Position numbers and translations under genes: made by a program
Notes under the pieces: generated by a model
Told to the model about the DNA's origin: nothing
The model's database searches: none
Seen by the model: only the letters and a program-made list of their open reading frames with translations
Shown here: positions 1 to 64,000 of the stretch, piece by piece
Numbering within the stretch: the first letter of the stretch is position 1
Layout: the number at the start of each line of letters is the position of its first letter
IMG/VR virus record: IMGVR_UViG_3300002061_000003
Origin: a virus
Direction: 5' to 3' (one strand)
Length of the DNA stretch: 64,000 nt

Positions 1-1
1 T

Positions 2-280
2 GATTCTGCTGATCGCGTTGTCATTTCCGATCCAACAGGCGGTTCGCAATACGATCGTGTCTATCAGTTCAACACCGAGGATGGTGACGTCATCGACTTC
101 GTACATCCTGGAACGGTTACGATGACTGATGCTGTCCAGAAGCAGAACGGAACGATGATCCACTATGAAGAGCAAGGCGTCTCTCATAAGCTGTGGCTCG
201 GCTCTGTTGACTTCGATGACCTGACGACCAACGACTTCAATGGTATCTCAGGCGTCGAACAGTTCTTCGACATCGCGTAG
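2..280 (+). CDS. C-terminal part of a probable RTX/hemolysin-type Ca-binding protein (5' end off-window; probably continues 63789..64000)
   Basis: Open frame from base 2 to TAG at 278-280: DSADRVVISDPTGGSQYDRVYQFNTEDGDVIDF...FFDIA. The 'AD.VV...D.V..F..EDGDVIDF' pattern resembles the region following RTX nonapeptides. Confidence 0.6.
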   Translation, partial: DSADRVVISDPTGGSQYDRVYQFNTEDGDVIDFVHPGTVTMTDAVQKQNGTMIHYEEQGVSHKLWLGSVDFDDLTTNDFNGISGVEQFFDIA

Positions 281-312
281 AATAGGTCAAAACCTGTTCT
301 AATCAAAACATC

Positions 313-336
313 GAGGTTGGCTTAACGGCCAATCTC
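313..336 (+). terminator. Hairpin after the RTX-like gene, possible terminator or processing site
   Basis: GAGGTTGGC-TTAACG-GCCAATCTC stem-loop; no clear U-tract. Confidence 0.4.
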
Positions 337-434
337 ACTATTCCACATTCCACAACCATAATCACAAGTATCCTGACATCATGAGCATATTGGTTTTCCA
401 TCTCACACTTAGCCCATATATGGGGTGTTAAGGT

Positions 435-614
435 ATGGCTAGCAGCTACGATAAGCATTTTCTCGGTATGGATAGACCTCCCACGTTTGGTGAGCGAGTA
501 CTGTCCATTTTATGTTACATATTCGCTTTTGCCGTTGTATCCGTCAAACTCTATGCCCTGTATGCATTCATCACATATTGCATACGGAACTATTATGCCA
601 GAGAAATACTATGA
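435..614 (+). CDS. Small membrane protein (59 aa, not in ORF track)
   Basis: AAGGT RBS then ATG; MASSYDKHFLGMDRPPTFGERVLSILCYIFAFAVVSVKLYALYAFITYCIRNYYAREIL has a long hydrophobic stretch. Confidence 0.55.
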   Translation: MASSYDKHFLGMDRPPTFGERVLSILCYIFAFAVVSVKLYALYAFITYCIRNYYAREIL

Positions 615-1089
615 ACCAATCTTCCCGTCAAAAGTCAATTACAAGATTACATTCCAGTCTGAAAAGTACGGTGAGTGTCAATGGCTTGTTGACGCATCCG
701 GAAAGATCATTGACTGTCCAGTCTTCCTCAGACCTCATTGGATCGGAAGGCACGTTCATCTCAAAAAGCTCGTCCAGGACTTCAAATACGACGTCGCATC
801 CAACCCAGATGCAAAGACATGCACAGATGCAGGCTTACCAAATGGAATTGAAGTCGAGGTATGGAGCAACCATATCAAGGGCTTCAATGGACTTGGAGTG
901 TTGCTCTTTCCTGCGAAGGTTATTGAAGCAACCCATTCAGCCAGTCTTCACGAATCACGTGACGGGAATAACTTCATGTTAGATCCTGTCAACAACCCAT
1001 CTACAGATACAACCACAGAACCGAAAGGTAAATCAGATGAGCCAAGACTCCCAAGAATCCGGAGATCCAAACCCAAAGGTGAACCGTAA
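595..1089 (+). CDS. Hypothetical protein, paralog of the next gene
   Basis: Likely start MPEKYY at 595; shares the W...G.IID...IGR.VH..L pattern with 1037..1459. Confidence 0.7.
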   Translation: MPEKYYEPIFPSKVNYKITFQSEKYGECQWLVDASGKIIDCPVFLRPHWIGRHVHLKKLVQDFKYDVASNPDAKTCTDAGLPNGIEVEVWSNHIKGFNGLGVLLFPAKVIEATHSASLHESRDGNNFMLDPVNNPSTDTTTEPKGKSDEPRLPRIRRSKPKGEP

Positions 1090-1459
1090 CGCCTTAATAG
1101 GCAAGTTACGTAATGTACCGTTTGACATTCGAAATTGCGATGCCAAGCGGTATACTCCTCCTCCAGGCCTTGAAGGTAACTACATCGTCCAATTGGGTGA
1201 TAAAGGTCAAGACATTACGTGGTTGCTTATAGCCCACGACGGAATCATTATTGATGTAGGTTATGCTGCATCGCGTGAACTGGCAAATTTCTATATTGGC
1301 CGTGAAGTTCATGTCAGTCATCTCTTCGAGACGTTTGATTCCCACTCGCGAGAAGGTGGTATAATCCTCTGGCGTGATGATGCTGGCTCATCTCCAACAA
1401 TGTGTGAATACCGTGCAGTACGCATCTGGCATTCTTATTCAGGAGACAAACTGCCATGA
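1037..1459 (+). CDS. Hypothetical protein, paralog of the previous gene
   Basis: ORF track; stop overlaps next start (ATGA). Confidence 0.7.
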   Translation: MSQDSQESGDPNPKVNRNALIGKLRNVPFDIRNCDAKRYTPPPGLEGNYIVQLGDKGQDITWLLIAHDGIIIDVGYAASRELANFYIGREVHVSHLFETFDSHSREGGIILWRDDAGSSPTMCEYRAVRIWHSYSGDKLP

Positions 1460-2697
1460 CACAGCTTGCAGTGGAGAACAAAGACCTCGTTGAGATCGCA
1501 TTCGAAACCTTTACCATATTGGATAAAAGGTCATTTACCACTTTCGGTTTGCATGCTAAACCGGGAAACCCTTCACCAATTGGTTTCTTCGGAACTGGAC
1601 TCAAATATGCCATTGCAATCTTGGTGCGTGAAAACATACCAGTAACCATCTGGATTGGATATTCCTCGTACGAATTCTACCAGAAGAAGTCTGAGTTCCG
1701 AGGTCAAGAGATTGTCGAGATCAAATGCCGTATGCGTAAGCGCAAGAAGGCCTCAGACCTCAACGCTCATGTAAAGCCGACATACTTCAAGTTGCCATAT
1801 ACTGTCGATCTCGGCACTACTTGGGAGCTTTGGAAGGCTTATCGTGAACTAGCCTCCAACACCATCGATGAAGAGGGTCTCATCATACATCGGAATTATT
1901 CCCACTATAAAGGTGGCATGAAGAAATCCGAACGTAACAAGGCTCGCAAAGAACTGCTTGGCCCAAACAAGACTGTCATCATCGTTGAGGGTAACGATTT
2001 CGCTCAGGTATACCATAACCGAGATGAAATCTTCTTGCCAGAGGCTACCAGAAGTGAGCATCAAATCGATGCCGATTCTGAAAACCCAAATTCAACTCCA
2101 ACACCAGACATTGAGGTGTTTGATGAACCGTCTCGGTATATGTATTATCGCGGTATCCGTGTTCTCGATCTTAACGATGGGAACTATGCTTCGGATGCAC
2201 ATGACAATCCCGTAAGAAGCCGTTACACATGGAATCTTGTCGGCAAAACAGAATTAACCGAAGATCGCACACTTGCATATCCTTACGGAACACTTTCACG
2301 TATTGGGCGTTTCATCCTTCGGTCGAGAGACAGAGACTTCATTCGGCAAATCCTCGAGGTCGATGAAACTAAGTTTTGGGAAGGTAAGATTGACTTCGAT
2401 CATCCCAGCACAACTCCGACATCTGAGTTCATGGAGGTTTATAACGACGTAGCTAAGCCTCTCAGCGGTGCCAAAAGTTACATGAAGGCATACCATACTC
2501 CGAAACCTCCCGAAGTGCAAGTGGATAGGCTTGACATCTCTACCGTCATTGATCGTCTAAGCAGCATTCGCTATGGCACTTACGAACCTCCCTCAGAACA
2601 TGAAATGAAGCTCCTGTGCAAAGATGCTGTGCATTATCTTACCAAATACCGTTCAGAGCTTCGAGCAAAGGATAAAGACATTGACATCCCGTTTTAA
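1456..2697 (+). CDS. GHKL (Hsp90/MutL-like) ATPase-domain protein
   Basis: N-terminal 'IGFFGTGLKYAIAIL' Gly-rich lid and later 'ELASNTIDE' motif, as seen in phage GHKL-fold proteins. Confidence 0.6.
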   Translation: MTQLAVENKDLVEIAFETFTILDKRSFTTFGLHAKPGNPSPIGFFGTGLKYAIAILVRENIPVTIWIGYSSYEFYQKKSEFRGQEIVEIKCRMRKRKKASDLNAHVKPTYFKLPYTVDLGTTWELWKAYRELASNTIDEEGLIIHRNYSHYKGGMKKSERNKARKELLGPNKTVIIVEGNDFAQVYHNRDEIFLPEATRSEHQIDADSENPNSTPTPDIEVFDEPSRYMYYRGIRVLDLNDGNYASDAHDNPVRSRYTWNLVGKTELTEDRTLAYPYGTLSRIGRFILRSRDRDFIRQILEVDETKFWEGKIDFDHPSTTPTSEFMEVYNDVAKPLSGAKSYMKAYHTPKPPEVQVDRLDISTVIDRLSSIRYGTYEPPSEHEMKLLCKDAVHYLTKYRSELRAKDKDIDIPF

Positions 2698-2734
2698 ATA
2701 TCCACCAGGAACTGCGTGTGGTGCTATCGCTGTG

Positions 2735-3034
2735 ATGGAACTGTCGCGTACGATGCCAAGATCAAGGATTACGACTGTGGATCCCTTACCTCCTCGAATG
2801 TCAGATGCGAATGCCAACCCACCCGAGCAAGAACTCCTCCTCCCGCTAGGAACGAAGTATCATTGCCCTACATGCAAGTCTTCTGGATTTAATCGTTCCC
2901 ATATGATCAACAGGTGTTCATTTTGTGATGGCACTGAAGGTGGACATCCACCCACAAAAGAAGAGGTCGAAGATTGGAACTGGTTGAATGATCCACAGCT
3001 TGGTCGAGATCCCTGCGATGAGGTTATGCCATGA
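2735..3034 (+). CDS. Zinc-finger hypothetical protein
   Basis: CPTC...CSFC pairs; start uncertain. Confidence 0.55.
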   Translation: MELSRTMPRSRITTVDPLPPRMSDANANPPEQELLLPLGTKYHCPTCKSSGFNRSHMINRCSFCDGTEGGHPPTKEEVEDWNWLNDPQLGRDPCDEVMP

Positions 3035-3240
3035 GCGATCTAAGAAATTGTCGTGATTGTAAATTCTGCAATATGTCTCCACATCATATTGAAATGTTCT
3101 GTGTCTGGGAAAAGCATTCAATGCCAGCTCCTGTTTATAGAGCACGTCTTTGGGGTGCAAGTCCTCCGAAAGTTAATCCAGGTAATTACGCTGAAACCTG
3201 CACATTCTTTGAAAAGAAGGAAGAAACCGATGAAGGTTAG
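3031..3240 (+). CDS. Small Cys-rich hypothetical protein
   Basis: CRDCKFC...C...C pattern; ATGA overlap. Confidence 0.6.
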   Translation: MSDLRNCRDCKFCNMSPHHIEMFCVWEKHSMPAPVYRARLWGASPPKVNPGNYAETCTFFEKKEETDEG

Positions 3241-3721
3241 TGTCAGTTTTACAGACGATCAATTGAAGGCTTTGTTGTGGGAGTCAAACCTGATTGAAGG
3301 TATTGATAAGCCCATTACCGAGAAGCAAATTGAAGCATCCAGGTATATTATCGAGACTCAACAGGTTGGCGTAGCTGATTTGTCAAATTGGGTTCTGCTT
3401 TTTCAACCTGATGGATTGCTTCGTGACCAATACAAAATGAATGTTCGTGTAGGTGTTCACATACCTCCAGGAGGTGGGCCTCATATTACAAGTAGGTTGG
3501 AATCTTTGATGATCCAAATGCGTCGTGGTAGGGCATCAGCATATAAATGTCATATCGATTACCTTAACCTTCATCCATTTATGGACGGAAATGGCCGCTC
3601 CGGCCGGATCCTATTACTCTGGCAAGCTTGGCATCATGAGCCTAAGCTGTTTATGGATGCACTCCAGAATGGTTTACTCCATACCTGGTACATGGAAACA
3701 ATGAGACAAAATTCGAGGTAG
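3230..3721 (+). CDS. Fic-domain protein (AMPylase family)
   Basis: Canonical HPFMDGNGRSGR motif; N-terminal SNLIEG matches the (S/T)xxxE(G/N) inhibitory helix. Confidence 0.9.
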   Translation: MKVSVSFTDDQLKALLWESNLIEGIDKPITEKQIEASRYIIETQQVGVADLSNWVLLFQPDGLLRDQYKMNVRVGVHIPPGGGPHITSRLESLMIQMRRGRASAYKCHIDYLNLHPFMDGNGRSGRILLLWQAWHHEPKLFMDALQNGLLHTWYMETMRQNSR

Positions 3722-3723
3722 AT

Positions 3724-4446
3724 ATGTCTGCTAGTAGAAGAATAAAGACGTTGTTGCAGGCTTTAAGCAAGCCTAATCATGTGCTTGTATCATCGGTACA
3801 TGCAACAAAGTGCGTCATCGCAGATACTTCAGGTATTGCAGCTGAACAATGTTCCAAAGACGAACGTGAAGCTATGATGGCGGCTGGATACATAAGGCTT
3901 TTCAAAGAGCCTAAACCTGATATGATCCAGCATATCATAACCGAAAAAGGTCGTAAAACTGCTTTGAAGCCTCGACATGTTAGAGGTGAAAGAAGGTTCT
4001 CAGGTTCAACGTCTAGATCTCCCTTCGAACTGTTGGTTGAGAATAGTCGTATGAAGCAATATTTTACCGCTGATCAAATACAAGCTGGTAACATGTTCAA
4101 AGAGGACTTTATGCGTGCTCAAAATGATGATGGCTATCCGACAACAATGAACTGGAATACTGTAGGTGCATTCGTCGACACAGGCTTTAAAGGCACTCAA
4201 GGTGTTGTACCTAGTGGTTGGTATAAGCAGGAATGTGCATCACGTCTAGAGCAAGCGATCCAGTACTTAGGTGTTGGACTATCAGATGTGGTCTTACTTC
4301 ATATATGCTACGAGCGTGGCCTTGAAGAGACAGAGCAAACGCTTGGATGGTCAGCACGATCAGCAAAAGTTGTGCTACGCATAGCCCTACAACACCTTAC
4401 CCGCTTTTATGGCAAAGATGCCACAAGCCCTATGATCGGAGAATAA
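3724..4446 (+). CDS. GafA/GafZ-like (DUF6456) transcription activator/antiterminator
   Basis: 'SPFELL...AGNMFKEDF..AQ...T.NW' and C-terminal 'RLEQAIQYLGVGLSDVV...GLEETEQTLGWSARSAKVVLRIALQHLTRFY' match the GafA C-terminal DUF6456 pattern as I recall it. Confidence 0.75.
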   Translation: MSASRRIKTLLQALSKPNHVLVSSVHATKCVIADTSGIAAEQCSKDEREAMMAAGYIRLFKEPKPDMIQHIITEKGRKTALKPRHVRGERRFSGSTSRSPFELLVENSRMKQYFTADQIQAGNMFKEDFMRAQNDDGYPTTMNWNTVGAFVDTGFKGTQGVVPSGWYKQECASRLEQAIQYLGVGLSDVVLLHICYERGLEETEQTLGWSARSAKVVLRIALQHLTRFYGKDATSPMIGE

Positions 4447-4447
4447 A

Positions 4448-5038
4448 ATGCTTGTCTCACTGTTTACAGATGCATCGGTTAACCATCAAAAGCAATCAGG
4501 TGGCTGGGGAGCTTGGGCACGTTCTGAAAGAGGTAAAGTTTGGGATGGCGGCATGATTACACACCATCTCACGTCCTCAAATGAGGCTGAGGCGATTGCT
4601 GTTCTTCGTGGCGCTGCTTTGGCGCATCATGTCGGTATTTTAATGCCAGGTGATACCGTTATTGTGCAGCTGGATAATCAACATGTTTGCCGTAGTTTGA
4701 ATTGGAGCTGGGAGAAGGGTAGTCCTATGATGCCTCAAATACGTCCAGACTATTCTCGCACAGAGCATGAAATCTCAACCTTGGATGCAATCACCGAATT
4801 TGAATTGAGGCATAACATCCAGATTGCAAGTCGTTGGATCAAAGGTCATACTAACGGTGAGACACCCCGTACATACGTAAACAATGCTTGTGATTCACTT
4901 GCCAATAAAGGTCGCAAGATGGCAGAGAAATACTTTGCCCATCCTAAAGGTCAACATCGTATGTTCGTACACAATCGTGAGAAGGTTGAACGTGCAGAAC
5001 GTAAGGCCGAAATTATCAATTGGGGTGCTGTCAGATGA
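4448..5038 (+). CDS. rnhA: Ribonuclease HI
   Basis: FTDAS, GGWGAW, SSNEAE, VQLDN, WIKGH and NNACDSLA motifs. Confidence 0.9.
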   Translation: MLVSLFTDASVNHQKQSGGWGAWARSERGKVWDGGMITHHLTSSNEAEAIAVLRGAALAHHVGILMPGDTVIVQLDNQHVCRSLNWSWEKGSPMMPQIRPDYSRTEHEISTLDAITEFELRHNIQIASRWIKGHTNGETPRTYVNNACDSLANKGRKMAEKYFAHPKGQHRMFVHNREKVERAERKAEIINWGAVR

Positions 5039-5415
5039 GCGATGAAAAGTATTACCGGTATGTTGAGAAATGGTACGCTGGTATGCCTCTCTGTACAGTA
5101 GATGGCAGTGAAGAATATGGCCCATCAACTTGTCGAATTGAGTTGCAGACTTTTGATGTCATCCGTCATACGCCTAAAGGTGTTTGGATCCTTGATTGGA
5201 ATTATACCTGGGATCCGCATTATGAACGTTGGATTGGCCATGAACATAACAAACGTTATGCCTGTGAAACCAAAGAGTTGGCGATGGAATCATTCTTGGC
5301 ACGTAAAAGACGTCAAATACATATACTACGCAATCAACTGAATAACGCACTACATGCTCAAAAATTAGGAGAACATTACAACGTTGAGCATGACATCCAA
5401 AACAACGTGCTCTGA
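5035..5415 (+). CDS. Hypothetical protein
   Basis: ORF coupled by ATGA overlap. Confidence 0.7.
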   Translation: MSDEKYYRYVEKWYAGMPLCTVDGSEEYGPSTCRIELQTFDVIRHTPKGVWILDWNYTWDPHYERWIGHEHNKRYACETKELAMESFLARKRRQIHILRNQLNNALHAQKLGEHYNVEHDIQNNVL

Positions 5416-5466
5416 CTAAATCCTTAAAGCATTTAAAAGTTTTTTAGGACTGCCATTAAAAACTGG

Positions 5467-5495
5467 TTGATTTAGACTTATAAATGATTTAATAT
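5467..5495 (+). promoter_or_regulatory. Sigma70-like promoter
   Basis: TTGATT-N17-TAATAT upstream of the replication genes. Confidence 0.65.
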
Positions 5496-5543
5496 AAATC
5501 TTGTCACCAACGACATCAACCACCAGCAGCGGAATTTCCTTTT

Positions 5544-5816
5544 ATGTCATCTCCTGTAAGCGCACTTGATGTGCGTGAACGTATTCTGCATGTCTTTAGT
5601 ATATACCCAAAGATCTCGCCGTCTATGCTCCAAATCAGTTTGAACTTACCCGCCAAAGATTGGCGTCCAGTTCTTGAAGAACTCATCACCGAAGATCAAG
5701 TTACACGTCAGTCACTTGTACATCTTACACCTACAGGCCGAAACCAATCCTATACAATCCTGACGTCCAACATTCTGACCGCAGAAGTGGAAACCGTTAA
5801 TGACGTTTCTAAGTGA
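5544..5816 (+). CDS. Small winged-helix-like DNA-binding protein
   Basis: 'ISPSMLQISLNLPAKDWRPVLEELITEDQVTRQ' has wHTH-like spacing; directly upstream of the primase. Confidence 0.5.
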   Translation: MSSPVSALDVRERILHVFSIYPKISPSMLQISLNLPAKDWRPVLEELITEDQVTRQSLVHLTPTGRNQSYTILTSNILTAEVETVNDVSK

Positions 5817-8199
5817 CGGTGTTGATGATCTTGCCAAGTCAGGCTTGACTCAAGAAGATATTGCAGCACGTCTAGCTCAAACCGTTGAGTTTGCGGCTTT
5901 AGGTGTTCCAGCATCATCTTCAGGATATGTCATTCCATATTTCGACATCTACGGCAAAGCTCGCCCGTTTTATCGGGTACGAATGTTTAACGCGACAGTT
6001 AAATATCGTCAACCAAAGAATACGTCGAATGCTATTTACTTCCCGAAAGGGTTGATGAAATGCATTCGAGACACTAACGCCAAGTACATCATTATATGTG
6101 AGGGCGAAAAGAAAGCTGCTGCATCTGTCAAAGCTGGATTCCCTGCAATCGCTTTGGGTGGTGTTGATTCCTGGAAAAATCGCACATTCATTCTACCTGA
6201 AGGTACAGATCTTGCCAAAGGCTATAATGCGAAAGACATCAATGCGAAGGTTCCTGCAGGTGTAGACCAGATCGGTGAATCGGGTTTGACAACGCTTGCA
6301 ACTGGATTTATGGAACTTGTTGATCTTGTCGTACAAGAAAAATTACGCCTAATCATCTGCTTTGACAGTGATGAAGAGACAGGCATGAAGTATGAAGTCC
6401 AACGTGCTGCTGCATCTTTGGCATTCGAACTTAGGTATCGTGGTGTACCTTTCGGTAATATCCACCAAATGGTTTTGCCTCCATTGGCCGATTCATCCAA
6501 GGTTGGTATTGATGACTTCCTGGTGAGTCGTGGGAACGATGAGTTTTCGCAGCTTATTCAGGATACACTTGAGCGTCAGTCTTCGTTCCCGAGACATCCA
6601 AACGTAAGGGAATACATCAACCGCAAACTTCAAAAGACAAAGATGACTCGGAAGGAAGCTCAGAATGCTGCCATGGCATTGCTTTCCGATATCGATGCAA
6701 CAGGTAAAAGACTGAGATCTGAATCCGAAGGTCAAATGTATTATTTCGACTATAGTACACGGAAACTAATTAAAGTCAATCTAAATATGGGTAACAAAGG
6801 CCTTTTGCATGAGTCTCCCTTTGGTCAGCTGCTCTATACACGCTATGGACTTAGTGCAGCAGATGGCAGAGTGTTGACGTGGTTAGATGCACAATTCAAC
6901 TCCGAACAACCAATCGAAGAGGTCAATCCACATAGGGTTATTGCAAGACCTGCACCAGGTGAAGATTGTGTTCGATATCAAATCAACGATGGACAATATG
7001 TTAAGGTGGCTCGCCTTCCAGCGGAGGACGAAGATACCATTGAAATCTATGACAACGGTGATGATGGGTTCCTGTTCGAATCTGGATTAGTACAACCCAT
7101 TGAAGCTGCAGACTTATTGGCAGAGATTGCAAAGCAGCGTGAAGAACCATTGACTCCGTGGTGGGTTGATGTTCTCAATACAGTAAGGTTGAAACGTGAT
7201 GAACAGAACAAAATCCTTATCGCCCTCCTTTATTATATTTCCCCGTGGTTATACAAGTGGCGTGGATCTCAGTTACCAGTTGAGCTTGTTATCGGAGAAA
7301 GTGGATCAGGTAAATCAAGCCTTTGCGAGCACCGTCTTAACGTTCTCACAGGTACTCCAGAGCTTAGGAACGCCCCTACAGACCTTAAAGATTGGCATGC
7401 GTCAATCACCAACGCTGGCGGATTACACGTTGTCGATAACGTTAACCTCGTCGACAAAAACCTCAGGCAGAGGCTATCTGATGAGATCTGTCGTCTTGTT
7501 ACCGAACCTGATCCCCACATCGAGATGCGCAAACTATACTCCAACAATGAACTTATCCGTATCCCTGCACGAGTTACTTTCGCACTCACGGCAATTCAAC
7601 AACCTTTCATGCAAGCAGACTTACTACAGCGGGCAGTCATTGTCGAACTCGACAAGAATGCGTCAGCTCAAGGATCTAACATCACCTATGAAGCCGACTG
7701 GGTTACCCGTCAGATGGATGACAGAGGAGGTAGAGCATCTTGGCTCGCTCATCACCTCATCGTGTTGGAAAGGTTCTTCCAAGTTGTTGGCGAAGAATGG
7801 AATCCAGGATATTCAGCGATTCACCGGCTTATTAACCTTGAACAAGCTTTAGTTCTCGTAGCCAAGGTATTCAATCAAGACGTTAGCTGGTTACCTGCAT
7901 TCATGACGAAGACTGCTAACCGTAATATCTCAGAAGCTGACTGGGCTCTTGAAGGTCTTAAAGCCTTCGGTGATATGTGGCGTAAGCATAAGTCAGCTGA
8001 AGCACAATTCACTGTTGGCCAAATTGCTGATTGGGCTAAGTTCCAGGAAGAATATGAAGAATGTTACCAGTTGACCAATAGTCGTAAGTTAGGTCGATAT
8101 CTTTCGACACATACGCAGTTGGTGCAAGAATTGTCTGGCATTCAGAAATCAAGCAAGACAAACAACAAGCAAATGTATGTAGCAGGGAGCCCATCATGA
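5800..8199 (+). CDS. DNA primase (TOPRIM)-helicase/P-loop NTPase fusion
   Basis: TOPRIM motifs IICEGEKKA, IALGGV, ICFDSD, GIDDFL; C-terminal Walker A GESGSGKS. Confidence 0.85.
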   Translation: MTFLSDGVDDLAKSGLTQEDIAARLAQTVEFAALGVPASSSGYVIPYFDIYGKARPFYRVRMFNATVKYRQPKNTSNAIYFPKGLMKCIRDTNAKYIIICEGEKKAAASVKAGFPAIALGGVDSWKNRTFILPEGTDLAKGYNAKDINAKVPAGVDQIGESGLTTLATGFMELVDLVVQEKLRLIICFDSDEETGMKYEVQRAAASLAFELRYRGVPFGNIHQMVLPPLADSSKVGIDDFLVSRGNDEFSQLIQDTLERQSSFPRHPNVREYINRKLQKTKMTRKEAQNAAMALLSDIDATGKRLRSESEGQMYYFDYSTRKLIKVNLNMGNKGLLHESPFGQLLYTRYGLSAADGRVLTWLDAQFNSEQPIEEVNPHRVIARPAPGEDCVRYQINDGQYVKVARLPAEDEDTIEIYDNGDDGFLFESGLVQPIEAADLLAEIAKQREEPLTPWWVDVLNTVRLKRDEQNKILIALLYYISPWLYKWRGSQLPVELVIGESGSGKSSLCEHRLNVLTGTPELRNAPTDLKDWHASITNAGGLHVVDNVNLVDKNLRQRLSDEICRLVTEPDPHIEMRKLYSNNELIRIPARVTFALTAIQQPFMQADLLQRAVIVELDKNASAQGSNITYEADWVTRQMDDRGGRASWLAHHLIVLERFFQVVGEEWNPGYSAIHRLINLEQALVLVAKVFNQDVSWLPAFMTKTANRNISEADWALEGLKAFGDMWRKHKSAEAQFTVGQIADWAKFQEEYEECYQLTNSRKLGRYLSTHTQLVQELSGIQKSSKTNNKQMYVAGSPS

Positions 8200-8552
8200 C
8201 TGACAAAGCCCGACTCGAGACAAGACTTGATGCCCTAATCGAAACGTCCCCAAATGATATCGATGCAATAGCACATACCCAAATGCTTATTGAATTGGCT
8301 AACATAGGTGATGAACCTGAAACAGTATGTGGTCGAGTTGATGGTGAAGGTAATCTCTGTCAAGGTATTCTCGAACCCTACAACGAAGACTGCTACTGTT
8401 CCGCAGCTGCAGCAAGAGGTCATGCTCCTTGCAGTGTTTGTGAGAAAGGCGAACTTGTTTGTGAAACTTGTGGCTGGACTTCTGGTGATGACACCTATAA
8501 TGTGCTTGACAGATGGACAAAAATCTGGCATGATCTTTTGAAGGGCGCTTAA
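8196..8552 (+). CDS. Zinc-binding hypothetical protein
   Basis: Multiple CxC/CxxC pairs (CYC, CSVC, CETC). Confidence 0.65.
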   Translation: MTDKARLETRLDALIETSPNDIDAIAHTQMLIELANIGDEPETVCGRVDGEGNLCQGILEPYNEDCYCSAAAARGHAPCSVCEKGELVCETCGWTSGDDTYNVLDRWTKIWHDLLKGA

Positions 8553-8581
8553 ATTAATTTGAAGGGCACTCACTTTAACCG

Positions 8582-8610
8582 TTGATTAGCCCCAAATACT
8601 GATGTATATT
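8582..8610 (+). promoter_or_regulatory. Sigma70-like promoter
   Basis: TTGATT-N17-TATATT. Confidence 0.7.
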
Positions 8611-8672
8611 AATTGTATCAGCAGGAGATGCTGCATACACAACCACATCAATTTTGCTAGGAGGCAAATATC

Positions 8673-9062
8673 ATGGCACCTAAGAATTCCGAAGCCACCG
8701 AAAACACTGAAGCTACAGGCGAAGGCGAAGAAACTGAAGCCAAAGTCGACAACCGTCATATCTGGATCGAACATGCTGAATACACCGGCGGTGAGCGTGT
8801 GAAGCGTACCGACTGGATCCGCGAAGTTTACCAGGATGCAAACAACGAAGCATTCTTCGGCAACCGTGGCGCAATCGCAAAAGCTCTGACCGAGATGCAG
8901 GGCAAAGATGTTCCTTACCAGATCGTGTTCGCTGCGACCAAAGAGATCAAAGGCCCTGCTGCTGAGATCAAGGCTCGCAAACAAGCTGCCAAAGATGCTG
9001 CTGATGCTGAAAAAGCTGAAGCCGCTGCTGCTGCCGAAAATGCGGAAACGGAAGAAGCTTAA
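8673..9062 (+). CDS. Small putative DNA-binding protein with acidic N-tail and Ala/Lys C-tail
   Basis: Strong GGAGG RBS, own promoter and terminator; 'RGAIAKAL...YQIV' HTH-like segment. Confidence 0.75.
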   Translation: MAPKNSEATENTEATGEGEETEAKVDNRHIWIEHAEYTGGERVKRTDWIREVYQDANNEAFFGNRGAIAKALTEMQGKDVPYQIVFAATKEIKGPAAEIKARKQAAKDAADAEKAEAAAAAENAETEEA

Positions 9063-9125
9063 GGCGCGTCGCTGCAGCCTGAAAGCTAATCAGCTTTAAC
9101 GTCCCCTCGGATCTTCGGCTGATTG

Positions 9126-9164
9126 AACGGGTTCAGGATTAACCTCCTGGATCCGTTTTCTTTT
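9126..9164 (+). terminator. Rho-independent terminator
   Basis: AACGGGTTCAGGA-TTAACC-TCCTGGATCCGTT followed by TTCTTTT. Confidence 0.85.
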
Positions 9165-9184
9165 GCTCAAATTAGGACATTGAC

Positions 9185-9418
9185 ATGCCTCACCGTGATG
9201 ATTTTCGCCCGAACCTCTTGAACATCTCCTTGCCTATGGTAACCAACTTTAACACTGTCGCAATACTTGTCGGTGTGTTACCTAACCATCCATTCCCATT
9301 CATCGTTGCTCCCAATGCAGACAAGCCAGAAGAATTAGTTTGTGTCGACGTGTATGGCAATCCATCCACCAACCACACCTACAAGCTCCGTAATGGCGAG
9401 CCGAGGCCGGTCGAATGA
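9185..9418 (+). CDS. Hypothetical protein
   Basis: AGGA RBS; ATGA overlap with next gene. Confidence 0.6.
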   Translation: MPHRDDFRPNLLNISLPMVTNFNTVAILVGVLPNHPFPFIVAPNADKPEELVCVDVYGNPSTNHTYKLRNGEPRPVE

Positions 9419-9960
9419 ACGCGGCAGCCAAACTTCCATTCCATGAACTAGCCTCTAAGTTAAAGCCTAACCATTTTCGTGGCACTCTTGTCTGTTTCGA
9501 TCCTGGTGAAACTACTGGGTTGGCCATATTCAGAAATGGGAAACTTGAAGAGACATCCCAGCTTATCACCAAAGACCTCGATCAAGGCACGAAAGCTGTC
9601 AACGACCTTTTTAACACCATTCACGGTTTCACTACCACAGACCCAGATGCTCTTGAATTGGGTTTGGGTGAGAACGTTAGAGTGGTTGCCGAAGATTATA
9701 AGGTCTATGGATGGAAAACAGACCAACATGCTTGGGCAGCTTTACATACACCTAAGTTTATTGGCTGCATTGTAGCTTTATGCCACATCCATGGCATTCC
9801 TTATCACATGCAGATGGCTCAGACAGCTAAAGGGTTCTGCACAGATGATAAGTTGAAAGCCTGGAACTATTACGACAAAGGTTTAAGACATGCTCGTGAT
9901 GCTGTACGTCATGGCTGTTATTATACCCTGTTTAACGAAGAGGATCACCCCGCAAATTAA
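9415..9960 (+). CDS. RuvC-like Holliday junction resolvase
   Basis: CFDPGETTG, VVAEDY and HARDAVRH acidic motifs of the RNase H-fold resolvases. Confidence 0.75.
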   Translation: MNAAAKLPFHELASKLKPNHFRGTLVCFDPGETTGLAIFRNGKLEETSQLITKDLDQGTKAVNDLFNTIHGFTTTDPDALELGLGENVRVVAEDYKVYGWKTDQHAWAALHTPKFIGCIVALCHIHGIPYHMQMAQTAKGFCTDDKLKAWNYYDKGLRHARDAVRHGCYYTLFNEEDHPAN

Positions 9961-9976
9961 TTTCAGTTGCCTATTA

Positions 9977-10014
9977 TTTTGACCATTGAGGTCATTCTAT
10001 TGCTGCTATATATT
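9977..10014 (+). promoter_or_regulatory. Promoter with TTTTGAC-N7-GTC element
   Basis: TTTTGACCATTGAGGTC; TTGAGG-N17-TATATT. Confidence 0.7.
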
Positions 10015-10033
10015 AATAGTGTAAGCAGCGAAA

Positions 10034-10438
10034 ATGGAAAACAATCTGATGGCTAAAGAATTCAAAGACTGGGATAAAAAATTTTCTAGGGCTCAAATCG
10101 AAGCATGTCGTGTTGAGTGGCTGGATCATAATCTTGCAGATGCTTTGACATCGTGGCATTTCGGCTATAAGCAACCTTCGATTGAAGGTGCTCGCTGGGC
10201 TGTCTATGAGGCTGATGGTTTTGAAGAATGGCAGCTGTTTAGGGTCTCTTTAAAAGGTTTGGATACAAGTCAGAAGCTTTCGATGTTGCATACTCGTTGG
10301 CAGATGTTTTGTGGCTTTGAGAAGGGTACTGTTGATCAGATGGCGAAGCTGGAAATTGAAACGGCTCGGATCTGGAATTATATCGGTGCGTTGCGTCGGG
10401 GTGGGCAGCTTAATGCTGAACTGGAAATCGTCAAGTGA
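10034..10438 (+). CDS. Conserved phage hypothetical protein
   Basis: 'WQLFRVSLKGLDTSQKL...NYIGALRRGG' pattern. Confidence 0.7.
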   Translation: MENNLMAKEFKDWDKKFSRAQIEACRVEWLDHNLADALTSWHFGYKQPSIEGARWAVYEADGFEEWQLFRVSLKGLDTSQKLSMLHTRWQMFCGFEKGTVDQMAKLEIETARIWNYIGALRRGGQLNAELEIVK

Positions 10439-10470
10439 TGGCGGAATTTAAATCAAGAAGGAAGAATACA

Positions 10471-10695
10471 ATGGCAATGTCTAAACGTGACATTATTGTC
10501 GCTCTCGTGAATGGTACAGGTGTATCAGACAACGCTGTCGTAAAGGTTGTGGATGCTATCAACCAGCTGAACGGCAATGAGAAAGCGACACTCTTCGGTG
10601 TGCCTGAGAATATCAAGGCTGCTGTGGATAAAGGTGCTGAAGCACTTACAGAGGCTGAAGAGCCTACAAGCAAGCCGACAAAATCGTCCAAATAA
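10471..10695 (+). CDS. Hypothetical protein
   Basis: AAGGAAG RBS before ATG 10471. Confidence 0.65.
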   Translation: MAMSKRDIIVALVNGTGVSDNAVVKVVDAINQLNGNEKATLFGVPENIKAAVDKGAEALTEAEEPTSKPTKSSK

Positions 10696-10696
10696 G

Positions 10697-10850
10697 TTAG
10701 CCTAACTCTTGGTGCTAATAGAGTGGACGTCGTATCCTACTGCATGTAGACCTGCTTCCAAGGGTCGATTCGGCCATATCCACTTCTAGGTTAAATGGCT
10801 TTACCTGACTTGACAGTTATACGGTAAAGCAGCAGCCAAACCTTTTTAAG
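10697..10850 (+). ncRNA. Candidate structured RNA (hairpin + three-way junction + long hairpin)
   Basis: Dense complementary segments: TTAGC/GCTAA, AGTGGA/TCCACT, CTAC/GTAG, GACC/GGTC, GCTTTACC/GGTAAAGC, AGGTT/AACCT. Confidence 0.4.
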
Positions 10851-10857
10851 GTACAAA

Positions 10858-11367
10858 ATGTCTAATCCTGATTTCTTCATTGGCGCTAAGGTAGGTGAAT
10901 TTACGCTCCTACGCCGTGTGCGCCCAAACAAGAAACTAAGCAACAACCTTAAGCTTCGGTGGAAAGTACGTTGCTCTTGTGGTAGTGAAGAAATCTTGCC
11001 CGAATACTACATGAAAAGATCCAATAGCCCGAAACGTCATTGTGGCTGCAAAAACAAGACTATTAAGACACTGTTCAATCAGGAATATCGCATATGGCTT
11101 ATGATGCATCAAAGGTGTTACAATGAAGACCACGTCGCTTATGAACACTACGGCGGAAGGGGCATTAAGATCGCACCTGAATGGAATCGATATTCAGATA
11201 CCCAGTCTCCAGACGATGCGTTCAAGAATTTTCTGGAGCATATTGGCCCTCGAAAGTCAAAAAAGTTTTCCGTTGATCGAATTGAAGTCAATGGAAATTA
11301 TGAACCGGGTAATGTCAAGTGGGCAACAGCCAAAGAACAAGCCGCAAATAAACGTCCCAGAAAATAG
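10858..11367 (+). CDS. Free-standing HNH homing endonuclease
   Basis: CSCG, HCGC, 'IW..MHQRCYN...YGGRGIKI', 'SVDRIEVNGNYEPGNVKWAT..EQAANKR'. Confidence 0.9.
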   Translation: MSNPDFFIGAKVGEFTLLRRVRPNKKLSNNLKLRWKVRCSCGSEEILPEYYMKRSNSPKRHCGCKNKTIKTLFNQEYRIWLMMHQRCYNEDHVAYEHYGGRGIKIAPEWNRYSDTQSPDDAFKNFLEHIGPRKSKKFSVDRIEVNGNYEPGNVKWATAKEQAANKRPRK

Positions 11368-11371
11368 CCAC

Positions 11372-11400
11372 TTGCGGTCTTAAAGATTTTCCTTTATAAT
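11372..11400 (+). promoter_or_regulatory. Promoter of the TTG(A/C)GGTC class
   Basis: TTGCGG-N17-TATAAT. Confidence 0.75.
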
Positions 11401-11432
11401 AGAGACAACGAAACAAGCAATGGATCGATTCA

Positions 11433-12089
11433 ATGCATGCTATACCTGACTATACTCCAATGACATCTTCTGAGTTGCTCGACATTCGTGCAGCTTGGCA
11501 TCCATCTACATCTCCGACATGGAAGCAGTTTACTTACCGAAAGGTTGATCTGTTTGATATGTATTGGGTAGATTGTGCTCATGTCATTCGAGATCAATCT
11601 TTCGATGGCAGGTATTATGAGGATGTCCACATCCCAGCGGCACACGAAGACTTCGAACCGATTCTGTCTCCTATGCGTATGCTTGAATTGGGTATCTTCG
11701 GCAATTCGTATTTCGGCAGCATGAAAGAAGATACCATCTATCCTTTGGGTAGAGAACGTGCTTTGTTGATGCCTCAGAATCGGCCATTCGATACGTATGA
11801 GGCTTTCGATAAGCCAAATTGGAAGACAGCTTTGTTTAAGCGGAAAGCGTCTTCGACTCGTGAATGGTGGATGGAACGTGATCTTATTGCAGATTGTGAT
11901 CCTCTCGGTCAATTCGAATGGTATTGCTGGTATTGGCTTGGCCGTCGTATTCCAGCTGAAGACAACCATCAGGTAAAGCGTTGGTTGAATTTCCGTAAGC
12001 GTCAGTCTGCTATGCTTGAGTCGAATCGAGCCGTTGGTTTACAGCAGGCCCTTCTACATTGGTCTTGTGATGCATGGGTGCATCTCTAA
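11433..12089 (+). CDS. Conserved viral protein of unknown function
   Basis: 'PMRMLELGIFG..YF...DPLGQFEWYCWYWLGRR.P.ED..QVKRW' pattern I associate with many phages and large DNA viruses. Confidence 0.7.
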   Translation: MHAIPDYTPMTSSELLDIRAAWHPSTSPTWKQFTYRKVDLFDMYWVDCAHVIRDQSFDGRYYEDVHIPAAHEDFEPILSPMRMLELGIFGNSYFGSMKEDTIYPLGRERALLMPQNRPFDTYEAFDKPNWKTALFKRKASSTREWWMERDLIADCDPLGQFEWYCWYWLGRRIPAEDNHQVKRWLNFRKRQSAMLESNRAVGLQQALLHWSCDAWVHL

Positions 12090-12268
12090 TGGCTGGTAAA
12101 CAAACATTCTACGTGCATTACAACGGCCATAGCTGGTATGTGAAGACACGTGAATTCTTCGAGCAACAAGGTGGGTTTGAAGAAGAGTGGGGTAAGGCTT
12201 GGAGTCCAATCTTGGCCACCTCTATCGAGGATGCTCGTACCAAAGCTGAGGAGGCTGCTAATGCCTAG
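12089..12268 (+). CDS. Small conserved hypothetical protein
   Basis: TAATG coupling; 'YVKTREFFEQQGG...WG..W'. Confidence 0.65.
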   Translation: MAGKQTFYVHYNGHSWYVKTREFFEQQGGFEEEWGKAWSPILATSIEDARTKAEEAANA

Positions 12269-12665
12269 AATGTGGATGGTTCCAACCGAAGTTCTCTGCA
12301 GTCAGCATCTTGTTGGCGAGCATTATGAAACGCATATGATCTACGGAGGCTTAACCAAGAATCGTGGTAAAGGTGCTGGCCTTGTAAGATCATTGGCAAA
12401 TGCTGGAAAGGCCGAACTAGCACAGCTTCAAGAGCGTCATGATGCATTAGCTGATGAATTAATCTTCCGAGGTGGCAATCATAACTCTCCCCTTATCTTC
12501 GAATGGGAGATGTTCCAGGAAGCTCTTGAATTGCCTGACGTCAAAGTAGACGTAGAAGAATCGTTACGTGAACTCGAATCACGATGTCCTAAGTGTCGTG
12601 CAAACATAGCCAAATGGAGAGAAGCTGATGGCCAATACAGACCAAACAACTACGTCTACAAATGA
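12261..12665 (+). CDS. Pyrimidine-dimer DNA glycosylase / endonuclease V (DenV)-family protein
   Basis: N-terminal 'PRMWMVPTEVLCSQHLVGEHYETHM' and 'LQERHDALADELIFRGGNHNSP'. Confidence 0.65.
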   Translation: MPRMWMVPTEVLCSQHLVGEHYETHMIYGGLTKNRGKGAGLVRSLANAGKAELAQLQERHDALADELIFRGGNHNSPLIFEWEMFQEALELPDVKVDVEESLRELESRCPKCRANIAKWREADGQYRPNNYVYK

Positions 12666-12957
12666 ATCCGAAACAAAGCTCAAGATCCCTTTCCGCGTCT
12701 ATAAGCGGCCTAATGGTCGTCGTGTCGAAGAAATGTTCACGTGTGGATCGAAAGAGACATATGACTCTGCGATGGCCGTATTGAAGGAGGGCTATTTCTT
12801 TGAAGCCGAAGTTTTGATGACAGGTCAAGTATCTGTGACATGCTTCGATCCGGAAGAAGAAACAGACGTTGCTATCGAAATCTGCAGCAATGGCCCTGCT
12901 GTTGTTGAGGCTATCGACAAGTTGGTCGCATCAGCATTTAAAATCGCTTTCCCATAA
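12628..12957 (+). CDS. Hypothetical protein
   Basis: ORF track; fills space before the next promoter. Confidence 0.65.
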   Translation: MANTDQTTTSTNESETKLKIPFRVYKRPNGRRVEEMFTCGSKETYDSAMAVLKEGYFFEAEVLMTGQVSVTCFDPEEETDVAIEICSNGPAVVEAIDKLVASAFKIAFP

Positions 12958-12995
12958 TTTTGACTATTGAGGTCTGAATCGATCTGCTATATATT
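12958..12995 (+). promoter_or_regulatory. Promoter with TTTTGAC-N7-GTC element
   Basis: TTTTGACTATTGAGGTC; TTGAGG-N17-TATATT. Confidence 0.7.
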
Positions 12996-13020
12996 CAAGA
13001 TAAGCAAGGAAGGAAATATC

Positions 13021-13356
13021 ATGGCTAAGTCAGTTTATATGCATCACCGTGATACGGATGACGATGGTGATGAAGTTCACCTGATGAAGAAATTCAACCT
13101 GGATCTCGACGCTGATGGGGAGTATCGCATTATGCGTGATTTCTCTGGCCAAGCGATTTGCAATTGCCCAGCTCGTACACAAGTCTGTCGCCACGTGAAG
13201 ATGCTTGACATGTTCGAATTGGCAGAAGCGGGTGAAGATGATCTGTTCAATGAAGTTGCAGCAGAACATCCAGACAAAGTTATCATGCTTCAAACCGACA
13301 ATACTCGTTTCGAGTGGGTTGCAGGTTTGAGTAAGGAAGCTTTGGGTATCGAATGA
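13021..13356 (+). CDS. SWIM zinc-finger protein
   Basis: CNCPARTQVCRHV (CxC-Xn-CxH); GGAAGGA RBS before ATG 13021. Confidence 0.7.
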   Translation: MAKSVYMHHRDTDDDGDEVHLMKKFNLDLDADGEYRIMRDFSGQAICNCPARTQVCRHVKMLDMFELAEAGEDDLFNEVAAEHPDKVIMLQTDNTRFEWVAGLSKEALGIE

Positions 13357-14072
13357 TGGACGAGTTCGAAGAGCCAGTAACAAATCTTGAAGTCGGAGAC
13401 ATCGTTCGTAGGGTTAGAGGTTGGACGCCTCTAGCTGTAACCGATGTTCGCGGCATTCATGTTGAGGCTGCATATTGCGGTGAAACTTTTGGCACTGATT
13501 ATGTTAACCTGGAAGTGTATATGCGTCAGGATCTTATTCTTGTCGTAGATCCGCATAAAGAGCTTGCCAAGTGTGGGCAGCATTCTATGACTCCAGGTTG
13601 GCTACCTCGCCTCAACGACGAACAGCTCAATCAGCTCCAAAAGCAGGTTGAGAACCATAAACACTTTAACTCCAGCAACGGAAAGGGAACAGAAATGACA
13701 GCTAAACTTTATCAAACCGTAGGTGAGGATACACCTCGCTTCGGTACATATCTGGCTACCAACACTCTCGGCCAGATTGTCCTTGAAATGAAAGGCGCTA
13801 ATGCGGCTCCTGAAGCATTCGACAAAGATGCTATCGAAGAAGTACTGCCTTGGACTTTCCAAGCTCGCAACCTCTTCGCACAGAACGAACACTTCTCATT
13901 TACGGCTCGCAAAGACTCTGTAGCCAAAGGCGATATGCTTCTTGGTTCGATGGGTGTGGTCGAAGTGATCCAGGTGAATACCAAGTCTCGCAAGCATCAA
14001 GGTGCATTCACTGGCCGCAAGATTCTGACGGAAGCTATCGAAGCTCTGCCAGAAGACGTCATCGAAGACTAA
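13353..14072 (+). CDS. Hypothetical two-domain protein (possible internal start at 13696)
   Basis: ORF track; in-frame ATG at 13696 preceded by GGAAAGGGA. Confidence 0.65.
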   Translation: MMDEFEEPVTNLEVGDIVRRVRGWTPLAVTDVRGIHVEAAYCGETFGTDYVNLEVYMRQDLILVVDPHKELAKCGQHSMTPGWLPRLNDEQLNQLQKQVENHKHFNSSNGKGTEMTAKLYQTVGEDTPRFGTYLATNTLGQIVLEMKGANAAPEAFDKDAIEEVLPWTFQARNLFAQNEHFSFTARKDSVAKGDMLLGSMGVVEVIQVNTKSRKHQGAFTGRKILTEAIEALPEDVIED

Positions 14073-14098
14073 TACGAACACATTCCACGGAGGATCTA

Positions 14099-14500
14099 AT
14101 GAGTAAGCCCCCAACTTTCAAAGGTATTATCGTCCGTGGAATGTATCATCGGGGTGAATGGGCAGTAGCTATTGCTAAGGCTCTTCGCTCCGGTGAGTAT
14201 ATGATGGTTGAAAGGGAGCCGACAAATCCCTATGATGGCAATGCAATCAAAGTATTGGCACGAGAAGATGTTTTCGACAAGTTTACCTTTATTGGGTATA
14301 TTGGTCGAGAGTATGCAGCCCGGATAGCTCCGTGGATGGATTCTGGATGGTTCTTTAATGTCTCGGTTGAGAGGTTGATGAATGGGTATCCGATTGTAAA
14401 ATTGGAGCCCATGTTTCCAGATGAAAAGAAAGAAGAAGTCGGTGTCGAAGCAGAGCTCGACATTGTGCATAAACCTGAAAAAGAATTGGAAGACGCATGA
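14099..14500 (+). CDS. HIRAN-domain protein
   Basis: 'VRGMYHRG...VEREPTNPYDGNAIKV...IGYIGREYAARIAPWMD'. Confidence 0.85.
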   Translation: MSKPPTFKGIIVRGMYHRGEWAVAIAKALRSGEYMMVEREPTNPYDGNAIKVLAREDVFDKFTFIGYIGREYAARIAPWMDSGWFFNVSVERLMNGYPIVKLEPMFPDEKKEEVGVEAELDIVHKPEKELEDA

Positions 14501-14988
14501 ATCAAGTATTTGGCCCTAAACTCGGTTGGGATGATATTGAAGCACTGACAGACAATCTGGCTGATCAATGTTTGAACTCAGGTATTCAACCTGATATGAT
14601 TGTCGCTATTGCACGTGGTGGATTGATTCCAGCCACACAGTTAGCCCATAAGCTTGATGTAAGGCGTGTACGTAGCTTTCAGATGGTGTCGTATATCGAC
14701 GGCGTTCAGGGAGCTTTGGAACACATTGATTCGTCCCAAAACCTTATCGAAGAGATGGAACGCCCAAATGTGAATTGCGTTCTCTTTGTTGAAGACATCG
14801 TTGACACAGGTGCATCACTTCAATACTTGCGTAAGATGTTCACACTACCCCAGGGCTACAAGTGTGTGTCTGTATTCGCTTCCCTTACAGTCAAAAAGAA
14901 AGCACCGAAGGCTGATTGGCCTACGATGTATGCACATGTGTATCCCGAGGATGCATGGGTGACATTTCCGTGGGAGATGCCGAAGTAA
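14497..14988 (+). CDS. Type I purine phosphoribosyltransferase (Gpt/Xpt-like)
   Basis: IVAIARGGLIPA and the PRPP-binding VLFVEDIVDTGASL motif; C-terminal WVTFPWE. Confidence 0.85.
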   Translation: MNQVFGPKLGWDDIEALTDNLADQCLNSGIQPDMIVAIARGGLIPATQLAHKLDVRRVRSFQMVSYIDGVQGALEHIDSSQNLIEEMERPNVNCVLFVEDIVDTGASLQYLRKMFTLPQGYKCVSVFASLTVKKKAPKADWPTMYAHVYPEDAWVTFPWEMPK

Positions 14989-15149
14989 TTGACTACGCGA
15001 ATATACTGCGATTTAAAGCGCTAGTCAAGCGTTTGCTTCGTATAGCTATAGAAACGAGAAAGGTTCTACTTTAAACACGCGTATATTGAATGTTTGCTAG
15101 AACCTTTTGCTTGAAAGAAAACGCTAAATGCAATCACCGGAGAATCACG

Positions 15150-16067
15150 ATGCCCGTTAAACCTATGCTAGCTGGAAAATATGATCCAGCCAAGGTGGCA
15201 CAACAGCTTCCTATCTTAGCGCAACCCAAACTCGATGGTATTCGTATGCTTATCGACAATGGTGTTGGCTATAGCCGATCGCTCAAACGAATACCGAATG
15301 TGTTTGTCCAAAAGCGTATACAAGAGATCGCGCCCTTGATACAAGGTCTTGATGGCGAACTTGTTCTCGGCTCACCTACAGCTCCCGATGCTTACAGGCT
15401 CACCAACTCAGCAGTCATGTCTCATGGCGGTGTTCCCGATGTTACATTCCATGTCTTTGATTCCTGGGAAAACGATGCTGAATACCAATACAAGTTCCAT
15501 TGGCTCAAGACAAACATCGAAGGTTTGCTTCGTGCGAATGAGGCTGCGCATTGGTTGAGGCTTCTTCCGGTGACTCTGTGTAATACTATGGAAGACATCA
15601 CAGCATATGAAGCAGCGCTACTTGCGGAAGGTCATGAGGGTGTTATCCTTCGTGGTATGAGCAGCAAGTACAAGAATGGCCGTGCAACACCTTCTCAAGG
15701 CCAGCTGATCAAGATCAAACGGTTTAAAGATGCTGAAGCTGTTGTGCATGGATTCCAAGAGCTGCTCCACAACGGTAATGAAGCAACTACTAGCGAGACG
15801 GGTCATACAGTTCGTAGCGCGCATCAAGATAACAAAGTTCCCATGAATACGTTGGGTGCTTTGCTATGCACAGGCAAATGGGATGATGGAACACCCTTTG
15901 ATGTGAAGATCGGGACTGGTTTCGATGAAGATACCCGACAAGAAATCTGGGATAACCAAGACAGCTATTTCGGCCGATTGGTCAAATTCAAATACTTCGA
16001 GGTTGGCGTTAAAGATGCTCCCAGGCATCCAGTCTTTCTAGGCTTTCGTTCTCCCGAAGACACATAA
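15150..16067 (+). CDS. lig: ATP-dependent DNA ligase
   Basis: KPMLA, QPKLDGIR (adenylation Lys), LDGEL, EGVILR, KIKRF, VKIGTGF, PRHPVF; GGAGA RBS before 15150. Confidence 0.95.
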   Translation: MPVKPMLAGKYDPAKVAQQLPILAQPKLDGIRMLIDNGVGYSRSLKRIPNVFVQKRIQEIAPLIQGLDGELVLGSPTAPDAYRLTNSAVMSHGGVPDVTFHVFDSWENDAEYQYKFHWLKTNIEGLLRANEAAHWLRLLPVTLCNTMEDITAYEAALLAEGHEGVILRGMSSKYKNGRATPSQGQLIKIKRFKDAEAVVHGFQELLHNGNEATTSETGHTVRSAHQDNKVPMNTLGALLCTGKWDDGTPFDVKIGTGFDEDTRQEIWDNQDSYFGRLVKFKYFEVGVKDAPRHPVFLGFRSPEDT

Positions 16068-16078
16068 GGAACTAAATC

Positions 16079-16429
16079 ATGGACATTAACATCTTCCTAC
16101 TCATTGGAAGCTGCATCCTAGTTGGAGGTACCTACTTGTACTTCCGTCAGCAAGCTACGGCAGCTTTCAAACAGACTGACGACGCAATCGCCCAGACGCG
16201 TTCGCAGATTGAAAAGGTGAGGGGCTTCAAAGAAGTGACTACACCTCTGAAGCATGCTTTTCAGTCGTATCAAGAAGCACGCACCAAAGCCGATGATCCT
16301 GCAATCAAGCGCCTGGCTAAAACCAATGCCAAACGCATCCAAGCGGATCAGAATCTGGAAGGTGCATTCAATCGTCTGGCTCGCGCGATCACAAACGTTG
16401 ACCAATACAGCACGAGTGTCGGCTCATGA
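16079..16429 (+). CDS. Membrane-anchored hypothetical protein
   Basis: N-terminal TM helix then coiled region. Confidence 0.7.
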   Translation: MDINIFLLIGSCILVGGTYLYFRQQATAAFKQTDDAIAQTRSQIEKVRGFKEVTTPLKHAFQSYQEARTKADDPAIKRLAKTNAKRIQADQNLEGAFNRLARAITNVDQYSTSVGS

Positions 16430-16599
16430 ATGCACCTGATAACCGTACGTGGGATGTTAGCTGGGGTTCGAATACTGTAAAGGTTTCTGCCCCATCGAAA
16501 TTCGCAGCTAAGAAACGTGCTCGTCATGAGCATACCATCCCTGCGAATGCACGCCTGTCCATCAAACCTGCAGATAAGGCAGCCAAACAACATGCGTGA
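16426..16599 (+). CDS. Small hypothetical protein (57 aa, not in ORF track)
   Basis: ATGA overlap; MNAPDNRTWDVSWGSNTVKV...; fills the gap before the helicase. Confidence 0.5.
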   Translation: MNAPDNRTWDVSWGSNTVKVSAPSKFAAKKRARHEHTIPANARLSIKPADKAAKQHA

Positions 16600-18094
16600 A
16601 TTAAGACCTTCCGAATTATGGGATGCTCAACCTCTCTTCGGTTATCAGGCTAAAACAATTCATTTCGGGTCCCGAGGTATTTCGGGGCTCGTAGCACCTT
16701 CTGAAATACACGACGTTGAAGGTAACTATACCGGAACCGGAATTAAGGTGTTCGCGTCCTCAGCGGGCAGGCTGATTATGGAGATCGATCCTGGTCTCGG
16801 TAAATCTCGTATCGCCATTGGGTTGTATCTCAAACTATGCCCATCAGATCCAGTCCTCGTTGTATGCTCTAAGAAAGCTTTGAATACCTGGAGACGTGAG
16901 TTTCCGAAATGGACTACAGCTGAGCAATCCGATGTCATCATCATCGAAGGTACGCCCGCTCAGCGCAAAAAGTTATGGGCTAAACCGTCTCAGATTAAGG
17001 TTATAACCTACCAATCTGGAATGCGTGATGGTCCACAGGTTGAGGCCTTCAATCCTCGAATGATTATCCCAGACGAATGCAAACTGCTGGTGAACCGTAA
17101 GACACAAGCATTCAAATTCTGGTCTAAGGTCATGCATGCAGTTGATTATGTATGCCCTATGGATGGTACGTTGGTTAGAAAAGGTCCTCAAGACCTTTGG
17201 ACCTTCTTTAATATCATCAAGCCCAAGACTTATAGGTCATTTTGGAAATTCGCAAACGCTTTTTGCCTTATTGTCGATGGAGGTTTTGGTAAAGAGTTTT
17301 GCGGTGCCAAGAATACTAAAGAACTGGGTAAGCTGCTTAAACATACTGTCGTACGATTGAAAGACAATGATCCCGAAACTCAAGGGCAAAGACCTCCACT
17401 AACCCGTGACTTCAAGTTGATAGACATGACACCTGAGCAGCAACGTCTGTATGATGCGCTACGTGATGACATGTTGGCTGTTACAGAGGGTGGTGAATTT
17501 GTTGCAGCCCCATCTCAACTTTCACTTCAGGTTCGACATCGCCAGCTATTGATATGCCCGAAGATTCTTGATGAGTCAATGGGTAATGGTGCTGCTATAG
17601 ATCAACTCCTGCTTGAGATGGAAGACGACCCTCATATCGTTGTGTTCACACCATATACCAAAGCAATACCATTCCTCTCAGCCGCTATACAGGGTGCTGG
17701 TGGTCCAGAGCCATATGTGCTTCGAGGAGGGGCAGATTCAAATCATGTAGGTATGGTTGAGAACGAATTCAATAGCCCTGTTGGGCGAGAACGTGCAACC
17801 ATATGCTCTATTGGCTTTGCGGAATCATTTGAGCTTTGGTCTGCGAAGAGTGGGCATTTTATTGGCTACGAATGGGCTCAGAGATATAATTACCAGGCTG
17901 AAAAAAGATTGCATCGACTGATCACACCCCATCCAATTAATATCTGGTATTACCGTTACTTAAATACGGTTGATGATGTCATTCTCGACGTGCTCAATTC
18001 GAATACGCGGAACGTTCGAATCACATACCAGAACTATGAAACTGCAATTAGAACAGGTAAGCTGTCAAATGATGACGTGGGAACAACTGACTGA
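16592..18094 (+). CDS. SNF2-family DNA helicase/translocase
   Basis: PGLGKS (motif I), IIPDECK (II), MDGT (III), QAEKRLHR (VI). Confidence 0.85.
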   Translation: MRELRPSELWDAQPLFGYQAKTIHFGSRGISGLVAPSEIHDVEGNYTGTGIKVFASSAGRLIMEIDPGLGKSRIAIGLYLKLCPSDPVLVVCSKKALNTWRREFPKWTTAEQSDVIIIEGTPAQRKKLWAKPSQIKVITYQSGMRDGPQVEAFNPRMIIPDECKLLVNRKTQAFKFWSKVMHAVDYVCPMDGTLVRKGPQDLWTFFNIIKPKTYRSFWKFANAFCLIVDGGFGKEFCGAKNTKELGKLLKHTVVRLKDNDPETQGQRPPLTRDFKLIDMTPEQQRLYDALRDDMLAVTEGGEFVAAPSQLSLQVRHRQLLICPKILDESMGNGAAIDQLLLEMEDDPHIVVFTPYTKAIPFLSAAIQGAGGPEPYVLRGGADSNHVGMVENEFNSPVGRERATICSIGFAESFELWSAKSGHFIGYEWAQRYNYQAEKRLHRLITPHPINIWYYRYLNTVDDVILDVLNSNTRNVRITYQNYETAIRTGKLSNDDVGTTD

Positions 18095-18482
18095 AGCCGG
18101 TATAGAAAATCATTTAGACGAGTCGCATGGAATCTATGCAACTGCTTTAGCTTTTGATTTTTGGATTACGTCTGATGAAAAGGTTTTGACAATCAAGGCT
18201 ATGACTGACCTTGAAGTCATAAAGGAAGCGCAACTTGTTACAGCTGAAGCTGCTGACTACAAGGCTAAGAACCTTAAGATGCTGGATGATCGGATTGCGG
18301 ATGCACTTGACCGTAATTTACCTCCCATTATAATCAACCAGCTTGAGACCCAAAAAGAAGCCTTACATGAATTCCCCCTACCTCAATGTGTTACTTGGAT
18401 GCCCAAATTCATACGTCTGTGTATTGAGATGCGTCGAAGGGAAATTAACCTAGAAGATGTCTTCTACGGTCGTCCAACATAA
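18069..18482 (+). CDS. Hypothetical protein
   Basis: ORF overlapping the helicase end. Confidence 0.6.
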   Translation: MMTWEQLTEAGIENHLDESHGIYATALAFDFWITSDEKVLTIKAMTDLEVIKEAQLVTAEAADYKAKNLKMLDDRIADALDRNLPPIIINQLETQKEALHEFPLPQCVTWMPKFIRLCIEMRRREINLEDVFYGRPT

Positions 18483-18515
18483 CCACCCAAATTATTTTTA
18501 GGTTGACCTATTGAT

Positions 18516-18551
18516 TCCCTCTTGATTGACCAAAAGAGAATATGGTATAAC
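18516..18551 (+). promoter_or_regulatory. Promoter with CCCTCTTGATTGACC element
   Basis: TTGATT-N18-TATAAC with extended -10 TG. Confidence 0.6.
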
Positions 18552-18595
18552 TTAACTCTAAGTTTGCAAAAGCGTACTTGGTAATTTAAAGGAAA

Positions 18596-19822
18596 ATGAA
18601 TATGGTACTTCAAGGCGAAGCAGGCAAGAAGACTGCTGTCATTCGGACATCTGATCGTAACCTGTTTAAAAAGTGTCGCCGAAATTGGATGTTCCAATCC
18701 CACATGCAAAGAAACCTAGAGCCTAAGCAAGCTCAAATGCCTTTATGGTTTGGTACTGGGATTCACTTTGCATTGGAAGACTTCTTTAATCCCAATTCTG
18801 AACTCCCATGTAAGACTGCTGCTGAGGCTTTCGACCTGTATGTCAAAGCAACGCGCATCCAAAAGAATCAGCAAATGCCTGATGACTGGCAGGAGATGTC
18901 AGAAACTGGAAAAGCCATGCTCGACTACATGGAAACATCCTGGCTTCAAACTCGTGATCCTTTGACCACATTCGTTCACAACGGCATTCCCCAATTGGAA
19001 ATCAACTTTATTGTCGACATTCCTTTTGATGTTCAAGCACATTATCCCCACTCACCTTACGACAAAGTTGTTTATTCTGGCACCATCGACCGCATAATCA
19101 TTGACGACTACGGCCGTCTATGGTTGGTTGATTACAAAACCGCTAAGAATATGAAGACATCACATTTCGCCAACGATCCTCAAGTAACTGCTTATTGCTG
19201 GGCTGCATCGGAAATGTATCCGGATTATGAGATCGCTGGTATGATCTACTGGCAGTTCTTGAAAGCACACCCCAAACCTCCAGAACCATTGAAGTCGGGC
19301 AAGATTTCTACAGCTCAGAATATGAAGACATCTCGTCCACTATATCGTCGTGCATTGATCGATGCATACGGTTCTGTTGAGAAAGCTCCAGCCGCTGCAG
19401 TCCAAAAATTGAATGACCTGGCTATGCTTGAATCTGTAGAGCAGGATGCTTATATTCGTCGCGACAAGATTTACAAGAATGCACATTCCCTGCAAGCCGA
19501 GGGTGCCAAGATTTTGTCAGAGATGGCAGATATGCTTAACCCAGACTTAGCCCTATATCCAAATGCTAATTTTATGTGCCCACATATGTGTGCATTTTAT
19601 GAAATATGCGTCTCTATGGATGATGGCTCAGATTGGGAACAACAACTCGAAGCTGAAACCCAGCAACGTGCTAAAGGTGATGAGTCTTGGCGTAAATCAA
19701 TTCCAGCAGCCCTGGAGATGATTTATGGTGATCCTGAGCCTACATACGATTTCGACAACCCACCTGTTGACGGCCATACTGCTGCTTTGGACGCCAATGA
19801 CATTCTCACAGGAAAGAAATAA
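18596..19822 (+). CDS. PD-(D/E)XK exonuclease (RecB/Cas4-like recombination nuclease)
   Basis: 'FKKCRRNW', 'FGTGIHFALE', 'SGTIDRII...LVDYKT', 'Q.TAY', C-terminal CPHMCAFYEIC. Confidence 0.85.
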   Translation: MNMVLQGEAGKKTAVIRTSDRNLFKKCRRNWMFQSHMQRNLEPKQAQMPLWFGTGIHFALEDFFNPNSELPCKTAAEAFDLYVKATRIQKNQQMPDDWQEMSETGKAMLDYMETSWLQTRDPLTTFVHNGIPQLEINFIVDIPFDVQAHYPHSPYDKVVYSGTIDRIIIDDYGRLWLVDYKTAKNMKTSHFANDPQVTAYCWAASEMYPDYEIAGMIYWQFLKAHPKPPEPLKSGKISTAQNMKTSRPLYRRALIDAYGSVEKAPAAAVQKLNDLAMLESVEQDAYIRRDKIYKNAHSLQAEGAKILSEMADMLNPDLALYPNANFMCPHMCAFYEICVSMDDGSDWEQQLEAETQQRAKGDESWRKSIPAALEMIYGDPEPTYDFDNPPVDGHTAALDANDILTGKK

Positions 19823-19823
19823 C

Positions 19824-20720
19824 ATGACCCAAGCTACAACATCTACATCTACGACAGCATCTGTGAAGCCGAAGACAGCTCCTCCATTTGCTATCAAGCG
19901 GGTTACAACTGACAGTCAGTGGATGAAGTTGCTTATCTATGGCATGCATGGATCTGGCAAAACCACTCTAGCTGGCTCCGCTGTAGACGTGGAATCCATG
20001 GGTGACGTGCTTATGGTTTCTGCGGAGAGCGGTAACCTTACATTGCTGGACAATGTGCGTATCAAAAACCTTGACAACCTCGATACTATTCCAGTCAACA
20101 ATTTCGACTCGGTTGTCAAGATCTATGAATTCCTGACATCTCACATTAAGTTTCGGGATGCAAATGACGTTGAGAAACTTCGTGGCCAGGAAGCTTGGCT
20201 TCGTGGTTGTGATCCTTCTGAAATTGAAAATCCCCGCAAGTATCGTACTGTGATCCTCGACTCATTGACTGAGATTGAAGCCTATTGCATGTACAAATTG
20301 CTGGGTACGCATGGTGAGTTTTCGACTTCCATGCTTGACGAAGATACCAAGACTGCCGAATTCAAAGAGTACAAGCAGAACAACAACATGGTGAACCTGC
20401 TCGTACGCGCATTCCGCGATCTTGACATGCATGTGATCGTATTGTGTGGTCGCGCATTCGAACAAGACGAAATGAAAAAGTTCCTGTACTCACCTCAGTT
20501 GACGGGTAAACTCCGTACTCAGGTTCAGGGCTATTTTGATATCGTCGGATATCTTGTTGTGGGTAAGACTGGTGATGATGGCAAAGCGCCTCGCCGGCTT
20601 TATGTACAACCTGAAGGCCGTTGGGACGCTAAGTGTCGTTTCTCCGGTTACGCATCGGGACATTTCGACAACCCAACTTTGACATCTATGATGAAGGATT
20701 TGGGACGTCTTGGCTCGTAA
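19824..20720 (+). CDS. Sak4-like AAA ssDNA-annealing ATPase
   Basis: LIYGMHGSGKTT, VILDSLTE, 'QVQGYFDIVGYL', 'AKCR'; located between exonuclease and SSB. Confidence 0.85.
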   Translation: MTQATTSTSTTASVKPKTAPPFAIKRVTTDSQWMKLLIYGMHGSGKTTLAGSAVDVESMGDVLMVSAESGNLTLLDNVRIKNLDNLDTIPVNNFDSVVKIYEFLTSHIKFRDANDVEKLRGQEAWLRGCDPSEIENPRKYRTVILDSLTEIEAYCMYKLLGTHGEFSTSMLDEDTKTAEFKEYKQNNNMVNLLVRAFRDLDMHVIVLCGRAFEQDEMKKFLYSPQLTGKLRTQVQGYFDIVGYLVVGKTGDDGKAPRRLYVQPEGRWDAKCRFSGYASGHFDNPTLTSMMKDLGRLGS

Positions 20721-20751
20721 TACACTTAACATCTGAACAAGGATACTGACA

Positions 20752-21189
20752 ATGACTGAAGATACATTCGAAGGTGGTGATGCTTCTGTGGCAATCGACC
20801 TTTCCCAAGTGGAAGAAGCTTCCTTTGAGGCCGTTCCGGTTGGTACATACGAAGCTGTGATCGAAGGCTGCGAATTCAAGCACAGCCAAAACTCCGGTGC
20901 TCCAATGTGGTCGCTGAAGACGCAGATCACTGAAGGTGATTATGCTGGCCGTGTTGTCTTCGACAACATTTCCTTCTCGGAAAAGGCGTTGCCATACACC
21001 AAGAAGACTCTGGCCACTATTGCACCTGAGCTGTTGGCTGGCCCGTTCAACCCTGAAGAAGCTGCTGCTGAGATGCAAGGCAAGCAAGTCAAGTATCAGA
21101 CCAAAATGGAAGAATACCAAGGTGAGAAGCAGACACGCATCAAGAAGTATCTGCCCTTGGGTGATTCCGATGATTTCATGAACGGCTAA
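20752..21189 (+). CDS. Single-stranded DNA-binding protein (DUF669-like)
   Basis: 'FEAVPVGTYEAVIEGCEFKHSQNSGAPMW...GDYAGRVVFDN'; acidic C-terminus. Confidence 0.8.
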   Translation: MTEDTFEGGDASVAIDLSQVEEASFEAVPVGTYEAVIEGCEFKHSQNSGAPMWSLKTQITEGDYAGRVVFDNISFSEKALPYTKKTLATIAPELLAGPFNPEEAAAEMQGKQVKYQTKMEEYQGEKQTRIKKYLPLGDSDDFMNG

Positions 21190-21204
21190 CCTCCCTAGCT
21201 TGAC

Positions 21205-21405
21205 ATGAAAACGTTGACCCTCAGTCAGTTTGCCGCTTTGCATAACAAGTCAAAGCCAACCATTTCCAAGTATCTGAACAATGGGCAGATTTTAGGAATA
21301 CGAGTTGGACACGCTTGGCAAATCACGATCGAAGAGAGTGATAGGTATATGGCTGAGGGTCTTCTTCCTCTTCCTTCCGAAAACATCCAGCCCGGAGATT
21401 CTTAA
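21205..21405 (+). CDS. Excisionase-like helix-turn-helix protein
   Basis: 'LTLSQFAALHNKSKPTISKYLNNGQILGIRVGHAWQI'. Confidence 0.75.
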   Translation: MKTLTLSQFAALHNKSKPTISKYLNNGQILGIRVGHAWQITIEESDRYMAEGLLPLPSENIQPGDS

Positions 21406-21406
21406 G

Positions 21407-22168
21407 ATGACAAAAGCATTTGTCTTGCTTAGTGGTGGCATTGACAGCACAACCTGCCTTTTCGACGCACTCAAAAATTACGACGAGGTGGAAGCCGTCT
21501 CGATCAACTACGGCCAAAAACATTTCAAAGAAACCGAATTTGCCAACGCTACATGTAAAGCACAAGGTGTTGAGCATCGGATTCTGGACATTCGCGGATT
21601 GCTGGATGGCAATGGCGTCATGCTTACAGATGCCGAAACATCCATCCCATCTATCGACTACTCAGACATTGAGGGTGTTTCACCTACATATGTTCCATTC
21701 CGTAATGGTACGTTGTTGTCGATCATTGCAGCTCAAGCTCAGAAATGGGTGATGGCAGAAATCGATCGCCGCAAAGACGATATGAATGCTCATGACTATG
21801 CTGGCAAACATTTCACGGATCAAGAGCTTCTGGATATGATGCGCGATTCATCGGCGGTCTATTTGGGTGCTCATGCTGAGGACGCACATAATTGGGCTTA
21901 TCCTGATTGTACTCCAGAATTCAACGGTGCTATGGCGAATGCTATCTACACTGGCACCTACTACACAGTCCGCCTTCGCACGCCTCTGCTGAACATGACA
22001 AAGCAGGAAGTTATTGAATATGGCTATTCAATGGGTGTTGATTGGAAAAGCACGTGGAGCTGTTACGCTGGTGGTGAAAAGCATTGTGGCGAATGCCCTA
22101 CATGCCGTGCTCGCAAGCAAGCATTTATTGCTGCAGAGATTCCTGATCCAACTGAATACGCAGTTTAG
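21407..22168 (+). CDS. queC: 7-cyano-7-deazaguanine (preQ0) synthase
   Basis: LLSGGIDS, YGQKH, TYVPFRN, YPDCTPEF, TWSCY, HCGECPTC. Confidence 0.97.
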   Translation: MTKAFVLLSGGIDSTTCLFDALKNYDEVEAVSINYGQKHFKETEFANATCKAQGVEHRILDIRGLLDGNGVMLTDAETSIPSIDYSDIEGVSPTYVPFRNGTLLSIIAAQAQKWVMAEIDRRKDDMNAHDYAGKHFTDQELLDMMRDSSAVYLGAHAEDAHNWAYPDCTPEFNGAMANAIYTGTYYTVRLRTPLLNMTKQEVIEYGYSMGVDWKSTWSCYAGGEKHCGECPTCRARKQAFIAAEIPDPTEYAV

Positions 22169-22186
22169 GATTCCTCGTTTCCAGCG

Positions 22187-22217
22187 GCTGGAGGAGTAAC
22201 ATCCTCCGGCTTTTCTT
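22187..22217 (+). terminator. Intrinsic terminator between queC and queD
   Basis: GCTGGAGGA-GTAACA-TCCTCCGGC then TTTTCTT. Confidence 0.75.
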
Positions 22218-22230
22218 ATGGAGTGTCGTC

Positions 22231-22704
22231 ATGACCAAACCACGTTTTATCTCAACCAAAACCTATACACATTCTATAGGACTTTCTGCTGCATTTCGTC
22301 AGTGGCGCGCTGAATCTCATTGTAGGTTTATTCACGGGTACTCACTTGAAGTGCATGTCAAGTTTATCGAAAAAGCGGGACTTGATATTCGCAACTGGGT
22401 TGTCGATTTTGGCAGCCTTAAATCGTTCAAAGGCATGCTTGAAGATACCTTCGATCACAAAACACTTGTCGCTGAAGATGATCCATACCTTCAGAAGTTC
22501 ATGGATATGCAGTCTATGGGTTTGATGCAGGTTGTTAAAGTTCCCAACTGCGGTTGTGAAGCTTTCGCAGGTATGCTCTTTGAGTATGCTCAGATATGGC
22601 TCAAAGATAACGGTTATGGTTCCGTGGATGTCTTTGAGGTCGAAGTTCGGGAGCATGCAGCGAATTCAGCTATCGCCCGAAATCCAGCTTACCTCCATGC
22701 GTAA
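22231..22704 (+). CDS. queD: 6-carboxy-5,6,7,8-tetrahydropterin synthase
   Basis: 'HCRFIHGYS', 'VVDFGSLK', 'FDHKTL', 'EVEVREH'. Confidence 0.95.
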   Translation: MTKPRFISTKTYTHSIGLSAAFRQWRAESHCRFIHGYSLEVHVKFIEKAGLDIRNWVVDFGSLKSFKGMLEDTFDHKTLVAEDDPYLQKFMDMQSMGLMQVVKVPNCGCEAFAGMLFEYAQIWLKDNGYGSVDVFEVEVREHAANSAIARNPAYLHA

Positions 22705-22978
22705 GCTCATACCTACAGGTTATACTCATGTCAAAATGGGTGGACCTCCGACTGACTGGGCTGAGCTGATGATCCTGAATACGGATACACAAACGCTCGT
22801 ATACCAGGTAATAGAAGTCAACACTGAAGAGGGTTGGCTTGAGAGGCACGTTGATACTGTTCCCGACGGATCTCTTGATGAATGGCCTTCTGAACGATTA
22901 GAAGGTAATTTTCAAATTGTGCGAGCAGCTGAAATAGAAAGTACGTCACATGTCAGAAAAGAAGATTCCGCTGGTTGA
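22697..22978 (+). CDS. Hypothetical protein inside the que cluster
   Basis: ATG 22697 overlapping the queD stop; 93 aa. Confidence 0.6.
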   Translation: MRKLIPTGYTHVKMGGPPTDWAELMILNTDTQTLVYQVIEVNTEEGWLERHVDTVPDGSLDEWPSERLEGNFQIVRAAEIESTSHVRKEDSAG

Positions 22979-23756
22979 ATCTTTCGGCCCCACCATTCAA
23001 GGTGAAGGGGCTGTTATTGGTTATCAGACCATATTCTTACGTTTTGGTGGTTGTGATTACCGTTGCGGTAAATGCGATTCACTCCATGCTGTGCTTCCAA
23101 GCATGTTCAAGAACGCACCGAAGATGACAAATGCTGAGTTGCTTGAGCATACTCTTGAACTTGCTGGCCACTGTCATTGGATCACATTCTCAGGTGGCAA
23201 TCCCTGTATGTGGGATCTTACGGATCTTGTTGCAGGTCTGAAGCTTGCAGGTAAGATGATTGCCGTTGAGACTCAAGGCACTCTGCTTCCTGATTGGCTG
23301 GCTATGTGTGATATGGTTACCGTATCACCTAAAGGGCCTGGTATGGATGAAGTCTTTGAGCCTGAGAAGTTCGATGCTTTCGTCAAGAAGTTTCATCCAG
23401 TACTTGAACCCAAAGATCCGAGAATGCCAATGGCTCGCGGTGAAGACTGGCACTTTGGGTTCTCCGTTAAAGTCGTGGTATTTGACCAACGCGATTTGGA
23501 GTTCATGGTTGAGATCATGGAACGTTGGCCAACTACAGCTCAGGTGATGTTTGCCTCTATAGGTAACGTGGATCCTCCTGCCCCTGCAAAACGTCTGCAT
23601 GAAGGTGATGAACTGCCTCACATGGAGTTCGTTGAACAAACCCTGAACAACTATGAACTACTGGCACGTGAGATCTGGGAAGATCCTCGCTGCTCACCTG
23701 TTCGTGTTCTACCTCAACTTCACACCCTTCTCTGGGGTAACAAACAAGGCGTCTGA
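22950..23756 (+). CDS. queE: 7-carboxy-7-deazaguanine synthase (radical SAM)
   Basis: TIQGEG, FLRFGGCDYRCGKCDS (CxxxCxxC), TFSGGNP, ETQGT, VSPK, LPQLH. Confidence 0.95.
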   Translation: MSEKKIPLVESFGPTIQGEGAVIGYQTIFLRFGGCDYRCGKCDSLHAVLPSMFKNAPKMTNAELLEHTLELAGHCHWITFSGGNPCMWDLTDLVAGLKLAGKMIAVETQGTLLPDWLAMCDMVTVSPKGPGMDEVFEPEKFDAFVKKFHPVLEPKDPRMPMARGEDWHFGFSVKVVVFDQRDLEFMVEIMERWPTTAQVMFASIGNVDPPAPAKRLHEGDELPHMEFVEQTLNNYELLAREIWEDPRCSPVRVLPQLHTLLWGNKQGV

Positions 23757-23757
23757 T

Positions 23758-24381
23758 ATGACTGACCAAAGACCTAAAGCTCCGACATTACCTTTCAATA
23801 CCATCATGTCATCGGATGATATGGTTGGTGCTATTGAAGGTGTGGAGCAAGCACTTGATTTTGCAATTCCGAAATGGAACGAAAACCCATCTACAGAAAA
23901 CACTGCCACACGCTTTATGAAGTATCTGGCAGAGTTTACGCAGCCAATCGATATGGACAAGATCTTTGGGTCTACGTTCGAAGATCCAGCTGATCACCCT
24001 CCCATGATCATCCAACATCCAATCCCGTTCCGAATGGTTTGCGAACATCATCTGTTACCCGCTGTAGGGGTGGCTGCCTTGGGATACGTGCCACACAAGA
24101 GAGTCTTAGGGCTTTCCAAGTTGACACGCCTGGTAGATGCTGTAGGCGTTGAACAGCCTTCGCTGCAAGAACATCGTGCTAACCGTATCATGGATTTGAT
24201 GAATCAGCATCTTGAACCTAAAGGTGTTATGCTGGTTATCAAGTCTCAACACGGTTGTATGGCTTGTCGCGGTGTTAACGTGAGGGGCGTTGATACCACT
24301 ACTTCTCATGTGTCAGGTGTATTCCGTGACAACCCAACAGCTCGTGCTGAGTTCTTGGCTTTGATCCAAGGTAACATGTAA
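23758..24381 (+). CDS. folE: GTP cyclohydrolase I
   Basis: TATRF, VCEHHLLP, GLSKLTRLV, LQE, HGCMACRGV, TTTS, RAEFL. Confidence 0.97.
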   Translation: MTDQRPKAPTLPFNTIMSSDDMVGAIEGVEQALDFAIPKWNENPSTENTATRFMKYLAEFTQPIDMDKIFGSTFEDPADHPPMIIQHPIPFRMVCEHHLLPAVGVAALGYVPHKRVLGLSKLTRLVDAVGVEQPSLQEHRANRIMDLMNQHLEPKGVMLVIKSQHGCMACRGVNVRGVDTTTSHVSGVFRDNPTARAEFLALIQGNM

Positions 24382-24572
24382 TGGCTACGATTACGCTTAC
24401 CGAAGAACAGCACGGCGAAGCAGTGAATTACCTCGAACAAGCACGTGAAGCACTGGAGAATGCCGAAACATTGCTTGCTAACCGCACTATTGATACCGAC
24501 GAACTGATTCAAGACCTTCAGGAAGTTGCTCAGCAGTGCTCTAATTGCCACAAAGTGGTAGGAGAAGTTTAA
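24381..24572 (+). CDS. Small helical hypothetical protein
   Basis: TAATG coupling on both sides; CSNC near the C-terminus. Confidence 0.6.
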   Translation: MATITLTEEQHGEAVNYLEQAREALENAETLLANRTIDTDELIQDLQEVAQQCSNCHKVVGEV

Positions 24573-25318
24573 TGGCTAAATTTGCACCTGTGGTTCCGAT
24601 CCCAGTCGCACAAGCATATCGTGAAGCTGGCATGCTGGGTGATTACCAGTTGTTGCTGGCTCATGATGTTATCAAGCGTCCAGGTGATTATGCTCAAACG
24701 TATTCACACAACCAGTGGATTATCATGGACAACTCTGTCATCGAATTGGGTTATCCCCTTTCAGAAGACGAGATGCGTGAAGCTATTGGTGTTGTGCATG
24801 CATCAGTTTTTGTCTTGCCCGATGAATTGTTGGACAAAGATCAAACAATCCTGAAGACGTTCGAGGCTTTGAATACTTGGGGGAACTTGATCACCGATTC
24901 AACCAAAGGTATGGCTGTTCCTCAAGGCACTACATTTGACGAATGGGTTGAATGTGTAGAAGCCTTCGCACAGATCCGTGAAATTGATTGGATTGGTATT
25001 CCACGCAATGTCAAAGAAAAGCTGGGTACTTCTCGTGTGAAGGCCGCAGAGATCGTTCAAACCGTATGTCCCGATAAGAAAATTCACATGCTTGGATTCA
25101 GCGATGACATTCAGGATGATGTTGCAGCAACTCGCGTCGGTGGCGCTGTTATGGGTATCGACTCCGCTGTGCCGTCTCGGATGGGAATGCGTGACCAGAA
25201 AGTTATCACCCTAGCCAATCCTGATCATTCACCTCGGGGTGATTGGTGGGATAACCCAGGCGAAGTTAATGATCTGGCAATTACCAATGTAACGGTTTTC
25301 CGTTCTTGGTTGACATAA
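24572..25318 (+). CDS. dpdA: TGT-fold transglycosylase, DpdA-like (inserts 7-deazaguanine into DNA)
   Basis: TIM-barrel strands with TGT-equivalent residues: IIMDNS, VLPDE, AVPQG, IGIP, IHMLG, GIDSAVP; directly downstream of folE. Confidence 0.75.
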   Translation: MAKFAPVVPIPVAQAYREAGMLGDYQLLLAHDVIKRPGDYAQTYSHNQWIIMDNSVIELGYPLSEDEMREAIGVVHASVFVLPDELLDKDQTILKTFEALNTWGNLITDSTKGMAVPQGTTFDEWVECVEAFAQIREIDWIGIPRNVKEKLGTSRVKAAEIVQTVCPDKKIHMLGFSDDIQDDVAATRVGGAVMGIDSAVPSRMGMRDQKVITLANPDHSPRGDWWDNPGEVNDLAITNVTVFRSWLT

Positions 25319-25467
25319 TGTAAAACCTTCCATTGGTGATGGGAGGTATTTGAAAGGCTTAACCAGCCGGGTCTGTGTTGGCGACCTATTAGTTCAGCAT
25401 TAGAGATGCAGCTATGAATGCACGGGTAGGTGGAAGGCCTACACCCTTAGCAGCGATAGGATAGAAC

Positions 25468-27918
25468 ATGACTCCGATGGAAATACAAGCACTAGCCCCA
25501 GGTAAGAAAATTGCTCAAGGCGGTTACGGTAATCCCAAAGCTTCAATCGTATTCGTGGGCGAATCTCCAACAGCTGCAGAATTAGTCAAAAATGAAGCCA
25601 GTAAAGCTGTGCTAAAAGTTCTCGGAGATGTCTTTCCAGACTCATTCGATGCCGAGAACTTTTACTACATCAATGCGGTTCCATATCTCGTACCTAAAAC
25701 CAAAGACACTAAACGTAATACCGAGCTGACTGAAAAAGCTGCAATGGCTTGCCATAAATATATTACCGACGAACTTGCAAAGCATCCCCGAAAGATTATT
25801 GTATGCTTAGGTAATACAGCTATGTGGGCAGTGAATAATGACATCACTACACGCATTACACGTATTCGTGGACAAGTATTTGATTCACCCTTAGCCGAGC
25901 ATGGTATCTTAGCATCTGTACACCCATCCTTCTTACTTCGTGGTGGTGGTTCATATACTAAGTTCAAAAGAGACATCAACTATGCACTGGATATTGCACG
26001 AGGTGTACCCCGCAAAGTATGGGATCAACCCAACTATGAAGTCTCACGGGATGAACAAGACGTAAAGGCATTCATTGATGTCACGTTCCTAGCGGCGGAA
26101 AGACTGAATGATTTCGATCTTGGGGCGGATATTGAAACGGGTGGCTTTGATCACATGGATGATGAAGTTCTTTGTCTTGGTTGGTGTGTTGATCCCGGCA
26201 TGGTATATATTGCTCAGGAAGAGCATTTAGAAGCCCTCCATCATCGTGACTTCATGGTTCCGCGTTTACTTGGCGGTGTTTTTAATTGGGTCTGGCATAA
26301 CGGTAAGTTTGACGTTAAGTTCATGCGTACTCAAGGACATCTAAAGTCTGGTGTGGATCATGATACTATGCTCATGTCATACACAATGGAAGAGCGTGGC
26401 GGATTTCATGATCTTGACCAAGTAGCCTCTGATGAGCTTGGCGCACCCTATCACAAGGATATGCTTGAGGAATATCTACCAAGCAAGAAGTCATCTTATA
26501 GGGTTATTCCTAAACCTGTTTTACATGAGTATGCTGCATATGACGTATCGAAAACGAAAGGTATGCATACTCAGATGCTTAAACGCATCGAAGCCGATTC
26601 CAAAAACAAAAAACTATACCACCGAGTATTACTTCCAGCATCTGAACTCTTGTCAGAAGTGGAAGAGAATGGTATGCTTGTCGATATGGATAAGCGGGCT
26701 GAGAATGTAACCTACTTTGAAAACATCATGGCTGAGCACGCCGAAGCTTTGAATGCCATTGCTCTTGAGATCAACCCTGGTGCATTCTATAAGACTTCAG
26801 GTCCTAAGAGAGATGGTGGTGGACGTATCATTAAGGGCATCAATCCTAACAGCCCTAAACAGATCGGGGACCTGCTTTACAATCAACTCCGTCTAGCCAA
26901 AACCAATAAAGGTACTGGAGCCGATGTTCTTGAAAAATTGCCAGCACACCCCGCAGTTACCGCACTTCAGAAGCACCGCAAAGCCGCTAAAGCTTTCGGC
27001 ACTTATGTTAAGCCCTTGCCAGATCAAGTCTCTTCCGATGGACGAGTGCATTCAACTTATCTTATCCATGGTACTGCAACAGGCCGTCTCTCATCTCGCG
27101 GACCAAATATGCAAAACCAACCTCGCGATCCACGGATCAGAGGACAGTTTATTGCCGCAGAAGGCCATATGCTCTGCGAGATGGATTTGGATCAGGCTGA
27201 ATTGCGGTGTCTCGCAGCTCTGTCTGGAGATGAAGCCCTTTGCCATATCTATGAAACCGCAGGTCTATCTCTCCACAAAGTCGTTTCCAAAGAGATTTGG
27301 GGAGATGATTGGGTAGAGAGATATGCTCTAGACCTTCCAGGCAATGCGGATTATGATCAGGCCAAAGAAGAATACATGAGAACGAAGGCTTTGAACTTCG
27401 GTATTGTGTATGGCCGTGAAGCAAATTCCATTGCACAAGAATTTGAAATACCTACCGAAGAAGCTCAGCGTATGATTGATGGCTGGGCTAATCAATTTCC
27501 AACAGCCTGGAAGTTTATCGGTAAATGCCGTAATGCTCCTATCAAAGGGCAAAACCTGACAACTCCGTTCGGCCGTCGAAAGCGTGCTGGGGTCATCAGT
27601 CGTGAGAAGATTCGGGATCTTCAAAATGAAGCTTCCAACTTTCCTCACCAGTCGATTGCATCAGACATCACTTTGATGTCAGCAGTTAAAGTTCGTCCAT
27701 GGTTGAAAGAGCGTGGAATTAAGATCGTTAACCTTGTGCATGACGCTATCATTGTTGAATATCCGGATGATCATGATCTGTTCATTGAGATGGCCAACCA
27801 TGTAACTACCGAAATGGAAAAGACTCCGATAGAATGGGGCATTGATCGGATACCGTTCTCTGCTGATGCTAAAACAGGAAAACGTTGGGGCGATCTGAAA
27901 GACACGCCATTCAAATAA
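25468..27918 (+). CDS. polA: Family A DNA polymerase with N-terminal UDG-like domain and 3'-5' exonuclease
   Basis: UDG fold (VFVGESP, NAV, LGNTA, HPSFLLR); Exo I/II/III (DIET, HNGKFD, YAAYD); TGRLSS, DLDQAELR, KALNFGIVYG, VHD. Confidence 0.95.
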   Translation: MTPMEIQALAPGKKIAQGGYGNPKASIVFVGESPTAAELVKNEASKAVLKVLGDVFPDSFDAENFYYINAVPYLVPKTKDTKRNTELTEKAAMACHKYITDELAKHPRKIIVCLGNTAMWAVNNDITTRITRIRGQVFDSPLAEHGILASVHPSFLLRGGGSYTKFKRDINYALDIARGVPRKVWDQPNYEVSRDEQDVKAFIDVTFLAAERLNDFDLGADIETGGFDHMDDEVLCLGWCVDPGMVYIAQEEHLEALHHRDFMVPRLLGGVFNWVWHNGKFDVKFMRTQGHLKSGVDHDTMLMSYTMEERGGFHDLDQVASDELGAPYHKDMLEEYLPSKKSSYRVIPKPVLHEYAAYDVSKTKGMHTQMLKRIEADSKNKKLYHRVLLPASELLSEVEENGMLVDMDKRAENVTYFENIMAEHAEALNAIALEINPGAFYKTSGPKRDGGGRIIKGINPNSPKQIGDLLYNQLRLAKTNKGTGADVLEKLPAHPAVTALQKHRKAAKAFGTYVKPLPDQVSSDGRVHSTYLIHGTATGRLSSRGPNMQNQPRDPRIRGQFIAAEGHMLCEMDLDQAELRCLAALSGDEALCHIYETAGLSLHKVVSKEIWGDDWVERYALDLPGNADYDQAKEEYMRTKALNFGIVYGREANSIAQEFEIPTEEAQRMIDGWANQFPTAWKFIGKCRNAPIKGQNLTTPFGRRKRAGVISREKIRDLQNEASNFPHQSIASDITLMSAVKVRPWLKERGIKIVNLVHDAIIVEYPDDHDLFIEMANHVTTEMEKTPIEWGIDRIPFSADAKTGKRWGDLKDTPFK

Positions 27919-27943
27919 ATTGATGGGCTAAAAATTTTGCCAA

Positions 27944-27972
27944 TTGATTTCCCTTATGGATGGTGTTATAAT
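27944..27972 (+). promoter_or_regulatory. Sigma70-like promoter
   Basis: TTGATT-N17-TATAAT. Confidence 0.75.
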
Positions 27973-27998
27973 ATAGGATAAAGCGAGGATTCGTATAA

Positions 27999-28277
27999 AT
28001 GAAAACCCTAGAACAGCGCACTCAAGCGTATTGGAACGTATCATCCAGATGGAATGGACGTTCGAACAACAAGAAACCACTGCGCACTTGTGATGCTTTG
28101 CGGGCTATTGGGAGTGTTACAGCTGTGACCTTCAATCAACGTCCATTAGCTACACGCGCAGCAATTCTGCAGAAGGCAATTATTTGCCATGGAAGCAGCA
28201 AACGCAAACGTCTTGCAGATAAAGGTGTTCATGCTGAACCTGCAGCCGTCGCAAGTTTGATTCAAGCTGAGGTATAA
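27999..28277 (+). CDS. Basic hypothetical protein
   Basis: GAGGA RBS; first gene after the promoter. Confidence 0.65.
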   Translation: MKTLEQRTQAYWNVSSRWNGRSNNKKPLRTCDALRAIGSVTAVTFNQRPLATRAAILQKAIICHGSSKRKRLADKGVHAEPAAVASLIQAEV

Positions 28278-28510
28278 TGTCCGATCCAAAATCATTCACT
28301 GAAAAGCATATGGATAAGCTAACCCAGCCTATCTATGGCACACCCACTGGTAGGCTTTCAACAAGCCAACCTGAAATGCAAGAACTTCCAGGTCCTCGTG
28401 GAATTAACGAAAGCTTTATGGAAGAACCTCTATCACTCGCCGAAATCGATTATGCTCAGGCAGAGCTTCGAATCATGGCATTCCTCTCAGGAGAAGATAT
28501 CAATGACTGA
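28277..28510 (+). CDS. Mini-protein made of the PolA palm motifs (fragment of a family A polymerase)
   Basis: GTPTGRLSTSQPEMQELP...EIDYAQAELRIMAFLSGED; GAGGT RBS; TAATG and ATGACTGA couplings. Confidence 0.7.
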   Translation: MSDPKSFTEKHMDKLTQPIYGTPTGRLSTSQPEMQELPGPRGINESFMEEPLSLAEIDYAQAELRIMAFLSGEDIND

Positions 28511-30815
28511 CCAATTGGTTGCAGACATCCACCCATCACTTGACGAATTCACTATGCCGTTGATTCGTGATGTCTGGGCAAAGAAATACAAGTGGGGCGA
28601 TGAACAGTCCATGTTCGATACTATCAACCGTGTTGTTGATGGTGTTTATGCTAAAGATGGAAGCGGTGAAGCACAGCAACAAATGCGTTACTTTATGTTG
28701 GCAGGTCTTTGGATGCCCGCAGGTCGTATTCTCGCTGGTGCAGGTACTTCGAAAAAAGTAACGTTGATGAATTGCTACGTCAATGGTACAGTGCCTGATT
28801 CAATGGAGGGAATTCATACCGCTATCGGGAATGTGATGTTTACACTTCAGCAAGGTGGTGGTATTGGGACAGACTTCTCAACGCTCCGTCCAGCGGGAGC
28901 CGCATTGAAGCGTACTGGTAAAGGTTCTGCAGCTTCTGGACCAATTCCATTTATGACGCAATGGGATGCAACTTCGAAGACTGTAAAGTCAGCAGGTGAT
29001 CGTCGTGGTGCTATGATGGCTACTATGTCAGATTGGCATCCTGATCTACCCGCATTCATCCAATGCAAACGTGAACGTGGGGTGATGGAGCAATTCAACA
29101 TTTCCGTTTTGGTTTCTGATGCCTTTATGGAAGCCGTAGAAGCCGATGCGATGTGGAGTCTCCACTTTCCTGCTGAGCCCGCTGAAGAGCGTGCATCTGA
29201 ATTAGTGGAACAAGATTTTGAAAAAGATGGCGTTACCTATTACGTCTATTCCGTTTGGAAGGCTCGTGACCTTTGGAATATGATCATGGAGAACACTTAT
29301 GATTATGCTGAGCCTGGTGTCATTTTCATTGACCGTGTTAACGACCTTAACAATCTACAGTATTGTGAGACTATCCGTTGTACTAACCCATGTGGAGAAC
29401 AACCGCTCCCACCTCATGGCGCTTGCGATCTTGGCGCTGTCAATCTATCCCGTCTGGTCGATGATCCTTTCACGTCTAACGCCGATGTTAATTGGGATAT
29501 GTTATCGAGGGTTGTCGCAGCTGGAGTGCGTTTCCTGGATAATGTCATCGACGTAACCCAATACCCGCTTGAAGAGCAAGCACAAGAACAATACGATAAG
29601 CGTCGTGTAGGTTTGGGTATTAGCGGTTTGGCTGATGCGTTGGCTCAAATGAAATTGGTATATGGCAGCAATGAAGCAGTTGCTATGACAGACAAGATCA
29701 TGAAAGCCATTGCCGAAGCTGCTTATGAAGCATCAGCTATGTTGGCTCAAGAACGTGGAGCTTTTCCTCTCTTCGATGCCGACAAAATCAATCGCCATTT
29801 CCTGGAGCAGCTTGATCCTCGAATTACGGATATGGTGAATGATCTGGGTCTACGTAATGGTGTTCTCCTAACCATTGCACCTACTGGCACCACTTCTTTG
29901 GTGTATGGGAACATTTCATCGGGGCTGGAGCCTAACTTCGCACATAGCTATAACCGGAAAGTGTTCTCATCCAACAACGAACATCAGGCTGAGACTTACG
30001 AGGAGGTTAAGACATATTTGTATAGCCTGCATCAGCGTCACGGTGATGGCTATAAAAACCCTGAAAAGCTTTTGGATCTGGACTACATGATCACAGCTCA
30101 AGAGTTGCCGGTTGATGCTCATCTACGTATGCAAGGTGCATGTCAGAAATGGGTTGATGCTTCTATTTCCAAAACCATTAACTTGCCTGAAGACATCACC
30201 TTTGGAGATTTTCAGGCCGTATATCTTCGGGCTTACGCTCTAGGGTGTAAAGGATGTACGACTTATCGCCCTTCCGATGTTCGAGGTTCTGTGCTTTCAC
30301 TTGCCTCAGACAAACCTGAAGAAGTCAAAGAAGGCCGCCCAGAAGCTTTGCCTGGCCTTACGTATAAGATCAAATGGCCTTCTTGGAATGCTTCCATCTT
30401 CTTAACCATCAACCATTACACTGACAACACACCTTGGGAAATTTTTATCCAGTCCAAAGATGCTCGTCATCAAGAATGGGTGACAGCTTTGACGGTGATG
30501 ATCTCAGCGTTGATGCGTTCTGGGATGGATGTCCAATTCATTGTCAAAGAATTGCAGGCTATCAAATCGACACATGATGGTGCTTTCTTGGAAGGTAAGT
30601 ATTATGGTTCGTTGCTTGCCCGTATCGGTGAAGTATTGGAACGTCATTTTCAATCTGAAGGTGTTATTGCAGTTGAGCCTTCAACCGAACCTGTAGAGGT
30701 AAATACTAAGGTTGAGATTCGGGGAGATGTTTGCCCTGAGTGTGAAGCCCCTTCAATGGTAATGGCAGAAGGTTGCATGAAATGCACTAACTGCGGTTAC
30801 TCCAAATGCGGTTAG
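28503..30815 (+). CDS. nrdJ: Class II (B12-dependent) ribonucleotide reductase
   Basis: PAGRIL, LMNCYV, GGGIGTDFS, TNPCGEQPL, CDLGAVNL, IAPTGTTS, GCKGCTTYR; C-terminal CPEC..CTNCGYSKC ribbon. Confidence 0.95.
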   Translation: MTDQLVADIHPSLDEFTMPLIRDVWAKKYKWGDEQSMFDTINRVVDGVYAKDGSGEAQQQMRYFMLAGLWMPAGRILAGAGTSKKVTLMNCYVNGTVPDSMEGIHTAIGNVMFTLQQGGGIGTDFSTLRPAGAALKRTGKGSAASGPIPFMTQWDATSKTVKSAGDRRGAMMATMSDWHPDLPAFIQCKRERGVMEQFNISVLVSDAFMEAVEADAMWSLHFPAEPAEERASELVEQDFEKDGVTYYVYSVWKARDLWNMIMENTYDYAEPGVIFIDRVNDLNNLQYCETIRCTNPCGEQPLPPHGACDLGAVNLSRLVDDPFTSNADVNWDMLSRVVAAGVRFLDNVIDVTQYPLEEQAQEQYDKRRVGLGISGLADALAQMKLVYGSNEAVAMTDKIMKAIAEAAYEASAMLAQERGAFPLFDADKINRHFLEQLDPRITDMVNDLGLRNGVLLTIAPTGTTSLVYGNISSGLEPNFAHSYNRKVFSSNNEHQAETYEEVKTYLYSLHQRHGDGYKNPEKLLDLDYMITAQELPVDAHLRMQGACQKWVDASISKTINLPEDITFGDFQAVYLRAYALGCKGCTTYRPSDVRGSVLSLASDKPEEVKEGRPEALPGLTYKIKWPSWNASIFLTINHYTDNTPWEIFIQSKDARHQEWVTALTVMISALMRSGMDVQFIVKELQAIKSTHDGAFLEGKYYGSLLARIGEVLERHFQSEGVIAVEPSTEPVEVNTKVEIRGDVCPECEAPSMVMAEGCMKCTNCGYSKCG

Positions 30816-30823
30816 GATAGACT

Positions 30824-31402
30824 ATGCAACTTTGCGATTGGGAAATAAGCCAGTTATGCGATTCTTCTAACGTAGCTGACGGTTCACGCTGGAGACCTAT
30901 GTTGGATCCTTTCGTGATGGAGAAATCTCGGATGGGATCTCTTTCTTACGGTCTTGGCCATTTCGGCTATGATATCAGGTTGGGTGATGCACTTGTAATA
31001 CCTGAGCGTGTTATGAGGCCGATAGATCCAGCAACTGAAACAGATCTCAGCACGTTACCCTATACTAACTTTGACTTGGAAACTCGGGCAGCAGTTCTCG
31101 AGCCAGGTCAAATGGTGATGGGTGGTACTTTGGAATACTTTTGCATTCCAGCTAATATCGTTGCTGTGGTTCACGATAAGAGTACGTTAGCCCGTTTAGG
31201 GCTAGCAGTTCAAAACACGGTTCTCGAACCTGGATGGAATGGTTTCCTCACAATGGAAATTACCAATCATGGGGTGAATGACATTGTCTTGAGTTCTGGA
31301 ATGCCTATTGCTCAAGTAATCTTTTACCAAGGTGAATTCCCTGATAGTGTATATGAGGGTAAGTACCAGAATCAACGTAAAGGGGAGGTTGCTCGATCAT
31401 GA
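30824..31402 (+). CDS. dcd: dCTP deaminase
   Basis: SYGLGHFGYDIRL, DKSTLARLG, LEPGWNGFLTMEI, IAQVIF, YEGKYQNQ. Confidence 0.92.
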   Translation: MQLCDWEISQLCDSSNVADGSRWRPMLDPFVMEKSRMGSLSYGLGHFGYDIRLGDALVIPERVMRPIDPATETDLSTLPYTNFDLETRAAVLEPGQMVMGGTLEYFCIPANIVAVVHDKSTLARLGLAVQNTVLEPGWNGFLTMEITNHGVNDIVLSSGMPIAQVIFYQGEFPDSVYEGKYQNQRKGEVARS

Positions 31403-31965
31403 GTAAACTAGGTATGAAGTTGATGATTGTGGGCTATGCGCGTCACGGTAAAGATACTGTGGCAGATTTGCTTACAGAGCATTATGACATGCATTTTGTT
31501 TCGTCATCCTATTTTATGGCTGAACGTGTTGTACTGCCTAAGATGCAAAAAGCTTGGCAACGATATCGTTCGGCTAGCCCTATCAAGGTTGAAAAACCTC
31601 CATTCCCTGAATATGCGGATCTTGACGAAGCCTATGCTGATCGTGTAAATCACCGGCAATTCTGGTTTGAGGCTATCAAAGAAGCCAACGAAGACGATCC
31701 GGCTTTTCTGTCTACAGCCATCTTTGCGGAATTTGATCTGTATGTAGGGAATCGTAACCCTCGTGAATTTCATGCAGCCAAATGTATGGGTCTTTTCGAC
31801 TTTTCAATCTGGGTGGATGCTTCTGAGCGTATGCCTCCCGAGGGTGAAGAGTCTAATGGCATTCAACCTTGGATGACAGATTATATTCTGGACAACAACG
31901 GTACTCCAGAACATCTGGAACGCAACCTACATCGTCTGATGGCTACCTTAGCCAAGAAGCGATAA
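31399..31965 (+). CDS. Deoxynucleoside monophosphate kinase
   Basis: P-loop IVGYARHGKDTVA; GNRNPREF; WVDASER; located among nucleotide-metabolism genes. Confidence 0.75.
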   Translation: MSKLGMKLMIVGYARHGKDTVADLLTEHYDMHFVSSSYFMAERVVLPKMQKAWQRYRSASPIKVEKPPFPEYADLDEAYADRVNHRQFWFEAIKEANEDDPAFLSTAIFAEFDLYVGNRNPREFHAAKCMGLFDFSIWVDASERMPPEGEESNGIQPWMTDYILDNNGTPEHLERNLHRLMATLAKKR

Positions 31966-32034
31966 CCCATGCATTGGTATCTACCTTACGCATACTACCT
32001 ATATCAACTATACAAAGAAGAAGGAAACAAAGAA

Positions 32035-32931
32035 ATGGATGACACCACTTCAGCGGGAGAAGAGATGGTTCAGCTCGAGCGTCCCAAGTGCGCCGCTATG
32101 GATGATCTGATGGCTCAAGGTACGATCCCTGTACTCGATAAGGGTATGATCCGCGTCGTCGATTATATGGGTGATGATGCTGCTGTCGCTCAAGCCGCCC
32201 GGACATCATATGGAACTGGAACGAAGACCGTCAATGAAGATCGTGGGCTGATTCGTTATCTGATGTCACACTGGCATACCACACCTTTTGAAATGTGCGA
32301 AATCAAGCTGCATGTGAAACTGCCAGTCTTCGTCGCCCGTCAGTGGGTGCGTCATCGGACCGCGAACATCAATGAGTATTCGGCTCGTTACTCGGTGCTG
32401 GATCGTGAATTTTACTTCCCTGAGCCTGAGCAGATTGCAGCACAATCACAATCGAATGCTCAAGGGCGTGAAGAGGTTTTTGATCGTGCTCAGGCACTCG
32501 ATGTTCGGCAGTGGATTATGGATCATTCCGAATTGTCGTACAACCTCTACAGCAATCAGCTTGACGATGGGTTAGCTCGGGAATTAGCTCGGATGAATCT
32601 GCCTCTCAATATCTATACCCAGTGGTACTGGAAAGTAGATGTCCACAACTTTATGCACTTCTTGCGACTCAGAGCTGATCCCCATGCGCAATACGAAATT
32701 CGTGTGTATGCCGAAGCTCTTTGCGAGATCTTGAAAGTTTGGATGCCTGTCACATACGAAGCATTCGAAGACTACCGCCTCAATGCGCTTCAACTGTCTA
32801 GCATGGAATATGATCTGGTGCAGCAGATGATTGACAATGCAGGTAAGGTCGATCCGGCATCTGAATCTTGGACAAAGCTTTCTAAGCGCGAGAAGAAGGC
32901 TTTTGAGGATAGGTTTCAGCCTATCGTATAA
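32035..32931 (+). CDS. thyX: Flavin-dependent thymidylate synthase
   Basis: [42 protein letters not shown]. Confidence 0.97.
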
Positions 32932-32935
32932 CGAA

Positions 32936-33008
32936 CGGGATCAACCGGAGACATCAAGCTGATCCCGCTCTAAGGGGGTAGACAACCACACCTACCCCCT
33001 TTTCTTTT
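32936..33008. terminator. Paired hairpins where the two genome arms converge (bidirectional terminator)
   Basis: CGGGATCA/TGATCCCG and AAGGGGGTAG-ACAACCACAC-CTACCCCCTT followed by TTCTTTT. Confidence 0.85.
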
Positions 33009-33405
33009 ACTTGAAGAACCGATCCTTCAAGATATTCAAGACTTGTGGACCTGCTAGACCTGCTAAGATAAACAGGATAAGCAATTCCCAAAGGCTAGGT
33101 AGAGATTTTACCTCCCAGCCTTCTAAAGGCAAAGCACTTACAATGACAAGAGCTGCCAAGTAGAGAAGGCAAATGCCTTGCAGGACGCTTTGCATCAAGA
33201 CCGTCATAAATGGTCTTCGATCGCTTAACACCGCTTCGGTCTCGAAAGCTGCAATTCCCAAGTCCGTATCAGCAGCTGTCTTAGCCATCTGAACATCGCC
33301 ACGAACTTTAAATTGATCCGTCTGGGTTTTGAAATATCCACCGGCAATGTCAACCAATGGACCAGCTAAGAATTTACCGACGATTGAAAGGAATGTACCA
33401 ATCAT
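33007..33405 (-). CDS. Holin-like membrane protein (GTA 3TM holin type)
   Basis: Amphipathic N-terminus, 'SDRRP', two C-terminal TM helices; downstream of the endolysin. Confidence 0.6.
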   Translation of the reverse strand: MIGTFLSIVGKFLAGPLVDIAGGYFKTQTDQFKVRGDVQMAKTAADTDLGIAAFETEAVLSDRRPFMTVLMQSVLQGICLLYLAALVIVSALPLEGWEVKSLPSLWELLILFILAGLAGPQVLNILKDRFFK

Positions 33406-34496
33406 AGTGTCTTCCCCCTTTGATGATCGTCAATACGTGCTGCGCGTGCTTTTTGAAGTTGGAACCAAAGATAGAGGCTCACCACACCAAGAATAGCACA
33501 CACAACGTACTCAGGACTGGCAAAGCGATCAATAAGCTCTTTACCTCGATCCCAGTAGGTGGCGCCGAGGATAGAGATAGTACCCAGAATCCCAGCACCA
33601 GAACCTCGATCACTAGCAGCAACAATTCGACTATTACCAAGATCCTTACCAGACGCATCTTGTCTCTCTTCGCTGAGCGGTCTTTTCCATCCTGCGCTGA
33701 TGGACTCGCCAAGAGATTTCCATGTTTCCCCACCGACTCGTACCTTTCCATCTACGGTAAGAACCATATCTGCTTGATAGTCTCGGACGCCAGCTTCGGT
33801 TAGGGTTCCGAAGTCTCCATCGACCGATCCAATACGGTAATTACACTGTTTCAAACGTGTCTGTAGTTCGAAGACATCAGAGCCTTCAGAACCAAGACGG
33901 AGAAGAGGTGTTGAACTGCTGTCACCCAATACAGCTTCAGCGCGTGCCAGATACTTACGACGGTCAGCCATGCCATTGTAGCCACCGTTGATACGTTTCG
34001 TAGCCCCCTTGAAATCACCACGATCGGCAAATTCATTCAGGTTGCGAGTTTCCCAATACCAGAATGCACTCAAGATAGCCCAAGGGAACTCGGCTAGCAA
34101 TTCTGGGTTCTGCTCAAAGTCTGGGCAATCGGGATAAAGTTTGCGGCACCACTCTGTGAACTCAGCATGGTTAGCTCGTCCAGTTGTTTGGATAATGCCA
34201 TGACCTCTAAATTTCTTGCCATCACCTTTCTGGGTATTACCCAAATCTCGGCGACCCTCATAAGCACGTCCTGAAGCATACTCAACAGTCGTTCTAAAGC
34301 CTGCAGCTTCATGACATGTTTGTGCCAAGAAATAAGTCTGCCTAGCAATAGTATTGACTTCGAATTGAACCATAAGCTCGTTGATGACTTCCGCCATCTC
34401 TCGAAGAATATATGATTGCCTTGCCTTCTCAGGATGCTTGTTTGAGAGTTTTGGTGCGATGGCCCTCAACATCGATTCGGTGATTTGTTTCATCAT
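33402..34496 (-). CDS. Endolysin: GH19 catalytic domain, PG-binding domain, C-terminal TM helices
   Basis: FLAQTCHE, YEGRRDLGN..KGDG..FRGHG.IQ.TGRAN; LRLGSEG...LQ.RL...VDGDFG..TE..VR.YQ. Confidence 0.9.
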   Translation of the reverse strand: MMKQITESMLRAIAPKLSNKHPEKARQSYILREMAEVINELMVQFEVNTIARQTYFLAQTCHEAAGFRTTVEYASGRAYEGRRDLGNTQKGDGKKFRGHGIIQTTGRANHAEFTEWCRKLYPDCPDFEQNPELLAEFPWAILSAFWYWETRNLNEFADRGDFKGATKRINGGYNGMADRRKYLARAEAVLGDSSSTPLLRLGSEGSDVFELQTRLKQCNYRIGSVDGDFGTLTEAGVRDYQADMVLTVDGKVRVGGETWKSLGESISAGWKRPLSEERQDASGKDLGNSRIVAASDRGSGAGILGTISILGATYWDRGKELIDRFASPEYVVCAILGVVSLYLWFQLQKARAARIDDHQRGKTL

Positions 34497-34514
34497 GTCT
34501 CCTAGCCTTGCGGC

Positions 34515-34919
34515 TTAATCTACTTCTACGTATAGGTCTATCTCAATGGGACGAAGTGGAATAATCCCGAAGAGTCTTGGCGACCAAAAAACCTGGTAAT
34601 GATAGTCTTGGGTAATGCAACGAGCAGCCCAATGATCAATAGACCAGATAGCATATGGAAGTCCATTATCCTTATACCTGAATTCGGCTGTATCGGAACA
34701 TGGTGTAGAACCGTCGACAGGTCGAATATGTTCCGAGTATTTGATAATGGGTATCTTTAGCCATTGCTTCATTGGAAACGTTCGATACGATTTGACTTGC
34801 GCACCGTTAATAGTAACCAAAGAAGGGTTAAAAAGTATTTTAGGAGGAATAGCAATCCAAACTACCAGTACGGTAGCTATAACTGCGAGACACCAGAATA
34901 CAATCTTTAGCTTGTTCAT
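34515..34919 (-). CDS. Membrane-anchored hypothetical protein in the lysis cassette
   Basis: N-terminal TM helix. Confidence 0.7.
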   Translation of the reverse strand: MNKLKIVFWCLAVIATVLVVWIAIPPKILFNPSLVTINGAQVKSYRTFPMKQWLKIPIIKYSEHIRPVDGSTPCSDTAEFRYKDNGLPYAIWSIDHWAARCITQDYHYQVFWSPRLFGIIPLRPIEIDLYVEVD

Positions 34920-35167
34920 TTGAAAATAACACTCCTATAACTCCAGATAATACCCAGCAAGCTAAGTACAACCGACCCCAACACTGATACCCCAGTTACA
35001 AGACGTTTCCGTTCTCTCGTTTCCATGGTCTTCTCAAAGTTTTCCAGCTCTTTCTGCAAATCGGAAATGCTAGTGGAAGCACTGTCTAATTTGAATTCCA
35101 GCTGTTTGACTTTTTCCTCCAATAAAGCAATCACAACCTCATGGTTGCGCGTAGGTTCTTCACCCAT
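34916..35167 (-). CDS. Coiled-coil protein with C-terminal TM helix (holin/antiholin-like)
   Basis: Heptad region then VSVLGSVVLSLLGIIW. Confidence 0.65.
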   Translation of the reverse strand: MGEEPTRNHEVVIALLEEKVKQLEFKLDSASTSISDLQKELENFEKTMETRERKRLVTGVSVLGSVVLSLLGIIWSYRSVIFK

Positions 35168-35182
35168 GTCTTGTCTCCTAAA

Positions 35183-35890
35183 TTACGACGTGGCAGCACC
35201 CGTCGCTATATAATGCAAGCCAACTCTCACGTCGCCTGCTGTGAATGATCCCCCGTTAGATGTTAGGGTTACGGTCGTGACGCCGTAATTCCCCAAAGGT
35301 CCAATAAGCCCTTGGTTGTTAGAGCCCGTCGCGATTCCTAAAGAACCACCAAACCTATCTTGGGTGGAACCATCACCCACATCGTAATCTGTTGCACCTG
35401 TAATAGCATCAACCACATAAACAGATACCCCCAAAATAATACACTGGTTAGGAAATGCGACGGTAGTTGTAACCGAAGCACCCGACAACCCTGCAAGTAA
35501 CTCAGAGGCAATTTCAAACTGGGTAAAAGCACCATTGGCTGTTGATGCTGCGCCTGAAACAACAGTATTCCAGGCTGATCCATTATAGCGAATGTCGATG
35601 GCTTCATCTAATACAAAAGCCTTCCAACCGTTTCGAGGAGTTAAAAACACCCACCCCGCATTCTGATAAACGGCAATTAAGTCTTCAGCGCCAGTCCAAT
35701 CTCCTGTGGCTCCGCTGGCAACGATGTATCGGTCCCCTTCGGCCGGTGATCCTGGAGGCGTATTCAAGCCTCGATCAATAACCGCCAACTGCGTTGCAGC
35801 ATCCAACTTGAACATGGCCTCGTTAAAGGTAACATGCTTTTGAGATTGAGACTGTTCCATCTCTGTGATATTTAGTTCAGGTGTAGCCAT
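35183..35890 (-). CDS. DUF2793-family tail fibre/accessory protein
   Basis: 'Q.QKHVTFNEA..LDA..QLAV..R....PP.SP.EGDRYIV..GATG.W.G'. Confidence 0.85.
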   Translation of the reverse strand: MATPELNITEMEQSQSQKHVTFNEAMFKLDAATQLAVIDRGLNTPPGSPAEGDRYIVASGATGDWTGAEDLIAVYQNAGWVFLTPRNGWKAFVLDEAIDIRYNGSAWNTVVSGAASTANGAFTQFEIASELLAGLSGASVTTTVAFPNQCIILGVSVYVVDAITGATDYDVGDGSTQDRFGGSLGIATGSNNQGLIGPLGNYGVTTVTLTSNGGSFTAGDVRVGLHYIATGAATS

Positions 35891-35900
35891 TGTACGTCTC

Positions 35901-38900
35901 CTAGAATCTGAAGGTTATCTGCTCACGACGTCCAATACCTCTGCCGAACGATTCAGAGATTTGATATACCTCAAAATCGAGTGTCGTAACAGATGCACCA
36001 AAGTCAGTCGTTTGCTGAGCCGATGTATAAGTGGTTGTGGTTGATTCCGCTATTTCAATTGTTCTTAGAATAGTTGTGCCGTCAATGTCGTAGACATCAA
36101 TCTCGTATGCCTCAACCGTCTCAGATAGAGGTACATCCCCACCATCCCACACTTCTCCTCCAATCCTGGATCGGCGAATCCATTCTAGCAGGATATCGTT
36201 GGATGCCGCGTCTTTAGTGGCAGACACAGAACACGGCGATAGAGGTCTGAGGCCTATAGCTCTGGGCGTAAATTGAGTTGTGATATATGTGCCTGAGCTT
36301 TGAGCATCTGATGTAGGTCCGTAGCGCCAGAACAAATCCAGATCTTTAAAGCTTGCAGGCATATTAGACTGTCTTAAGGTCTCTTCCAGAACAACAAAGG
36401 TAGCACCCGCAACTAGGTTATCAGAAATAGCATGTTCGGTACCCAATTGTCCTCTCAGAAGTCTGCTTAGATCATAAGTGTTAGGCGATACAAGATCTGC
36501 CTGGCTCCACTGAACAATCTCCCATTCACCCACTTCAGGGTTATATAGGGCTCCTAAGTTTGCACCTGTAAACATGTCCAAGTCATCAAGTGATTGAAGA
36601 GTTCCGAATGTATTCAAGGTAACTTGCAGTACATTGCCATTATCGAAATAGCCATGTTCAGCAGGACCGAAGTCTAGAGTAGTTACACCCATAACAGTTG
36701 GAACGGTAATATCGAGATCAGCCGTATACGTTGTACCTGTTGAAGATCTGAATACTGAGACACTTCCAGGCCATGGAGCAGCTGAAGATGCGATCCAAGG
36801 TGCATAAGGGGTCTCAGCGCCTGTAAGTAGCGGCAGATCTAGGAATACAGTTTTAGACAAGCCTACGATAGTATCATTGCCGCTTGTACGTCTAACGGAT
36901 GGGCCAGGAGACCTACTGTAAGTCGCAGCTTCAGTGCGTACAGCGCTTGAAGGTCTGTAAAATTCATAACCCAACTCTTCTAAGCGATAATCAGCACTGC
37001 GTCCATTGGCTGTCAAATTTACGACATCTGATGCATCTAAGGCAAGTAGACTTGGAGGCAATTTAAACTCACCACGTTCCCTCATGACATGCGCATCAAT
37101 CAAAAGGGTATCAGCCACACTCTGTGCTTGAGTAAACGACATAACAACATTGAAGCTGCTTTCGGATACATTTTTACCTGCATTTACTCTGCGACGTGCT
37201 GGAACACTTGAGACCTTGTAGTTATAGTCATCGGTGATAAACTTCACACGAACTTCGCCCGGGCTTTCCGTAAGCTGACCTCTTGTCAGTTTAAAGGTAC
37301 CCTGCAATGAATCATCAGGATTGTCGTACACCAAATCATCTTCGGTAAGTTCAATAACCGAGTCAGCACCTCTATGCTTAAACTTGATAACGCCTTCAGA
37401 TTCAAAAGCATCGAACGAGTATAAAGCCATGAGTGGTTGGATGATGTCTCGAGCACTCAACGTGTCGCTTACAACATATCCCGTAATCAAACCATGCAGT
37501 TGAGACGCATCGATAGTAACATCAAAGTCCGCAGTAGCTTCTTCTACAAAATGTCTTAGCGTAGGCAAACCCCAACGACCATTACCCCAATGACCAAGTT
37601 CCCAGTTATCCCCATCAGACCAGACACTTGCCTGGAAAGGAAATTCAGGAAAAGGTCTTGCATCCCATGTCCATAGATACATACGATCGACATCAAGCAT
37701 TCGACCTGCATATACACCTGAAGATGGGTTATTAGTATTATCAGCCCAGAATTCATATTGAGCAATGTTGAACTGGCGAGCCATGAAATCATCACGCGTA
37801 CCTGAAGAGAAGTAAGGCGTAAAGCTTTCGGATGATTTCGGATCGACAAATACGTTTGGCTGGTTTGCTCCCTTATCTACGCATGGGCAACCCACTTCAG
37901 TAAACCAGATAGGTTTTGATTCTGGTACCCAAGCCGTAGGAGATGCATCACGCACACCTCCAGGACGATTATGGTGAGCATTGCTCCACCAGTTTTCCAA
38001 GTCTTTAGGTCTGAATACCCAATCTTCACCATGGGCTGTATCATCAATAGGAGTTCTTACCTGGTTGTAACGATCAGCAGCTGTAGCGTAGAACCAGTCA
38101 TAACCTTCACCACCCTTGATATTACCCTTCAAGTAGTTAAGGTCATAGATTGTCCGGTAAAGCGCTCCATCCAGGTGATTATCACCATCACGCCAATCAG
38201 CCAATGGCATATAGTTGTCAATGCCAATTACATCGATGTTAGAATCGGCCCACAAGTCATCGAGATGGAAGAACACATCGTTAGAACCATCCGAAGGCCT
38301 ATGATTCGTCCACTCTGACCAATCAGCTGCGTAAGTAACGGTTGTTCCAGATCCTAGAATAGCCTTTACGTCAGCCGCTAAAGCAATCCATTGGTCAACG
38401 CTCGGATAGTCTCCATTGTTATCCCGGATACGATTTAACGAAACCATTTCGGAACCAATAATAAAGGTGTCCACGCCTCCAGCGGCTGAACAGAGATGAG
38501 CGTAGTGAAGGATCATCCGGCGGAAAGACCATTCAGCTGGCCCTGTATATGGAATAGTTTCTCCATCCCAAGCACCAAAATCTGTACGGGCAGCATTGCC
38601 GAAGAATGTGTTTACTTGTGTACGTGCAGCAGCTGTTTGATCATCGGAATCATCTTCCAAAGTGATACGACCTCTCCATGGGAAAGCTGCTTGATTAGAT
38701 CCGCCATACGGATCGGTTAAAGTGTTATCAGAAGGGATATCCATAAGAATAAACGGATAAAAAGTAGCAGTCCAGCCACGATCATCAATATCTTGAATGG
38801 CCTCATAGACGGACAAGTCACTTGGTGCTCCTCCGAGATTTGGTCTATCTTCGTCATCTAAGCTAACAACCTCTGCACTAGCTCTTTCGATACCTGAAAC

Positions 38901-39926
38901 TTTCCAAGGGAAAGAATCGGTTGTGATTGAAGTACCTGGAACATTACCAAAAATGTCCAGAGCTGTAGGTTCAACGATAGGCGTATCCGTAGACCGTGTC
39001 GTTTTAATTGCAGCTTCGACCTTAGGTCTTAACTCGCAATCACCTACACGAAGATCAGTACCATGCCATGCCACCACCAATGAGATGTTTTGCATGTTGC
39101 TGCATGTATCGCCGAGTTGATCCATAGAAATTTCCCAGTCTGTACCATCTGACAGGGAGTGATTGTTTTGAGTCTCCGATTCTTGGGTTTCAGTGTTATG
39201 TGCGAAAACTTCTGTCGTAGCATATACAAATTCACCCGCAGACGGAATGACTGTAGTTGCCGTAATTTTATCTTCATATTCGGCCAAAGAGTCTTCAGTG
39301 CTTCGGTACACTTCAACATTTAGCTGAGGGATTCGATTCCCGTAATTCTCCAAAAGCATTTCCTCAAAGACAACATACGCGATGCCTCTGTAAGCAGAAG
39401 TAAATTCCGCACCCTCTACTTCTAGGATTTTAGAATCCCGGTTTTGAGTTTCAGTGCCTTTATATTTCCGAATGGTAAATGAAGCTTGATCTAAGATGCT
39501 GCCATCAGCCCAAATACGATCAATACGTTGGACAACACCTTCACAGACACCTACTGCGAACGAGACGTAGTATTTGTATTCTGTGCTGGTTGAGGTGACT
39601 CCACCTCCTCCACCCTTACCACCACTTTGAGTTGAGCTGGTGGTGATGATTTCTTCACGGTATTTCGTAGTCCAGATGACGTTACCTGCAACTCGAGTCC
39701 TCCCAGTTAATCTATGAATAGGTGTGCCTTCAGAAGAGCCTTGGAATCTCACTTCATCTAGACGTGGACCTTCTTGACTAATGTTAGTGCTTTGTGCGAA
39801 CAAGGCATTGTCAATAATGCTGCCTACAAGTCCAGCACCGGCTGCAAATGCTGCAGTCGCGAACGCCGAGAATCCAAAGCTGCCTGCAATTGCATTAGCA
39901 GCACTTGCCAAGATGATACTTGCCAT
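35901..39926 (-). CDS. GTA-type tail hub/megatron (RcGTA g15-like; TIM-barrel and Phage-tail_3 domains)
   Basis: 'EGPRLD', 'SAYRGIAYVVFE...YGNRIPQL', 'IPSAGEFVYATT', 'FIIGSEM', 'IDNYMPLADWRDG', 'WTWDARPFP.FP', 'NW..GHW.NGR'. Confidence 0.92.
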   Translation of the reverse strand: MASIILASAANAIAGSFGFSAFATAAFAAGAGLVGSIIDNALFAQSTNISQEGPRLDEVRFQGSSEGTPIHRLTGRTRVAGNVIWTTKYREEIITTSSTQSGGKGGGGGVTSTSTEYKYYVSFAVGVCEGVVQRIDRIWADGSILDQASFTIRKYKGTETQNRDSKILEVEGAEFTSAYRGIAYVVFEEMLLENYGNRIPQLNVEVYRSTEDSLAEYEDKITATTVIPSAGEFVYATTEVFAHNTETQESETQNNHSLSDGTDWEISMDQLGDTCSNMQNISLVVAWHGTDLRVGDCELRPKVEAAIKTTRSTDTPIVEPTALDIFGNVPGTSITTDSFPWKVSGIERASAEVVSLDDEDRPNLGGAPSDLSVYEAIQDIDDRGWTATFYPFILMDIPSDNTLTDPYGGSNQAAFPWRGRITLEDDSDDQTAAARTQVNTFFGNAARTDFGAWDGETIPYTGPAEWSFRRMILHYAHLCSAAGGVDTFIIGSEMVSLNRIRDNNGDYPSVDQWIALAADVKAILGSGTTVTYAADWSEWTNHRPSDGSNDVFFHLDDLWADSNIDVIGIDNYMPLADWRDGDNHLDGALYRTIYDLNYLKGNIKGGEGYDWFYATAADRYNQVRTPIDDTAHGEDWVFRPKDLENWWSNAHHNRPGGVRDASPTAWVPESKPIWFTEVGCPCVDKGANQPNVFVDPKSSESFTPYFSSGTRDDFMARQFNIAQYEFWADNTNNPSSGVYAGRMLDVDRMYLWTWDARPFPEFPFQASVWSDGDNWELGHWGNGRWGLPTLRHFVEEATADFDVTIDASQLHGLITGYVVSDTLSARDIIQPLMALYSFDAFESEGVIKFKHRGADSVIELTEDDLVYDNPDDSLQGTFKLTRGQLTESPGEVRVKFITDDYNYKVSSVPARRRVNAGKNVSESSFNVVMSFTQAQSVADTLLIDAHVMRERGEFKLPPSLLALDASDVVNLTANGRSADYRLEELGYEFYRPSSAVRTEAATYSRSPGPSVRRTSGNDTIVGLSKTVFLDLPLLTGAETPYAPWIASSAAPWPGSVSVFRSSTGTTYTADLDITVPTVMGVTTLDFGPAEHGYFDNGNVLQVTLNTFGTLQSLDDLDMFTGANLGALYNPEVGEWEIVQWSQADLVSPNTYDLSRLLRGQLGTEHAISDNLVAGATFVVLEETLRQSNMPASFKDLDLFWRYGPTSDAQSSGTYITTQFTPRAIGLRPLSPCSVSATKDAASNDILLEWIRRSRIGGEVWDGGDVPLSETVEAYEIDVYDIDGTTILRTIEIAESTTTTYTSAQQTTDFGASVTTLDFEVYQISESFGRGIGRREQITFRF

Positions 39927-40438
39927 TAGTCTCCAACTCCTGGAAAGCTATATGCATACATATTACGTGAACGCCATACTTCCCAAATATCTTCTTCCAC
40001 GACATTGTGTTTGATGTAAGCATGAATAATGCTATGGTTGTACGACACAATACCGCAATGTTTAACAAGGCTATTAGACCTCATCCTAATCATCAATACG
40101 TCACCAGGTAACAAGTCTTTCAAAGGCTTTGCAACCAGATACTTGTTAGCGGCTTCTAACATAGGTTCACCTCCTTGAGCATTCACTTCAGCCCAATATG
40201 GTGTATAGTTAGGCGGACGTTCTGCATCAGCCTCGTAGATGTCTTTCCACACACCCCTAAGCAAACCCAAGCAATCACATCCAACATGCTTTTTACATGC
40301 CTGATGTACATAGGGAGTGCCAAGCCAGTCACGTGCGTATGCAATTACATCAGCACGGCTAGTAGGTTTTAGTGGATTAGAATACTGAGCCACCGCTGTT
40401 ATCGTCCTCCGAAGAAGCTTGCCTAAGAATGATATCAT
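39926..40438 (-). CDS. NlpC/P60 cell-wall peptidase (RcGTA g14-like); start uncertain
   Basis: 'ARDWLGTPYVHQAC...GCDCLGLLRGVW', 'PGDVL', 'KHCGI', 'IHAY'. Confidence 0.9.
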   Translation of the reverse strand: MISFLGKLLRRTITAVAQYSNPLKPTSRADVIAYARDWLGTPYVHQACKKHVGCDCLGLLRGVWKDIYEADAERPPNYTPYWAEVNAQGGEPMLEAANKYLVAKPLKDLLPGDVLMIRMRSNSLVKHCGIVSYNHSIIHAYIKHNVVEEDIWEVWRSRNMYAYSFPGVGD

Positions 40439-41288
40439 TCCCTGGAATTAAATTAAAACCCCTGAAGTTAATCAGGTTATCGAATCTCGCGAAGCAAGTT
40501 GATGCAGCTCCATCACATCCAACCGTTACGCTATATGCATCCCCAACTTCAATATCATATGGCATTGGTTCCCAAAGTAGGATAGTATTGAAATCGCCTT
40601 CTTGGACATGAGTCTTGATTTCCATCTGAGCGCCCGCATTAGCACCACTTGTCCACGTAATGACTCCACGACTAAACCATCCATCAATGGTTGCTTGAAT
40701 AGCTACCGTATCTGATCTGAATAGATTCCGACCATTTACAAAGGTAACTGTTGAAGCAACTGTATAGTTAATGCCCGAACTAGATGTTCCAGCAAGATTA
40801 ACACCGCACTTAGGTGTACCAACATCAACCCTGCATGTAGGTGTATATGTATCACCAGTCTTTTGGTTCAACGCATGTGCTAGACCCCTTACCTCAGCAA
40901 CAAAGCCAAGGTTACCTCTTGAGATCTCACCTACAGATCCGGCCAATATGATAGAACGTAAAGATGTGTCGCGCCAGTCAACCAAATAGCAAGTAATCAA
41001 AGCATTGTCATATTGACCTGAAGCAATATCATCCTCATCGATTGAGGCTTGGTTTAAAACACCCATCACATCCATGTTGTCGATATTCAAACCTGTAGAC
41101 TGTGCGATAGCAGATGGATTCATACCAGTTTCGGCTTTATATGTAACCGAGTCGAAAGTCAGATCTTTGTCGTGGTTTGTGAATCCAAATACCTGCGCAT
41201 CACGTCTCACAAGTTGCCAACACAGCGCATGATGTGTAGCACCACCTTCCAAGTCTGTTTGCATTTGGGCTGGAATTAAGTCTTTCAT
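40377..41288 (-). CDS. DUF2163 baseplate hub protein (RcGTA g13-like)
   Basis: 'WQLVRRD..VFGFTNHDKDL', 'GLNIDN', 'C...G..KCGVNL', 'GCD....TC..RFDNL.NFRGF..IPG.D'. Confidence 0.92.
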   Translation of the reverse strand: MKDLIPAQMQTDLEGGATHHALCWQLVRRDAQVFGFTNHDKDLTFDSVTYKAETGMNPSAIAQSTGLNIDNMDVMGVLNQASIDEDDIASGQYDNALITCYLVDWRDTSLRSIILAGSVGEISRGNLGFVAEVRGLAHALNQKTGDTYTPTCRVDVGTPKCGVNLAGTSSSGINYTVASTVTFVNGRNLFRSDTVAIQATIDGWFSRGVITWTSGANAGAQMEIKTHVQEGDFNTILLWEPMPYDIEVGDAYSVTVGCDGAASTCFARFDNLINFRGFNLIPGNDIILRQASSEDDNSGGSVF

Positions 41289-41911
41289 ACCCGAACCTCA
41301 ATCATAGAGATATCAGGAATTTGACCTTTTTCAAAATGTGATAGGTTGATTGTCAGCGAATCTGATTGGAATCGTACAGGTACATCGAATTCGTAACCAG
41401 TCGTAATGGCAACTCCATTTCCTGGAGCAGACGAAAAGACAATTTGCCCTGTCGTAGAGTCAATCAACCAGCCAGTTAACTGCTCTACGCCGTCAAAAGC
41501 GAGCCTGACGGTCCCATCAACAGGTTTGCTGATTTCACGCTCCTGAGAACCTTGAGCATCTGCGTAAGTTTTGATAAGCTGGAATACTGTGGATGATCCG
41601 TCTCCAGTGGCGAGAGGCTGATCTGTTGCTGCGACGGTTTCCAAAGGTCTGCAGGATTTATAATCACTCCAGTCCTTAAAGCGAAAACCATACAAAGCAC
41701 CTTCCCTAGCTTCAAAGAAAGCCATGATGTCATGAACTTCATCCACAGACTTAATGCCGTAAGCAGCATTATAAGCACGTCTGGATTGCGACCAAGGGCT
41801 ATTACGCTCTTCATGGCCAGATCCCAATTCAACAATTTCCGTCTTACGGATTGGACCACCAGTCGATCCATAAGAAATCTTCTGGGAAAATTGAATTTCA
41901 TGAAAGTTCAT
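41285..41911 (-). CDS. DUF2460 distal tail protein (RcGTA g12-like)
   Basis: 'FHEIQF...SYGSTGGP.RKT.IV...SG.EERN..W...RR.Y', 'FFEAR.G.LYGFRFKDW.DY', 'FDVPVRF'. Confidence 0.95.
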   Translation of the reverse strand: MNFHEIQFSQKISYGSTGGPIRKTEIVELGSGHEERNSPWSQSRRAYNAAYGIKSVDEVHDIMAFFEAREGALYGFRFKDWSDYKSCRPLETVAATDQPLATGDGSSTVFQLIKTYADAQGSQEREISKPVDGTVRLAFDGVEQLTGWLIDSTTGQIVFSSAPGNGVAITTGYEFDVPVRFQSDSLTINLSHFEKGQIPDISMIEVRV

Positions 41912-44900
41912 TGGTTACGGCCTCCACGCGAAGCTACTCGGCTCGCAAGTGCTGACATTTGAGATTCGGACTTCTGGAAGCTCTTGGCATCAGTTCCAGG
42001 TGGGAAGTTAAAGTTGATTGTATTGCCTCCACCAGCACCACCAGCATTGATAACACCCAAGTCACCCGAACTAGTACGTGCTAGAGGTAGGATACCTTCA
42101 TCACCAGCTTCTCCGCCAATAGTGACTCCACCATCTTGCATGCCAAACGCTGTAGGACCTGTAAGCAATGCTCCCTTACGTGCGAATTTCACATCAGCAG
42201 CGCCATTAGAACCAAATGCATTGCCTTTACGGGAGAATAGTGTACCGAAGAAGTTTCCTCCAGCACCTGAGAATAGTTGGCCAAAACTAGCACCTCCACT
42301 ACCTCCAATACCCAAACCACCAAAGATGGAATTAAGTAGAGGTTTAATGACTGCAAGTTCCAGGAAGCTTGAAATCAACTCACTGGCAACTTTCTTACCA
42401 ACATCAGCTAAAGCATTCAAATCTAACTTACCTGATACCAATGCATCAGCCATCACATCTGCAACTTGACCCCAACCATTTGAAATCGTATCTTGGACAT
42501 TTTGGTGAAGGTCTGCAATCTGTTGAATAGCACCTTCTTGGGCAGAGATCTCGTTAATGCGGTCGCGGAATTCACCAACACGTTGATTAACCATTTCCTG
42601 AGAGATACCCATCTTCTCAAGAGCTGACCTATACTGTGCAATTGCCTGAGCACCTTGCAAACCACTTTCAGCACCTAAATCACCTAGATCTAGGCTAGTC
42701 AATTGTTCAGCACGTTTTAGAAGGTCTTCCAATTGGCTATTAGCCGATTGCAAAGCATTCTTCATATTGTCGACACCGCCAGCAGCAGCATCAAAGGCTC
42801 CGATGCTAGCTCTGAAGGCTTTTACCTTTTCATTAACCTCTTCTTGTGTTAGGTTAGCACCTGCAAGACTCTTGCGATAGGCTTCAACCTTATCAGATAC
42901 AGATAGGTTTTGTTGCAAGATTGCAAAGGCCTGAGAACCTTGAGATGCCAATGCTTGCAGCTGCTGAAGTTTGGTAAACTGTTCGTTGAGGTCTTTCAGG
43001 TCATCAGAAGCACTTGAACCTCCGCCACTCTTCTTACGACCTCCACGACCTTTGGCAAGTGAAGCTTGGTATCTGGTGTTGGCTTCGATGTTGGCTTCAA
43101 GAGCTGTACGACGTTGATCTAGGGCTGCAGTGATTTGAGCTGCATCAACACCATCGGCTTTCAATGTAGATTCCAAGCGAGACAGGTTATCTGTAACACG
43201 CTCAGCATTTTTAAATGCCGTGAATGCATCTTTACCACCTGCCAGAGCTTCAGTTTCCCTGCGAAGTCTATTCGTTGCGTCTCCAGCCGCTTCAAGGGAG
43301 GCATCAATACGTGCCTGACCAGCAACATTATTCAATTGGAATAAAGCACCTGTCAAAGCTGTAATAATGGCTTCAAGACGTTCACCTGTTACACCAGCAG
43401 CCTCCAACCGTGATCTAAAGGTTTCGATCTGTTGGGTATTGGCAAATTGTTCTTGCAGACGTCTGACAGCATCTTCACCTTCCTGGATGGCTACAGCTTC
43501 AGCAGTCATGCGTTGAATCTCTGCAGTCACTTCAGCAATGGTGGCATCCATTTGTTGATTGCGTACTGTCTCATCAAGTTGACGCATTTGATCAGCAAAT
43601 TGTGCTGTCATCTGCTCAGCAACTGCAATATCAACCCCAGCACCGATCAGCTTATTGCGGAATGCATCGATAGCATCCGACTGTTCGAATGATGCCTTCA
43701 AGTTATCGACTGCTTGAGCTCCATCACCCAAAGCTTCGATTTCCATACGCATACGTTCAATTTCTTTAGTGCTGTCTGCTAGTGCTTTAGATTGAGCAGC
43801 TTCAGACAACTTTTCAAGAGCCGCAGAAAATTCAGCTGTCCGAGCAATAATGGCTTCTTCTTCAACCTTAGCCTTTTCAAGTGTGCTACGGAACTTCTCA
43901 ATAGCATCTGTTTGACCGAATGCAGCTTTCAACGCTTGCAATGCACCCTCAGATTGACCCATAGCGGCAATCTCTTGGTGGATACGTTCGATACGTACAA
44001 TAGCATCTTGTTCAGCAGCTGAAACAACCCGACTTTCCGCATCAGCTCTAGCTCGCGCAGCATTTTGCTGGGCTTGCTGAATAGATGTCAAGGTTTTAAG
44101 TTTGGAAGTTAGCTCATCATATTCGGCATTCAATCGAGCAATATTGCTTGCCCGACGATCCTGTGCATTCCTTTTGCTATGGCCACCAGATTCAGGAGGA
44201 TTGGCAAATAGTTCTCTTTGTTGTTCCAGTTGCGATTGAACCAAAGCCAATCGATCGGCAACTTGAGCTCGTAGGATACCTGTTGTTTGGACTTCAGTTT
44301 GTTGCGCACGTCTTTGAGCATCGATATAGGAATCGATTGTATCAACCAAAGCCGTTTGCTCTTCATTGACACCTGCCATTGCAACGCCTGCAATAGCCAA
44401 ACCACCTGCAAGTCCAATTGCAGCTCGAGTAACCAATGCCAACACGGCTCCTGCAGGGTTAGCAAGCATAACTGCATTCAAGCCTGCCATAGCAATTGTA
44501 GCTGTTCGGATGATCTTTACAAGTTTGAGGAAACCTGCTAAAATACCTGGACCAGCAATTACAAGCAATGCTCCAGTTACACCTGCAGCAGCAAATGCCA
44601 ACACATCCATATTGTCAGCAAAGAAGTTAATTACACCTGTCAAACTTTCTACAGATGCTTGGAACAACTGACTGATACCGAATGTTTCATCAAATGCCCG
44701 ATTGAAGTTTGTCTGCGAGTTAGCCAGGCGATTCAACGATGCTTGCAAGCCTACAACACGTTTAACCTGATCAGCACCTACAGCAGCTCTAAATGCGGAT
44801 GCGAATTTAGGTAAGAACTCATCTGACATGACTTCGCCAGCTTTAAGCATCTTATTCAACTCGGCAGTCGTCACACCCATAGACTGAGCTGCAATGTTAA

Positions 44901-45861
44901 ATGCCCCAACTAGGCGGTCACCTAACTGCCCTCTAAGTTCTTCAGACTGGACAATACCTTTCGACATAATCTGTTCGAATGCTTTTAGAACACCGTTCAG
45001 CTCTTCGGTGCCAATACGGAACTTTGCAGCACCAAACAAGACATCTTCAAAAACCTGATCTACTTGAGCTCCCGCTAATGCGGTACCTGCAGCTGCTGCA
45101 CTAATCTTGGCATATGCATTAGCAACTCCGATAAGCTCGGAACCTGTATCGTCAGATAATTGTTGAATTCGGGCAAATGCATCAGCAGCAGCTTCAGTTG
45201 ATCCTGTTACAGATTCCAAACGTGCATTGACTTTGTCAAGTTGGATAGCCGTTTGAATTGCACCTTGACCAAAGGTACTTAAGGTAATAAAACCTGCTGT
45301 GATACCGCCAATAAGACCAACCATTGCAAGGTTAGACCGATTTGCGATAGCAGTCAAGGCTGTGATGCGAGCTCCAACACCTGACAAAGGACCTACAGCA
45401 AGTACGGATGCGCTTGCCAAGTTCTGCATCAACTCCGTCATATTGAAGAGTGATGGAGGTACTTGATCAGCTGCTTGTTTGAAACGGTTTAAAGAACGTT
45501 GCGAACGTCCTACATCAGCTTGGAACTTACTTTGAGCACGTTGGAAATCAAGTGTTGTGAGTGTTCCGGAAGTCACACTTTTAGTATATTCACGGAATGC
45601 TCGGGAAGAGTCTGTAAGCAACCGTGTAGGTGCTCCAGCTTTACGTACCGACTCATTGAAACGCAGAGTCTGTTGCAAAGCGGATAACGCTGCTTTTTCT
45701 TGACGACGTAATGCGGCTTCGGTCTTCTTGGATGCCGCGCTTGAAGCGGAAGCAGCAGAGTTAACAGCTTGACCGAACTTGACGACATCATTTACGGATG
45801 AGCTCAGACGTCTGGTATCTACACCCAATCCGAAATTGATATCGCCAAGATTTAAAGCCAT
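41908..45861 (-). CDS. Tail tape measure protein
   Basis: 1317 aa Ala-rich helical protein; 'QIMSKGIVQSEELRGQLGDRL'; C-terminal 'GEAG.EGILPL.R...G.LGV'. Confidence 0.93.
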   Translation of the reverse strand: MALNLGDINFGLGVDTRRLSSSVNDVVKFGQAVNSAASASSAASKKTEAALRRQEKAALSALQQTLRFNESVRKAGAPTRLLTDSSRAFREYTKSVTSGTLTTLDFQRAQSKFQADVGRSQRSLNRFKQAADQVPPSLFNMTELMQNLASASVLAVGPLSGVGARITALTAIANRSNLAMVGLIGGITAGFITLSTFGQGAIQTAIQLDKVNARLESVTGSTEAAADAFARIQQLSDDTGSELIGVANAYAKISAAAAGTALAGAQVDQVFEDVLFGAAKFRIGTEELNGVLKAFEQIMSKGIVQSEELRGQLGDRLVGAFNIAAQSMGVTTAELNKMLKAGEVMSDEFLPKFASAFRAAVGADQVKRVVGLQASLNRLANSQTNFNRAFDETFGISQLFQASVESLTGVINFFADNMDVLAFAAAGVTGALLVIAGPGILAGFLKLVKIIRTATIAMAGLNAVMLANPAGAVLALVTRAAIGLAGGLAIAGVAMAGVNEEQTALVDTIDSYIDAQRRAQQTEVQTTGILRAQVADRLALVQSQLEQQRELFANPPESGGHSKRNAQDRRASNIARLNAEYDELTSKLKTLTSIQQAQQNAARARADAESRVVSAAEQDAIVRIERIHQEIAAMGQSEGALQALKAAFGQTDAIEKFRSTLEKAKVEEEAIIARTAEFSAALEKLSEAAQSKALADSTKEIERMRMEIEALGDGAQAVDNLKASFEQSDAIDAFRNKLIGAGVDIAVAEQMTAQFADQMRQLDETVRNQQMDATIAEVTAEIQRMTAEAVAIQEGEDAVRRLQEQFANTQQIETFRSRLEAAGVTGERLEAIITALTGALFQLNNVAGQARIDASLEAAGDATNRLRRETEALAGGKDAFTAFKNAERVTDNLSRLESTLKADGVDAAQITAALDQRRTALEANIEANTRYQASLAKGRGGRKKSGGGSSASDDLKDLNEQFTKLQQLQALASQGSQAFAILQQNLSVSDKVEAYRKSLAGANLTQEEVNEKVKAFRASIGAFDAAAGGVDNMKNALQSANSQLEDLLKRAEQLTSLDLGDLGAESGLQGAQAIAQYRSALEKMGISQEMVNQRVGEFRDRINEISAQEGAIQQIADLHQNVQDTISNGWGQVADVMADALVSGKLDLNALADVGKKVASELISSFLELAVIKPLLNSIFGGLGIGGSGGASFGQLFSGAGGNFFGTLFSRKGNAFGSNGAADVKFARKGALLTGPTAFGMQDGGVTIGGEAGDEGILPLARTSSGDLGVINAGGAGGGNTINFNFPPGTDAKSFQKSESQMSALASRVASRGGRNQ

Positions 45862-46082
45862 TATCGACCCCTAAATGGTTTACGACCGCCACCAGATTTC
45901 GATTTAGCAGCGGCTCGTTTTTTCGCTTCTTCCTCATCTTTCCGCCTGAGGTGAAAATACGCTAACCAGCGCGCAAACTTATCAGGCTGCAGAGAAAGAA
46001 TTTGACCTTCAACGTCTATTACTCCGAGCTGTTCTCCGAGGAAGTAGGCGTCGTGGAGTCTTGGGTTTCTTCGGAGTTTCCC
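45861..46082 (-). CDS. -1 frameshift extension (gpT-like) of the tail assembly chaperone
   Basis: In-phase slippery G GGA AAC (plus-strand 46076-46082); the -1 frame is open to TAA at 45861: KLRRNPRLHDAYFLGEQLGV...FARWLAYFHLRRKDEEEAKK. Confidence 0.85.
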   Translation of the reverse strand, partial: GKLRRNPRLHDAYFLGEQLGVIDVEGQILSLQPDKFARWLAYFHLRRKDEEEAKKRAAAKSKSGGGRKPFRGR

Positions 46083-46405
46083 TCCTCACCGAGAATGTCG
46101 ATATCGGTCAGTTCGGTAATCTTCGTGTTCAGCGTAGCCATGTCTTTACCGAATGGCATTGCTTTGATCAGGTCGATGTCAGCATCGTCGAAGACACGAT
46201 CATTTGTGCCTGGAACGAATGCATAACGTACTACCATCGAGGCGGCTGCAAACGCCCGATCTTCAGCTGCTGCTTGTTGCGTTTGAAGAACCACTTCCAT
46301 GGGCGGTTGGCGTAGTTCAATTTGCGCGCCAAAGAATTCCATCTCGAGCGATTTGGGTTTCGCATTGGCAAAGATTTGAGCCCTTAGTTCGTCACGTACG
46401 GACAT
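46019..46405 (-). CDS. Tail assembly chaperone (gpG-like)
   Basis: Between tail tube and TMP genes; carries the slippery site. Confidence 0.85.
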   Translation of the reverse strand: MSVRDELRAQIFANAKPKSLEMEFFGAQIELRQPPMEVVLQTQQAAAEDRAFAAASMVVRYAFVPGTNDRVFDDADIDLIKAMPFGKDMATLNTKITELTDIDILGEEGNSEETQDSTTPTSSENSSE

Positions 46406-46481
46406 GTTAGTCTCCTAGAAGGTTGATGTTGATGTGGTTGTTGGTCTCACCCGTTAGGGAAAGACCTTTCTTAGTAAAGGA

Positions 46482-47516
46482 TTACACTGTTGATGGTGTA
46501 CCCGAGCCCTGAAGCTGAACACTGAATTCGTTCATAACTTCGAGGCCGCCAGCAAGCGTGATTTCGGTCACAATTACATTGCCCTCTTCACCGCTGGTAC
46601 CGTTACCCAAGTACTGAGCATCGATCACAGTACTCTCTTCCCAAGCTGTCAATGCAATCTTGACGGCTTCGTTCAGAGTTGAAGTAACGGCGTGGTTCCA
46701 AGTAAATGCCTTGTAAAGCAATTCCTCGTCAGGTACCGACAACTGGAAGGTAACGCTTTGCTCTTCAGGATCACCCACGTTACCCGATTCACTTTCAGCT
46801 GTAATGCGGAAGAATCCACGAGCAACAGACTGGTTTGAACCATCAGGGTTGAGTTCGATGATCAGCTCATTCCGGGCACGCAGATCTGCAAGGTAACCGT
46901 AGGTACCATTGTAGAAACCTGACATTTCCAAATTCAGCTGCTTCAGGCCGTAATCGAAGATTCGGAAACCACCATTACCAGAAGCCAAACACATGTCTGT
47001 CGTATCAACACCTGCAGCTGTTTGAGTCAACGTGAACGAGTTCGCACCACAGAGATCTGAAGTTGGGAAGAAGGAACCAGTGACTGTAACTGGCCCTGTA
47101 ACAACGTAACCAGAAGCAAAGGTAACACGTCCAAACAAGAAGTCAATGCTTTCAATGTTGCTAACCGCAACAGCTACGCCATTGTCTTCAAATGTAGGAG
47201 TCACGGAGCGATCCCAGATTTGCCGTGCAGAAGCATCGATCTGATATTCTTGACCTGTTGTTTGAGACATAGCCTCGTCGGTCATAGCTGTAGTAGCCCC
47301 TTGACGCTTCAAGGTAGCCACATAACCTGCAAAACCCTTATACAAGGCATTGGAAGTAATAGACCAGCCAATCAAACCTGGTTGAGTTGATTGAAAATCT
47401 TGGCCGAAGATCGTATCGACGATCTCACCGGCTTCGTTGCGAAGTTCACCTGTATTACCTGGAAGAGTATTCCAAGAGGTGCCACTGTCATCCGACAGGC
47501 GGATTCGTTTTGCCAT
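46482..47516 (-). CDS. Major tail (tube) protein
   Basis: Position; duplicated tube-type segments (TIFG...GLIGWSI; DTTD...GLKQLNLEMSG). Confidence 0.8.
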   Translation of the reverse strand: MAKRIRLSDDSGTSWNTLPGNTGELRNEAGEIVDTIFGQDFQSTQPGLIGWSITSNALYKGFAGYVATLKRQGATTAMTDEAMSQTTGQEYQIDASARQIWDRSVTPTFEDNGVAVAVSNIESIDFLFGRVTFASGYVVTGPVTVTGSFFPTSDLCGANSFTLTQTAAGVDTTDMCLASGNGGFRIFDYGLKQLNLEMSGFYNGTYGYLADLRARNELIIELNPDGSNQSVARGFFRITAESESGNVGDPEEQSVTFQLSVPDEELLYKAFTWNHAVTSTLNEAVKIALTAWEESTVIDAQYLGNGTSGEEGNVIVTEITLAGGLEVMNEFSVQLQGSGTPSTV

Positions 47517-47528
47517 AGCATCAGCTCC

Positions 47529-47969
47529 TTATAGCGATTTCCGGTGAGTACCGGATGACGGGTTAATGATGAGTTGGAAATTGAGGCTGAAAGATGGTCT
47601 GCGGTTCTCATCGTAACCGAGAAATGCTGCCTCTGAAAGCATAGACACAGATACCCAGATATTCCCGTTTATTGTCTGGCTATCTAATCCAAGCAGTGCG
47701 TCTTTGACTTCTAATACCTTATCCGTTAATTCCGTGTAATCGTTTTCACTGCCACGGATGATTGCTTGAACCGTAGGATAGTCAACTAGCCACGCTGGAT
47801 TAGGCGGACGACCTCCGGAATCATATAGAGTAATGCAACGATCAGGCTTATCAGGCCTTTTCGAAACATTAATAGACCAGTCAGACTGATCTTCAAGCTC
47901 GGTGATGTTAAATCTACCGACATCTGCTGTAACGAGCAGGTCTTTGATATCCATAGCACGACTAGACAC
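47529..47969 (-). CDS. Tail terminator / minor capsid-like protein
   Basis: 'PDKPDRCITLYDSGG', 'PTVQAIIRG', 'LGYDENRRP.FSLNF'. Confidence 0.75.
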   Translation of the reverse strand: MSSRAMDIKDLLVTADVGRFNITELEDQSDWSINVSKRPDKPDRCITLYDSGGRPPNPAWLVDYPTVQAIIRGSENDYTELTDKVLEVKDALLGLDSQTINGNIWVSVSMLSEAAFLGYDENRRPSFSLNFQLIINPSSGTHRKSL

Positions 47970-48432
47970 TTGAAGCCCTCTTGAATCCGGCTACAATACG
48001 TTTCTGGATGTTATTGCTGTCTTCAAGCAATGGACGTTCCAGGAACTTTGCAGATGTTGGAGGATCATGGTAGAATTCCAAATTCTCATGCTGGAGTACA
48101 GCATAATGAGGTACACCACCACGTGCGTAACCGATCTCGACAGTAGGTCTACCTGCAACTCTACCTTTCTCAAGATAGCCACTGCGTTGTAGATCACCTG
48201 TATCCTTAGGAACCAATTCTTGGCTTTTGTCGAATGTAGGCTGCAGAGCTTCCATCAGCACATCAGCAGCCTGCTCTTCCATATGCTCTGTCCAAGCTAC
48301 GAAGTTATCGATAAGACCTTTGGATTGTTTCCGAACATAAGATTCAAATGCTTGCTGAGGCATAGTATCCGTATAACGAACACCACCTAAGCCAGCGACA
48401 ATACGTGCGGGAGGTTTAAACGGTTTAGCCAT
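47962..48432 (-). CDS. HK97 gp10-like tail completion protein
   Basis: 'SQELVPKDTGDLQRSG', 'YA..QHEN...H......KFLERP'. Confidence 0.75.
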   Translation of the reverse strand: MAKPFKPPARIVAGLGGVRYTDTMPQQAFESYVRKQSKGLIDNFVAWTEHMEEQAADVLMEALQPTFDKSQELVPKDTGDLQRSGYLEKGRVAGRPTVEIGYARGGVPHYAVLQHENLEFYHDPPTSAKFLERPLLEDSNNIQKRIVAGFKRASSV

Positions 48433-48758
48433 TAGAGAAATGCCCTCCGTTCAACCTTCAAACCTGATAAGCTTGGAATCTTGCGGAATTGTTTGATTTG
48501 AAAAGCACCATGAACTTTGGTTGGATCAAACTCGTCGATCGAGCCAAGGCATAAGTAGCCCAAGATATCCAAATCCTGCTGAGTGAATACAATAGCCTTA
48601 CTGGTGCCAATGTCACCTGATTGTAGAGGAAATTGCTCTTGACGATCTTCCCAGCGAACCTTGATTAAACAGGGTGCATCATAAGAGAATCCACCAGTGC
48701 CATTAGACACAGGTGAACCCCAATAAGTTGCTTGCTGAGTGTAACCACGTGAGATCAT
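48432..48758 (-). CDS. Head closure/stopper protein
   Basis: 'Q.ATYW......G.GGFSY..P..I.VRWED'; position. Confidence 0.7.
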   Translation of the reverse strand: MISRGYTQQATYWGSPVSNGTGGFSYDAPCLIKVRWEDRQEQFPLQSGDIGTSKAIVFTQQDLDILGYLCLGSIDEFDPTKVHGAFQIKQFRKIPSLSGLKVERRAFL

Positions 48759-49132
48759 ACCACCCGAAATTCTGCTTTAGTCATTGCGTTCGCATTCAGA
48801 GCGAGGATTCCAGATGAGTCGAGCGCAACAGCTTGTTGGCCAAACCTCGTTAGATTGAATCCCCGGTCAGACTTCGAACCCTCTTTAAAGGTATCAGTCG
48901 ATTCGCCTACTTTTGAACGTGTTAAGCCGCCTCTCTCTACAGCAACGACAGCAAAGTGTGCTGCCAGATACTTGCCAATCATTGTTTGCCTTGCGGCACT
49001 TAATCCGCTATCAGCAAGGTCTTCAGAAACGACCAGCTCAGCTGTTGCGATATACTCCGTCAGGGAGATATCATCCAGTTCCTGATATTCAGGTCCTAGC
49101 AGCAACAGAACTGAGCTGGTCGAAATAGTCAT
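48755..49132 (-). CDS. Head-tail adaptor protein
   Basis: 'KYLAAHF', 'L..TRFGQQA.ALD.SG.L'; position after capsid genes. Confidence 0.7.
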   Translation of the reverse strand: MTISTSSVLLLLGPEYQELDDISLTEYIATAELVVSEDLADSGLSAARQTMIGKYLAAHFAVVAVERGGLTRSKVGESTDTFKEGSKSDRGFNLTRFGQQAVALDSSGILALNANAMTKAEFRVV

Positions 49133-49135
49133 GCG

Positions 49136-49468
49136 TTAGCCCTTCAAAGCAGCCAATGCGTCTTCGGCATCTTTCAGAGCCTTAGCAGCATTTTCTTTGG
49201 CCTGAGCATTGCCTGATGCCGCTGCAGTAACGCCAGCTTTCGCTTTTGTAACTGCCGCTTCAGCAGCTTCCACGGCTTTGGCTTTTGCCGCAGCAGCTTC
49301 AGCTTCAGGATCTTTGGCACCAGCAACTTCGAAGTGAGATGCAAATGCCTTGGCTTGAGCTTCAGTCACTTTAATCGTCTTCGGACCTGTGACACGCTTG
49401 CGTTCACCATCTTCGCCGATAGTGCTGAAGTTCTTACCCTCCAGAAGGTTACGTGATACTTTGGACAT
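49136..49468 (-). CDS. Ala/Lys-rich hypothetical virion protein
   Basis: ORF directly downstream of MCP; GGAGG RBS. Confidence 0.7.
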   Translation of the reverse strand: MSKVSRNLLEGKNFSTIGEDGERKRVTGPKTIKVTEAQAKAFASHFEVAGAKDPEAEAAAAKAKAVEAAEAAVTKAKAGVTAAASGNAQAKENAAKALKDAEDALAALKG

Positions 49469-49502
49469 AATATCCTCCGTGCTTGGAGATCGCCACTATC
49501 CG

Positions 49503-50492
49503 TTAGGAGTAGTGAACGATCCCGGATTGACCTTTCATGTCCGCTTTGATGCGAGGCACCATAATGGAGATGACCTTGAAGTTGGTCGTCATACCACCAT
49601 TGGAATCCCACATGATCGGAACAGGCTGTTGACCGACAACCATGTCGACGACGTCAGATGTCATCTGAACCATCACAACATTGTTGCCACCGAAACGTGA
49701 AGAAGGCCGAACATCAATGATGCCTGGAATCTCTTTCACGCGCTGCAAGATCGTCTTGTCGCTGTTGGCCTTGAAGTCATCGCCCATATGAACGAAAGCA
49801 CCATAAGGCACGTAGATCATGTATGGACCATACATATGATCTGCAACAGCGTCGTCGATCATCGACAGCACATCACTGACGATTTGCTCACCTGTAGCCG
49901 TAGCCCAGTTTGCAGTGACAGAACCGACGTTACGGTCGGGAGCTGTCAAGTAGCCGTAGATGTTGCTGTTTGGCCCACCAATTGTCGCGCCGTTAAAGAG
50001 CAGGTCTTCGGTCCGCTCGGAGACGAGGCGAGAAGCCATAGCAGCTTGGGTAGTGTCGAGAGGTTGGCCGGTAGTACGCGAGGCCATCAGAGTCCGGATG
50101 TTGATGCTGAACTCTTTGTGGGTCAGAGGAATTGGCATACCTTCCAGTTCGAAGATCTGACGATCTTTTTCACCTGGGGTAATACCAGACATGCTCATCT
50201 CAGCAGGAGTCATGTCGGAGATTTTCTCCCACTCCAGCTTCGTAGTGCCCAGAGCATTGTTGAGGTCGAAGCGCAAGCCACGTCCCAGCAAGTCCGCAAC
50301 ACCAATGAGGCGTTCACGTGCGACTTCAACGATTGCAGTATCGTATGCAATCCATTCGTCTTTACGGAGGACGTCATTTGTACGCAATGCGTTGACGTTC
50401 ATACCGCTTGACAAGAGGCGAGCAGCAACACTGCCATTAGCGGCAAGTTGACCGTTTTGACCGCCTGTCAGGATATCCATATTCGGATCCAT
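49503..50492 (-). CDS. Major capsid protein (HK97 fold, encapsulin/linocin-like type)
   Basis: 'LRKDEWIAYD..IVEVARERL.GVADL..RGL', 'P+P+THKEF.I..R.L', 'GP..IY+P'. Confidence 0.85.
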   Translation of the reverse strand: MDPNMDILTGGQNGQLAANGSVAARLLSSGMNVNALRTNDVLRKDEWIAYDTAIVEVARERLIGVADLLGRGLRFDLNNALGTTKLEWEKISDMTPAEMSMSGITPGEKDRQIFELEGMPIPLTHKEFSINIRTLMASRTTGQPLDTTQAAMASRLVSERTEDLLFNGATIGGPNSNIYGYLTAPDRNVGSVTANWATATGEQIVSDVLSMIDDAVADHMYGPYMIYVPYGAFVHMGDDFKANSDKTILQRVKEIPGIIDVRPSSRFGGNNVVMVQMTSDVVDMVVGQQPVPIMWDSNGGMTTNFKVISIMVPRIKADMKGQSGIVHYS

Positions 50493-50524
50493 TGGTCTTC
50501 CTTTCGTTCGTGCCTAAAAGGCGG

Positions 50525-50947
50525 TTAAACAGCTTCGATAAGCACGGTAGTAGCAGTGCCACCACCAGAGTTATCAACTGCCTGGAGAGCGAAGCCAACA
50601 ACAGCATTCGTACCAGTACGAGTTACGAACCCGCCAGCACCATCTGATTGGACAGCAGCACCATGCGCAATTGCAGCAGCACCAGCAGCTACATGGCCGT
50701 AGAATTCGGCTCCAGCAGTCAGTACTTCATACAGCACACGATCACCGATCGCATAGTTGGTATCGGTACCACGACCGATAACTTCGTACTCAACGGCAAT
50801 CGCCTTTTGAGCAGCACCCCCCGCAGTGCTGTGAGCACCGAGAGTATCGGCAGCAAGTACTTCGACAAGCATACCAGGTGTGATGACGGTCGCAGCAACA
50901 CGCTCTTTGCGAATGCTGTGACCTTTAACGAGAACAGTGTTTGCCAT
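50525..50947 (-). CDS. Capsid decoration/cement protein
   Basis: 'ITPGMLVE', 'YAIGDRV', 'SDGAG', 'VVGFALQAVDNS'; between protease and MCP. Confidence 0.7.
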   Translation of the reverse strand: MANTVLVKGHSIRKERVAATVITPGMLVEVLAADTLGAHSTAGGAAQKAIAVEYEVIGRGTDTNYAIGDRVLYEVLTAGAEFYGHVAAGAAAIAHGAAVQSDGAGGFVTRTGTNAVVGFALQAVDNSGGGTATTVLIEAV

Positions 50948-50987
50948 GAGGCATATCCTTCTTTTTCGTTAGGTTACAGAAACCGCA

Positions 50988-52502
50988 TTAAGCGGCAGTG
51001 GCGTCAGTCTTCACAGGGAAGGCTTCTTGCATCTTCGGAACCGAATTTTGATCATCGGCAGCAGATGCAGTTGCGTTGGCGATTGGAGTACCGCCAGCAC
51101 CCGAATAGTCAGCAGCAGGTGCGGCCGACAAAGTAGTCAGATTCTCGAGCATACCGAGATCCATGCCATCCAGCTGTTCTTGGGAGAATTTGCAGCGATC
51201 GTTTGCGACAAGACCTGCAACCAGCGATGCTTTCTTGTCATTGTGCATTTTCAAGCTGTTGGCCAGAACTTCTTGCATGCCTGCAGGTGCGGCAGCAATA
51301 TAGTCGTCAACTGTTGCAGGTGTAGTATTCACTGCAGGAGCCTCTTCAGTAACGGTTTCAGCAGAAGCTTCAACCTGGGTTTCGGTTTCAGGTGTAGGAT
51401 TGGAGGGCGTAGCCTCTTGGGTAGCGTCGCTCATGTCATCGTTTCCTTCTGCTGAGCTTTCGGTTTCAACCTCAACTTCGTTCTCGTTGACGTTGGGTTC
51501 TTCATCCTCAGCAGATGCTTCGGAAGAATTGGCTTTTGGAACGATGGAAGTCATCATATTGACCTCTACAACATCGTCCGCTAGAGTCGCCACGTTATCG
51601 GTGATTGTAAACGAACGCTGGAATTTTTCATTCGAATTCCATGTCTCATAAACCACGATATCAGGCGTGAATGTGTAGATGTGATACAACCCATCATTTT
51701 CCGCACGTAGAGATGCATCAAGGGCATCACTCAGGAGTGTGCGTGCATTCTCAATTGGCATGTCGGATGGCATTGAATTTGAAATCAAGTGGTCAAGGGC
51801 TGAATTAGCCTTGGCTAACTGATCTGTTTCGGAACGTTCCATGTTTCTGTCTCCGCAATTGCCTTCGCCTTCACAACCACAACCGCAATCATGGTTGTTA
51901 ACAGGAACACGACGAAGAGTGTTGAGTCTAGGCACTCCGCAGCCATCTTCGACAGAACAGGCTCCGATAGTACCTTCAGATAGGAACGCGAGATGATCAG
52001 GCGTAACTGAACGCCACACACCTTCATAAGCAGTTCCGCTATAGTCACCTTGTAACGCTTCTACAGCAGCAAAGAGACCTGTCGAAATCTCAACCATGTC
52101 GCCATTCTGAATACGTTCCAAAGTTGTTGCCGCTTCACCACCAAGAGTGTTGACACGTTCAATGTCAATCCAAGCTTCGGTCTTTAGCTTGTTATCATCA
52201 AGGTAGGTGTTGAAAATCTGTCCAAATGCCCAATCAGATAGGACTGCTGGAGAGTTGGCACTAACATAGTTGTCATCCACCTTAGGGTGATTCATAACCA
52301 GCGGACGGCCATCCCATGCGTTTGGAAATTTACCAAATTCTGTCGCAAGAGCCAATTCAGGGTTCTCAGCGTTTGCAGAATGTAAAACCCCTTCGACCAG
52401 GGCCACAACAGGCACAACAATATAGTCGCGACCGTCAAACGTATCATTCCTGATTGACGCTGTATCGGCTTGTGCCTGAATATTGAGTGCAATTTGGTCC
52501 AT
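50988..52502 (-). CDS. Prohead protease/scaffold (DUF2213-like)
   Basis: 'VVPVVALVEGV', 'W.GRPLVMNHP', 'EISTG', 'PDHLAFL....GACS..DGCG'; acidic scaffold C-terminus. Confidence 0.85.
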   Translation of the reverse strand: MDQIALNIQAQADTASIRNDTFDGRDYIVVPVVALVEGVLHSANAENPELALATEFGKFPNAWDGRPLVMNHPKVDDNYVSANSPAVLSDWAFGQIFNTYLDDNKLKTEAWIDIERVNTLGGEAATTLERIQNGDMVEISTGLFAAVEALQGDYSGTAYEGVWRSVTPDHLAFLSEGTIGACSVEDGCGVPRLNTLRRVPVNNHDCGCGCEGEGNCGDRNMERSETDQLAKANSALDHLISNSMPSDMPIENARTLLSDALDASLRAENDGLYHIYTFTPDIVVYETWNSNEKFQRSFTITDNVATLADDVVEVNMMTSIVPKANSSEASAEDEEPNVNENEVEVETESSAEGNDDMSDATQEATPSNPTPETETQVEASAETVTEEAPAVNTTPATVDDYIAAAPAGMQEVLANSLKMHNDKKASLVAGLVANDRCKFSQEQLDGMDLGMLENLTTLSAAPAADYSGAGGTPIANATASAADDQNSVPKMQEAFPVKTDATAA

Positions 52503-52508
52503 ATTGGT

Positions 52509-52547
52509 ATTATATCCAATTCAAAAAGAATAATCAAGAGGGTTTTT
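52509..52547 (-). promoter_or_regulatory. Internal late promoter, probably leaderless
   Basis: Minus strand AAAAACCCTC-TTGATT-N17-TATAAT-N6-ATG. Confidence 0.75.
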
Positions 52548-52578
52548 CAACTATTTTGGATGCCTCGTTTTAAGCGGG

Positions 52579-54963
52579 CTACGGAGTGTCGATGGCGTCT
52601 TCACCTCTATGCCAGGCGTCAGCATTCACTGTTGCAGCGTCTCCTGCGATCCTCTTATGAAGTACATCATTCAAATATACTTCCAGGTATTCTACTGTAG
52701 TATCTGCCGGCATTGAATTTCCACCTTGAGAACTGGCCAAGAATGAAAGTTCGCGGTTACTTTGGAATGTACCTGTACCTGCAGATTGGAATGCTTGTGT
52801 TTGGCTGGCTCCATTTACAGTCAAGACAACTTCTTGAGCCACCATATCAACTACCAGGATGAAGTCGTTGAATGCGCCAGCGTTTGGTTGTGCTCCAAAA
52901 TCGTTAGTAGGGTTGAGAACTGCTGCTCCAGAAGAATCCTCAGCTACAGCTCTAAGTTTACCGTTAGCTAGGATACGCAGATCGCAACCGCCAGATTCTT
53001 GGGCAAAGATATACGTATTGCTTGGCAGTGTTGTTCCATAGCTCATGCGAGCACGCCATTCAATTTTAGTGGTATTTGCAGGTACGTTGGCTGGATCAAC
53101 AAAGTGTGTTGGATCGGCTTGGACATTGGCAGCCTGAGTATTGAAGGTCGTAGCACCCCCACCTCCACCACCAACACTAATACCTGAAGCAGTATACAAT
53201 GTTGCAATGCCCGATTCACGTACAATAGGATAGCCATAACCGGTACCAGATACATGAGTTCTGGTTTCGATTGGCCATCTCTGCATGACACGTGAGTCTG
53301 CAAGGTGAGCAGCTGTCAAAAGGTGAACACCATCACCATAACCAAATGAAAGACTGTCACCATCAACAAATGCCGTATCAGGTGTAATACGTACAATGCC
53401 GTTAGCAGCATCTTGAATTAAGGCCGTAAAGCCTGAGAATGAAGGTGTACCACCCTGAGTCACCATAAAGCCTTGCACATGATGCAGTTCAGCCAAAGTT
53501 GCTGGAGTTAATGCTGCTGTTACCCAATTATCACCTTCAAAGCTGCCATCATAGTTGCCTGCAGCATGTTCGATGAATGGGGTTGACAATGTACCTCCAT
53601 GAGGCAATGTAAACGTGATGTCCACATATGCACCTGTAGATTCCCACGCAGCCGATTGGATACGAGGTTCATTGCGTGATAGGAAACCAAGAGCACGTGC
53701 TACGTTCTCCATTTGAGATACGCCCGCCATAGATTCACCATCTACGTCGTTTGAAGCTACATGCGTTTCAGCTGGTTGAGCCAGATGCCCACCAAAAGCT
53801 TCTTGACCTGTCCAACCAGCTACAGATGAAGGTGTAATAGCTTCAAAAGCAGTACTAGACTCAGCAATTGCACGGATAGCCTCACGAAGCACACCCTTCT
53901 GGACATCATTGGTAAGTACCTCACCATCTGTATGCGTAGTAACATTCCAATGGCTAGCACCCCAAGATACAATCCACTTGGTACGGGTGGCGTCGAAGAG
54001 ACCTTGATCTCCAGCAGCGCTGAGATCCCACATGAAGTGATCTGGGGTATAATCGCGGGTGTTAACCACCTCCACAAGTCCGGTAGTATAATCCCCAATT
54101 CCTGACAAGTCATCATTATCACCAATTCCTCCAACCGTTTTACGGATGTAGAAGGGTGCCCACATACGTTCGAATTCTAGATATGTCGCTGCATCCGAGG
54201 TAAACCAGTGATCGAATACTGCGCAGATATCAGATCCACGAGTACGAATGTAGTTGACGGGATTAGCTGCGGAATCATTCCAATTTCTACTTGTGTTAGC
54301 ATCTTCAGCTAGAGCAGAACGTGCTGTACCTGAATGTGTCATATCGACGATGAGCAATGGCCCATCAAATTCTTCACCTACAACAGCTGCCATTCGACGT
54401 AAGCCGAGTGTTGAAGACGCTGTAATCTCCTCAGGACCTGTCGATAACGTCCCATTGACATCATTAACCAGGAACCACATCGTTTTGGCTGGGGGTGTGA
54501 AAGTTGGAGCGGGTGATGTTGAAGTTAAAGGCCTTGCTGCAAGTGATTGACCGAACCAAGCAACAATATAGCCAGCAAACCATTCACCAACTTGAGTGAC
54601 GAACACACCTGGAGCTGATTGCAGACGTACTTGAGCTCGCATAGGAGTATTTGATGGGGCTCTGGAAGCATTTACAGACCAAACACCTCCAGCACTTGCA
54701 GCGAAACTTGTCCATCCTTGAATTTCTGTGCTGTTGTCTGCATTCAACAGGCGATATTCAAGAGTAGGCAATTCAGTATCTAAGGCATCATGCGTACCAC
54801 TGATAGCAATCGTGGCATTACCCGAATCAAAGAAATCCGTGTCATACACAGGCAATTGCTGTTCAGAGATGGTCAGCGTAACATTGCTAGTCACAAGCGT
54901 AACTGGCGTAGAACCAATGTATGATGCCGTGACCAGCGTATTTCCGATATATGACTTAGGCAT
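52579..54963 (-). CDS. Head/tail spike with SGNH (carbohydrate esterase)-like and LamG-like domains
   Basis: N-terminal SYIG.T.V repeat; 'AWFGQSL', 'SGTA', 'GGH'; beta-rich C-terminal lectin-like region. Confidence 0.55.
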   Translation of the reverse strand: MPKSYIGNTLVTASYIGSTPVTLVTSNVTLTISEQQLPVYDTDFFDSGNATIAISGTHDALDTELPTLEYRLLNADNSTEIQGWTSFAASAGGVWSVNASRAPSNTPMRAQVRLQSAPGVFVTQVGEWFAGYIVAWFGQSLAARPLTSTSPAPTFTPPAKTMWFLVNDVNGTLSTGPEEITASSTLGLRRMAAVVGEEFDGPLLIVDMTHSGTARSALAEDANTSRNWNDSAANPVNYIRTRGSDICAVFDHWFTSDAATYLEFERMWAPFYIRKTVGGIGDNDDLSGIGDYTTGLVEVVNTRDYTPDHFMWDLSAAGDQGLFDATRTKWIVSWGASHWNVTTHTDGEVLTNDVQKGVLREAIRAIAESSTAFEAITPSSVAGWTGQEAFGGHLAQPAETHVASNDVDGESMAGVSQMENVARALGFLSRNEPRIQSAAWESTGAYVDITFTLPHGGTLSTPFIEHAAGNYDGSFEGDNWVTAALTPATLAELHHVQGFMVTQGGTPSFSGFTALIQDAANGIVRITPDTAFVDGDSLSFGYGDGVHLLTAAHLADSRVMQRWPIETRTHVSGTGYGYPIVRESGIATLYTASGISVGGGGGGATTFNTQAANVQADPTHFVDPANVPANTTKIEWRARMSYGTTLPSNTYIFAQESGGCDLRILANGKLRAVAEDSSGAAVLNPTNDFGAQPNAGAFNDFILVVDMVAQEVVLTVNGASQTQAFQSAGTGTFQSNRELSFLASSQGGNSMPADTTVEYLEVYLNDVLHKRIAGDAATVNADAWHRGEDAIDTP

Positions 54964-54966
54964 GAC

Positions 54967-55512
54967 TTACCCCGCAATTACATAATGAGTATTGGCATCA
55001 TAAGAGCCAAGAGCATCATATGCAGCTTGTGTGATGAACACAGTGTTGTTGATAACCGATGCACCTGTGATACCTGTGATGTCGGAAGCGACAGTCAGAT
55101 TCAAAGTTGCCAGCAAAGCATCTGTCAAGATGTTGGTATCTGCCGTGGCTGCAAGCAAAGCACGAATTTCAGCACCAGTCTGATCTGCTGTTGCACCTGA
55201 TTCAATACCCAAAGCTGATCGCAGAGCTGTGGCCGTAATCGCACCAAGCAATCCAGCAACCGAATCGACAGGTGCTGATGTCAGATAAGACTGCAAGTCA
55301 CTGATTTGGCTTTCGGTAATGGAAAGAGCAGCTTGATGCCCAGTGACATCAGATTCTGTTACCGTATAGCTTGTCAGATATCCAGCATCACCATGATCAC
55401 CCCAGCCATACAGCTCTGTGAAGTTGGCTTCTACCTTACCAAACGTTGTGAATAGGTTCTCTGCGGTAGCATCACCTGCGGATGAACCCCTATCTAAGTT
55501 TTGTTGTGCCAT
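54967..55512 (-). CDS. Short fibre/connector protein
   Basis: N-terminal 'G...GD.T...L...FGKV.ANF.ELY' and C-terminal 'ITQAAYDAL.S.D.NT.YVI' fibre motifs. Confidence 0.6.
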   Translation of the reverse strand: MAQQNLDRGSSAGDATAENLFTTFGKVEANFTELYGWGDHGDAGYLTSYTVTESDVTGHQAALSITESQISDLQSYLTSAPVDSVAGLLGAITATALRSALGIESGATADQTGAEIRALLAATADTNILTDALLATLNLTVASDITGITGASVINNTVFITQAAYDALGSYDANTHYVIAG

Positions 55513-55515
55513 GGT

Positions 55516-55938
55516 TTACCCCGAAGACGCAAGAACAGTTGAAGAACTGGCAAGAACAGTTGAAGAACTTGCCAAGACGGATGTTGGTGTGGTTGTTTGG
55601 CCACTAGCTGGACCAAGCTCTCCTTGAACCTTGATAAGCAAATACCCATCGTTAGGCTCAGAAATGACAGAATTGTCAGCCAATGTAACCCGAAACTCAC
55701 CATGATATAGGCCGCTCAAGGGATCTGTTTGGCTGGCAGAAAATGTATGTTTCAGCACCCAATTAGGTGATTCACCTGAGATAGTGACGGCTCCACTCTC
55801 GAGAACCGTCACCATATCGAGATCAGCCATGTGAAATACAGCAGTAGCGCCTCCCAAATCGAGAGCACTTTCGAACACGTGGCTGATAGCTGGACGTGAA
55901 TCGCCGCTTTTGATGTTGATAGGCGTACTGAGTCCCAT
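55516..55938 (-). CDS. BppU N-terminal-like adaptor protein
   Basis: 'IKSGDS.P', 'DL.GATAVF.M', 'T...G.Y.GEF.VT..D.S..S.PNDGY..I'. Confidence 0.65.
   Translation of the reverse strand: MGLSTPINIKSGDSRPAISHVFESALDLGGATAVFHMADLDMVTVLESGAVTISGESPNWVLKHTFSASQTDPLSGLYHGEFRVTLADNSVISEPNDGYLLIKVQGELGPASGQTTTPTSVLASSSTVLASSSTVLASSG
55521..55583 (-). repeat. Three 21-nt tandem repeats encoding (S/T)VLASS(S/G)
   Basis: Plus strand ...AAGAACAGTTGAAGAACTGGC AAGAACAGTTGAAGAACTTGC... Confidence 0.8.
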
Positions 55939-55939
55939 A

Positions 55940-56251
55940 TTAGGCTCCGTTATTGGGTAAGACGAGCAATTCGTCGTTTGTATGCAGATGCATGATCAAT
56001 GGCTGCATATCTTGTGTAAAGAGCAAGCCTTTTGATGCAGTAACTTCAGTATCTGTTTCATGTGCAGCACGTGTATTGATGAAAAATGCACAGCCCCAGC
56101 AACGAACGATACGAACAGCGTTTACTTCTGGTGATGTAGCTTCGGATACCCAAAGCGTTTCGACATCAGCATCCAAAACATCAACGACTTTGTCAATAAT
56201 GCCTGTTGCTTCAATCAGCTTTAGGAATTCAATGCGGATATGTGGAGTCAC
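55940..56251 (-). CDS. Hypothetical virion protein
   Basis: GTG start overlapping the portal stop; GAGG RBS. Confidence 0.6.
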   Translation of the reverse strand: MTPHIRIEFLKLIEATGIIDKVVDVLDADVETLWVSEATSPEVNAVRIVRCWGCAFFINTRAAHETDTEVTASKGLLFTQDMQPLIMHLHTNDELLVLPNNGA

Positions 56252-57639
56252 GAAGTTTCCTCTTCTTCCGTTGAGGTGGTTTCCTCGGTCACTTCTTCTA
56301 CGACATCTACTTCAGCGTCAGATTCTAACGAACCATCTTGAGCATCGGAATTGGTAGCACCAGCCGGAGCAGGTCCAGTAACGCCAATGATTGATCTGCC
56401 TTCGTCAACAGACACAACAGGGTTCGTATCTGACAATGCTTTTGATACGTTTGCAAGTGAACGAGCTTTTTGCGCAGATGTTTGCGCTCGCTCGAGTGGG
56501 TTCTGACGAAATGCATCAGGCCACAAGAATTTCAAGTCTTCTGCTTTAGGTAAAGCACCATTTTCGATTTGCATCTTGATAAACCGTTTCAGGATGATCG
56601 GATTTGCAAACAAATTGCGGCGTTCTTCAATACGAGTCGCCCAATTTGCACGATCCTGCTCAGATGCAAGCTGCCCAGCCTCAGAACCAAGCAGAATACG
56701 TTGTGGAATACCAGTTGCGCCTGAGATCAACGACATAATGACACCAAATGTGCCACGTGGATCAGCTACATCGCTGCCAAGATTGTTGATTTTGACGCCT
56801 TTTGTACGAATAACACGCCGCAAATTGTGCATATATTCGTCAATTTCGTCGGAAAGTTCTTCAGCATCCTCGGTTTTGAGGTCCATTTCCTTATCAACAT
56901 CAACCTGTAAACCGCGGTTAGATGTCAACCAAAACGTCTCTGCTGAGCCGCCAACAGTCTTCAAAAGGTCGTCTAACAGGTTAAATACGCGCTGCATCCG
57001 CGGATAACCATAGACATTATCTTCCATAATGTTCTCAGCAATGTGCAATACACGACTTCTATGCACATTAAATGGGTGGAACATCAAACCATTAATGCCT
57101 GATTTGCGGCCAAAAGTCCGACTAGCCATGGAAGAGTTCTCAAGATCGCCAGGACGAATCTGATACATGCGAGGCATGCCGAATTGTGGGCTCTGTGGAT
57201 CATCTTCCCATTCGATAATCTCAGCATTGACCTCACTGTAAGGCTGCAGATAGATAACTTCGTTCTTACCGTTGCGAACAGGTTGATCAGGCTTTAACCC
57301 ATCACGGTATCCAACAAGAATGACGGAATAACGTCCAACACCGCAAAGCTTATCTGCACGGTTAAACTTCTCATAGACATCGAAATCGTCCACAAGATCT
57401 TTCCAAGCCTTGTCAAAGGCAGTATTTGCAGTTACTTCAGGAGGATTTGACCAAGTAGCTCGTGGCTCAGCCTCAACGATCCGTGCTGCAATGTCTTGGC
57501 GTACGAATTTGTCAAGCATCTGAGCATATGAGATGGCTGAATGATAACCAAACACAGCATACAGATCACGTGCTCCACCGAACATACGACCTAGCATACC
57601 ACCAAAGGCTCTCATGCGTTCTGTTAGTACATTACCCAT
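56248..57639 (-). CDS. Portal protein (DUF1073/anti-CBASS-annotated portal family)
   Basis: 'DIAARIV', 'YLQPY', 'P.FGMP..Y', 'HRSRVLH', 'G..RM...FN.L.DL.K..GGSAE.FW', 'GIPQRILLGSEAG'. Confidence 0.9.
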   Translation of the reverse strand: MGNVLTERMRAFGGMLGRMFGGARDLYAVFGYHSAISYAQMLDKFVRQDIAARIVEAEPRATWSNPPEVTANTAFDKAWKDLVDDFDVYEKFNRADKLCGVGRYSVILVGYRDGLKPDQPVRNGKNEVIYLQPYSEVNAEIIEWEDDPQSPQFGMPRMYQIRPGDLENSSMASRTFGRKSGINGLMFHPFNVHRSRVLHIAENIMEDNVYGYPRMQRVFNLLDDLLKTVGGSAETFWLTSNRGLQVDVDKEMDLKTEDAEELSDEIDEYMHNLRRVIRTKGVKINNLGSDVADPRGTFGVIMSLISGATGIPQRILLGSEAGQLASEQDRANWATRIEERRNLFANPIILKRFIKMQIENGALPKAEDLKFLWPDAFRQNPLERAQTSAQKARSLANVSKALSDTNPVVSVDEGRSIIGVTGPAPAGATNSDAQDGSLESDAEVDVVEEVTEETTSTEEEETS

Positions 57640-59308
57640 TACGTCTACGTCCCCATGTCGATCCAGTTACCGAAACGTTTGCTTTTGCTGTGGTTGGAGC
57701 ATCAGTAGCAGCGTTCGGAACTTTTCTACCCCAAGTAGGGCTTTGATGTTTCTTGCCAAGCAATTTGTTGTACCCGATAGCACAGGTGTCTACTTGGTCG
57801 TCATTGCTTCCATCAGGGAAGTCTTCGAATTCATCTAACCAGGTTTCATTCCAGCTTCTTTTCAACAACTTAACCTTGCCAGCTTCACAAGCAGCTAAGA
57901 ATGGTTGTGCACGGACAACTTTGCTCTTAGATGCTGGACATCCTTCAACCGTGTATTCAGGGAGAATGTTGTTGGTGTAATGCGATACAAGTTGTAAGCC
58001 CGAAGCTCCAGGTTCTTGCTCAATATAGACAGCAGTATCAATGCCGTCAGCTTCAGCTACCCGTAATACTTCAGCTTCGGTTGTTTCTGGTGACCAACGG
58101 CCTCGTTTAATGTCGACAACCCATGCAAGACGTGTTACCTTATCAACAGCGAGAAGAGTTCCTACACTTGGATCAGACTCTTTACCTTTACCACCACCGA
58201 AATCCCAAATCCGGGCAAATTCCAAGACTTGATTATTAGGTGGTAGGTGATCAACGATTTCAATCCAATTGCGGTCAGTTAGTTTGGATGCATCATCTTC
58301 AGGTTCTTGTTGAAAGATAGCATTGAAGAATAGAGTTCCCAGCACTCTTTTGCGATCAGCAAGCTGATCCGCATCATAACGGGCTTCGAACAGCGGTTCA
58401 CCAACCTTACGTCCCAAGGGATCATTTGCCATAGCAATAGCATGAAACTTGATATAATCCCACCCAGTAGGATTCTCAGCAGACACAACACCGAATTCTT
58501 TAATAATACGGCCAATCAAATCATCTTTATGCCAACGTGTAGCAATGATGATCATGGAAGCATCAGGCTCTAGTCTGTGATATGCTGTACCAGTAAACCA
58601 TTCCCAATCAGCATTACGCTTGCCTTTGGATAGTGCTTCAGCCATTGTCTTGATATAATCGTCAATCAGGAAGACATTAGCACCCTTACCAGTAATTGCA
58701 CCACCAAGACCAACGGACAGCATGCCGCCACCCTTTGTAGTCATAAATCTGCCCACAGACTTTACGTCGGGTCGAATGCGTTCATCGAGGAGATGTTGGT
58801 TGCTTTCGAAGAGGTCCCGTACCTCACGACCGAAGTCTGTGGACAGATCCGCACCATACGTCGCCAAGATGATGTTCAAGTGCGGAAAGTTTTCCAAGAT
58901 CCAAATGGGTGTAGCAATTGTTGCCAATCGGCTTTTACCATGTCTCGGAGGCCAAGAAATAATCAGTCGACCATTAGGCTTGGCAATTGTTTGGGCAATC
59001 TTCAATGATGCCTGAAGCAGGAAATTTTCAGGAATCCACTTTTTGTCGATGCGAGAATATAGTGTTGCAGGTGTCAGCTTATAGTTTTGAGCCAAACGCT
59101 CAGCAGCATGTTTTGCGAAGGCACTGTTTGGATTCCCGGCTCCCAGCGGGCGAGAGGCGTTAGCGAATGTTTCTAAACCTTCTTCCTCAATCATCTCCTT
59201 TGCACGTTCTTCAAGATCAAGCAGACGCTCGGCATCGATGACTACATCACCCTCCTCATACCGTGGTGCAGCGTTACTTGCTCCCATATGCGCAGGATTG
59301 TTACTCAT
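57632..59308 (-). CDS. terL: Terminase large subunit
   Basis: 'PPRHGKS', 'GGAITGKGA...IDDYIK', 'ATRWH.DDL.G', 'WDFG', 'IEQEPGASG', 'FPDGSNDDQVD'. Confidence 0.95.
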   Translation of the reverse strand: MSNNPAHMGASNAAPRYEEGDVVIDAERLLDLEERAKEMIEEEGLETFANASRPLGAGNPNSAFAKHAAERLAQNYKLTPATLYSRIDKKWIPENFLLQASLKIAQTIAKPNGRLIISWPPRHGKSRLATIATPIWILENFPHLNIILATYGADLSTDFGREVRDLFESNQHLLDERIRPDVKSVGRFMTTKGGGMLSVGLGGAITGKGANVFLIDDYIKTMAEALSKGKRNADWEWFTGTAYHRLEPDASMIIIATRWHKDDLIGRIIKEFGVVSAENPTGWDYIKFHAIAMANDPLGRKVGEPLFEARYDADQLADRKRVLGTLFFNAIFQQEPEDDASKLTDRNWIEIVDHLPPNNQVLEFARIWDFGGGKGKESDPSVGTLLAVDKVTRLAWVVDIKRGRWSPETTEAEVLRVAEADGIDTAVYIEQEPGASGLQLVSHYTNNILPEYTVEGCPASKSKVVRAQPFLAACEAGKVKLLKRSWNETWLDEFEDFPDGSNDDQVDTCAIGYNKLLGKKHQSPTWGRKVPNAATDAPTTAKANVSVTGSTWGRRRNG

Positions 59309-59309
59309 C

Positions 59310-60335
59310 TCAGTCCTTCCGATTCGCTTCGCCAACCTTGATGACAAGCTCTTGTGCCATCATAGCTGTTTCAGGATCATTCAAAAGGACTGAGAGATCA
59401 GTCTTGTTTGTATCAGATTCACGTGCATTTGGATCTTGAGCACCAGAAGCAATCTGACGGAGGACAACCTCAACGTCAGCATTCTTGGATACATTTGATC
59501 CGCTATCTCCAGCAGCATGTCCATGTGCAGATAGACCAATTGACGTGCGCTGCAGTTTCGCAAGCTTGTCCAGCATGTCAATTGCAACCTTTGGGCTGAG
59601 TTCTTTCAACCAAGCTACATCACCATCATCATCGACCTTGTCGAAGTATCCGAGAAGCTTCCCGAACAACTTTTCTGCCTGCAAGAAGTGTTGGTCTGTC
59701 GTCGACAAAATACGACGCTCACGCAATTTGTGATATGCAGCAACTCTGAACAAGTCATATGCTTTACAACGAATTGCCCAATTGTAATATATATAGTAGT
59801 CACGAATCTGTTTGCGAGCATTACCGTTTAGCAGTGCAAGTGACGACTGTTGCTCATTAGCAGCAATATCGTAAAACAGGTCTTCGATCCGACGAGCACC
59901 AGACTTTTCACCCATCTCTAGGTAGATCTTGAATGCGTCATATGCTTCGACAGGTTCAAATGGCATCTGACTCCAAAAAGCCGTACCATCTGTGAATGTA
60001 GGAAAGCCTTCGTCATAGAGAATGTCGATCGCCGCACCGGATAATACCTGTGCTTTTTCCTCCGCCGAGAATGATTCAATATCCTCAGGGATTAGATCAG
60101 GACGTAAAATGAAGACTGGAAGGCCGTAATCGTTTTTTGGAACCCCATCAGAGACGCTCCTAAATGCTTGACTGCGTTGCTGTTCGATTGCTTTTGGCAA
60201 TCCTTCAGGCAAAGCATCCATACCACAATCTAGTTCAAAACCCATTACATTCATCGCAGACGAATCTCCATGGCGCAGCGTAACTTGACCTTCGGAAGGT
60301 ACAGAGTTACTCATAGGTGATTGATCTGTCGACAT
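59310..60335 (-). CDS. terS: Terminase small subunit (putative)
   Basis: First gene of the late operon, upstream of terL; 'E...AY.AF..YL.MG...G.R' and 'W..R.KAYD' pattern. Confidence 0.65.
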   Translation of the reverse strand: MSTDQSPMSNSVPSEGQVTLRHGDSSAMNVMGFELDCGMDALPEGLPKAIEQQRSQAFRSVSDGVPKNDYGLPVFILRPDLIPEDIESFSAEEKAQVLSGAAIDILYDEGFPTFTDGTAFWSQMPFEPVEAYDAFKIYLEMGEKSGARRIEDLFYDIAANEQQSSLALLNGNARKQIRDYYIYYNWAIRCKAYDLFRVAAYHKLRERRILSTTDQHFLQAEKLFGKLLGYFDKVDDDGDVAWLKELSPKVAIDMLDKLAKLQRTSIGLSAHGHAAGDSGSNVSKNADVEVVLRQIASGAQDPNARESDTNKTDLSVLLNDPETAMMAQELVIKVGEANRKD

Positions 60336-60374
60336 TTTAGTGGGAAACCTGAAACAGTTGCTTTGCTTGCTTGT

Positions 60375-60392
60375 TTTTGACCTGAAAGGTCA
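60375..60392. promoter_or_regulatory. Palindromic operator-like site just downstream of the late promoter
   Basis: TTTTGACCTGAAAGGTCA (TGACC-N5-GGTCA), same GAC-N7-GTC geometry as the plus-strand promoter element. Confidence 0.55.
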
Positions 60393-60404
60393 TGCGTTAT
60401 CTTG

Positions 60405-60443
60405 AGTATATAGCATTTTTGGGCATTTGTCAAGAGGGTTTTT
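60405..60443 (-). promoter_or_regulatory. Main late promoter
   Basis: Minus strand AAAAACCCTC-TTGACA-N17-TATACT. Confidence 0.85.
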
Positions 60444-60653
60444 AAATGGTTTAAAAAATTTTTTGACGTGCCTTTAATGACATATTCAGCAGGCATGCTT
60501 AGGATATTTCTGGGGATAGGACAAAATTTTCGAACCCTTTAATACGGTCAGGGACATGACCTGAACTCCGTCGGCGAAGATTCCTCATAATCGTACCCGT
60601 AATAATCGGATAAAAACGGCCGCAACTAAATACGATAAAACCCAAGAAAAGAG

Positions 60654-60683
60654 TTGCGGTCAGCATAGGTTTGCGGCTATATT
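60654..60683 (+). promoter_or_regulatory. Early promoter, TTG(A/C)GGTC class
   Basis: TTGCGG-N18-TATATT; inverted copy CCGCAACT at about 60620-60627. Confidence 0.6.
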
Positions 60684-60745
60684 ATATATAGAAGAACAAG
60701 AGAACAGTTCTTCGACAAACAAACGTAAACAAAAGGAACTAACAT

Positions 60746-61003
60746 ATGGCTAAAGCACAACGCGCAGCAAGCGCAACAGAGACTACGACTGAAGCGACTG
60801 AAGCAAAGGTCGAGAAGGTCAATCAGGTACTCGCTAATGAGGACATGAAGAAGGTCGCTGAAGAGTACAAGACGAAGTCAGCAATGATTCGGTACTTCAC
60901 AAGTAAAGAGTACACACGGTCAGACATTGCTAAGGCAATGGGCATTCGCTATCAGCATGTACGTAATGTTCAGGTAGCTGACTTGGCTAAAGCAGAAGCA
61001 TAA
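60746..61003 (+). CDS. Small HTH DNA-binding protein
   Basis: 'TKSAMIRYF...TRSDIAKAMGIRYQHVRNV'; AAGGA RBS. Confidence 0.8.
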   Translation: MAKAQRAASATETTTEATEAKVEKVNQVLANEDMKKVAEEYKTKSAMIRYFTSKEYTRSDIAKAMGIRYQHVRNVQVADLAKAEA

Positions 61004-61015
61004 GTCAAATGACAA

Positions 61016-61045
61016 TAGGGAGTAGGGCTAAGGCTCTACTCTCTA
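61016..61045 (+). terminator. Strong hairpin, probable terminator
   Basis: TAGGGAGTAGGGC-TAAG-GCTCTACTCTCTA. Confidence 0.7.
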
Positions 61046-61063
61046 GTCGTTATTATTTAACAG

Positions 61064-61092
61064 TTGATGTCAAGCATCGATTGCTATATAAT
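61064..61092 (+). promoter_or_regulatory. Sigma70-like promoter
   Basis: TTGATG-N17-TATAAT. Confidence 0.7.
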
Positions 61093-61112
61093 AAAGACAT
61101 AGGATGCTACAG

Positions 61113-61247
61113 ATGGACTACGAGTATAAAAAGGATTGCAAAATGATGTCAGCTAGGGCTAAGGCTGTTGACTGTGTCATAGGTAAGCTCTTAGGCGTAC
61201 TCGCTGTTGCTATGACTGTGGCTAAGTATGCATGGCTAGTACTATAA
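61113..61247 (+). CDS. Small hydrophobic peptide (44 aa)
   Basis: AGGA RBS; MDYEYKKDCKMMSARAKAVDCVIGKLLGVLAVAMTVAKYAWLVL. Confidence 0.5.
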   Translation: MDYEYKKDCKMMSARAKAVDCVIGKLLGVLAVAMTVAKYAWLVL

Positions 61248-61257
61248 GGAGTAATAC

Positions 61258-61347
61258 ATGAAGGGACTATTCTACGGCATGGTCGTAGGCTGGATAATAG
61301 TAGTAAGTATCGGGCTTACTATTCTACTAGTAATCAAATAACATAAG
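61258..61347 (+). CDS. Single-TM micropeptide (29 aa)
   Basis: AAGGAG RBS; MKGLFYGMVVGWIIVVSIGLTILLVNQIT. Confidence 0.6.
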
Positions 61348-61355
61348 GACAAAAC

Positions 61356-61580
61356 ATGAATACACTACAGCTGACGGATGAACAGGTCGAAGCTCTACAG
61401 TCTATTGTGGCACATGGACTGCCATATGCTAGGGCTTCATTGGAACAGGCGTGTATAGCTGAGGCAGCACACTACTGCAAGCATCACACGGACTTCGATG
61501 ATCTACGGGGCATAATACAGAATTATGACTTGTTAATCGAGGCACTAAATAATACGGCTGCATTGATTCAAGGGGAATAA
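61356..61580 (+). CDS. Hypothetical early protein
   Basis: AAGGA RBS; followed by a terminator. Confidence 0.7.
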   Translation: MNTLQLTDEQVEALQSIVAHGLPYARASLEQACIAEAAHYCKHHTDFDDLRGIIQNYDLLIEALNNTAALIQGE

Positions 61581-61608
61581 AGGATGGCGCTTCGGCGCCT
61601 ATTCTTTT
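61580..61608 (+). terminator. Rho-independent terminator with UUCG loop
   Basis: GGCGC-TTCG-GCGCC then TATTCTTTT. Confidence 0.8.
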
Positions 61609-61754
61609 AAGCTAGGACGGACCAGGTCGGATGCCACGCTTCAACGGCGCTACGGAGTGGCTGGTGACATGGTCCTACTCTTTAACGGGAGGTCCAATGA
61701 CCGATTTTGCCCAATTGCTACAACACGCGCCTGGTTCCTTTTATTTGACCTTAA

Positions 61755-61793
61755 TTTTGACTATTGCGGTCCATATCGATTTCATGTTATAAT
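61755..61793 (+). promoter_or_regulatory. Promoter with TTTTGAC-N7-GTC element
   Basis: TTTTGACTATTGCGGTC ... TATAAT. Confidence 0.7.
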
Positions 61794-61819
61794 AATGACA
61801 TAGCAGCGAGGAGACTGAG

Positions 61820-62083
61820 ATGCCAAATGCGGTATATGACAACAAGTTTACAGAAGAGCGTGTAGGTCCGAAAGTAATGCCAACTCCTAAGAGGATCGAG
61901 GATCCGCAAGCTTGGGTACGTGAGGCTCGCAAAGTCATCCCTGCTATACCTGACGTATCGAAAACCGATTGGATGATCACGGACTTCGATACTGCACTTG
62001 ACATCATCTTGATCGGTCTGGCAAATACGGTCGGTGAGAAAGCAAACATTGCCATTGACAGGAGAGTTAAAGCCTTGGGCTGA
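61820..62083 (+). CDS. Hypothetical early protein
   Basis: GAGGAG RBS. Confidence 0.75.
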   Translation: MPNAVYDNKFTEERVGPKVMPTPKRIEDPQAWVREARKVIPAIPDVSKTDWMITDFDTALDIILIGLANTVGEKANIAIDRRVKALG

Positions 62084-62285
62084 TTGACCACATACCAAGC
62101 TGCTGACTATATCTTCCTTATTCTACCCTAAAATGGACCAGGTCCAATAAGGCAATACGGGCGATGACCTGTGGTGTTGGTGTTGCCGCCCACATTACCA
62201 GGTAATTTCTTTAGGTAGGTATTTTTGGTCAGAAAATTTCCAGATTTGACATGTCGGTCAGGTCCGCCCAAGCAAAATTGTGTGT

Positions 62286-62313
62286 TTGACATGTCTAAAT
62301 TGTACGTTATAAT
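62286..62313 (+). promoter_or_regulatory. Consensus promoter firing into the inverted repeat
   Basis: TTGACA-N16-TATAAT with no ORF downstream. Confidence 0.6.
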
Positions 62314-62318
62314 ACGAT

Positions 62319-62561
62319 TTACTACAATAATGTGATCGAATACCACGTTAGATCGTTGATTTTAAACAACAAATTACGATTTATTAATTAATTATATTAG
62401 TCTTCTCTATCTATATTTATACATATAAATTCTTATTCTTTTTTATGTCTTTCCTATTTCTTCTTTTTTCTACAGATAAAATACTTAATTAATTAATAAA
62501 ACGTAATTCTACTAATGATTTCAACGACTTAACATGGCATTTGTTCACATTGTTGTAGTAA
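62319..62561. repeat. 76-bp imperfect inverted repeat flanking a 91-nt AT/pyrimidine-rich core (probable replication origin)
   Basis: Arms 62319-62394 and 62486-62561 match at 58/76 positions ungapped (manual count). Confidence 0.85.
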
Positions 62562-62586
62562 GTTACACAAGTCACATAGATTTCCC

Positions 62587-62616
62587 TTGATTGACCATCC
62601 AACTCTGTGTTATACT
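62587..62616 (+). promoter_or_regulatory. Promoter with CCCTTGATTGACC element
   Basis: TTGATT-N18-TATACT; same TTGATTGACCA core as at 18522. Confidence 0.6.
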
Positions 62617-62659
62617 AACATAACCACCTACTCTACCTTTCAACTACGAGGATCATCCC

Positions 62660-63229
62660 ATGTCTGATAATATCGACATCGAAACAGCATCTGACATCTA
62701 CAAAGCTGACATGCTCAAAGCTGCTGAGATCACGGACAAATACTTTAGACATGAAGCTGAACAAGAGGCTAAGCGTAATGAACTTAAACGCCAAGATCCT
62801 TCAGCTAAGTCACCTTCGACAGATGACATACCAAATGATTGGCCTACACCATCTGTTATGAATTGCCAACTGCCAGCAATCAAGATGAAACCTGGTTGGG
62901 TCTTGTATTACGGCCGATACCATTATGACCAGGATATATACAAACAACTCCTCGAGACTGGTGCAAATACAGCCCTTGCTAAGATAGAAGACAACGTCGG
63001 TATTCCAACGAGATCGTCATGTGTACCTCTGACAGAAGAAGAATATGAACCATACCAGAAACACATGTATCCAGGTAGATATCCATTCAAAGAGATGAAA
63101 CCTGGGCAATCCATAGTTGCGCCATTACGCATAAGAAGTCAAGTCCATTCACTTACCCGTAAGATAGAATATGACTTCATGTTGCGGCAAATCAATGCTA
63201 CACAAGTACGTATCTGGTGTCTAGGTTAA
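62660..63229 (+). CDS. Hypothetical early protein
   Basis: GAGGA RBS; C-terminal 'YPFKEMKPGQS...R...RIW' pattern of small phage DNA-binding domains. Confidence 0.75.
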   Translation: MSDNIDIETASDIYKADMLKAAEITDKYFRHEAEQEAKRNELKRQDPSAKSPSTDDIPNDWPTPSVMNCQLPAIKMKPGWVLYYGRYHYDQDIYKQLLETGANTALAKIEDNVGIPTRSSCVPLTEEEYEPYQKHMYPGRYPFKEMKPGQSIVAPLRIRSQVHSLTRKIEYDFMLRQINATQVRIWCLG

Positions 63230-63263
63230 ATCTCATTTTCTCATTTTCCGATTTAGGTTCGCA

Positions 63264-63301
63264 TTTTGACAGTTGAGGTCTTCAAACGCTTGCTTTATAC
63301 T
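63264..63301 (+). promoter_or_regulatory. Promoter with TTTTGAC-N7-GTC element
   Basis: TTTTGACAGTTGAGGTC; TTGAGG-N17-TATACT. Confidence 0.75.
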
Positions 63302-63334
63302 AAACAATATCAACACAACAAGCGAGCATATGAA

Positions 63335-63658
63335 ATGGCATACACTGTACCGGAATGCACTAACCTGAACACCGACAATCCTATCGCAGACAAGGCTCTA
63401 CTACTATTCGCCGAGTTTACCGAGTTTGAGGATATCGCTTCAGATACCTGCAATACGATGATTGGTCTTGATTTTGAGATTGCCATTAACGCAAGGCCTA
63501 ACCAGTTTGGGCTCGACGAGTATGATGCAAAGATCGCAAGGGCAATTGCAACCAGCATCTACTACACCTACATGAGGTCTCTCGCCGAAGAAACGGGCGA
63601 CACCGATGGCGAAGGTGCTGGTGTTGGCACTGTAATTATGCTGTCAGAAAATAATTGA
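63335..63658 (+). CDS. Acidic hypothetical protein
   Basis: In-frame ATG 63335 downstream of the promoter. Confidence 0.65.
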   Translation: MAYTVPECTNLNTDNPIADKALLLFAEFTEFEDIASDTCNTMIGLDFEIAINARPNQFGLDEYDAKIARAIATSIYYTYMRSLAEETGDTDGEGAGVGTVIMLSENN

Positions 63659-63678
63659 TGTCAAAGTGATTTCGACAC

Positions 63679-63707
63679 TTGATATTCATCGAGATGCAAT
63701 ATAATAT
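63679..63707 (+). promoter_or_regulatory. Promoter for the RTX-like gene
   Basis: TTGATA-N17-TAATAT. Confidence 0.55.
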
Positions 63708-63788
63708 GAATGTGTGAGGGAAACCACAGGAATGCGAAACAACCTCGCACTCCAGTCCAACCAACTAAACTTAGTGAAGGAATTAAGT

Positions 63789-64000
63789 ATGACGACTTAT
63801 ACTGGCACGAACGGCGATGATACTATTACTGGAGCATCTGCTGACGATTTCATCTTTGGCCTTGACGGCAATGATGTGCTTAGCGGCGGTCTCGGAAATG
63901 ATGAGATCAACGGCGGTCGTGGAGATGACTCTCTCTTTGGAGGCGAAGGTGATGACATTCTTCGTGGCCATTCAGGCGACGATTACCTCAGTGGTGGTAA
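63789..64000 (+). CDS. RTX (hemolysin-type Ca2+-binding) repeat protein, N-terminal part
   Basis: GAAGGA RBS; MTTYTGTNGDDTITGASADDFIFGLDGNDVLSGGLGNDEINGGRGDDSLFGGEGDDILRGHSGDDYLSGG is a run of GGxGxDx(L/I)x nonapeptides. Confidence 0.9.
   Translation, partial: MTTYTGTNGDDTITGASADDFIFGLDGNDVLSGGLGNDEINGGRGDDSLFGGEGDDILRGHSGDDYLSGG

Follow-up and report, generated by a model that had tools for sequence, protein, structure and literature searches.

What does a protein related to GafA and GafZ, the activators of bacterial gene transfer agents (GTAs), do in the genome of a phage? The question is raised by a plus-strand gene (3724..4446) that opens with ATG and encodes 240 residues, and the original prediction had answered it with a GafA/GafZ homolog serving as late activator or antiterminator of a 27-kb late operon. 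In our analysis the homology is solid, and the protein probably serves the phage itself, as the switch of its delayed (virion) genes, a reading drawn from homology and context only. To the more specific proposal, namely that it works as an RNA polymerase-associated factor of the GafZ/GafA-Cx type on the virion-gene promoters called PL1 and PL2 below, we would give, by analogy with the known members of the family, a probability of roughly one half.

The window, meaning the whole stretch of DNA analysed (64,000 nucleotides), makes up nearly the whole of a metagenomic contig of 64,203 bp (ENA ERZ27298442) and belongs to a tailed phage, a siphovirus with GTA-like tail genes; a megablast of 25 kb of it against 50,697 phage records gave no nucleotide match. 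At its end, an ORF encoding GGxGxD RTX-type repeats is left open (63714-64000, plus strand) and an open frame enters at its start (2-280, plus strand), which fits a near-complete circular or permuted genome. The early and replication genes lie on the plus strand from about 60.7 kb, across the window ends, to 33 kb, and include the Fic-domain gene, the DUF6456 gene discussed here, RNase H, a DUF3854 primase-helicase, ligase, helicase, exonuclease and Sak4, followed by the preQ0 pathway, PolA, RNR, and ThyX. Within this strand, QueC, QueD (PTPS), QueE (radical SAM), and GTP cyclohydrolase I are consecutive (21305-24381, plus strand), and by their sequences would make up a preQ0/7-deazaguanine pathway, presumably for DNA modification. 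A perfect TTGACA-16-TATAAT promoter stands at the edge of a very AT-rich stretch (62286-62560) with no ORF after it, and this region could act as an origin or in early control. The scanned ORFs of the window include no recognisable sigma factor or RNA polymerase.

The 27-kb late operon of the original prediction is real, since the minus strand carries one uninterrupted block of 27.3 kb (33007..60335) with the lysis, tail, head, and packaging genes, among them those for the endolysin, the tape measure, a GTA-g15-like and other tail proteins, capsid, portal, TerL, and TerS; this is the presumed regulated unit. Its 1340-residue tail protein is 39-44% identical to GTA-g15-like proteins of Rhodobacter, Roseobacter, Dinoroseobacter, Paracoccus, and other phages, and 41-48% identical to the copies in roseobacter genomes. 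These tail matches, together with the Rhodobacterales relatives of the DUF6456 protein, point to an alphaproteobacterial host, probably a member of the Rhodobacterales. As a side observation, the genome of Roseovarius sp. MBR-6 (G004, which holds L035) has ten g15-like tail matches, of which four or five are near full-length; they are spread over about seven places on six contigs, and this multiplicity suggests several prophages besides the GTA.

The gene itself is packed between a Fic-domain gene (3230..3721, plus strand), ending 2 nt upstream, and an RNase H gene (4448..5038, plus strand), beginning 1 nt downstream, both co-transcribed with it, and no promoter of its own stands out. The small Fic/DOC protein carries an HPFxDGNGR motif.

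The family assignment is firm. The Pfam profile PF20057 (DUF6456) scores 102.4 bits on the protein, against a cut-off of 26.3 and with an E-value of 2.8e-29, so the profile check proposed for the original prediction came out in its favour; the match joins residues 98-230 (4015..4413, plus strand) to profile positions 7-135 of 136. In a 117-sequence alignment, all six invariant columns of the family (G183, C195, E204, R212, K215, and L218 in the window protein) and 17 nearly invariant ones are kept, and the C-terminal helix-turn-helix (HTH) signature G-WSARS-K-VLRIAL, of the sigma region 4 type, is present; the C-terminal string quoted earlier, GLSDVVLLHICYERGLEETEQTLGWSARSAKVVLRIALQHL, does occur in the translation of 3724-4446. 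On these sequence grounds the protein is a genuine DUF6456 member, with a match far past chance. The same profile also matched in the Caulobacter vibrioides control genome. Elsewhere, NCBIfam gave just sub-threshold sigma-70/ECF region-4 matches over residues 165-226, among which the ECF sigma-70 class model (TIGR02937) reached 14.8 bits against a cut-off of 42.9, with the region-4 part alone matching, and PHROGs returned one weak family of unknown function.

The AlphaFold2 model, built on that 117-sequence alignment (mean pLDDT 82.9), divides the protein into two domains. The first is a predicted N-terminal winged helix (residues 1-83; 3724..3972, plus strand), mostly with pLDDT above 86, which aligns with GafA residues 126-207 and resembles MarR-type regulators at Z-scores of 6.5-7.9, values that the tool's own notes describe as common; the small Rhodopseudomonas protein 2jtv, at Z 7.8, is in the same common range. 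The equivalent of the GafA central region 87-226 is thus present, and from alignment and model together residues 1-83 appear to correspond to the omega-binding central region of R. capsulatus GafA, as defined in PMC9638019; the background cited in the original prediction, that GafA contacts the omega subunit of RNA polymerase, agrees with that paper, in which the central region does the binding. Residues 84-95 are disordered in the model and form a linker between the domains, and residues 135-165, in the middle of the DUF6456 domain, have low model confidence. The second well-modelled part (residues 165-233; 4216..4422, plus strand), which includes the invariant W-SARS-K-VLRIAL helix, is a sigma-70 region-4-like HTH according to both structure matches and conserved columns, and aligns with the C-terminal part through which GafA and GafZ bind promoters. 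It superposes on CnrH (4cxf) with Z 9.0 and an rmsd of 1.4 A over 67 residues, followed by SigW, SigD4, SigR, and other ECF sigma region-4 chains. Foldseek also placed SigD4 (3vfz) at a TM-score of 0.86 with a non-significant E-value, and nothing in its search of the model reached E <= 0.001; a sequence search against solved structures gave chance matches only. The antiterminator Q21 (6p1b) is not among the 50 structural matches listed, a list filled by sigma region 4 and MarR chains.

Comparison with cellular GafA defines which form of the family the phage encodes. An exhaustive search of 1.8 billion cluster representatives returned 1023 relatives at E <= 1e-3, the closest at about 43% identity, and a scan with one genome per species found relatives in at least 594 genomes. 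Among the best 80 of these at least 594 genomes, the named ones are nearly all Rhodobacterales (Sulfitobacter, Ruegeria, Roseovarius, Phaeobacter, Paracoccus), and the nearest cellular relatives are Rhodobacterales GafA. The two cellular relatives that were inspected are chromosomal GafA-type proteins of 378 and 392 residues with a C-terminal DUF6456, and one of the two genes, that of Lentibacter, adjoins lipoyl synthase (lipA) like canonical gafA, whose synteny with lipA is described in PMC5026251. Residues 228-378 of the Ruegeria GafA are 40% identical to the phage protein, and residues 126-392 of the Lentibacter GafA align with it end to end (30% identity, E 1e-24). These alignments, with the PF20057 match, make the GafA/GafZ homology of the original prediction solid, and the first-to-last-residue alignment means that the phage protein equals GafA minus its first ~125 residues. 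It begins at the equivalent of residue ~126, and the N-terminal DnaA-like HTH of full-length GafA is absent from it. By its sequence, then, the window protein is a form of GafA without the N-terminal DnaA-like DNA-binding domain, that is, of the GafA-Cx/GafZ type.

In the split GafY + GafZ system of Caulobacter and the Hyphomicrobiales, this domain is supplied by GafY, from a small gene of its own beside that for the DUF6456 protein. However, there is no DnaA-like (GafY) gene beside the DUF6456 gene, whose upstream neighbour is the Fic-domain gene, and a profile of the GafA N-terminus made from 40 sequences found nothing in all reading frames of the window (best E 0.57), so that no GafY-like partner is apparent, keeping in mind that short divergent HTH proteins could slip past such a profile. 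Two points had been passed over in the original prediction: that the protein is without the DnaA-like domain which GTA-cluster activation by GafA needs, and that phage homologs of GafA are already in print.

The best matches to the window protein lie in phage-like contigs, and their gene contexts are informative. One homolog, P0009 (33% identity), is in a 63-kb contig (L090) whose TerS is 56% identical to that of the window phage and whose gene order is the same as here, with a 414-residue gene, a small gene, DUF6456, RNase H, and DUF3854 primase, so that the DUF6456-RNase H pairing is common to both. P0005 (43% identity) comes after a Fic gene, and the Fic-DUF6456 pairing of the window recurs in the relative L005; the 45-kb contig of P0006 also encodes primase, DnaB, and ligase. 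In the 30.8-kb IMG/VR prophage L008, the homolog follows primase/helicase genes and directly precedes HNH-TerS-TerL-portal-protease, and in L009, a viral contig of 74 kb, the gene upstream of it encodes a RusA-type resolvase. The L008 slot is the one that Q occupies in lambda, and in lambdoid phages Q follows RusA; the positions of the homologs in L008 and L009 may be seen as analogous to that of Q. No IMG/VR relatives of the window TerS were found. In L090 (1785-1830, minus strand), the called TerS ATG at 1813 falls inside the conserved late promoter, and therefore that gene start is probably mis-called.

In a maximum-likelihood tree of the DUF6456 domain, calculated with a quick search, P0005, P0006, P0009, the window protein, and four proteins of unknown context form a long-stem clade (SH-aLRT 99), apart from chromosomal Rhodobacterales GafA, and this separate phage clade argues for long-term use by phages. 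The branches of the RDJLphi1 homolog gp38 and of that of L009 are very long, and where they fall in the tree is unreliable. Few cultured phages have a homolog, namely RDJLphi1, RDJLphi2, and RDJL6 and, weakly, Dinoroseobacter phage R4C; one freshwater metagenomic phage has one as well.

The promoter-like sites that the original prediction placed at 60405 and 52509 are there. PL1 (60405..60443, minus strand), upstream of terS, consists of AAAAACCCTC followed by TTGACA-17-TATACT, and PL2 (52509..52547, minus strand), before the scaffold/protease-capsid genes, has the same 14-mer and then TTGATT-17-TATAAT; both are candidate targets of the protein. They match the sigma-70 consensus at 11 and 10 of 12 positions, respectively, and, being near-consensus by sequence, should not need an activator and may fire unaided. 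The PL1 core is kept with one mismatch at the terS promoter of L090; promoters related to PL1/PL2 are also found on the plus strand in this phage group, and no IMG/VR relatives of the promoter pattern were found. The exact 14-mer common to the two, overlapping the -35 box, is AAAAACCCTCTTGA. It was considered as the site of a phage-specific factor, an idea that was dropped after a 26-nt pattern was met in eight contigs lacking protein similarity. This pattern, AAAAACCCNCTTGACAANNNCCCAAA, occurs in eight metagenome contigs (L091-L098) that share no proteins with the phage, and in most of them it is followed by TGGTATAAT; by chance one would expect some 0.03 matches, as roughly estimated for a collection of about 3e11 bases, and the sites look, from their sequence, like very strong cellular promoters. 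The 14-mer, which we take to resemble the CCTC-TTGTCA context of E. coli rrnB P1, is probably a generic strong-promoter or UP-like feature.

How would the protein act on such promoters? Published work on the family offers a model. GafZ has its site between -35 and -10 and passes through terminators together with RNAP-NusAGE (PMC11150451), and the background cited in the original prediction, that GafYZ both activate and antiterminate the Caulobacter GTA cluster, is correct by the same source. GafA-C binds promoter fragments holding the -35/-10 region, and GafA-Cx, which is dimeric, alone activates the gafA promoter (PMC9638019). In the GafYZ system, the recruiting activator is no longer needed once the -35 is replaced by a consensus (PMC11150451). 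In the reading that we prefer, a factor made from the phage early operon would bind at or near the core promoter of the delayed phage units and join the host RNA polymerase there, the likeliest targets being the virion-gene promoters PL1 (60.4 kb) and PL2 (52.5 kb), and would bring about more initiation and/or let the polymerase transcribe the 27-kb virion operon processively, in the manner of GafZ at the Caulobacter GTA cluster. Its mode would be polymerase modification or antitermination after recruitment; given that PL1 and PL2 are already near-consensus and that there is no GafY-like recruiter, action after recruitment is likelier than simple recruitment and would also explain why no GafY-like partner is needed. 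The homology part of the original prediction stands, and its late activator/antiterminator part is a reasonable proposal, drawn from the known function of the family and from the L008 homolog directly upstream of HNH-TerS-TerL.

Several observations speak against a role in the late operon. The gene is not beside that operon and is on the opposite strand, the 14-mer is shared with unrelated contigs, and no strong intrinsic terminator was found in the PL1 leader or inside the operon, where there are weak hairpins only; terminator-like sites in our scan were near the shuffle expectation, and no site in the phage promoters could be attributed to the protein. A small hairpin at the terS 3' end (59403-59388) was considered as an equivalent of the Caulobacter GTA terminator and rejected as too weak. 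There are also other candidate regulators, such as an 85-residue protein (60746-61003, plus strand) that has a C-terminal HTH with sub-threshold HTH_28/HTH_29 matches only and whose gene diverges from the late promoter region, and whatever protein binds the perfect palindrome TGACC-N5-GGTCA (60378..60392), which lies at about +7 to +21 of PL1 and might serve a dimeric regulator as its binding site. The 85-residue protein, or another phage regulator, might own that palindrome.

These observations leave room for a main rival, possible at distinctly lower odds, in which the protein regulates the plus-strand (middle/replication) units and its own operon instead of the virion operon, or might do so besides it, by binding GAC-N7-GTC or TGACC-N5-GGTCA sites at a second set of promoters, here called class B, and/or by read-through of plus-strand terminators. 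The class-B pattern is TTTTGAC-N2-TTG(A/C)GGTC, 17 nt, TATAyT. One such promoter, TTTTGAC-N2-TTGAGGTC, 17 nt, TATACT (63264..63301, plus strand), heads the array containing the DUF6456 gene, which on this account matters since GafA autoregulates and the array would start at about 63266 with a promoter of the controlled type; the others are at 9977-10014, 12958-12995, and 61755-61795, all on the plus strand, and the type is kept in the relative L090, at 17665. At all four plus-strand promoters a GAC-N7-GTC palindrome is centred on a weak TTGAGG -35 box, a layout that would be expected for an activator- or repressor-controlled set and, under this rival, for activator dependence, and the window has seven TTGAC-N7-GTC sites against 1.8 expected. 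A palindrome over the -35 and upstream spacer moreover resembles in position the sites of GafA-C and GafZ (PMC9638019, PMC11150451), and strong terminators do lie within the plus-strand arrays, at 9125-9165 and at 22187-22215, the latter a terminator-like hairpin between queC and queD. Nothing, however, ties the palindrome to the DUF6456 protein over another HTH protein of the phage, the perfect palindrome at PL1 is not kept in L090, and in other phages the homolog is located at the early/late junction.

An effect on the host is less probable still. The original prediction had suggested that the protein might also switch on the host's GTA during infection, and we consider it unlikely that the protein acts on the GafA/CtrA-controlled GTA circuit, by switching on gafA or by poisoning GafA through mixed dimers. 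This idea draws on R. capsulatus GafA-Cx (87-382), which has the same architecture, activates the gafA promoter more than 10-fold and, when overexpressed, raises RcGTA transfer 80-100-fold in the wild type via the chromosomal gafA promoter (PMC9638019). In the phage protein, the presumed recognition helix is also almost identical to the Rhodobacterales consensus, and the nearest cellular relatives, among the best 80 of at least 594 genomes, are Rhodobacterales GafA in genomes with GTA clusters. On the other side, the protein falls in a phage clade with a long branch and is no recent capture from a host; its overall identity to cellular GafA is only 30-40%, and the window lacks the ctrA-like and rcc01866-like companions of the RDJLphi1 homolog. 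In addition, no convincing motif is shared by the phage promoters and the roseobacter gafA (62 loci) or GTA (3 genomes) promoters, which show a loose TTGAC...TTGCG resemblance alone, in another register. We would put it lower again that, by analogy with GafA-Cx, the protein turns on, or alternatively blocks, the GTA during infection of GTA-bearing Rhodobacterales; if it did turn it on, phage infection would lead to a burst of host-DNA transfer via the GTA, and if it blocked it instead, cell resources would be kept for the phage. Least probable of all is that the gene is decaying or without function, or that its product binds DNA for some purpose other than transcription; here one could cite the low-confidence stretch at residues 135-165, but the frame is intact and tightly packed in its operon, all conserved family columns are kept, the identical protein is present on seven contigs, and syntenic homologs at 33-43% identity persist in related phages.

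In the GTA clusters of Ruegeria lacuscaerulensis, Sulfitobacter aestuariivivens, and Phaeobacter sp. J2-8 (L099-L101), we observed a leader hairpin in three of three, GC-rich and then followed by 4-7 T, some 45-75 nt upstream of g1 and after the promoter, with differing stem sequences and conserved pairing. By sequence it looks like a leader terminator, which fits the suggestion that Rhodobacterales GafA also antiterminates.

The kind of gene described here is already known in phages, and the window protein is a rather divergent further member. GTAs are thought to be domesticated phages. The window phage and its metagenomic relatives add a distinct, long-lived clade of the GafZ type in apparently complete phages, without GafY, and the occurrence of this clade in phage genomes supports a descent of GTA activators from phage late-gene regulators. 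Hynes et al. 2016 (PMC5026251) had remarked on a "paucity of phage homologs" of the gene for the GTA activator. The phage genes of the GafZ type also offer simpler natural systems for the action of DUF6456 on RNA polymerase.

Among the known systems, the lambdoid Q antiterminators (lambda Q, Q21) share the proposed logic, in which an early factor engages the polymerase at a constitutive late promoter, and the Q-like slot is held by a DUF6456 homolog in prophage L008. In contrast, Q and the window protein have no sequence relationship, and no promoter-proximal terminator was found in the window; a preprint argues for a structural likeness of GafZ/GafA to Q21 (10.1101/2024.11.20.624540).

Closer in its biology is gp38 of RDJLphi1, a phage GafA homolog already reported (PMC5026251, PMC6363796), with homologs in RDJLphi2 and RDJL6. 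Like the window gene, it lies in the replication-side module of its phage, a siphovirus of ~62 kb, and RDJLphi1, like the window phage, has GTA-like tail genes g12-g15. However, gp38 is full-length with its N-terminal HTH, whereas the window protein is shortened, and the similarity between the two is confined to the last ~40 residues (55% identity). The gp38 gene adjoins a truncated ctrA and an rcc01866 homolog, and the window phage has neither, no homologs of gp36 (rcc01866-like) or gp37 (ctrA-like) being found in the window; the two phages are otherwise unrelated except for RNR, one hydrolase, and the tail genes.

Cellular GafA (R. capsulatus, Rhodobacterales; PMC6363796, PMC9638019) is 30-40% identical to the window protein, with the central and C-terminal regions aligned, but it has in addition the first ~125 residues with the DnaA-like HTH required for GTA-cluster activation, and its chromosomal gene is in the lipA/gua1 neighbourhood, in contrast to the window gene.

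The architecture of the window protein is that of GafZ of Caulobacter crescentus (PMC9632790, PMC11150451), a stand-alone DUF6456 protein without the DnaA-like domain, and both have a C-terminal sigma-region-4-like HTH, with GafZ compared here by description only. They differ in that GafZ works with GafY and IHF, whereas the window has no GafY-like protein; in that PL1 and PL2 have no counterpart of the palindrome that GafZ recognises between -35 and -10; and in that the window shows no clear equivalent of the terminator that GafZ overcomes behind the first gene. Common to both is the presumed place of action, the core promoter of a head-tail gene cluster, which for GafZ belongs to a domesticated GTA and for the window protein to an apparently complete phage genome.

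Follow-up and report, generated by a model that had tools for sequence, protein, structure and literature searches.

A candidate guanine salvage phosphoribosyltransferase associated with phage genes for 7-deazaguanine DNA modification

Modification of phage DNA with 7-deazaguanines currently is described as synthesis of the base by FolE, QueD, QueE and QueC, after which DpdA exchanges it into DNA that has been replicated, a scheme that contains no nucleotide salvage component. What function, then, might a purine phosphoribosyltransferase (PRTase) have in a phage that encodes this pathway? The question is raised by a gene in the 64,000-nucleotide stretch of viral DNA analysed here (IMG/VR record IMGVR_UViG_3300002061_000003), which is termed the window. 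A preliminary description of the window proposed two roles for the enzyme: recycling of the guanine that is excised during DpdA base exchange, or conversion of preQ0 to its nucleotide which would feed a pre-replicative route into DNA. On balance, the gene appears to specify an active 6-oxopurine (guanine/xanthine/hypoxanthine-type) PRTase that forms the salvage arm of 7-deazaguanine DNA modification.

The boundaries of the PRTase gene in an ORF reading of the window are exactly 14497..14988 on the + strand. The ATG start codon shares the sequence ATGA with the TGA stop codon of the HIRAN-domain ORF located upstream, and the two proteins therefore are probably co-translated; a scan for promoters and terminators around the gene revealed nothing over background. 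Five metagenomic homologs are 38-51% identical to the protein, which thus is the product of a conserved gene and not of a chance ORF, and an Actinomadura homolog (P0011) also is found among the relatives. No match to 22 kb of the window was obtained in a megablast comparison with INPHARED. The protein matches the Pfam family PF00156 (Pribosyltran) with an E value of 1.8e-14 and a score of 53.8 bits (cut-off 26.3), which places it among the type I PRTases, and matches phrog_8995 ('phosphoribosyl transferase') with an E value of 2e-18. The score of 71 bits for NF006613, the NCBIfam equivalog for xanthine phosphoribosyltransferase (XPRT/Gpt), is below the cut-off of 138 bits: judged by sequence, the protein is a relative of Gpt, but not a Gpt equivalog. 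Among solved structures, the sequence matches are GpT-1 and GpT-2 of S. solfataricus and XGPRT of E. coli (E values of 1e-11 to 1e-8; PDB relatives 4trb, 4z1o and 1a97). An AlphaFold2 model (pLDDT 87.7) predicts the core alpha/beta PRTase fold, and in Foldseek this model matches structures of XGPRT and HGXPRT best, with E values of about 1e-12 and TM scores of 0.7-0.8. The top matches listed all are purine PRTases with the exception of 5vog, a hypothetical protein of N. gonorrhoeae with bound ppGpp.

The type I motifs are whole, as the preliminary description had stated. They comprise the PPi loop R40-G41-G42, the loop dyad S65-Y66, the PRPP loop V98-E-D-I-V-D-T-G105 in which two acidic residues and hydrophobic residues precede D-T-G, the lysine K133, and the C-terminal W154-V-T-F-P-W-E160. 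Residues D100, D103 and G105 of the PRPP loop are conserved across the PRTase family, and K133, W154, P158, W159 and E160 also are conserved. All 74 cellular relatives examined have the equivalent of Tyr66, as do all members of the clade to which the window protein belongs, and at R40, G41, G42, Y66, D100, D103, K133, W154 and P158-W159 this clade has the invariant or dominant residue of the cellular set. Position 99 of the acidic pair differs, being Glu in the window protein (four of the five clade members have Glu) versus Asp in all 74 cellular relatives. From XGPRT and HGPRT structures, we take an aromatic residue of the PRTase to stack on the purine and K133 to contact O6. The fold is common to Gpt/XGPRT (E. 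coli 1A95-1A98 and 1NUL; Yersinia 5XTK) and to HGXPRT/XGHPRT of archaea and H. pylori (4Z1O, 1VDM, 7KL6), which also share with the window PRTase a size of about 150-180 aa, the RGG PPi loop, the loop Ser-Tyr, the acidic PRPP loop followed by D-T-G, a Lys after a beta strand and a C-terminal W-x-x-x-P-W-(D/E). In contrast to these enzymes, the window PRTase is phage-encoded and only about 25% identical in sequence, and the phage family is tied genomically to FolE, QueD, QueE and DpdA, whereas 80 cellular relatives are not.

Table 1. Coordinates and supporting matches of the PRTase and of genes discussed with it.
Feature	Position in window	Strand	Evidence
Stand-alone HIRAN-domain protein, upstream neighbour	14099..14500	+	PF08797, E 2e-11
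Type I purine PRTase, XGPRT/HGXPRT-like, full-length form with flexible loop, 163 aa	14497..14988	+	PF00156, PDB relatives, fold, residues
ATP-dependent DNA ligase, downstream neighbour of PRTase	15090..16067	+	PF01068, PF14743
QueC (7-cyano-7-deazaguanine synthase)	21305..22168	+	PF06508, E 1.2e-56
QueD (CPH4 synthase, PTPS family)	22231..22704	+	PF01242, E 2.2e-15
QueE (7-carboxy-7-deazaguanine synthase, radical SAM)	22950..23756	+	TIGR03365, E 5.6e-59, 199.6 bits; PF04055
FolE (GTP cyclohydrolase I)	23653..24381	+	PF01227, E 1.9e-42
DpdA3-like DNA-guanine transglycosylase candidate, TGT fold, 248 aa	24572..25318 (ORF opens 24545)	+	Atlas, fold search, published DpdA3
Family A DNA polymerase (PolA), N-terminal UDG-superfamily domain and 3'-5' exonuclease	25468..27918	+	PF00476, PF03167, PF01612
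Ribonucleotide reductase (RNR) large chain with TSCPD domain	28335..30815	+	PF02867, E 1.7e-125; PF12637
dCTP deaminase / dUTPase-like protein	30824..31402	+	PF22769, E 3.4e-27
dNMP-kinase-like protein	31399..31965	+	phrog_38514, E 1.9e-54; phrog_139 dNMP kinase, E 2.9e-13
ThyX, flavin-dependent thymidylate synthase	31969..32931	+	PF02511, E 6.2e-56

The same genome encodes FolE, QueD, QueE and QueC 6.3-9.4 kb downstream of the PRTase gene (Table 1). This set for preQ0/CDG synthesis is a feature both of DpdA3-type modification systems and of the Streptomyces TubE/ToyH clusters considered below. The PRTase gene itself lies outside the que cluster, 6.3 kb upstream, amid repair and replication genes (HIRAN, ligase, SNF2 helicase). 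The FolE domain spans residues 76-238 of an ORF that overlaps QueE, and the true start of FolE may be located downstream of this overlap; it bears no fused PRTase domain and the two proteins are separate. An RNR, a dNMP kinase and an unusual PolA had been named in the preliminary description as the genes that would carry a preQ0 nucleotide into DNA. All three were recovered, the first as an RNR that is consistent with class II (NrdJ) because no beta subunit was seen, the second as a dNMP-kinase-like protein and the third as a polymerase fused to a UDG domain. An AAA_24 gene and a DUF669 gene also are present in the window.

The transglycosylase of the pathway is represented by a candidate between FolE and PolA. 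The Atlas neighbours of this protein include one PF23859 DpdA cluster. All of the top 50 Foldseek matches in the PDB to its AF2 model (pLDDT 95.7) are TGT (probability 1.0), and BLASTP aligned it with the DpdA of immuto_2-6A (E 6e-9). A profile of its family matched both the immuto DpdA (E 1e-18) and a hypothetical protein of phage MaInes (E 5e-69). The Pfam models PF01702 and PF23859 did not match the candidate, nor was it detected by phmmer or by the family profile when searched against the PDB; the identification as DpdA3-like derives from the Atlas, the fold search and the comparison with published DpdA3, which were the only approaches that found it. The premise that a deazaguanine pathway complete with a DpdA-type transglycosylase accompanies the PRTase thus was borne out, the transglycosylase by fold and by similarity to DpdA3 and not by Pfam.

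The preliminary description also had suggested that co-occurrence with que genes be sought across phages. The neighbourhoods of 81 IMG/VR loci with a member of the PRTase family were scored for FolE, QueD, QueE, QueC and DpdA3-like genes within a radius of 10 kb. At least one of these genes was present at 55 viral loci (~70%), mostly on the same strand and often with FolE or QueE directly adjoining the PRTase gene. In the comparison set of 80 loci of cellular relatives, almost none had any of the five, and FolE, QueD and DpdA3-like genes were absent throughout. The base rate of FolE is 0.8% of isolated phage records. One of ten QueE assignments (L076, from an iterated profile) proved to be another radical SAM protein and was left out. 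Among the 26 viral loci with no deazaguanine gene within 10 kb, many are short fragments. Loci with the canonical 'YK' residues of the window protein have a DpdA3-like gene in 8 of 22 cases. A large, divergent, phage-only clade, of which the window PRTase is not a member, instead has Arg in place of the loop Tyr and Asn in place of K133 ('RN' type); it adjoins FolE, QueD and QueE, and QueC and DpdA3-like genes are lacking in its vicinity. A search of five large PRTase-bearing contigs (17-76% complete) with PF01702, PF23859 and the A2 profile produced a single distant DpdA3-like match; contigs this incomplete do not establish absence. FolE was found in none of five canonical-type contigs, four of which are only 9-22% complete and the fifth of which has QueC. 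In the related Brevundimonas phage MaInes, the PRTase gene is adjacent to FolE.

The link with FolE extends to gene fusion. In about 30 records of isolated phages, FolE bears at its N-terminus a fused, loop-less PRTase domain of about 115 aa. These phages, which include VpKK5, PaMx25, NP1 and Stenotrophomonas phages (ytsc_ply2008005c), also carry a classical TGT-type DpdA gene. The fused domains of these Queuovirinae-like phages are homologous to the window PRTase and retain its signature motifs as RGG, DDIIDSG, K and WVVFPWE (alignment A3), although they lack the loop of the full-length window protein, which is separate from FolE and accompanied by the DpdA3-like candidate.

The closest known systems are the DpdA3-type phages Cellulophaga phiST, Campylobacter CP220 and Flavobacterium immuto_2-6A, which like the window encode FolE, QueD, QueE and a DpdA3-like protein near a family A polymerase; the window adds QueC to this set. 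Replacement of guanine was found by experiment to be complete in the immuto, phiST and CP220 groups (PMC10516641). Stand-alone members of the PRTase family are present in all three of these groups. The immuto PRTase is loop-less and is encoded inside the cluster, in contrast to the full-length canonical enzyme outside the cluster in the window. The word 'phosphoribosyl' does not occur in the published description of these phages (PMC10516641), and in the literature searched no role has been assigned to a PRTase in phage deazaguanine clusters. The recurrence of the gene, its occurrence as a FolE fusion in dozens of phage isolates and its presence in every known full-replacement group point to a step in the pathway that apparently has gone unrecognised.

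We infer the substrate of the PRTase, the flux through it and its coupling to DpdA from these genomic, rather than biochemical, observations. Conversion of guanine to GMP, including guanine excised by DpdA, is the role most likely to be correct and is somewhat favoured over the other possibilities taken together. In this scheme, GTP would be converted to preQ0 via FolE, QueD, QueE and QueC, and the DpdA3-like transglycosylase would swap guanine in DNA for the deazaguanine base with release of free guanine. The PRTase would combine this guanine, as well as guanine from breakdown of host nucleic acids, with PRPP to form GMP that host kinases would return to GTP for use by FolE. The loop would close stoichiometrically and would remove free guanine that otherwise would compete for re-insertion by the transglycosylase. 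The 64.2-kb genome with 45.8% GC contains about 29,000 guanines; if all of these were exchanged throughout a burst, the guanine set free would be of the same order as the GTP pool of a cell.

Guanine salvage is favoured because the enzyme has the family and fold of XGPRT/HGXPRT with catalytic and base-contact residues of the cellular type at the positions checked, and because the phage possesses both ends of the loop, FolE and a DpdA3-like TGT-fold protein. It also is favoured by the neighbourhood statistics, the FolE fusions and the association of the 'YK' type with DpdA3-like genes, and by the occurrence of the PRTase in all three complete-replacement groups in which guanine release is maximal. 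Several points run counter to it. The fold family includes an adenine-specific enzyme (S. solfataricus 4trb), and membership therefore does not fix specificity; the score for the XPRT equivalog is far under the cut-off; the gene is distant from the que cluster; and FolE does not act directly on GMP, so that the fusion does not join sequential steps. Moreover, most hosts already possess Gpt or Hpt. Repeated recruitment of host-type enzymes would favour retention of the ancestral activity, and in a maximum-likelihood tree such PRTases look recruited several times. The AU test does not reject a single phage clade (p 0.218); independent recruitment is not statistically supported and was not relied on.

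Conversion of a deazaguanine base to its nucleotide, the second role in the preliminary description, is a doubtful alternative for the window enzyme. The PRTase would join preQ0 (or CDG or ADG) to PRPP, and kinases, the class II RNR and PolA would carry the resulting 7-deazaguanine ribonucleotide into DNA before or during replication. The precedent is real: TubE of the Streptomyces tubercidin pathway is a PF00156 enzyme with CDG:PRPP phosphoribosyltransferase activity in vitro, and ToyH of the toyocamycin pathway is its presumed preQ0 equivalent (PMC6112128). Compared by description and not by sequence, both resemble the window PRTase in family and in being encoded with homologs of FolE, QueD and QueE, with or without QueC. 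This co-encoding fits the TubE/ToyH type, but is expected for guanine salvage as well. The Streptomyces clusters serve secondary metabolism; they lack DpdA and contain tailoring genes of the GMP-reductase, PurA/PurB-like, UbiD and Nudix kinds, whereas the phage encodes a DpdA3-like protein and no such tailoring enzymes. Full replacement is typical of nucleotide-pool routes, and the PRTase is present in each of the three groups with complete replacement; no DpdA3 has yet been shown to be active, and cells infected with CP220 contained an ADG nucleoside (PMC10516641). The 'RN' clade likewise is suggestive; three contigs of this type, 60-109 kb long, yielded no TGT or DpdA match. An activity like that of TubE better fits this divergent clade and is less likely for the canonical enzyme of the window, which retains every canonical residue, D103 included. 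This Asp presumably contacts N7 as in 6-oxopurine PRTases, an atom that 7-deazapurines do not have. No feature of the window protein points to a deazaguanine substrate. The RNR, dNMP kinase and PolA belong to the usual replication genes of phages and do not discriminate between the two roles, the DpdA3-like gene makes a nucleotide route unneeded, and no dGTP-removing enzyme (dGTPase or MazG-type) was found among the ORFs scanned. In addition, FolE fusions of the domain occur in phages of the classical DpdA type in which modification, where studied, is partial and motif-specific, hence post-replicative (PMC10484667).

An auxiliary purine salvage enzyme that draws on degraded host nucleic acids to boost GMP, XMP or IMP for phage replication in general, and that is not tied specifically to DNA modification in this phage, is unlikely. 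The position of the gene among HIRAN, ligase and SNF2 helicase genes, the 26 viral loci devoid of a nearby deazaguanine gene and the relatives in PA5oct-like jumbo phages and a Synechococcus phage accord with such a role, but the short length of many of these loci lessens their weight, and both the association at ~70% of loci against a FolE base rate below 1% and the fusion to, or adjacency with, FolE are hard to explain without a pathway link. Least probable is another specificity, such as adenine as for S. solfataricus GpT-1 (the best PDB sequence match, 4trb, is labelled adenine PRTase in the Foldseek listing), or a ligand sensor or regulator, for which ppGpp binding by 5vog and the reuse of PRTase folds in PyrR and PurR provide parallels, as the catalytic motifs all are intact, including the loop Ser-Tyr dyad, the characterised relatives mostly are 6-oxopurine enzymes and the genomic tie is to a guanine-derived pathway.

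If guanine is recycled by the PRTase, this would explain how phages can sustain the stoichiometric replacement of guanines that number tens of thousands in each genome, with exchange driven to completion. If all or part of the phage family instead is TubE-like, full-replacement phages would draw at least in part on a pool of deazaguanine nucleotides to build their modified DNA, rather than on DpdA exchange alone, and action of the PRTase on a deazaguanine base would require revision of the view that every such modification is introduced after replication. For annotation, the fused PRTase domain sits hidden in genes that are named 'GTP cyclohydrolase I'.

The open reading frame assigned to a purine phosphoribosyltransferase (PRTase) in the preliminary description was confirmed on the + strand and encodes a protein of 163 aa. 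Its ATG and the TGA stop codon of the upstream HIRAN-domain ORF overlap as ATGA. The protein matched PF00156 (E 1.8e-14) and phrog_8995, and its best curated model was NF006613 (xanthine phosphoribosyltransferase) with a score of 71 bits, which is far lower than the equivalog cut-off of 138 bits. The nearest solved structures by sequence were GpT-1 and GpT-2 of S. solfataricus and E. coli XGPRT. When an AlphaFold2 model based on 11 family members (pLDDT 87.7) was compared with known structures by Foldseek, the top matches were Yersinia and E. coli XGPRT, archaeal HGXPRT and H. pylori XGHPRT (E ~1e-12, TM 0.7-0.8). The S. solfataricus adenine enzyme 4trb also was among the matches, and the fold alone therefore does not settle base specificity. 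Sequence comparison places the PRTase in a well-known enzyme family.

The window is a phage genome. Its early and replication genes form a + strand block up to ~33 kb, and its structural genes occupy the - strand at ~33-60 kb. Megablast of 22 kb of the window against INPHARED detected no close DNA relatives among isolated phages. As the contigs that encode the PRTase protein reach 64,203 nt, the window spans nearly the entire genome. Scans with Pfam, PHROGs and NCBIfam identified QueC, QueD, QueE, FolE, a dCTP-deaminase-like protein, ThyX, a dNMP-kinase-like protein, PolA and a class II-like ribonucleotide reductase (RNR) large chain with a TSCPD domain, for which no beta subunit was seen. The genes on which the preliminary description rests (those for DpdA, FolE, NrdJ, the dNMP kinase and the unusual PolA) all are present, DpdA by the prediction described below, and from its genes the modification system is the known phage 7-deazaguanine system.

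Coordinates of features in the window and in loci of other phages and viruses (L-numbers)
Feature	Coordinates	Remarks
Fic/DOC-domain protein	3053-3721	
DUF6456 protein	3724-4446	
799-aa protein	5800-8199	
218-aa ORF	11433-12089	
DenV-like DNA glycosylase	12150-12665	
PRTase	14497-14988	+ strand
Predicted DpdA-type transglycosylase	24545-25318	257 aa, between FolE and PolA
Family A DNA polymerase (PolA)	25468-27918	N-terminal UDG superfamily domain PF03167 (residues 19-171), ahead of 3'-5' exonuclease domain
PRTase of 'RN' residue type	L013:6359-6832	Other examples: L009, L018, L026, L038, L055, L069
Mini-PRTase and FolE two-domain gene	L085:5754-6647	VpKK5-, PaMx25- and Stenotrophomonas-type phages
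Mini-PRTase and FolE two-domain gene	L086:6998-7900	As preceding
Campylobacter CP220 region	L100:9870-11912 (163869-165911)	PRTase homolog CPT_0182, two genes upstream of radical SAM CPT_0184 (389 aa, exceeds usual QueE size)

The TGT/DpdA models of Pfam matched none of the ORFs in the window, and both PF01702 and PF23859 miss the ORF between FolE and PolA. This ORF is predicted to encode a DpdA-type transglycosylase on four grounds. Its neighbors in the ESM Atlas included a PF23859-bearing cluster and archaeal TGTs; all of the top 50 PDB matches of its AlphaFold2 model (pLDDT 95.7) were tRNA-guanine transglycosylases; the DpdA of Flavobacterium phage immuto_2-6A, a DpdA3 of Hutinet/Cui et al. 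2023, aligned to it (E 6e-9); and a profile of its family matched both the immuto_2-6A DpdA (E 1e-18) and a 'hypothetical protein' of Brevundimonas phage MaInes (E 5e-69). The family comprises >486 proteins, all unannotated and with no precomputed Pfam domain, in which the motifs MDNS, VPQG, HLLGF and GIDSAVPxR are invariant.

The close PRTase family is small (5 metagenomic proteins, 38-51% identity), and a profile scan found relatives with 25-34% identity on at least 315 IMG/VR viral contigs. Flanks of 10 kb at 81 fetched viral loci were analyzed with iterated local profiles, many of the contigs being fragments. The co-occurrence with que genes that the preliminary description had proposed to look for across phages was found: at least one deazaguanine gene lay within 10 kb of the PRTase at 55 of the 81 loci. 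QueE was nearby at 46 loci, FolE at 24, QueD at 21, a DpdA3-like gene at 13 and QueC at 4-6. Spot checks of the QueE calls against NCBIfam were QueE-like in nine of ten instances, and the one false positive was removed. The deazaguanine genes usually were on the PRTase strand, and the immediate neighbor often was FolE or QueE. Two controls support the link: no FolE, QueD or DpdA3-like gene was found in 1.31 Mb flanking the 80 closest cellular relatives (Alphaproteobacteria, Dehalococcoidia, Actinomyces and several archaea), and the base rate of FolE in isolated phages was 390 of 50,697 records.

In immuto_2-6A, the PRTase (gp211) is within the cluster, in the order QueD, QueE, PRTase, FolE, hydrolase, DpdA, formyltransferase, thymidylate kinase, QueF, PolA. 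The module of MaInes is similar to that of the window, with FolE adjoining the PRTase, and the PRTase of Cellulophaga phiST adjoins a dNMP-kinase-like gene and RNR. The Campylobacter CP220 homolog, of 137 aa, was detected with the family profile (E 2.6e-17) but not with the generic Pfam model. The groups of immuto, phiST and CP220 are the three with complete guanine replacement (PMC10516641), and the PRTase family is present in all three; that paper makes no mention of any phosphoribosyltransferase. Moreover, ~30 additional records of isolated phages (VpKK5, PaMx25, NP1, JG012, and Stenotrophomonas, Xanthomonas, Sphingomonas and Variovorax phages) have a PRTase domain of ~115 aa, without the loop, as the N-terminal part of 'GTP cyclohydrolase I'. 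This domain retains the motifs RGG, DDIIDSG, K and WVVFPWE. In both regions inspected, a classical DpdA gene is directly downstream of the fusion. Pfam reports only the FolE domain for these proteins.

In a 164-sequence tree, the window PRTase and four close relatives formed one clade (SH-aLRT 95) that adjoins Dehalococcoidia cellular enzymes; the MaInes PRTase nested within a cellular clade, and those of phiST and CP220 belonged to a large phage-only clade. These placements are only suggestive of repeated recruitment of host-type PRTases by phages, as a single phage clade was not rejected by the AU test (p 0.218). The residues are judged more telling about the substrate. In the window clade, the PPi loop, D100, D103, K133, the Tyr of the Ser-Tyr dyad in the loop, the P-W motif and the stacking Trp all correspond to the residue that is invariant or dominant among 74 cellular enzymes. 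The acidic pair begins with Glu in the window PRTase and with Asp in the cellular set. The roles of D103, K133 and W154 presumably are those in XGPRT and HGPRT structures. In the phage-only clade, Arg replaces the loop Tyr in 33 of 50 sequences, Asn replaces K133 in 28 and Asn replaces V102 in 31. Residue type tracks cluster type. PRTases of this 'RN' type (33 loci) lie directly beside QueE, FolE and QueD; within 10 kb, DpdA3-like genes are absent and QueC is essentially absent. Three such contigs of 60-109 kb gave no TGT/DpdA matches. The canonical 'YK' type of the window (22 loci) has a DpdA3-like gene at 8 loci and QueC at 3. The 'RN' clade is a candidate for altered specificity, possibly of CDG type.

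On balance, the window PRTase probably is a guanine-type enzyme that would close a modification cycle, which is the best-supported reading. GTP would be converted to preQ0 via FolE, QueD, QueE and QueC; the DpdA3-like enzyme would put preQ0 into DNA and free guanine, which the PRTase would combine with PRPP to yield GMP; and host kinases would restore GTP. TGT-family enzymes can re-insert guanine, a reaction established for tRNA TGTs that underlies the standard guanine-exchange assay. By analogy DpdA may do likewise, and removal of free guanine should favor forward exchange. A 64-kb genome at 45.8% GC contains ~29,000 guanines, so extensive replacement would imply a large guanine flux. Inhibition of host HPRT and XGPRT by (p)ppGpp (compare PMC6783271) may be why the phage needs its own PRTase; ppGpp is bound in 5vog, a relative. 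For the earlier proposal that excised guanine is recycled, the family, motifs, context and association were observed directly, and the substrate, flux and coupling are inferred from them.

The preliminary description also proposed that the PRTase produces a preQ0 nucleotide for a pre-replicative route. TubE, a PF00156 enzyme, phosphoribosylates CDG (PMC6112128), and a TubE-like activity would fit the occurrence of the family in all complete-replacement phages, the divergent 'RN' clade and the failure to demonstrate DpdA3 activity in E. coli (PMC10516641). However, the window PRTase has a canonical active site and is accompanied by a DpdA3-like gene, and no dGTP-excluding enzyme turned up in the window ORFs that were scanned. 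In addition, fusions of the PRTase domain with FolE occur in phages with a classical DpdA cluster, and relatives of such phages modify specific motifs post-replicatively (PMC10484667). Phosphoribosylation of a deazaguanine base by the window enzyme is considered less likely than guanine salvage.

The literature searched holds no discussion of a PRTase as a conserved accessory of the phage 7-deazaguanine system. The window extends the phage examples with a PRTase that is full-length, loop-bearing and canonical throughout and that is encoded away from the cluster, the phage being a relative of MaInes. The correspondence between residue and cluster types is a further addition.

Elsewhere in the early region, the Fic/DOC-domain gene is followed directly by that for the DUF6456 protein, and the two may be an effector pair. 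DUF3854 is the only recognized domain match in the 799-aa protein, which probably is the primase/helicase of the replication module. For the 218-aa ORF, neither Pfam nor PHROGs gave a match, and the fetched loci contained no homolog. The DenV-like pyrimidine-dimer DNA glycosylase gene (PF03013) is ~2 kb upstream of the PRTase gene, and its true start probably lies inside the listed ORF.

Follow-up and report, generated by a model that had tools for sequence, protein, structure and literature searches.

The DNA analysed here (the window, a stretch of 64,000 nucleotides from an uncultured 64-kb phage) encodes four genes for preQ0 synthesis, and thus raises the question of whether this base enters the phage's own DNA, through which type of enzyme, and whether before or after that DNA is copied. 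The que genes and folE, ORFs of 93 and 63 aa, a gene for a TGT-fold protein and a gene for a UDG-exonuclease-PolA protein run head to tail from 21407 to 27918 on the plus strand. We read this region as a 7-deazaguanine DNA-modification module in the replication operon of a lytic phage, in which a DpdA3-family enzyme would exchange the base and preQ0 would be the product, and we give this reading a probability of roughly 0.55.

Gene content and conservation of the module

The QueC-QueD-QueE-FolE-DpdA3-like-PolA module recurs in 80 IMG/VR loci, in 2 ENA contigs and in Brevundimonas and Weizmannia phages; relatives in culture are Brevundimonas phages StAshley and MaInes, Weizmannia phage Youna2 and Bacillus phage BSP7. 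In all 85 related loci, 28 of which are flank-complete (at least 9 kb to either side), a UDG-fused PolA gene follows the transglycosylase gene, and a UDG-like domain is present in every PolA. The first-pass annotation had described the order queC-queD-orf-queE-folE-orf-TGT-fold gene followed by UDG-PolA, and each gene is where it had been placed; the PRTase gene and the "mini-PolA" (77 aa) that it names exist as well, outside this block; the gap before polA, given as 150 nt, exists and measures 149 nt. The features, all on the plus strand, are as follows (L numbers denote related loci).

14497..14988, +, accessory purine (xanthine-guanine type) PRTase (Pfam Pribosyltran E 1.8e-14; best PDB and NCBIfam matches XGPRT/purine PRTases)
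21205..21405, +, putative HTH protein, 66 aa, directly 5' of queC (kept in 31/85 related loci)
21407..22168, +, QueC, preQ0 (7-cyano-7-deazaguanine) synthase, stand-alone, without GATase domain (Pfam QueC E 1.2e-56)
22231..22704, +, QueD, 6-carboxytetrahydropterin synthase (PTPS E 2.2e-15; PHROG 2389 QueD-like E 1.4e-39)
22697..22978, +, orphan ORF, 93 aa, overlapping the queD stop and queE start (homologues in L005, L008, L009)
22950..23756, +, QueE, radical-SAM 7-carboxy-7-deazaguanine synthase (TIGR03365 E 5.6e-59; PHROG 2076 QueE-like E 1e-32)
23758..24381, +, FolE, GTP cyclohydrolase I (Pfam GTP_cyclohydroI E 1.9e-42)
24381..24572, +, orphan acidic helical-hairpin ORF, 63 aa, abutting the dpdA3-like start (conserved in L005 and L025 by alignment)
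24572..25318, +, DpdA3-family guanine/7-deazaguanine transglycosylase, 248 aa (hhalign, AF2, Foldseek, VIA)
25319..25467, +, 149-nt spacer separating the dpdA3-like gene from polA
25468..27918, +, N-terminal UDG-superfamily domain, 3'-5' exonuclease and PolA (Pfam DNA_pol_A E 1.8e-66, UDG E 6e-14, exo1 E 6.8e-6)
27999..28277, +, 92-aa ORF 3' of polA (homologues in 22 related loci)
28277..28510, +, mini-PolA ORF, 77 aa (Pfam DNA_pol_A positions 115-173, E 5.8e-10)
28503..30815, +, RNR large chain with TSCPD domain (Pfam Ribonuc_red_lgC E 1.7e-125, TSCPD E 7.2e-11)
30824..31402, +, dCTP deaminase family protein (Pfam DCD E 3.4e-27; TIGR02274 104.2 bits, above the cutoff of 92.8)
31399..31965, +, dNMP-kinase-like P-loop protein (PHROG 38514 E 1.9e-54; PHROG 139, dNMP kinase, E 2.9e-13)
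31969..32931, +, ThyX, flavin-dependent thymidylate synthase (Pfam Thy1 E 6.2e-56)

QueC scores above the cutoff of the equivalog for preQ0 synthase (TIGR00364, 159.1 bits, cutoff 150.3), and QueE falls below its own (TIGR03365, 199.6 bits, cutoff 206.1). Two starts were moved, that of folE on inspection to the ATG at 23758, right behind the queE stop (the L005 orthologue has 199 aa), and that of the RNR gene to the ATG at 28503, the L005 orthologue aligning from residue 62 of the long ORF. The 93-aa ORF, 42% identical to its L005 counterpart, had no match in Pfam and PHROG searches, and the Atlas offered no more than phage clusters without a name and a weak lead to DUF3297; the 63-aa ORF forms a helical hairpin in its Atlas model, and small acidic helical ORFs resembling it fill the same position in several further loci. 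The L006 counterpart of the putative HTH protein matches Pfam HTH_17. The 149-nt spacer, which matched nothing in Rfam at E<=1 and has a nonsignificant folding z-score (-1.35), is missing in L005, where the dpdA3-like gene and polA abut. The mini-PolA is a copy of the PolA segment through motif A, sharing 46.7% identity with PolA residues 531-590, and it overlaps its neighbors at both ends, the preceding ORF at its start and the RNR gene at its stop. The dNMP-kinase-like protein has a weak Pfam DNMK match over its N-terminal Walker A region, and homologues of the PRTase adjoin FolE in Brevundimonas phage StAshley and occur in 7 IMG/VR loci.

Family, fold and active site of the transglycosylase

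The "DNS" of the first catalytic loop had been taken as the mark of a divergent transglycosylase. The loop exists as described (D53-N54-S55), and 38 homologues keep D53 and N54 without exception, but it does not define a new type: judged by sequence, it is the "DN" signature of the DpdA3 family, kept in phiST DpdA3, and the window protein belongs to that family, published in 2023 (PMC10516641). In the HMM comparison proposed earlier, applied to DpdA3 and DpdA1, hhalign gave the profile of the window protein's family 97.5% (E 7.5e-12, 222 columns) for phiST DpdA3 (CGPG_00065) and 0.1%, no detectable similarity, for the 317-aa DpdA1. The window protein and phiST DpdA3 are 23% identical and share the motifs DN, PD, PQG and DS; tblastn with either leads to the same Bacillus phage genes, and the second-ranked viral structure match in BFVD is a phiST protein of 259 aa, the same length as CGPG_00065.

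Pfam TGT does not match the 248-aa protein. Its AF2 model (pLDDT 95.7) shows a (beta/alpha)8 barrel of the TGT type in minimal form, a build shared with phiST DpdA3 (~250-260 aa), and has no Zn or Ins8 subdomain; the best solved structures matching it are tRNA-guanine transglycosylases (Foldseek TGT E 4e-9; VIA against Z. mobilis TGT, Z 16.4, rmsd 3.5 over 230 residues), with Z 15.2-15.5 in structure comparison to arcTGT, bacterial DpdA and TGT. D53, D84, Q118 and D197 are invariant, lie at the C-terminal ends of strands 3, 4, 5 and 8, and correspond to the acid/base Asp, base-edge Asp, Gln/His and nucleophile Asp of TGT and bacterial DpdA (PMC10164549); a nonsignificant hhalign alignment to E. 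coli TGT likewise pairs VLPD84 with the "IFDEC" Asp and VPQ118G with "IIQG". The DpdA of the Salmonella Dpd system (PDB 7ui4) has a barrel of the same type (Z 15.3, rmsd 3.6, 230 residues), in which the three active-site Asp positions coincide with those of the window protein. However, that 413-aa enzyme needs the DpdB ATPase and carries Ins1 and Ins8, which form a basic DNA-binding crescent (PMC10164549), whereas both insertions are missing from the window protein and no DpdB was seen. Only ~35 residues separate strand 8 from the last helix, where bacterial DpdA has the 128-residue Ins8 as DNA-binding surface (PMC10164549), and the protein is acidic (pI 4.7, net charge -14).

Exchange on DNA or on free nucleotides

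In the reading that we favor, FolE, QueD, QueE and QueC would make preQ0, as a free base, from GTP, and the DpdA3-family enzyme, which keeps the three active-site aspartates, would swap guanine for preQ0 by the double-displacement mechanism of TGT, so that virion DNA would carry 2'-deoxy-preQ0 (dADG if QueC releases the amide). As in the published model, the exchange would take place on DNA after its synthesis, the gene presumably being coexpressed with that of the polymerase right behind it. The extent of replacement is probably high, since 100% of G is replaced in all three DpdA3 phages assayed (PMC10516641). The modified DNA would resist guanine-dependent restriction, and the XGPRT-like PRTase most likely returns the released guanine to GMP, so that the GTP drained by FolE would be replenished. 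Gene identities, fold, family membership, conserved residues and synteny are shown by the sequence, whereas enzyme activity, the substrate (DNA or nucleotide), the product and the extent of replacement are inferred. For other base substitutions in phages, complete replacement by a post-replicative enzyme is not known, which counts against this reading. Exchange on DNA is also in doubt because the barrel is acidic and lacks Ins8, and because DpdA3 action on DNA has never been demonstrated, heterologous tests having failed (PMC10516641).

Tentatively, the swap could instead occur on free nucleotides before replication, with a DpdA3-type enzyme turning dGMP and preQ0 into dPreQ0-MP and guanine, the dNMP-kinase-like protein and host NDP kinase raising dPreQ0-MP to dPreQ0TP, and PolA incorporating it; in a variant, the PRTase would make the preQ0 ribonucleotide, which the phage RNR would then reduce. 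This is conceivable because no DpdA3 assay has succeeded, because the minimal barrel has neither Ins8 nor a Zn nucleic-acid-binding subdomain, and because dGTP-pyrophosphatase-like, dNMP-kinase or purine-PRTase genes occur in about half of the related loci. Genes for a PRTase, for an RNR and for a dNMP-kinase-like protein are present in the window itself, and the earlier suggestion that the PRTase belongs to a variant pathway would fit this route; yet such genes are found in 16 of the 28 flank-complete loci, and in the other 12 neither a pyrophosphatase nor a kinase nor a PRTase is encoded within ~10 kb. To our knowledge, the TGT-superfamily enzymes characterized so far all act on a polymer or protein conjugate and never on a mononucleotide, which weighs against this route, as does the lack of a recognizable dGTPase in the window to exclude dGTP. 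The complete replacement in DpdA3 phages, the ADG nucleoside seen in the cytoplasm of infected cells (PMC10516641) and the polymerase gene behind the transglycosylase gene in 85/85 loci are in its favor. So are genes for PF18909 (dGTP diphosphohydrolase N-terminal domain), MazG or DUF1599-like proteins, present in 30/85 loci (12/28 flank-complete), and the genes directly upstream of the transglycosylase gene in phiST (first a P-loop protein resembling a kinase, AAA_18 E 9.4e-7, followed by DpdL and MazG) and in Weizmannia phage Youna2 (a P-loop protein), although MazG genes also occur in phages with DpdA1, where modification of the DNA is only partial (PMC6893657, PMC8265664). Cyanophage S-2L, where the PurZ/MazZ/DatZ 2-aminoadenine system replaces the base completely via the dNTP pool, using a dGTP pyrophosphatase of the MazZ type (PMC8342488), is an analogy for this route only: L005 and L006 resemble it in having a PF18909 gene in the part of the module where the window has its dNMP-kinase-like gene, whereas PurZ and DatZ are absent, as is a MazZ homologue from the window itself.

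The gene order around DpdA extends to other phages. The phiST DpdA3 locus likewise links FolE, QueD and QueE with a polymerase gene downstream, but this is a split Pol III alpha instead of a UDG-fused PolA, and the window has no counterpart of the MazG upstream in phiST. The Queuovirinae DpdA1 systems (Escherichia phages 9g, CAjan and Seurat) also make preQ0 from GTP and run from que genes through DpdA to a polymerase, and the 9g region, like the window's, holds DUF669, ATPase, SF2 helicase and ligase genes; in 9g, as cited in PMC8265664, Gat-QueC leads to dG+, with 25-27% of G replaced. The 9g polymerase has no similarity to the window PolA by BLASTP. The non-consensus PolA had been proposed as an adaptation to the modified base, and this is not supported, because DpdA adjoins unrelated polymerases in phiST and 9g and because the residue four before the motif-B Lys varies (R, K, Y, L or I) among 74 clade polymerases; the Arg two before that Lys, conserved in the clade, is shared with an Oceanotoga phage PolA whose gene has no deazaguanine genes nearby. 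The proposed link to the polymerase thus stands as gene order, but not as something particular to this polymerase. Family A polymerases accept 7-deaza-dGTP, so a special polymerase would be needless, a point that also counts against the nucleotide-level route.

Predicted base and its target

Gene identities and fold support the original prediction of dPreQ0 (or dADG). QueF, GATase-QueC, DpdL, DpdM and DpdN were not found in Pfam scans of the window's larger ORFs, nor did PSI-BLAST seeded with HVTV-1 QueF, phiST DpdL and 9g Gat-QueC find any of them, the last seed aligning to the window QueC through its QueC half only; this agrees with the absence of QueF, ArcS and GAT-QueC noted before, ArcS having been sought through Pfam scans only. 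The predicted base is therefore preQ0 (dPreQ0, possibly dADG). The window pairs DpdA3 with an intact stand-alone QueC and has no QueF, DpdL or DpdN, which predicts dPreQ0, a product hitherto unreported for any DpdA3 phage; in three clade members a DpdL homologue takes the place of QueC, as in phiST. DpdA3 was judged unlikely to use preQ0 by the authors of PMC10516641, whereas the window's clade has an intact QueC, and this counts against the reading that we favor.

It is improbable that the final base differs, either through QueC stopping at the amide (dADG) or through modification of the inserted base by the 93-aa or 63-aa ORF. Campylobacter DpdA3 phages do contain dADG (PMC10516641), and the two ORFs lie inside the operon; however, QueC exceeds the preQ0-synthase cutoff, the searches above found no QueF, GATase, DpdL, DpdM or DpdN, and the ORFs are conserved in a few close relatives only and have no enzyme-like fold or family. 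The suggested undescribed pathway with a different product likewise gives way to a published enzyme family, and nothing in the window points to another product. That the TGT-fold protein modifies tRNA, the genes just raising host queuosine precursors while phage DNA stays unmodified, is very hard to credit despite its tRNA-guanine transglycosylase structural matches, since it has neither the Zn subdomain nor the further insertions by which TGT recognizes tRNA, has no Pfam TGT match, groups with DpdA3 from phages with fully modified DNA, and is always encoded within the replication module, ahead of the polymerase.

Given the preQ0 genes and the DpdA3-family enzyme, it is very probable that the phage DNA carries 7-deazaguanine modification as a protection from host restriction. 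Circumstantial support comes from a virome preparation treated with a dsDNA-specific DNase, in which the surviving contigs all matched the two Brevundimonas relatives (PMC10070969). Modification with 7-deazaguanines is a known strategy, and here it would be that of a very large phage clade.

Family, fold and active site of the transglycosylase

The 248-aa TGT-fold protein (window positions 24572-25318, plus strand) carries no significant Pfam, NCBIfam or PADLOC-type annotation; its sole Pfam hit, to DUF6610 (PF20314; 16.9 bits, E 0.005), lies below the cutoff of 27, and comparably weak matches occur in 10 of 38 family members. It has 589 homologues in a word index, and when 1.84 billion cluster representatives were searched with the profile, 4,634 matched at E≤1e-3 (3,303 at E≤1e-10), the 150 best listed being stand-alone proteins of 223 to 304 aa; at 50% identity, the family forms about 4,600 clusters, and Pfam annotates none of them. 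By sequence comparison, the protein is a member of the DpdA3 family, with 23% identity to the DpdA3 of Cellulophaga phage phiST. In hhalign, the 38-sequence family profile aligns with the phiST protein CGPG_00065, on which the DpdA3 subfamily was founded (PMC10516641), at 97.5% probability (E 7.5e-12, 222 aligned columns), and tblastn searches from either the window protein or the phiST DpdA3 lead to the same Bacillus phage (BSP7/BSTP) genes. The first-pass annotation had regarded the transglycosylase as divergent and proposed an HMM comparison across the DpdA types; in hhalign, DpdA3 was matched and DpdA1 and DpdA4 were not. The family profile gave nothing significant against the DpdA4 of HVTV-1 (HVTV1_69, gp69; 0.4%), the DpdA1 of phage 9g (0.1%) or E. 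coli TGT, and we rejected membership in each of these groups. For bacterial DpdA and phage DpdA1, the Pfam DpdA model (PF23859) was found in 1 of 38 members, at E 0.16; for DpdA4 (DUF6610, archaeal viruses), the PF20314 match is the subcutoff one; and for the tRNA-guanine transglycosylases, there is neither a Pfam TGT (PF01702) hit nor an invariant cysteine, the likeness being at the level of the fold. Since no TGT came up at E≤10 when PDB sequences were searched with the profile, the relationship to these enzymes is seen by fold and via DpdA3 only.

The AlphaFold2 model, built from the 38-sequence alignment, is an eight-stranded (beta/alpha)8 barrel (pLDDT 95.7, pTM 0.92) within the DpdA3 size range of about 250 to 260 aa. 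Foldseek matched it to tRNA-guanine transglycosylases in the PDB (E 4e-9), and VIA realignment to residues 39-359 of Z. mobilis TGT gave Z 16.4 with an rmsd of 3.5 over 230 residues. A separate scan of 48,161 representatives was headed by archaeosine TGT (Z 15.5), the DNA preQ0 insertase DpdA of bacteria (7ui4, Z 15.3), bacterial TGT (Z 15.2) and, at Z 14.4, Cap10, with generic phosphate-binding TIM barrels trailing narrowly (Z 14.3 and below). Among predicted viral structures (BFVD), rank 2 was a 259-aa phiST protein, the same length as CGPG_00065 (E 5e-14, TM 0.74/0.71).

In the model, the C-terminal ends of strands 3, 4, 5 and 8 carry D53, D84, Q118 and D197, respectively; all four residues are invariant in the 38 homologues and align by hhalign with Asp, Asp, Gln and Asp of the phiST DpdA3. 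Judging from strand position and a nonsignificant hhalign alignment with E. coli TGT, which pairs D84 and Q118 with the expected residues, D53, D84 and D197 would be equivalent to TGT D102, D156 and D280. With active-site roles taken from TGT and bacterial DpdA (PMC10164549), we infer that D53 stands for the Asp acting as general acid/base, D84 for the Asp at the base edge, Q118 for the Gln of TGT (His in DpdA) and D197 for the nucleophilic Asp. The first catalytic loop, D53-N54-S55, had been read as a sign of divergence for having DNS in place of DSG, but DN is the normal motif of the DpdA3 family. As the family has no invariant cysteine, it has no Zn site. Only about 35 residues separate strand 8 (193-198) from the last helix (234-247), where bacterial DpdA has the 128-residue Ins8 that makes a DNA-binding crescent (PMC10164549); this insertion is absent from the window protein. 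Charge does not discriminate between substrates, because the window protein (pI 4.7) and E. coli TGT are both acidic.

A conserved preQ0 and replication module

The window covers nearly all of a 64.2-kb uncultured phage contig, and a megablast comparison of the region with 50,697 phage records brought up no close relative at the DNA level. From 15 to 33 kb it holds a single plus-strand module of replication and nucleotide metabolism, and the gene observations of the first-pass annotation hold here in every detail, the D53-N54-S55 loop included.

Genes of the module and its flank (window coordinates)
14497-14988, purine PRTase, xanthine-guanine type
from 15090, +, ATP-dependent ligase
from 16517, +, SNF2 helicase
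from 18596, +, PD-(D/E)XK exonuclease
from 19725, +, Sak4-like ATPase
from 20752, +, DUF669 SSB
from 21205, +, 66-aa HTH-like ORF
21407-22168, +, QueC
22231-22704, +, QueD
22697-22978, +, 93-aa ORF
22950-23756, +, QueE
23758-24381, +, FolE
24381-24572, +, 63-aa ORF
24572-25318, +, 248-aa TGT-fold protein
25319-25467, +, 149-nt spacer
25468-27918, +, UDG-exonuclease-PolA
27999-28277, +, 92-aa ORF
28277-28510, +, 77-aa PolA fragment
28503-30815, +, ribonucleotide reductase (RNR)
30824-31402, +, dCTP deaminase
31399-31965, +, dNMP-kinase-like P-loop protein
31969-32931, +, ThyX

A longer RNR ORF from the ATG at 28335 (adding 28335-28503) probably has the wrong start: its alignment with the orthologue in L005, a related locus, begins only at residue 62, and the ATG at 28503 restores the conserved N terminus. 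The early region encodes a Fic/DOC protein (3053-3721), a DUF6456 protein (3724-4446), RNase H (4448-5038) and a DUF3854 protein that weakly matches P-loop proteins (5800-8199), as well as a pyrimidine-dimer glycosylase resembling T4 endonuclease V (12150-12665) and a protein with a HIRAN domain (13850-14500). We rejected the 149-nt spacer as an RNA element, given no Rfam match and an unexceptional folding energy (z -1.35); at its start, a GC-rich hairpin of 10 bp precedes UAUUUG, possibly making a weak terminator, and promoter and terminator scans gave only chance-level results.

The arrangement was compared across 85 loci, namely, 80 from IMG/VR (found by a degenerate-pattern scan), two ENA contigs, the phages StAshley and Youna2, and the window itself, with ORFs labeled by seeded PSI-BLAST. 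The DpdA3-like gene lies upstream of the PolA gene in all 85, with no labeled gene between them and a gap of at most 30 nt in about half; every one of these PolAs has a UDG-like N-terminal domain, and none is fused to DpdA3. FolE, QueD and QueE belong to the same operon in every locus as far as locus ends permit, and the order SNF2-Exo-Sak4-SSB-QueC-QueD-QueE-(FolE)-DpdA3-PolA is kept throughout. In three loci, QueC is missing and a DpdL homologue is found instead, which is the phiST (dDG) configuration within the same clade. In these IMG/VR loci (L050, L075 and L084), the DpdL (CDG decarboxylase) homologue lies around 9600-10800, and in L075 and L084 an ORF resembling DUF1599 ("nucleotide modification associated domain 1") comes immediately 5' of the DpdA3-like gene; by analogy with phiST, we predict 7-deazaguanine (dDG) in their DNA.

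In the window, FolE, QueD, QueE and QueC are all present and intact: FolE and QueD exceed their Pfam gathering thresholds, QueC scores above the preQ0-synthase equivalog cutoff and has no glutamine amidotransferase domain, and QueE is a full-length match 6.5 bits under its cutoff. Pfam scans of the larger ORFs and seeded PSI-BLAST found no QueF, DpdL, DpdM or DpdN in the window, and Pfam scans found no ArcS. From this gene content, we would most simply predict dPreQ0 as the product, or else dADG. The two orphan ORFs do not look like enzymes; searches recovered the 93-aa one from just three close relatives and the 63-aa one from just two, and apart from phage clusters without names, the Atlas offered no more than a weak lead to DUF3297 and a helical hairpin of generic type. 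A complex prediction for the DpdA3-like protein with the 63-aa ORF scored 0.00, which carries no weight either way on binding. Strongly acidic helical ORFs of 60 to 70 aa, unlike in sequence, recur immediately 5' of the DpdA3-like gene in several loci (24381-24572 in the window), and an unrelated Cys/Trp-rich 60-aa ORF takes this place in others.

The neighboring polymerase

That the adjacent polymerase might be adapted to the modified G, as had been suggested with its nonconsensus sequence in view, is not supported by comparison. Motif B of the window PolA reads Y-M-R-T-K and lacks the usual Arg four residues before the Lys, as the first-pass annotation had seen, but across 74 clade PolAs, this position is R in 27, K in 22, Y in 11, L in 10 and I in 4, and because it varies within the clade, we rejected Y636 as an adaptation. 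Two positions ahead of the Lys, Arg is nearly invariant (67 of 74), and an Oceanotoga phage PolA (32% identity) that has no que or dpdA genes around it shares this Arg; likewise, Pseudomonas and Stutzerimonas phages with no DpdA3-like hit have PolAs fused to UDG. The adjacency itself is real and striking, and it recurs with unrelated polymerases: in phiST, the transglycosylase gene adjoins a split Pol III alpha, and in the DpdA1 phage 9g, it adjoins a polymerase without BLASTP relation to the window PolA. This argues for coexpression with replication and not for a specially adapted PolA.

The 77-aa ORF copies PolA from the TGRLS/PN-Q-P region through motif A, with 46.7% identity to residues 531-590; its motif A (DYAQAELR) is nearer canonical than that of the main PolA (DLDQAELR), and it is packed like a gene, with an ATG that overlaps the stop codon of the 92-aa ORF and a stop codon that overlaps the RNR start. 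Youna2 has a separate 188-aa PolA fragment downstream of polA. The Pol III alpha of phiST occupies two ORFs at 41629-45229, for which the record carries no polymerase annotation.

Substrate of DpdA3 and biological significance

The published view is that DpdA3 inserts the base after replication, although heterologous assays of DpdA3 for base exchange on DNA failed; in all three DpdA3 phages analyzed, G replacement was 100% (PMC10516641). We regard this postreplicative mechanism as the best explanation, with a probability of roughly 0.55. Each base exchange would free one guanine and FolE would draw on GTP, so the PRTase is most simply read as a putative guanine-salvage enzyme.

A less likely alternative is that minimal TGT barrels of the DpdA3 type exchange the base on the nucleotide, converting dGMP and a 7-deazaguanine base to 7-deaza-dGMP and guanine; the product would then be phosphorylated, and the phage polymerase encoded next to the enzyme would build it into DNA. 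A barrel devoid of nucleic-acid-binding insertions would suit such a reaction, as would the PRTase, RNR and dNMP-kinase-like genes of the window, which nevertheless has no dGTPase. Of the 85 loci, 30 have a pyrophosphatase gene of the PF18909, MazG or DUF1599-like kind, and a P-loop kinase-like protein, DpdL and MazG lie directly 5' of DpdA3 in phiST, as does a P-loop protein in Youna2; however, of the 28 loci flanked on each side by 9 kb or more, just 16 have a pyrophosphatase-, kinase- or PRTase-type gene within about 10 kb, and MazG is likewise found in DpdA1 phages, whose DNA is modified only in part. Nor is any TGT-superfamily enzyme known to act on a mononucleotide.

L005 (16537-16893) and L006 (16088-16612), two related loci, encode a PF18909 protein (dGTP diphosphohydrolase N-terminal domain, MazZ-like) between RNR and ThyX, whereas in the window this stretch of the module holds the dNMP-kinase-like gene. 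This 188-aa gene, between those for dCTP deaminase and ThyX, looks like a dNMP kinase and is not homologous to the PF18909 proteins, and we rejected it as a MazZ. A P-loop domain of kinase type (AAA_18, E 9.4e-7) is present in CGPG_00066 of phiST (46381-46860), which lies directly 5' of DpdA3 and which PMC10516641 lists as unknown.

The study in which the Brevundimonas relatives were isolated describes a winter "ssDNA" virome for which a dsDNA-specific DNase had been used to digest dsDNA away; all contigs of this virome aligned to the dsDNA phages MaInes and StAshley, both of about 50% GC (PMC10070969). Survival of the DNase treatment is consistent with nuclease-resistant, modified DNA in these two phages, without being proof of it.

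The kind of system described here has been known since 2023; the window adds a member from a very large unannotated clade, one that combines DpdA3 with a stand-alone QueC and no QueF. Carrying 7-deazaguanines in DNA is a major way in which phages counter restriction enzymes and certain CRISPR nucleases. The DpdA3 type extends far beyond the few phages that defined it and is fixed upstream of the UDG-fused PolA gene in a large clade of phages of roughly 50 to 70 kb. The combination of DpdA3 with a complete preQ0 pathway predicts phages, unreported so far, with DNA heavily or fully substituted by dPreQ0. If exchange on the nucleotide were true, 7-deazaguanine would be a prereplicative, whole-genome replacement of G, contrary to the published postreplicative model. 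Relatives of the window phage are available in culture, namely StAshley and MaInes on Brevundimonas, Youna2 on Weizmannia and BSP7 on Bacillus.

Follow-up and report, generated by a model that had tools for sequence, protein, structure and literature searches.

An intact 77-residue phage gene holding an internal segment of a family A DNA polymerase, probably one of a family of non-catalytic modules

Positions 28277-28510 of the window (i.e., the whole stretch of 64,000 nucleotides analysed, a phage genome of ~64 kb from an algae-associated metagenome) hold a real, intact piece of a family A DNA polymerase (PolA) that is unable to polymerise. On the strength of the sequence comparisons set out below, we consider it probable that this small gene encodes a PolA-derived module of ~55 residues that has lost the polymerase function, belongs to a small, unannotated protein family of its own and acts in non-catalytic binding or mimicry. 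The mini-PolA ORF is thus probably a working small protein and not debris. The preliminary description of this DNA had reported an ORF of 77 aa on the plus strand with two PolA motif peptides, and both the ORF and the peptides are present as quoted, at the spacing given (19 aa in the ORF vs 20 aa in residues 535-588 of the resident PolA of the phage). The ORF matches the Pfam family DNA_pol_A (PF00476) with 39.1 bits against a cut-off of 34.3 (E 5.8e-10), the match covering only profile positions 115-173 of 381, i.e., from motif 2 to motif A, and BLASTP aligns it to the resident PolA with 28 of 60 residues identical (47%, E 5e-12). At the nucleotide level the ORF and the resident segment are 55% identical, and third-position matches (19 of 59 codons) are at the random level, which bears out the low nucleotide similarity noted earlier and argues that the ORF is not a recent duplication. 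A structure-based alignment places it on residues 568-626 of Taq Pol I, with Arg26 on Arg573, Asp58 on Asp610 and Glu63 on Glu615. A PolA profile based on 50 relatives of the resident enzyme and run over the six frames of 27919-28760 found the homologous stretch listed in Table 1 and no second PolA match. The in-frame codon-usage score of the mini-ORF (0.365) is close to the median of the real genes of the phage (0.347 +/- 0.108), and no off-frame window reaches it. The frame of nrdJ is also open for 56 codons 5' of its real start (window 28335-28502), overlapping the mini-ORF in another frame, probably by chance given the non-coding codon scores there.

Table 1. Features of the mini-PolA locus, in window coordinates
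Feature	Position	Strand	Description
Resident UDG / 3'-5' exonuclease / PolA fusion	25468..27918	+	complete, own motifs 2 and A
Sigma-70-like promoter match	27944..27972	+	TTGATT-17-TATAAT with TG; consensus match only
ORF92	27999..28277	+	small conserved protein, between polA and nrdJ in all relatives
Mini-ORF start context	28269..28279	+	GAGGT, ATA, ATG; ORF92 TAA overlaps ATG
Mini-PolA ORF	28277..28510	+	77 aa, net charge about -8
PolA-homologous stretch of mini-ORF	28325..28495	+	profile of resident-PolA relatives, 42.5 bits, profile positions 510-567
Motif 2 variant GTPTGRLSTSQPEMQELP	28337..28390	+	canonical T-G-R-L-S-S-x-x-P-N-L-Q-N-I-P
Motif A DYAQAELRIMAFLSGE	28448..28495	+	Asp aligned to Taq Asp610
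nrdJ start context	28490..28510	+	GGAGA (S-G-E codons of motif A) 8 nt before ATG 28503
nrdJ-like class II ribonucleotide reductase	28503..30815	+	770 aa; PF02867 at 1.4e-125, TSCPD domain

The ORF is tightly embedded between its neighbours (Table 1). A GAGGT ribosome-binding site does lie at 28269-28273, 3 nt 5' of the ATG, and the proposed coupling to both neighbours is visible in the TAATG overlap with the ORF92 stop and in the nrdJ ATG at 28503, which falls 8 nt inside the end of the mini-ORF (ATGACTGA), so that the TGA stop of the latter (28508-28510) falls within nrdJ. The nrdJ start is backed by N-terminal alignment with relatives, and ORF92 has no Pfam or PHROG match. The ORF had also been placed just downstream of a consensus promoter, which is not borne out: the site precedes ORF92, 305 nt upstream of the mini-ORF, and promoter-like sites are not enriched in the region (12 found vs 13.9 expected in shuffled sequence). 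No Rfam family came near threshold for an RNA element before nrdJ (folding z-score -0.44), and a repeat search at the mini-ORF region gave only short, chance-like repeats. In the resident PolA, Gly539, Arg540, Leu541, Pro546, Asn547, Gln549, Asn550, Asp573, Gln576, Glu578, Leu579 and Arg580 are invariant in 50 relatives. UDG-fused family A polymerases have been reported from phages with modified thymidine (2026 NAR article, PMC13697223); the window phage, with its UDG-exonuclease-PolA fusion, has 7-deazaguanine genes in place of such a modification. Further downstream, a dNMP-kinase-like gene (31399-31965; phrog_38514, phrog_139) lies between the dCTP deaminase gene and thyX, at a position where relatives have a PF18909 dGTP_diPhyd_N gene, which suggests that one gene has replaced the other.

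Relatives of the resident PolA are found in public assemblies at 60-75% identity. In all six relative loci compared (L082-L086, L088), polA is followed by a homologue of ORF92 (88-121 aa) and then directly by nrdJ, the stop of this small ORF and the start of nrdJ overlap or abut, and the mini-ORF segment is absent. The PolA tree puts the window phage in a clade of six with 100/100 support; four clade members and two outgroups are without the segment, and a single gain on the lineage of the window phage is the simplest account. Since six relatives lack the segment and the flanks hold no PolA remnant in any frame, the mini-ORF is a lineage-specific insertion of ~225 nt at the ORF92/nrdJ junction, and the relic of a polA gene replacement, offered earlier as the alternative, is set aside. 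The ATG of the mini-ORF, in the TAATG overlap, has the position of the nrdJ ATG in L082, and ATAATGTCYGAT is common to the starts of the mini-ORF and of the L084 nrdJ, at the same position as the nrdJ start in L082 and L084. As the start context matches that of nrdJ in these two relatives, the insert landed in the first nrdJ codons and took the nrdJ initiation site; it occupies the old nrdJ start and brings a new GGAGA for nrdJ, and owing to this takeover and to the GGAGA from the insert, ORF92, mini-ORF and nrdJ are still translationally linked. A candidate target-site duplication (AATGTCCGATCCAA vs AATGACTGACCAA) was rejected as too short and too diverged. The mini-ORF region gave no match in a DNA search against GenBank phages, and the PolA query no close relative in IMG/VR. 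Seven contigs carry the mini-ORF, all from one study, and the one that was aligned to the window shows no difference along its 12.2 kb. In L082, the closest relative, nrdJ (L082:8811-12146) encodes 1111 aa vs 770-804 aa in the others, with an intein-like insert beginning CFSGDTKF right after ...VTLMN.

Compared column by column with 255 true PolA segments, the mini-ORF keeps Gly-Thr, Thr-Gly-Arg-Leu, Pro, Gln, Pro, Asp, Gln-Ala-Glu-Leu-Arg, Ala and Leu-Ser, and the catalytic Asp by which a family A polymerase is tested is present in motif A (Asp58, on Taq Asp610). Other positions depart from the polymerases (n = 255 throughout): residue 33 is Glu where 99% have Asn, residue 36 Glu where 100% have Asn or Gln, residue 44 Asn where 100% have Arg or Lys, residue 17 Gln where 86% have His, and residue 49 Glu where 84% have Ala. 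Glu33 and Glu36 align with Taq Asn580 and Asn583, two residues that touch the DNA backbone in true PolAs; the ORF reads P-E-M-Q-E where true PolAs have P-N-x-Q-N. The earlier view that only the most conserved motifs survive is therefore right as to the presence of motifs 2 and A but not as to their content, several near-invariant residues being replaced. The module carries a net charge of -7 vs -2 in the resident PolA segment. The ORF ends 3 residues past motif A and is without thumb, fingers, motif B (O-helix Arg/Lys/Tyr) and motif C (His-Asp-Glu, with the second catalytic Asp), and since motifs B and C are absent the module is not a polymerase. Modelled with the family alignment, the ORF has a pLDDT of 62.8 and is predicted to be mostly disordered alone (0.39 in the Atlas model), the only confident part being the motif A helix at residues 59-71 (pLDDT 76-82).

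The same module occurs, free-standing or fused, in at least nine other phage contexts, the free-standing proteins being 71-118 aa long. A search for similar small ORFs in other phages had been asked for, and profile and pattern searches show that the module is not confined to this phage; about ten contexts in very large databases nonetheless make the family rare. A HMMER (phmmer) scan of 1.84 billion representative proteins with the mini-ORF returned ordinary PolAs at no more than 55% identity and one other 77-aa protein, P0018. Word-indexed protein searches, run with the ORF or with alignment A1, gave no match other than the ORF and P0018. The latter, a free-standing gene on a high-GC contig, is 49% identical to the mini-ORF over 59 aa, with the same boundaries and with TPTGR, P-E-F-Q-D, EPLSL and D-F-A-E-L-E-L-R as common features. 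From P0018, tblastn led to residues 1-52 of gp80 of Caulobacter phage Seuss, a MazG-like pyrophosphatase (STGRLSRHQPEIQD...MDFSEIELKVIAHL). A more distant form (HGTVTGR...PEG...LDYAGLEARVMAG) is seen in a 195-aa early protein of N4-like Cbunavirus, whose genes lie downstream of RNA polymerase genes in Kosakonia phage Kc283 (L213:2309-2896) and Pectobacterium phage phiA41 (L214:2309-2896). All of these (P0018, Seuss gp80 and the Cbunavirus proteins) were found without a motif pattern.

Six further members (L175, L093, L184, L185, L195, and L212) were found by pattern, and each also matches outside it; five members came from patterns requiring P-E-x-Q or P-E, for which only the residues outside the pattern count as independent confirmation. 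L175 is a 164-aa protein with a phage zinc-finger domain followed by SPTGRLSRSQPEMQEL...ADFAELEGRV, L212 (187 aa) has a zinc ribbon and then TGRLSHSQPEMQS...MDFSAVEARAIAA, and carriers of the module include a zinc ribbon plus HTH-like tails. L195 is free-standing (71 aa; TGRITNLEPEMQEL...LDLSNLELRIMAWL), and L184 (81 aa) and L185 (118 aa), from two complete phages of 72 kb, are flanked by an SNF2 helicase and a primase and have the N-termini MSKPSPTGRLSES.PE.Q[ED][LV]P. In L093, a 255-aa protein of a 275-kb jumbo phage, GTPTGRISSSQPEFQELP is fused to a C-terminal domain common to hypothetical proteins of PaBG, Lu11 and phiRSL1. Several members are located in replication or nucleotide-metabolism gene blocks. 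In L093 (L093:3734-4501) a motif-A-like DLSALELRVSANL at residues 17-30 also stands before the motif-2-like peptide (99-117), an order permuted relative to PolA. A 312-aa HTH protein of the 275-kb phage (L182; G001:C1:9006-9143, minus strand) contains GATTGRVSCAEPN with a weak PF00476 match (E 0.03) and may be another degenerate PolA fragment.

Other candidates were rejected. P0002 is a TPR/CHAT repeat protein with a low-complexity match; L176, from a Terracidiphilus MAG, matches in ATGRLSSSQPE alone and shares its DNA with another ORF; L202 is an alternative frame within a primase gene; and L192, L193, L196, L199, L201, and L203 are chance matches. L191, L194, L197, L198, and L200 are terminase-small-subunit-like HTH proteins of an unrelated family, whose N-terminus, (M)TGRPTKLTPELQE, mimics the loose motif pattern and is a trap for pattern searches of this kind.

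For the motif 2 part of the family we propose the signature T-G-R-[LIW]-[ST]-x-x-x-P-E-hydrophobic-Q-[ED] (TGRLSTSQPEMQE in the window), common to eight members, with Ser at the last site in L212 as the exception. The motif A-like part, D-[YFL]-[AS]-x-x-E-[LGA]-[RK]-[IVA], follows 14-20 residues past motif 2, with no PolA beyond; it is present in the window, P0018, Seuss, L175, L195, L212 and Cbunavirus, and L093, L184 and L185 have motif 2 only. Every member has Glu at the position of Taq Asn580, the first motif 2 Asn, against 0 of the 255 true PolAs, a state that is partly by construction in five members as the search patterns demanded P-E. The second motif 2 Asn is Glu or Asp in the members, Ser in one, and lost in the distant N4-like form, and Thr-Gly-Arg, Pro, Gln, the motif A Asp and Glu-Leu-Arg are kept across them. 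When the window was withheld from the profile, its ORF still came out on top among 257 sequences, at 59.5 bits vs 47.7 for the best true PolA.

Members vary at third codon positions, use both Ser codon families and range in GC content from 0.43 to 0.65; over the 21 N-terminal codons of L184 and L185 there are 10 synonymous changes and 4 conservative replacements, and the middle of these proteins is unalignable. Such saturation of synonymous sites argues for protein-level selection on the family, from which purifying selection on the window ORF may follow as well. The earlier judgement that the ORF is not simple debris is thereby strengthened: no fewer than nine other phage contexts have this module, with these unusual substitutions and with constraint at the protein level. 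The L212 homologue in Brevundimonas phage Strzyga is without zinc ribbon and module, and PaBG-type proteins are without the N-terminal half of L093. Each of the five carrier genomes that are complete also encodes a full PolA, from a different subfamily; in Seuss and the 275-kb phage, the module is unlike the resident PolA. Of all members, the window ORF comes closest to PolA, and its motif A has Gln at a site that is Glu or another residue in most of the others; for these two reasons it could be a younger, independent capture.

We postulate that the module has lost the binding of primer DNA and, as the models suggest, would be a non-catalytic, largely disordered binding peptide plus a helix. 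It could display the invariant PolA surface to a partner, in mimicry or competition, or alternatively dock its carrier protein onto a replication-associated hub, in which case the free-standing form of the window phage may be a competitor or regulator of the same partner as the fused forms. The extreme N-terminal positions, the fusions to enzymes and DNA-binding domains, and the replication and nucleotide-metabolism blocks are easier to reconcile with a portable binding module than with a free decoy. We put forward only tentatively the more specific idea of a phage microprotein family cut from the PolA cleft, which would neutralise a host factor aimed at that cleft (a defence sensor, toxin or modifying enzyme) or serve as a docking tag (e.g., bringing MazG to the replisome); given that the module is present in cultured phages (Caulobacter phage Seuss and N4-like Cbunavirus), this idea is directly testable. 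Our limited literature searches found no description of such PolA modules. If the module is functional, phages reuse an internal and normally buried stretch of a central replication enzyme as an independent or fusible peptide with a new, non-catalytic role. A new small-protein family would then join the many unexplained phage ORFs, the unusual N-terminus of the MazG-like enzyme annotated in the cultured phage Seuss would have an explanation, and a new host-phage interaction around DNA polymerase could come to light. For annotators the case is a warning that a short PF00476 match in a phage genome is no polymerase, and not necessarily a pseudogene.

The peptide might instead be inert, a foreign polA fragment that illegitimate recombination placed in the first nrdJ codons and that is kept open only for the passage of ribosomes from ORF92 to nrdJ. 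Such a neutral by-product agrees with the lineage-specific insertion, the use of the nrdJ start context of the relatives (ATAATGTCYGAT), a GGAGA supplied fortuitously to nrdJ by the insert and the lack of a close homologue of the mini-ORF. It also agrees with a neutral drift simulation (four marker residues changed), in which the chance of an open frame is non-negligible, i.e., 0.46 with substitutions alone and 0.03-0.2 with indels, making the open frame weak evidence for selection on its own. However, it does not predict that rare substitutions and module boundaries recur in unrelated phages under protein-level constraint, and the two Asn-to-Glu changes take two base changes each; we regard it as unlikely.

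A decoy, an idea of the preliminary description and a specific form of mimicry, in which the peptide shows TGR...D..ELR without binding DNA and soaks up a host defence sensor, toxin or modifying enzyme, seems to us distinctly improbable. What is conserved is indeed what a real PolA cannot alter, the Asn residues that touch DNA are now acidic, the protein is small and acidic (with the module charge given above) and the carriers encode their own PolA, as in the five complete genomes. Nevertheless, the literature search found no defence link, the fusions to MazG, zinc-ribbon and other domains fit a docking module better, and a fragment that is disordered alone need not look like the folded cleft.

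We give very little credence to the scar of a mobile element, i.e., an intein, intron or homing-endonuclease cassette between polA motifs 2 and A that moved with its flanks and was then lost. The module is an insertion in several unrelated genes, an intein-like insert is found in nrdJ among the relatives, and some phage polA genes are split near motif A; yet no endonuclease or intein remnant lies beside any member, DNA-level similarity is nil while the amino acids are kept, and a common Asn-to-Glu change would be unexpected among scars. Least credible of all are dominant-negative inhibition of host Pol I and trans-complementation of the phage polymerase, both raised in the preliminary description and compatible with homology to the palm segment only: the residues that bind DNA are lost, motifs 2 and A of the resident PolA are complete, and invariant in 50 relatives, leaving nothing to complement, and the segment, which we take from the Klenow and Taq structures to be buried in the DNA cleft, is to our knowledge not a protein-contact surface.

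The module is homologous to the family A palm (PF00476; TGRLSS..PNLQNIP through DYSQIELR..LS), of which it keeps Thr-Gly-Arg, Pro, Gln, the metal-binding Asp and Glu-Leu-Arg; it differs in size (~55 residues against ~400 for the polymerase domain), in having neither motifs B and C nor thumb and fingers, and in having both backbone-contacting Asn as Glu. TV-Pol and the minimal PolA-like polymerases of mobile elements are also reduced relatives of the PolA palm, but they retain the full catalytic palm (motifs A and C) in more than 200 aa and are presumed active, whereas the module has motif A only. MicroProteins, described in plant and animal work, are small truncated paralogues that bind partners of the parent protein. 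They are the nearest concept, the module being likewise a small, catalytically dead, single-segment derivative of a large enzyme, probably preserved by selection, but they bind the partners of their parent and the parent segment here has no known protein-interaction surface. Like phage morons and lineage-specific ORFans, the mini-ORF is a single small gene between conserved neighbours that is absent from relatives; unlike them, it has an identifiable origin (PolA) and distant homologues in other phages. Split phage family A polymerases are likewise separately encoded PolA pieces with breaks near motif A, but their pieces sum to a complete enzyme, and the mini-ORF is an extra, divergent internal copy beside a complete resident PolA; a split-polymerase piece was rejected as an explanation, the resident PolA already having motifs 2 and A intact. 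In Bacillus phages BSP7 (L089) and BSTP12 (L090), polA is in two ORFs with the break ~30 aa past motif A and not at the mini-ORF end, for which reason this type of split was rejected as an equivalent; ~300 nt and small ORFs lie between the two halves.
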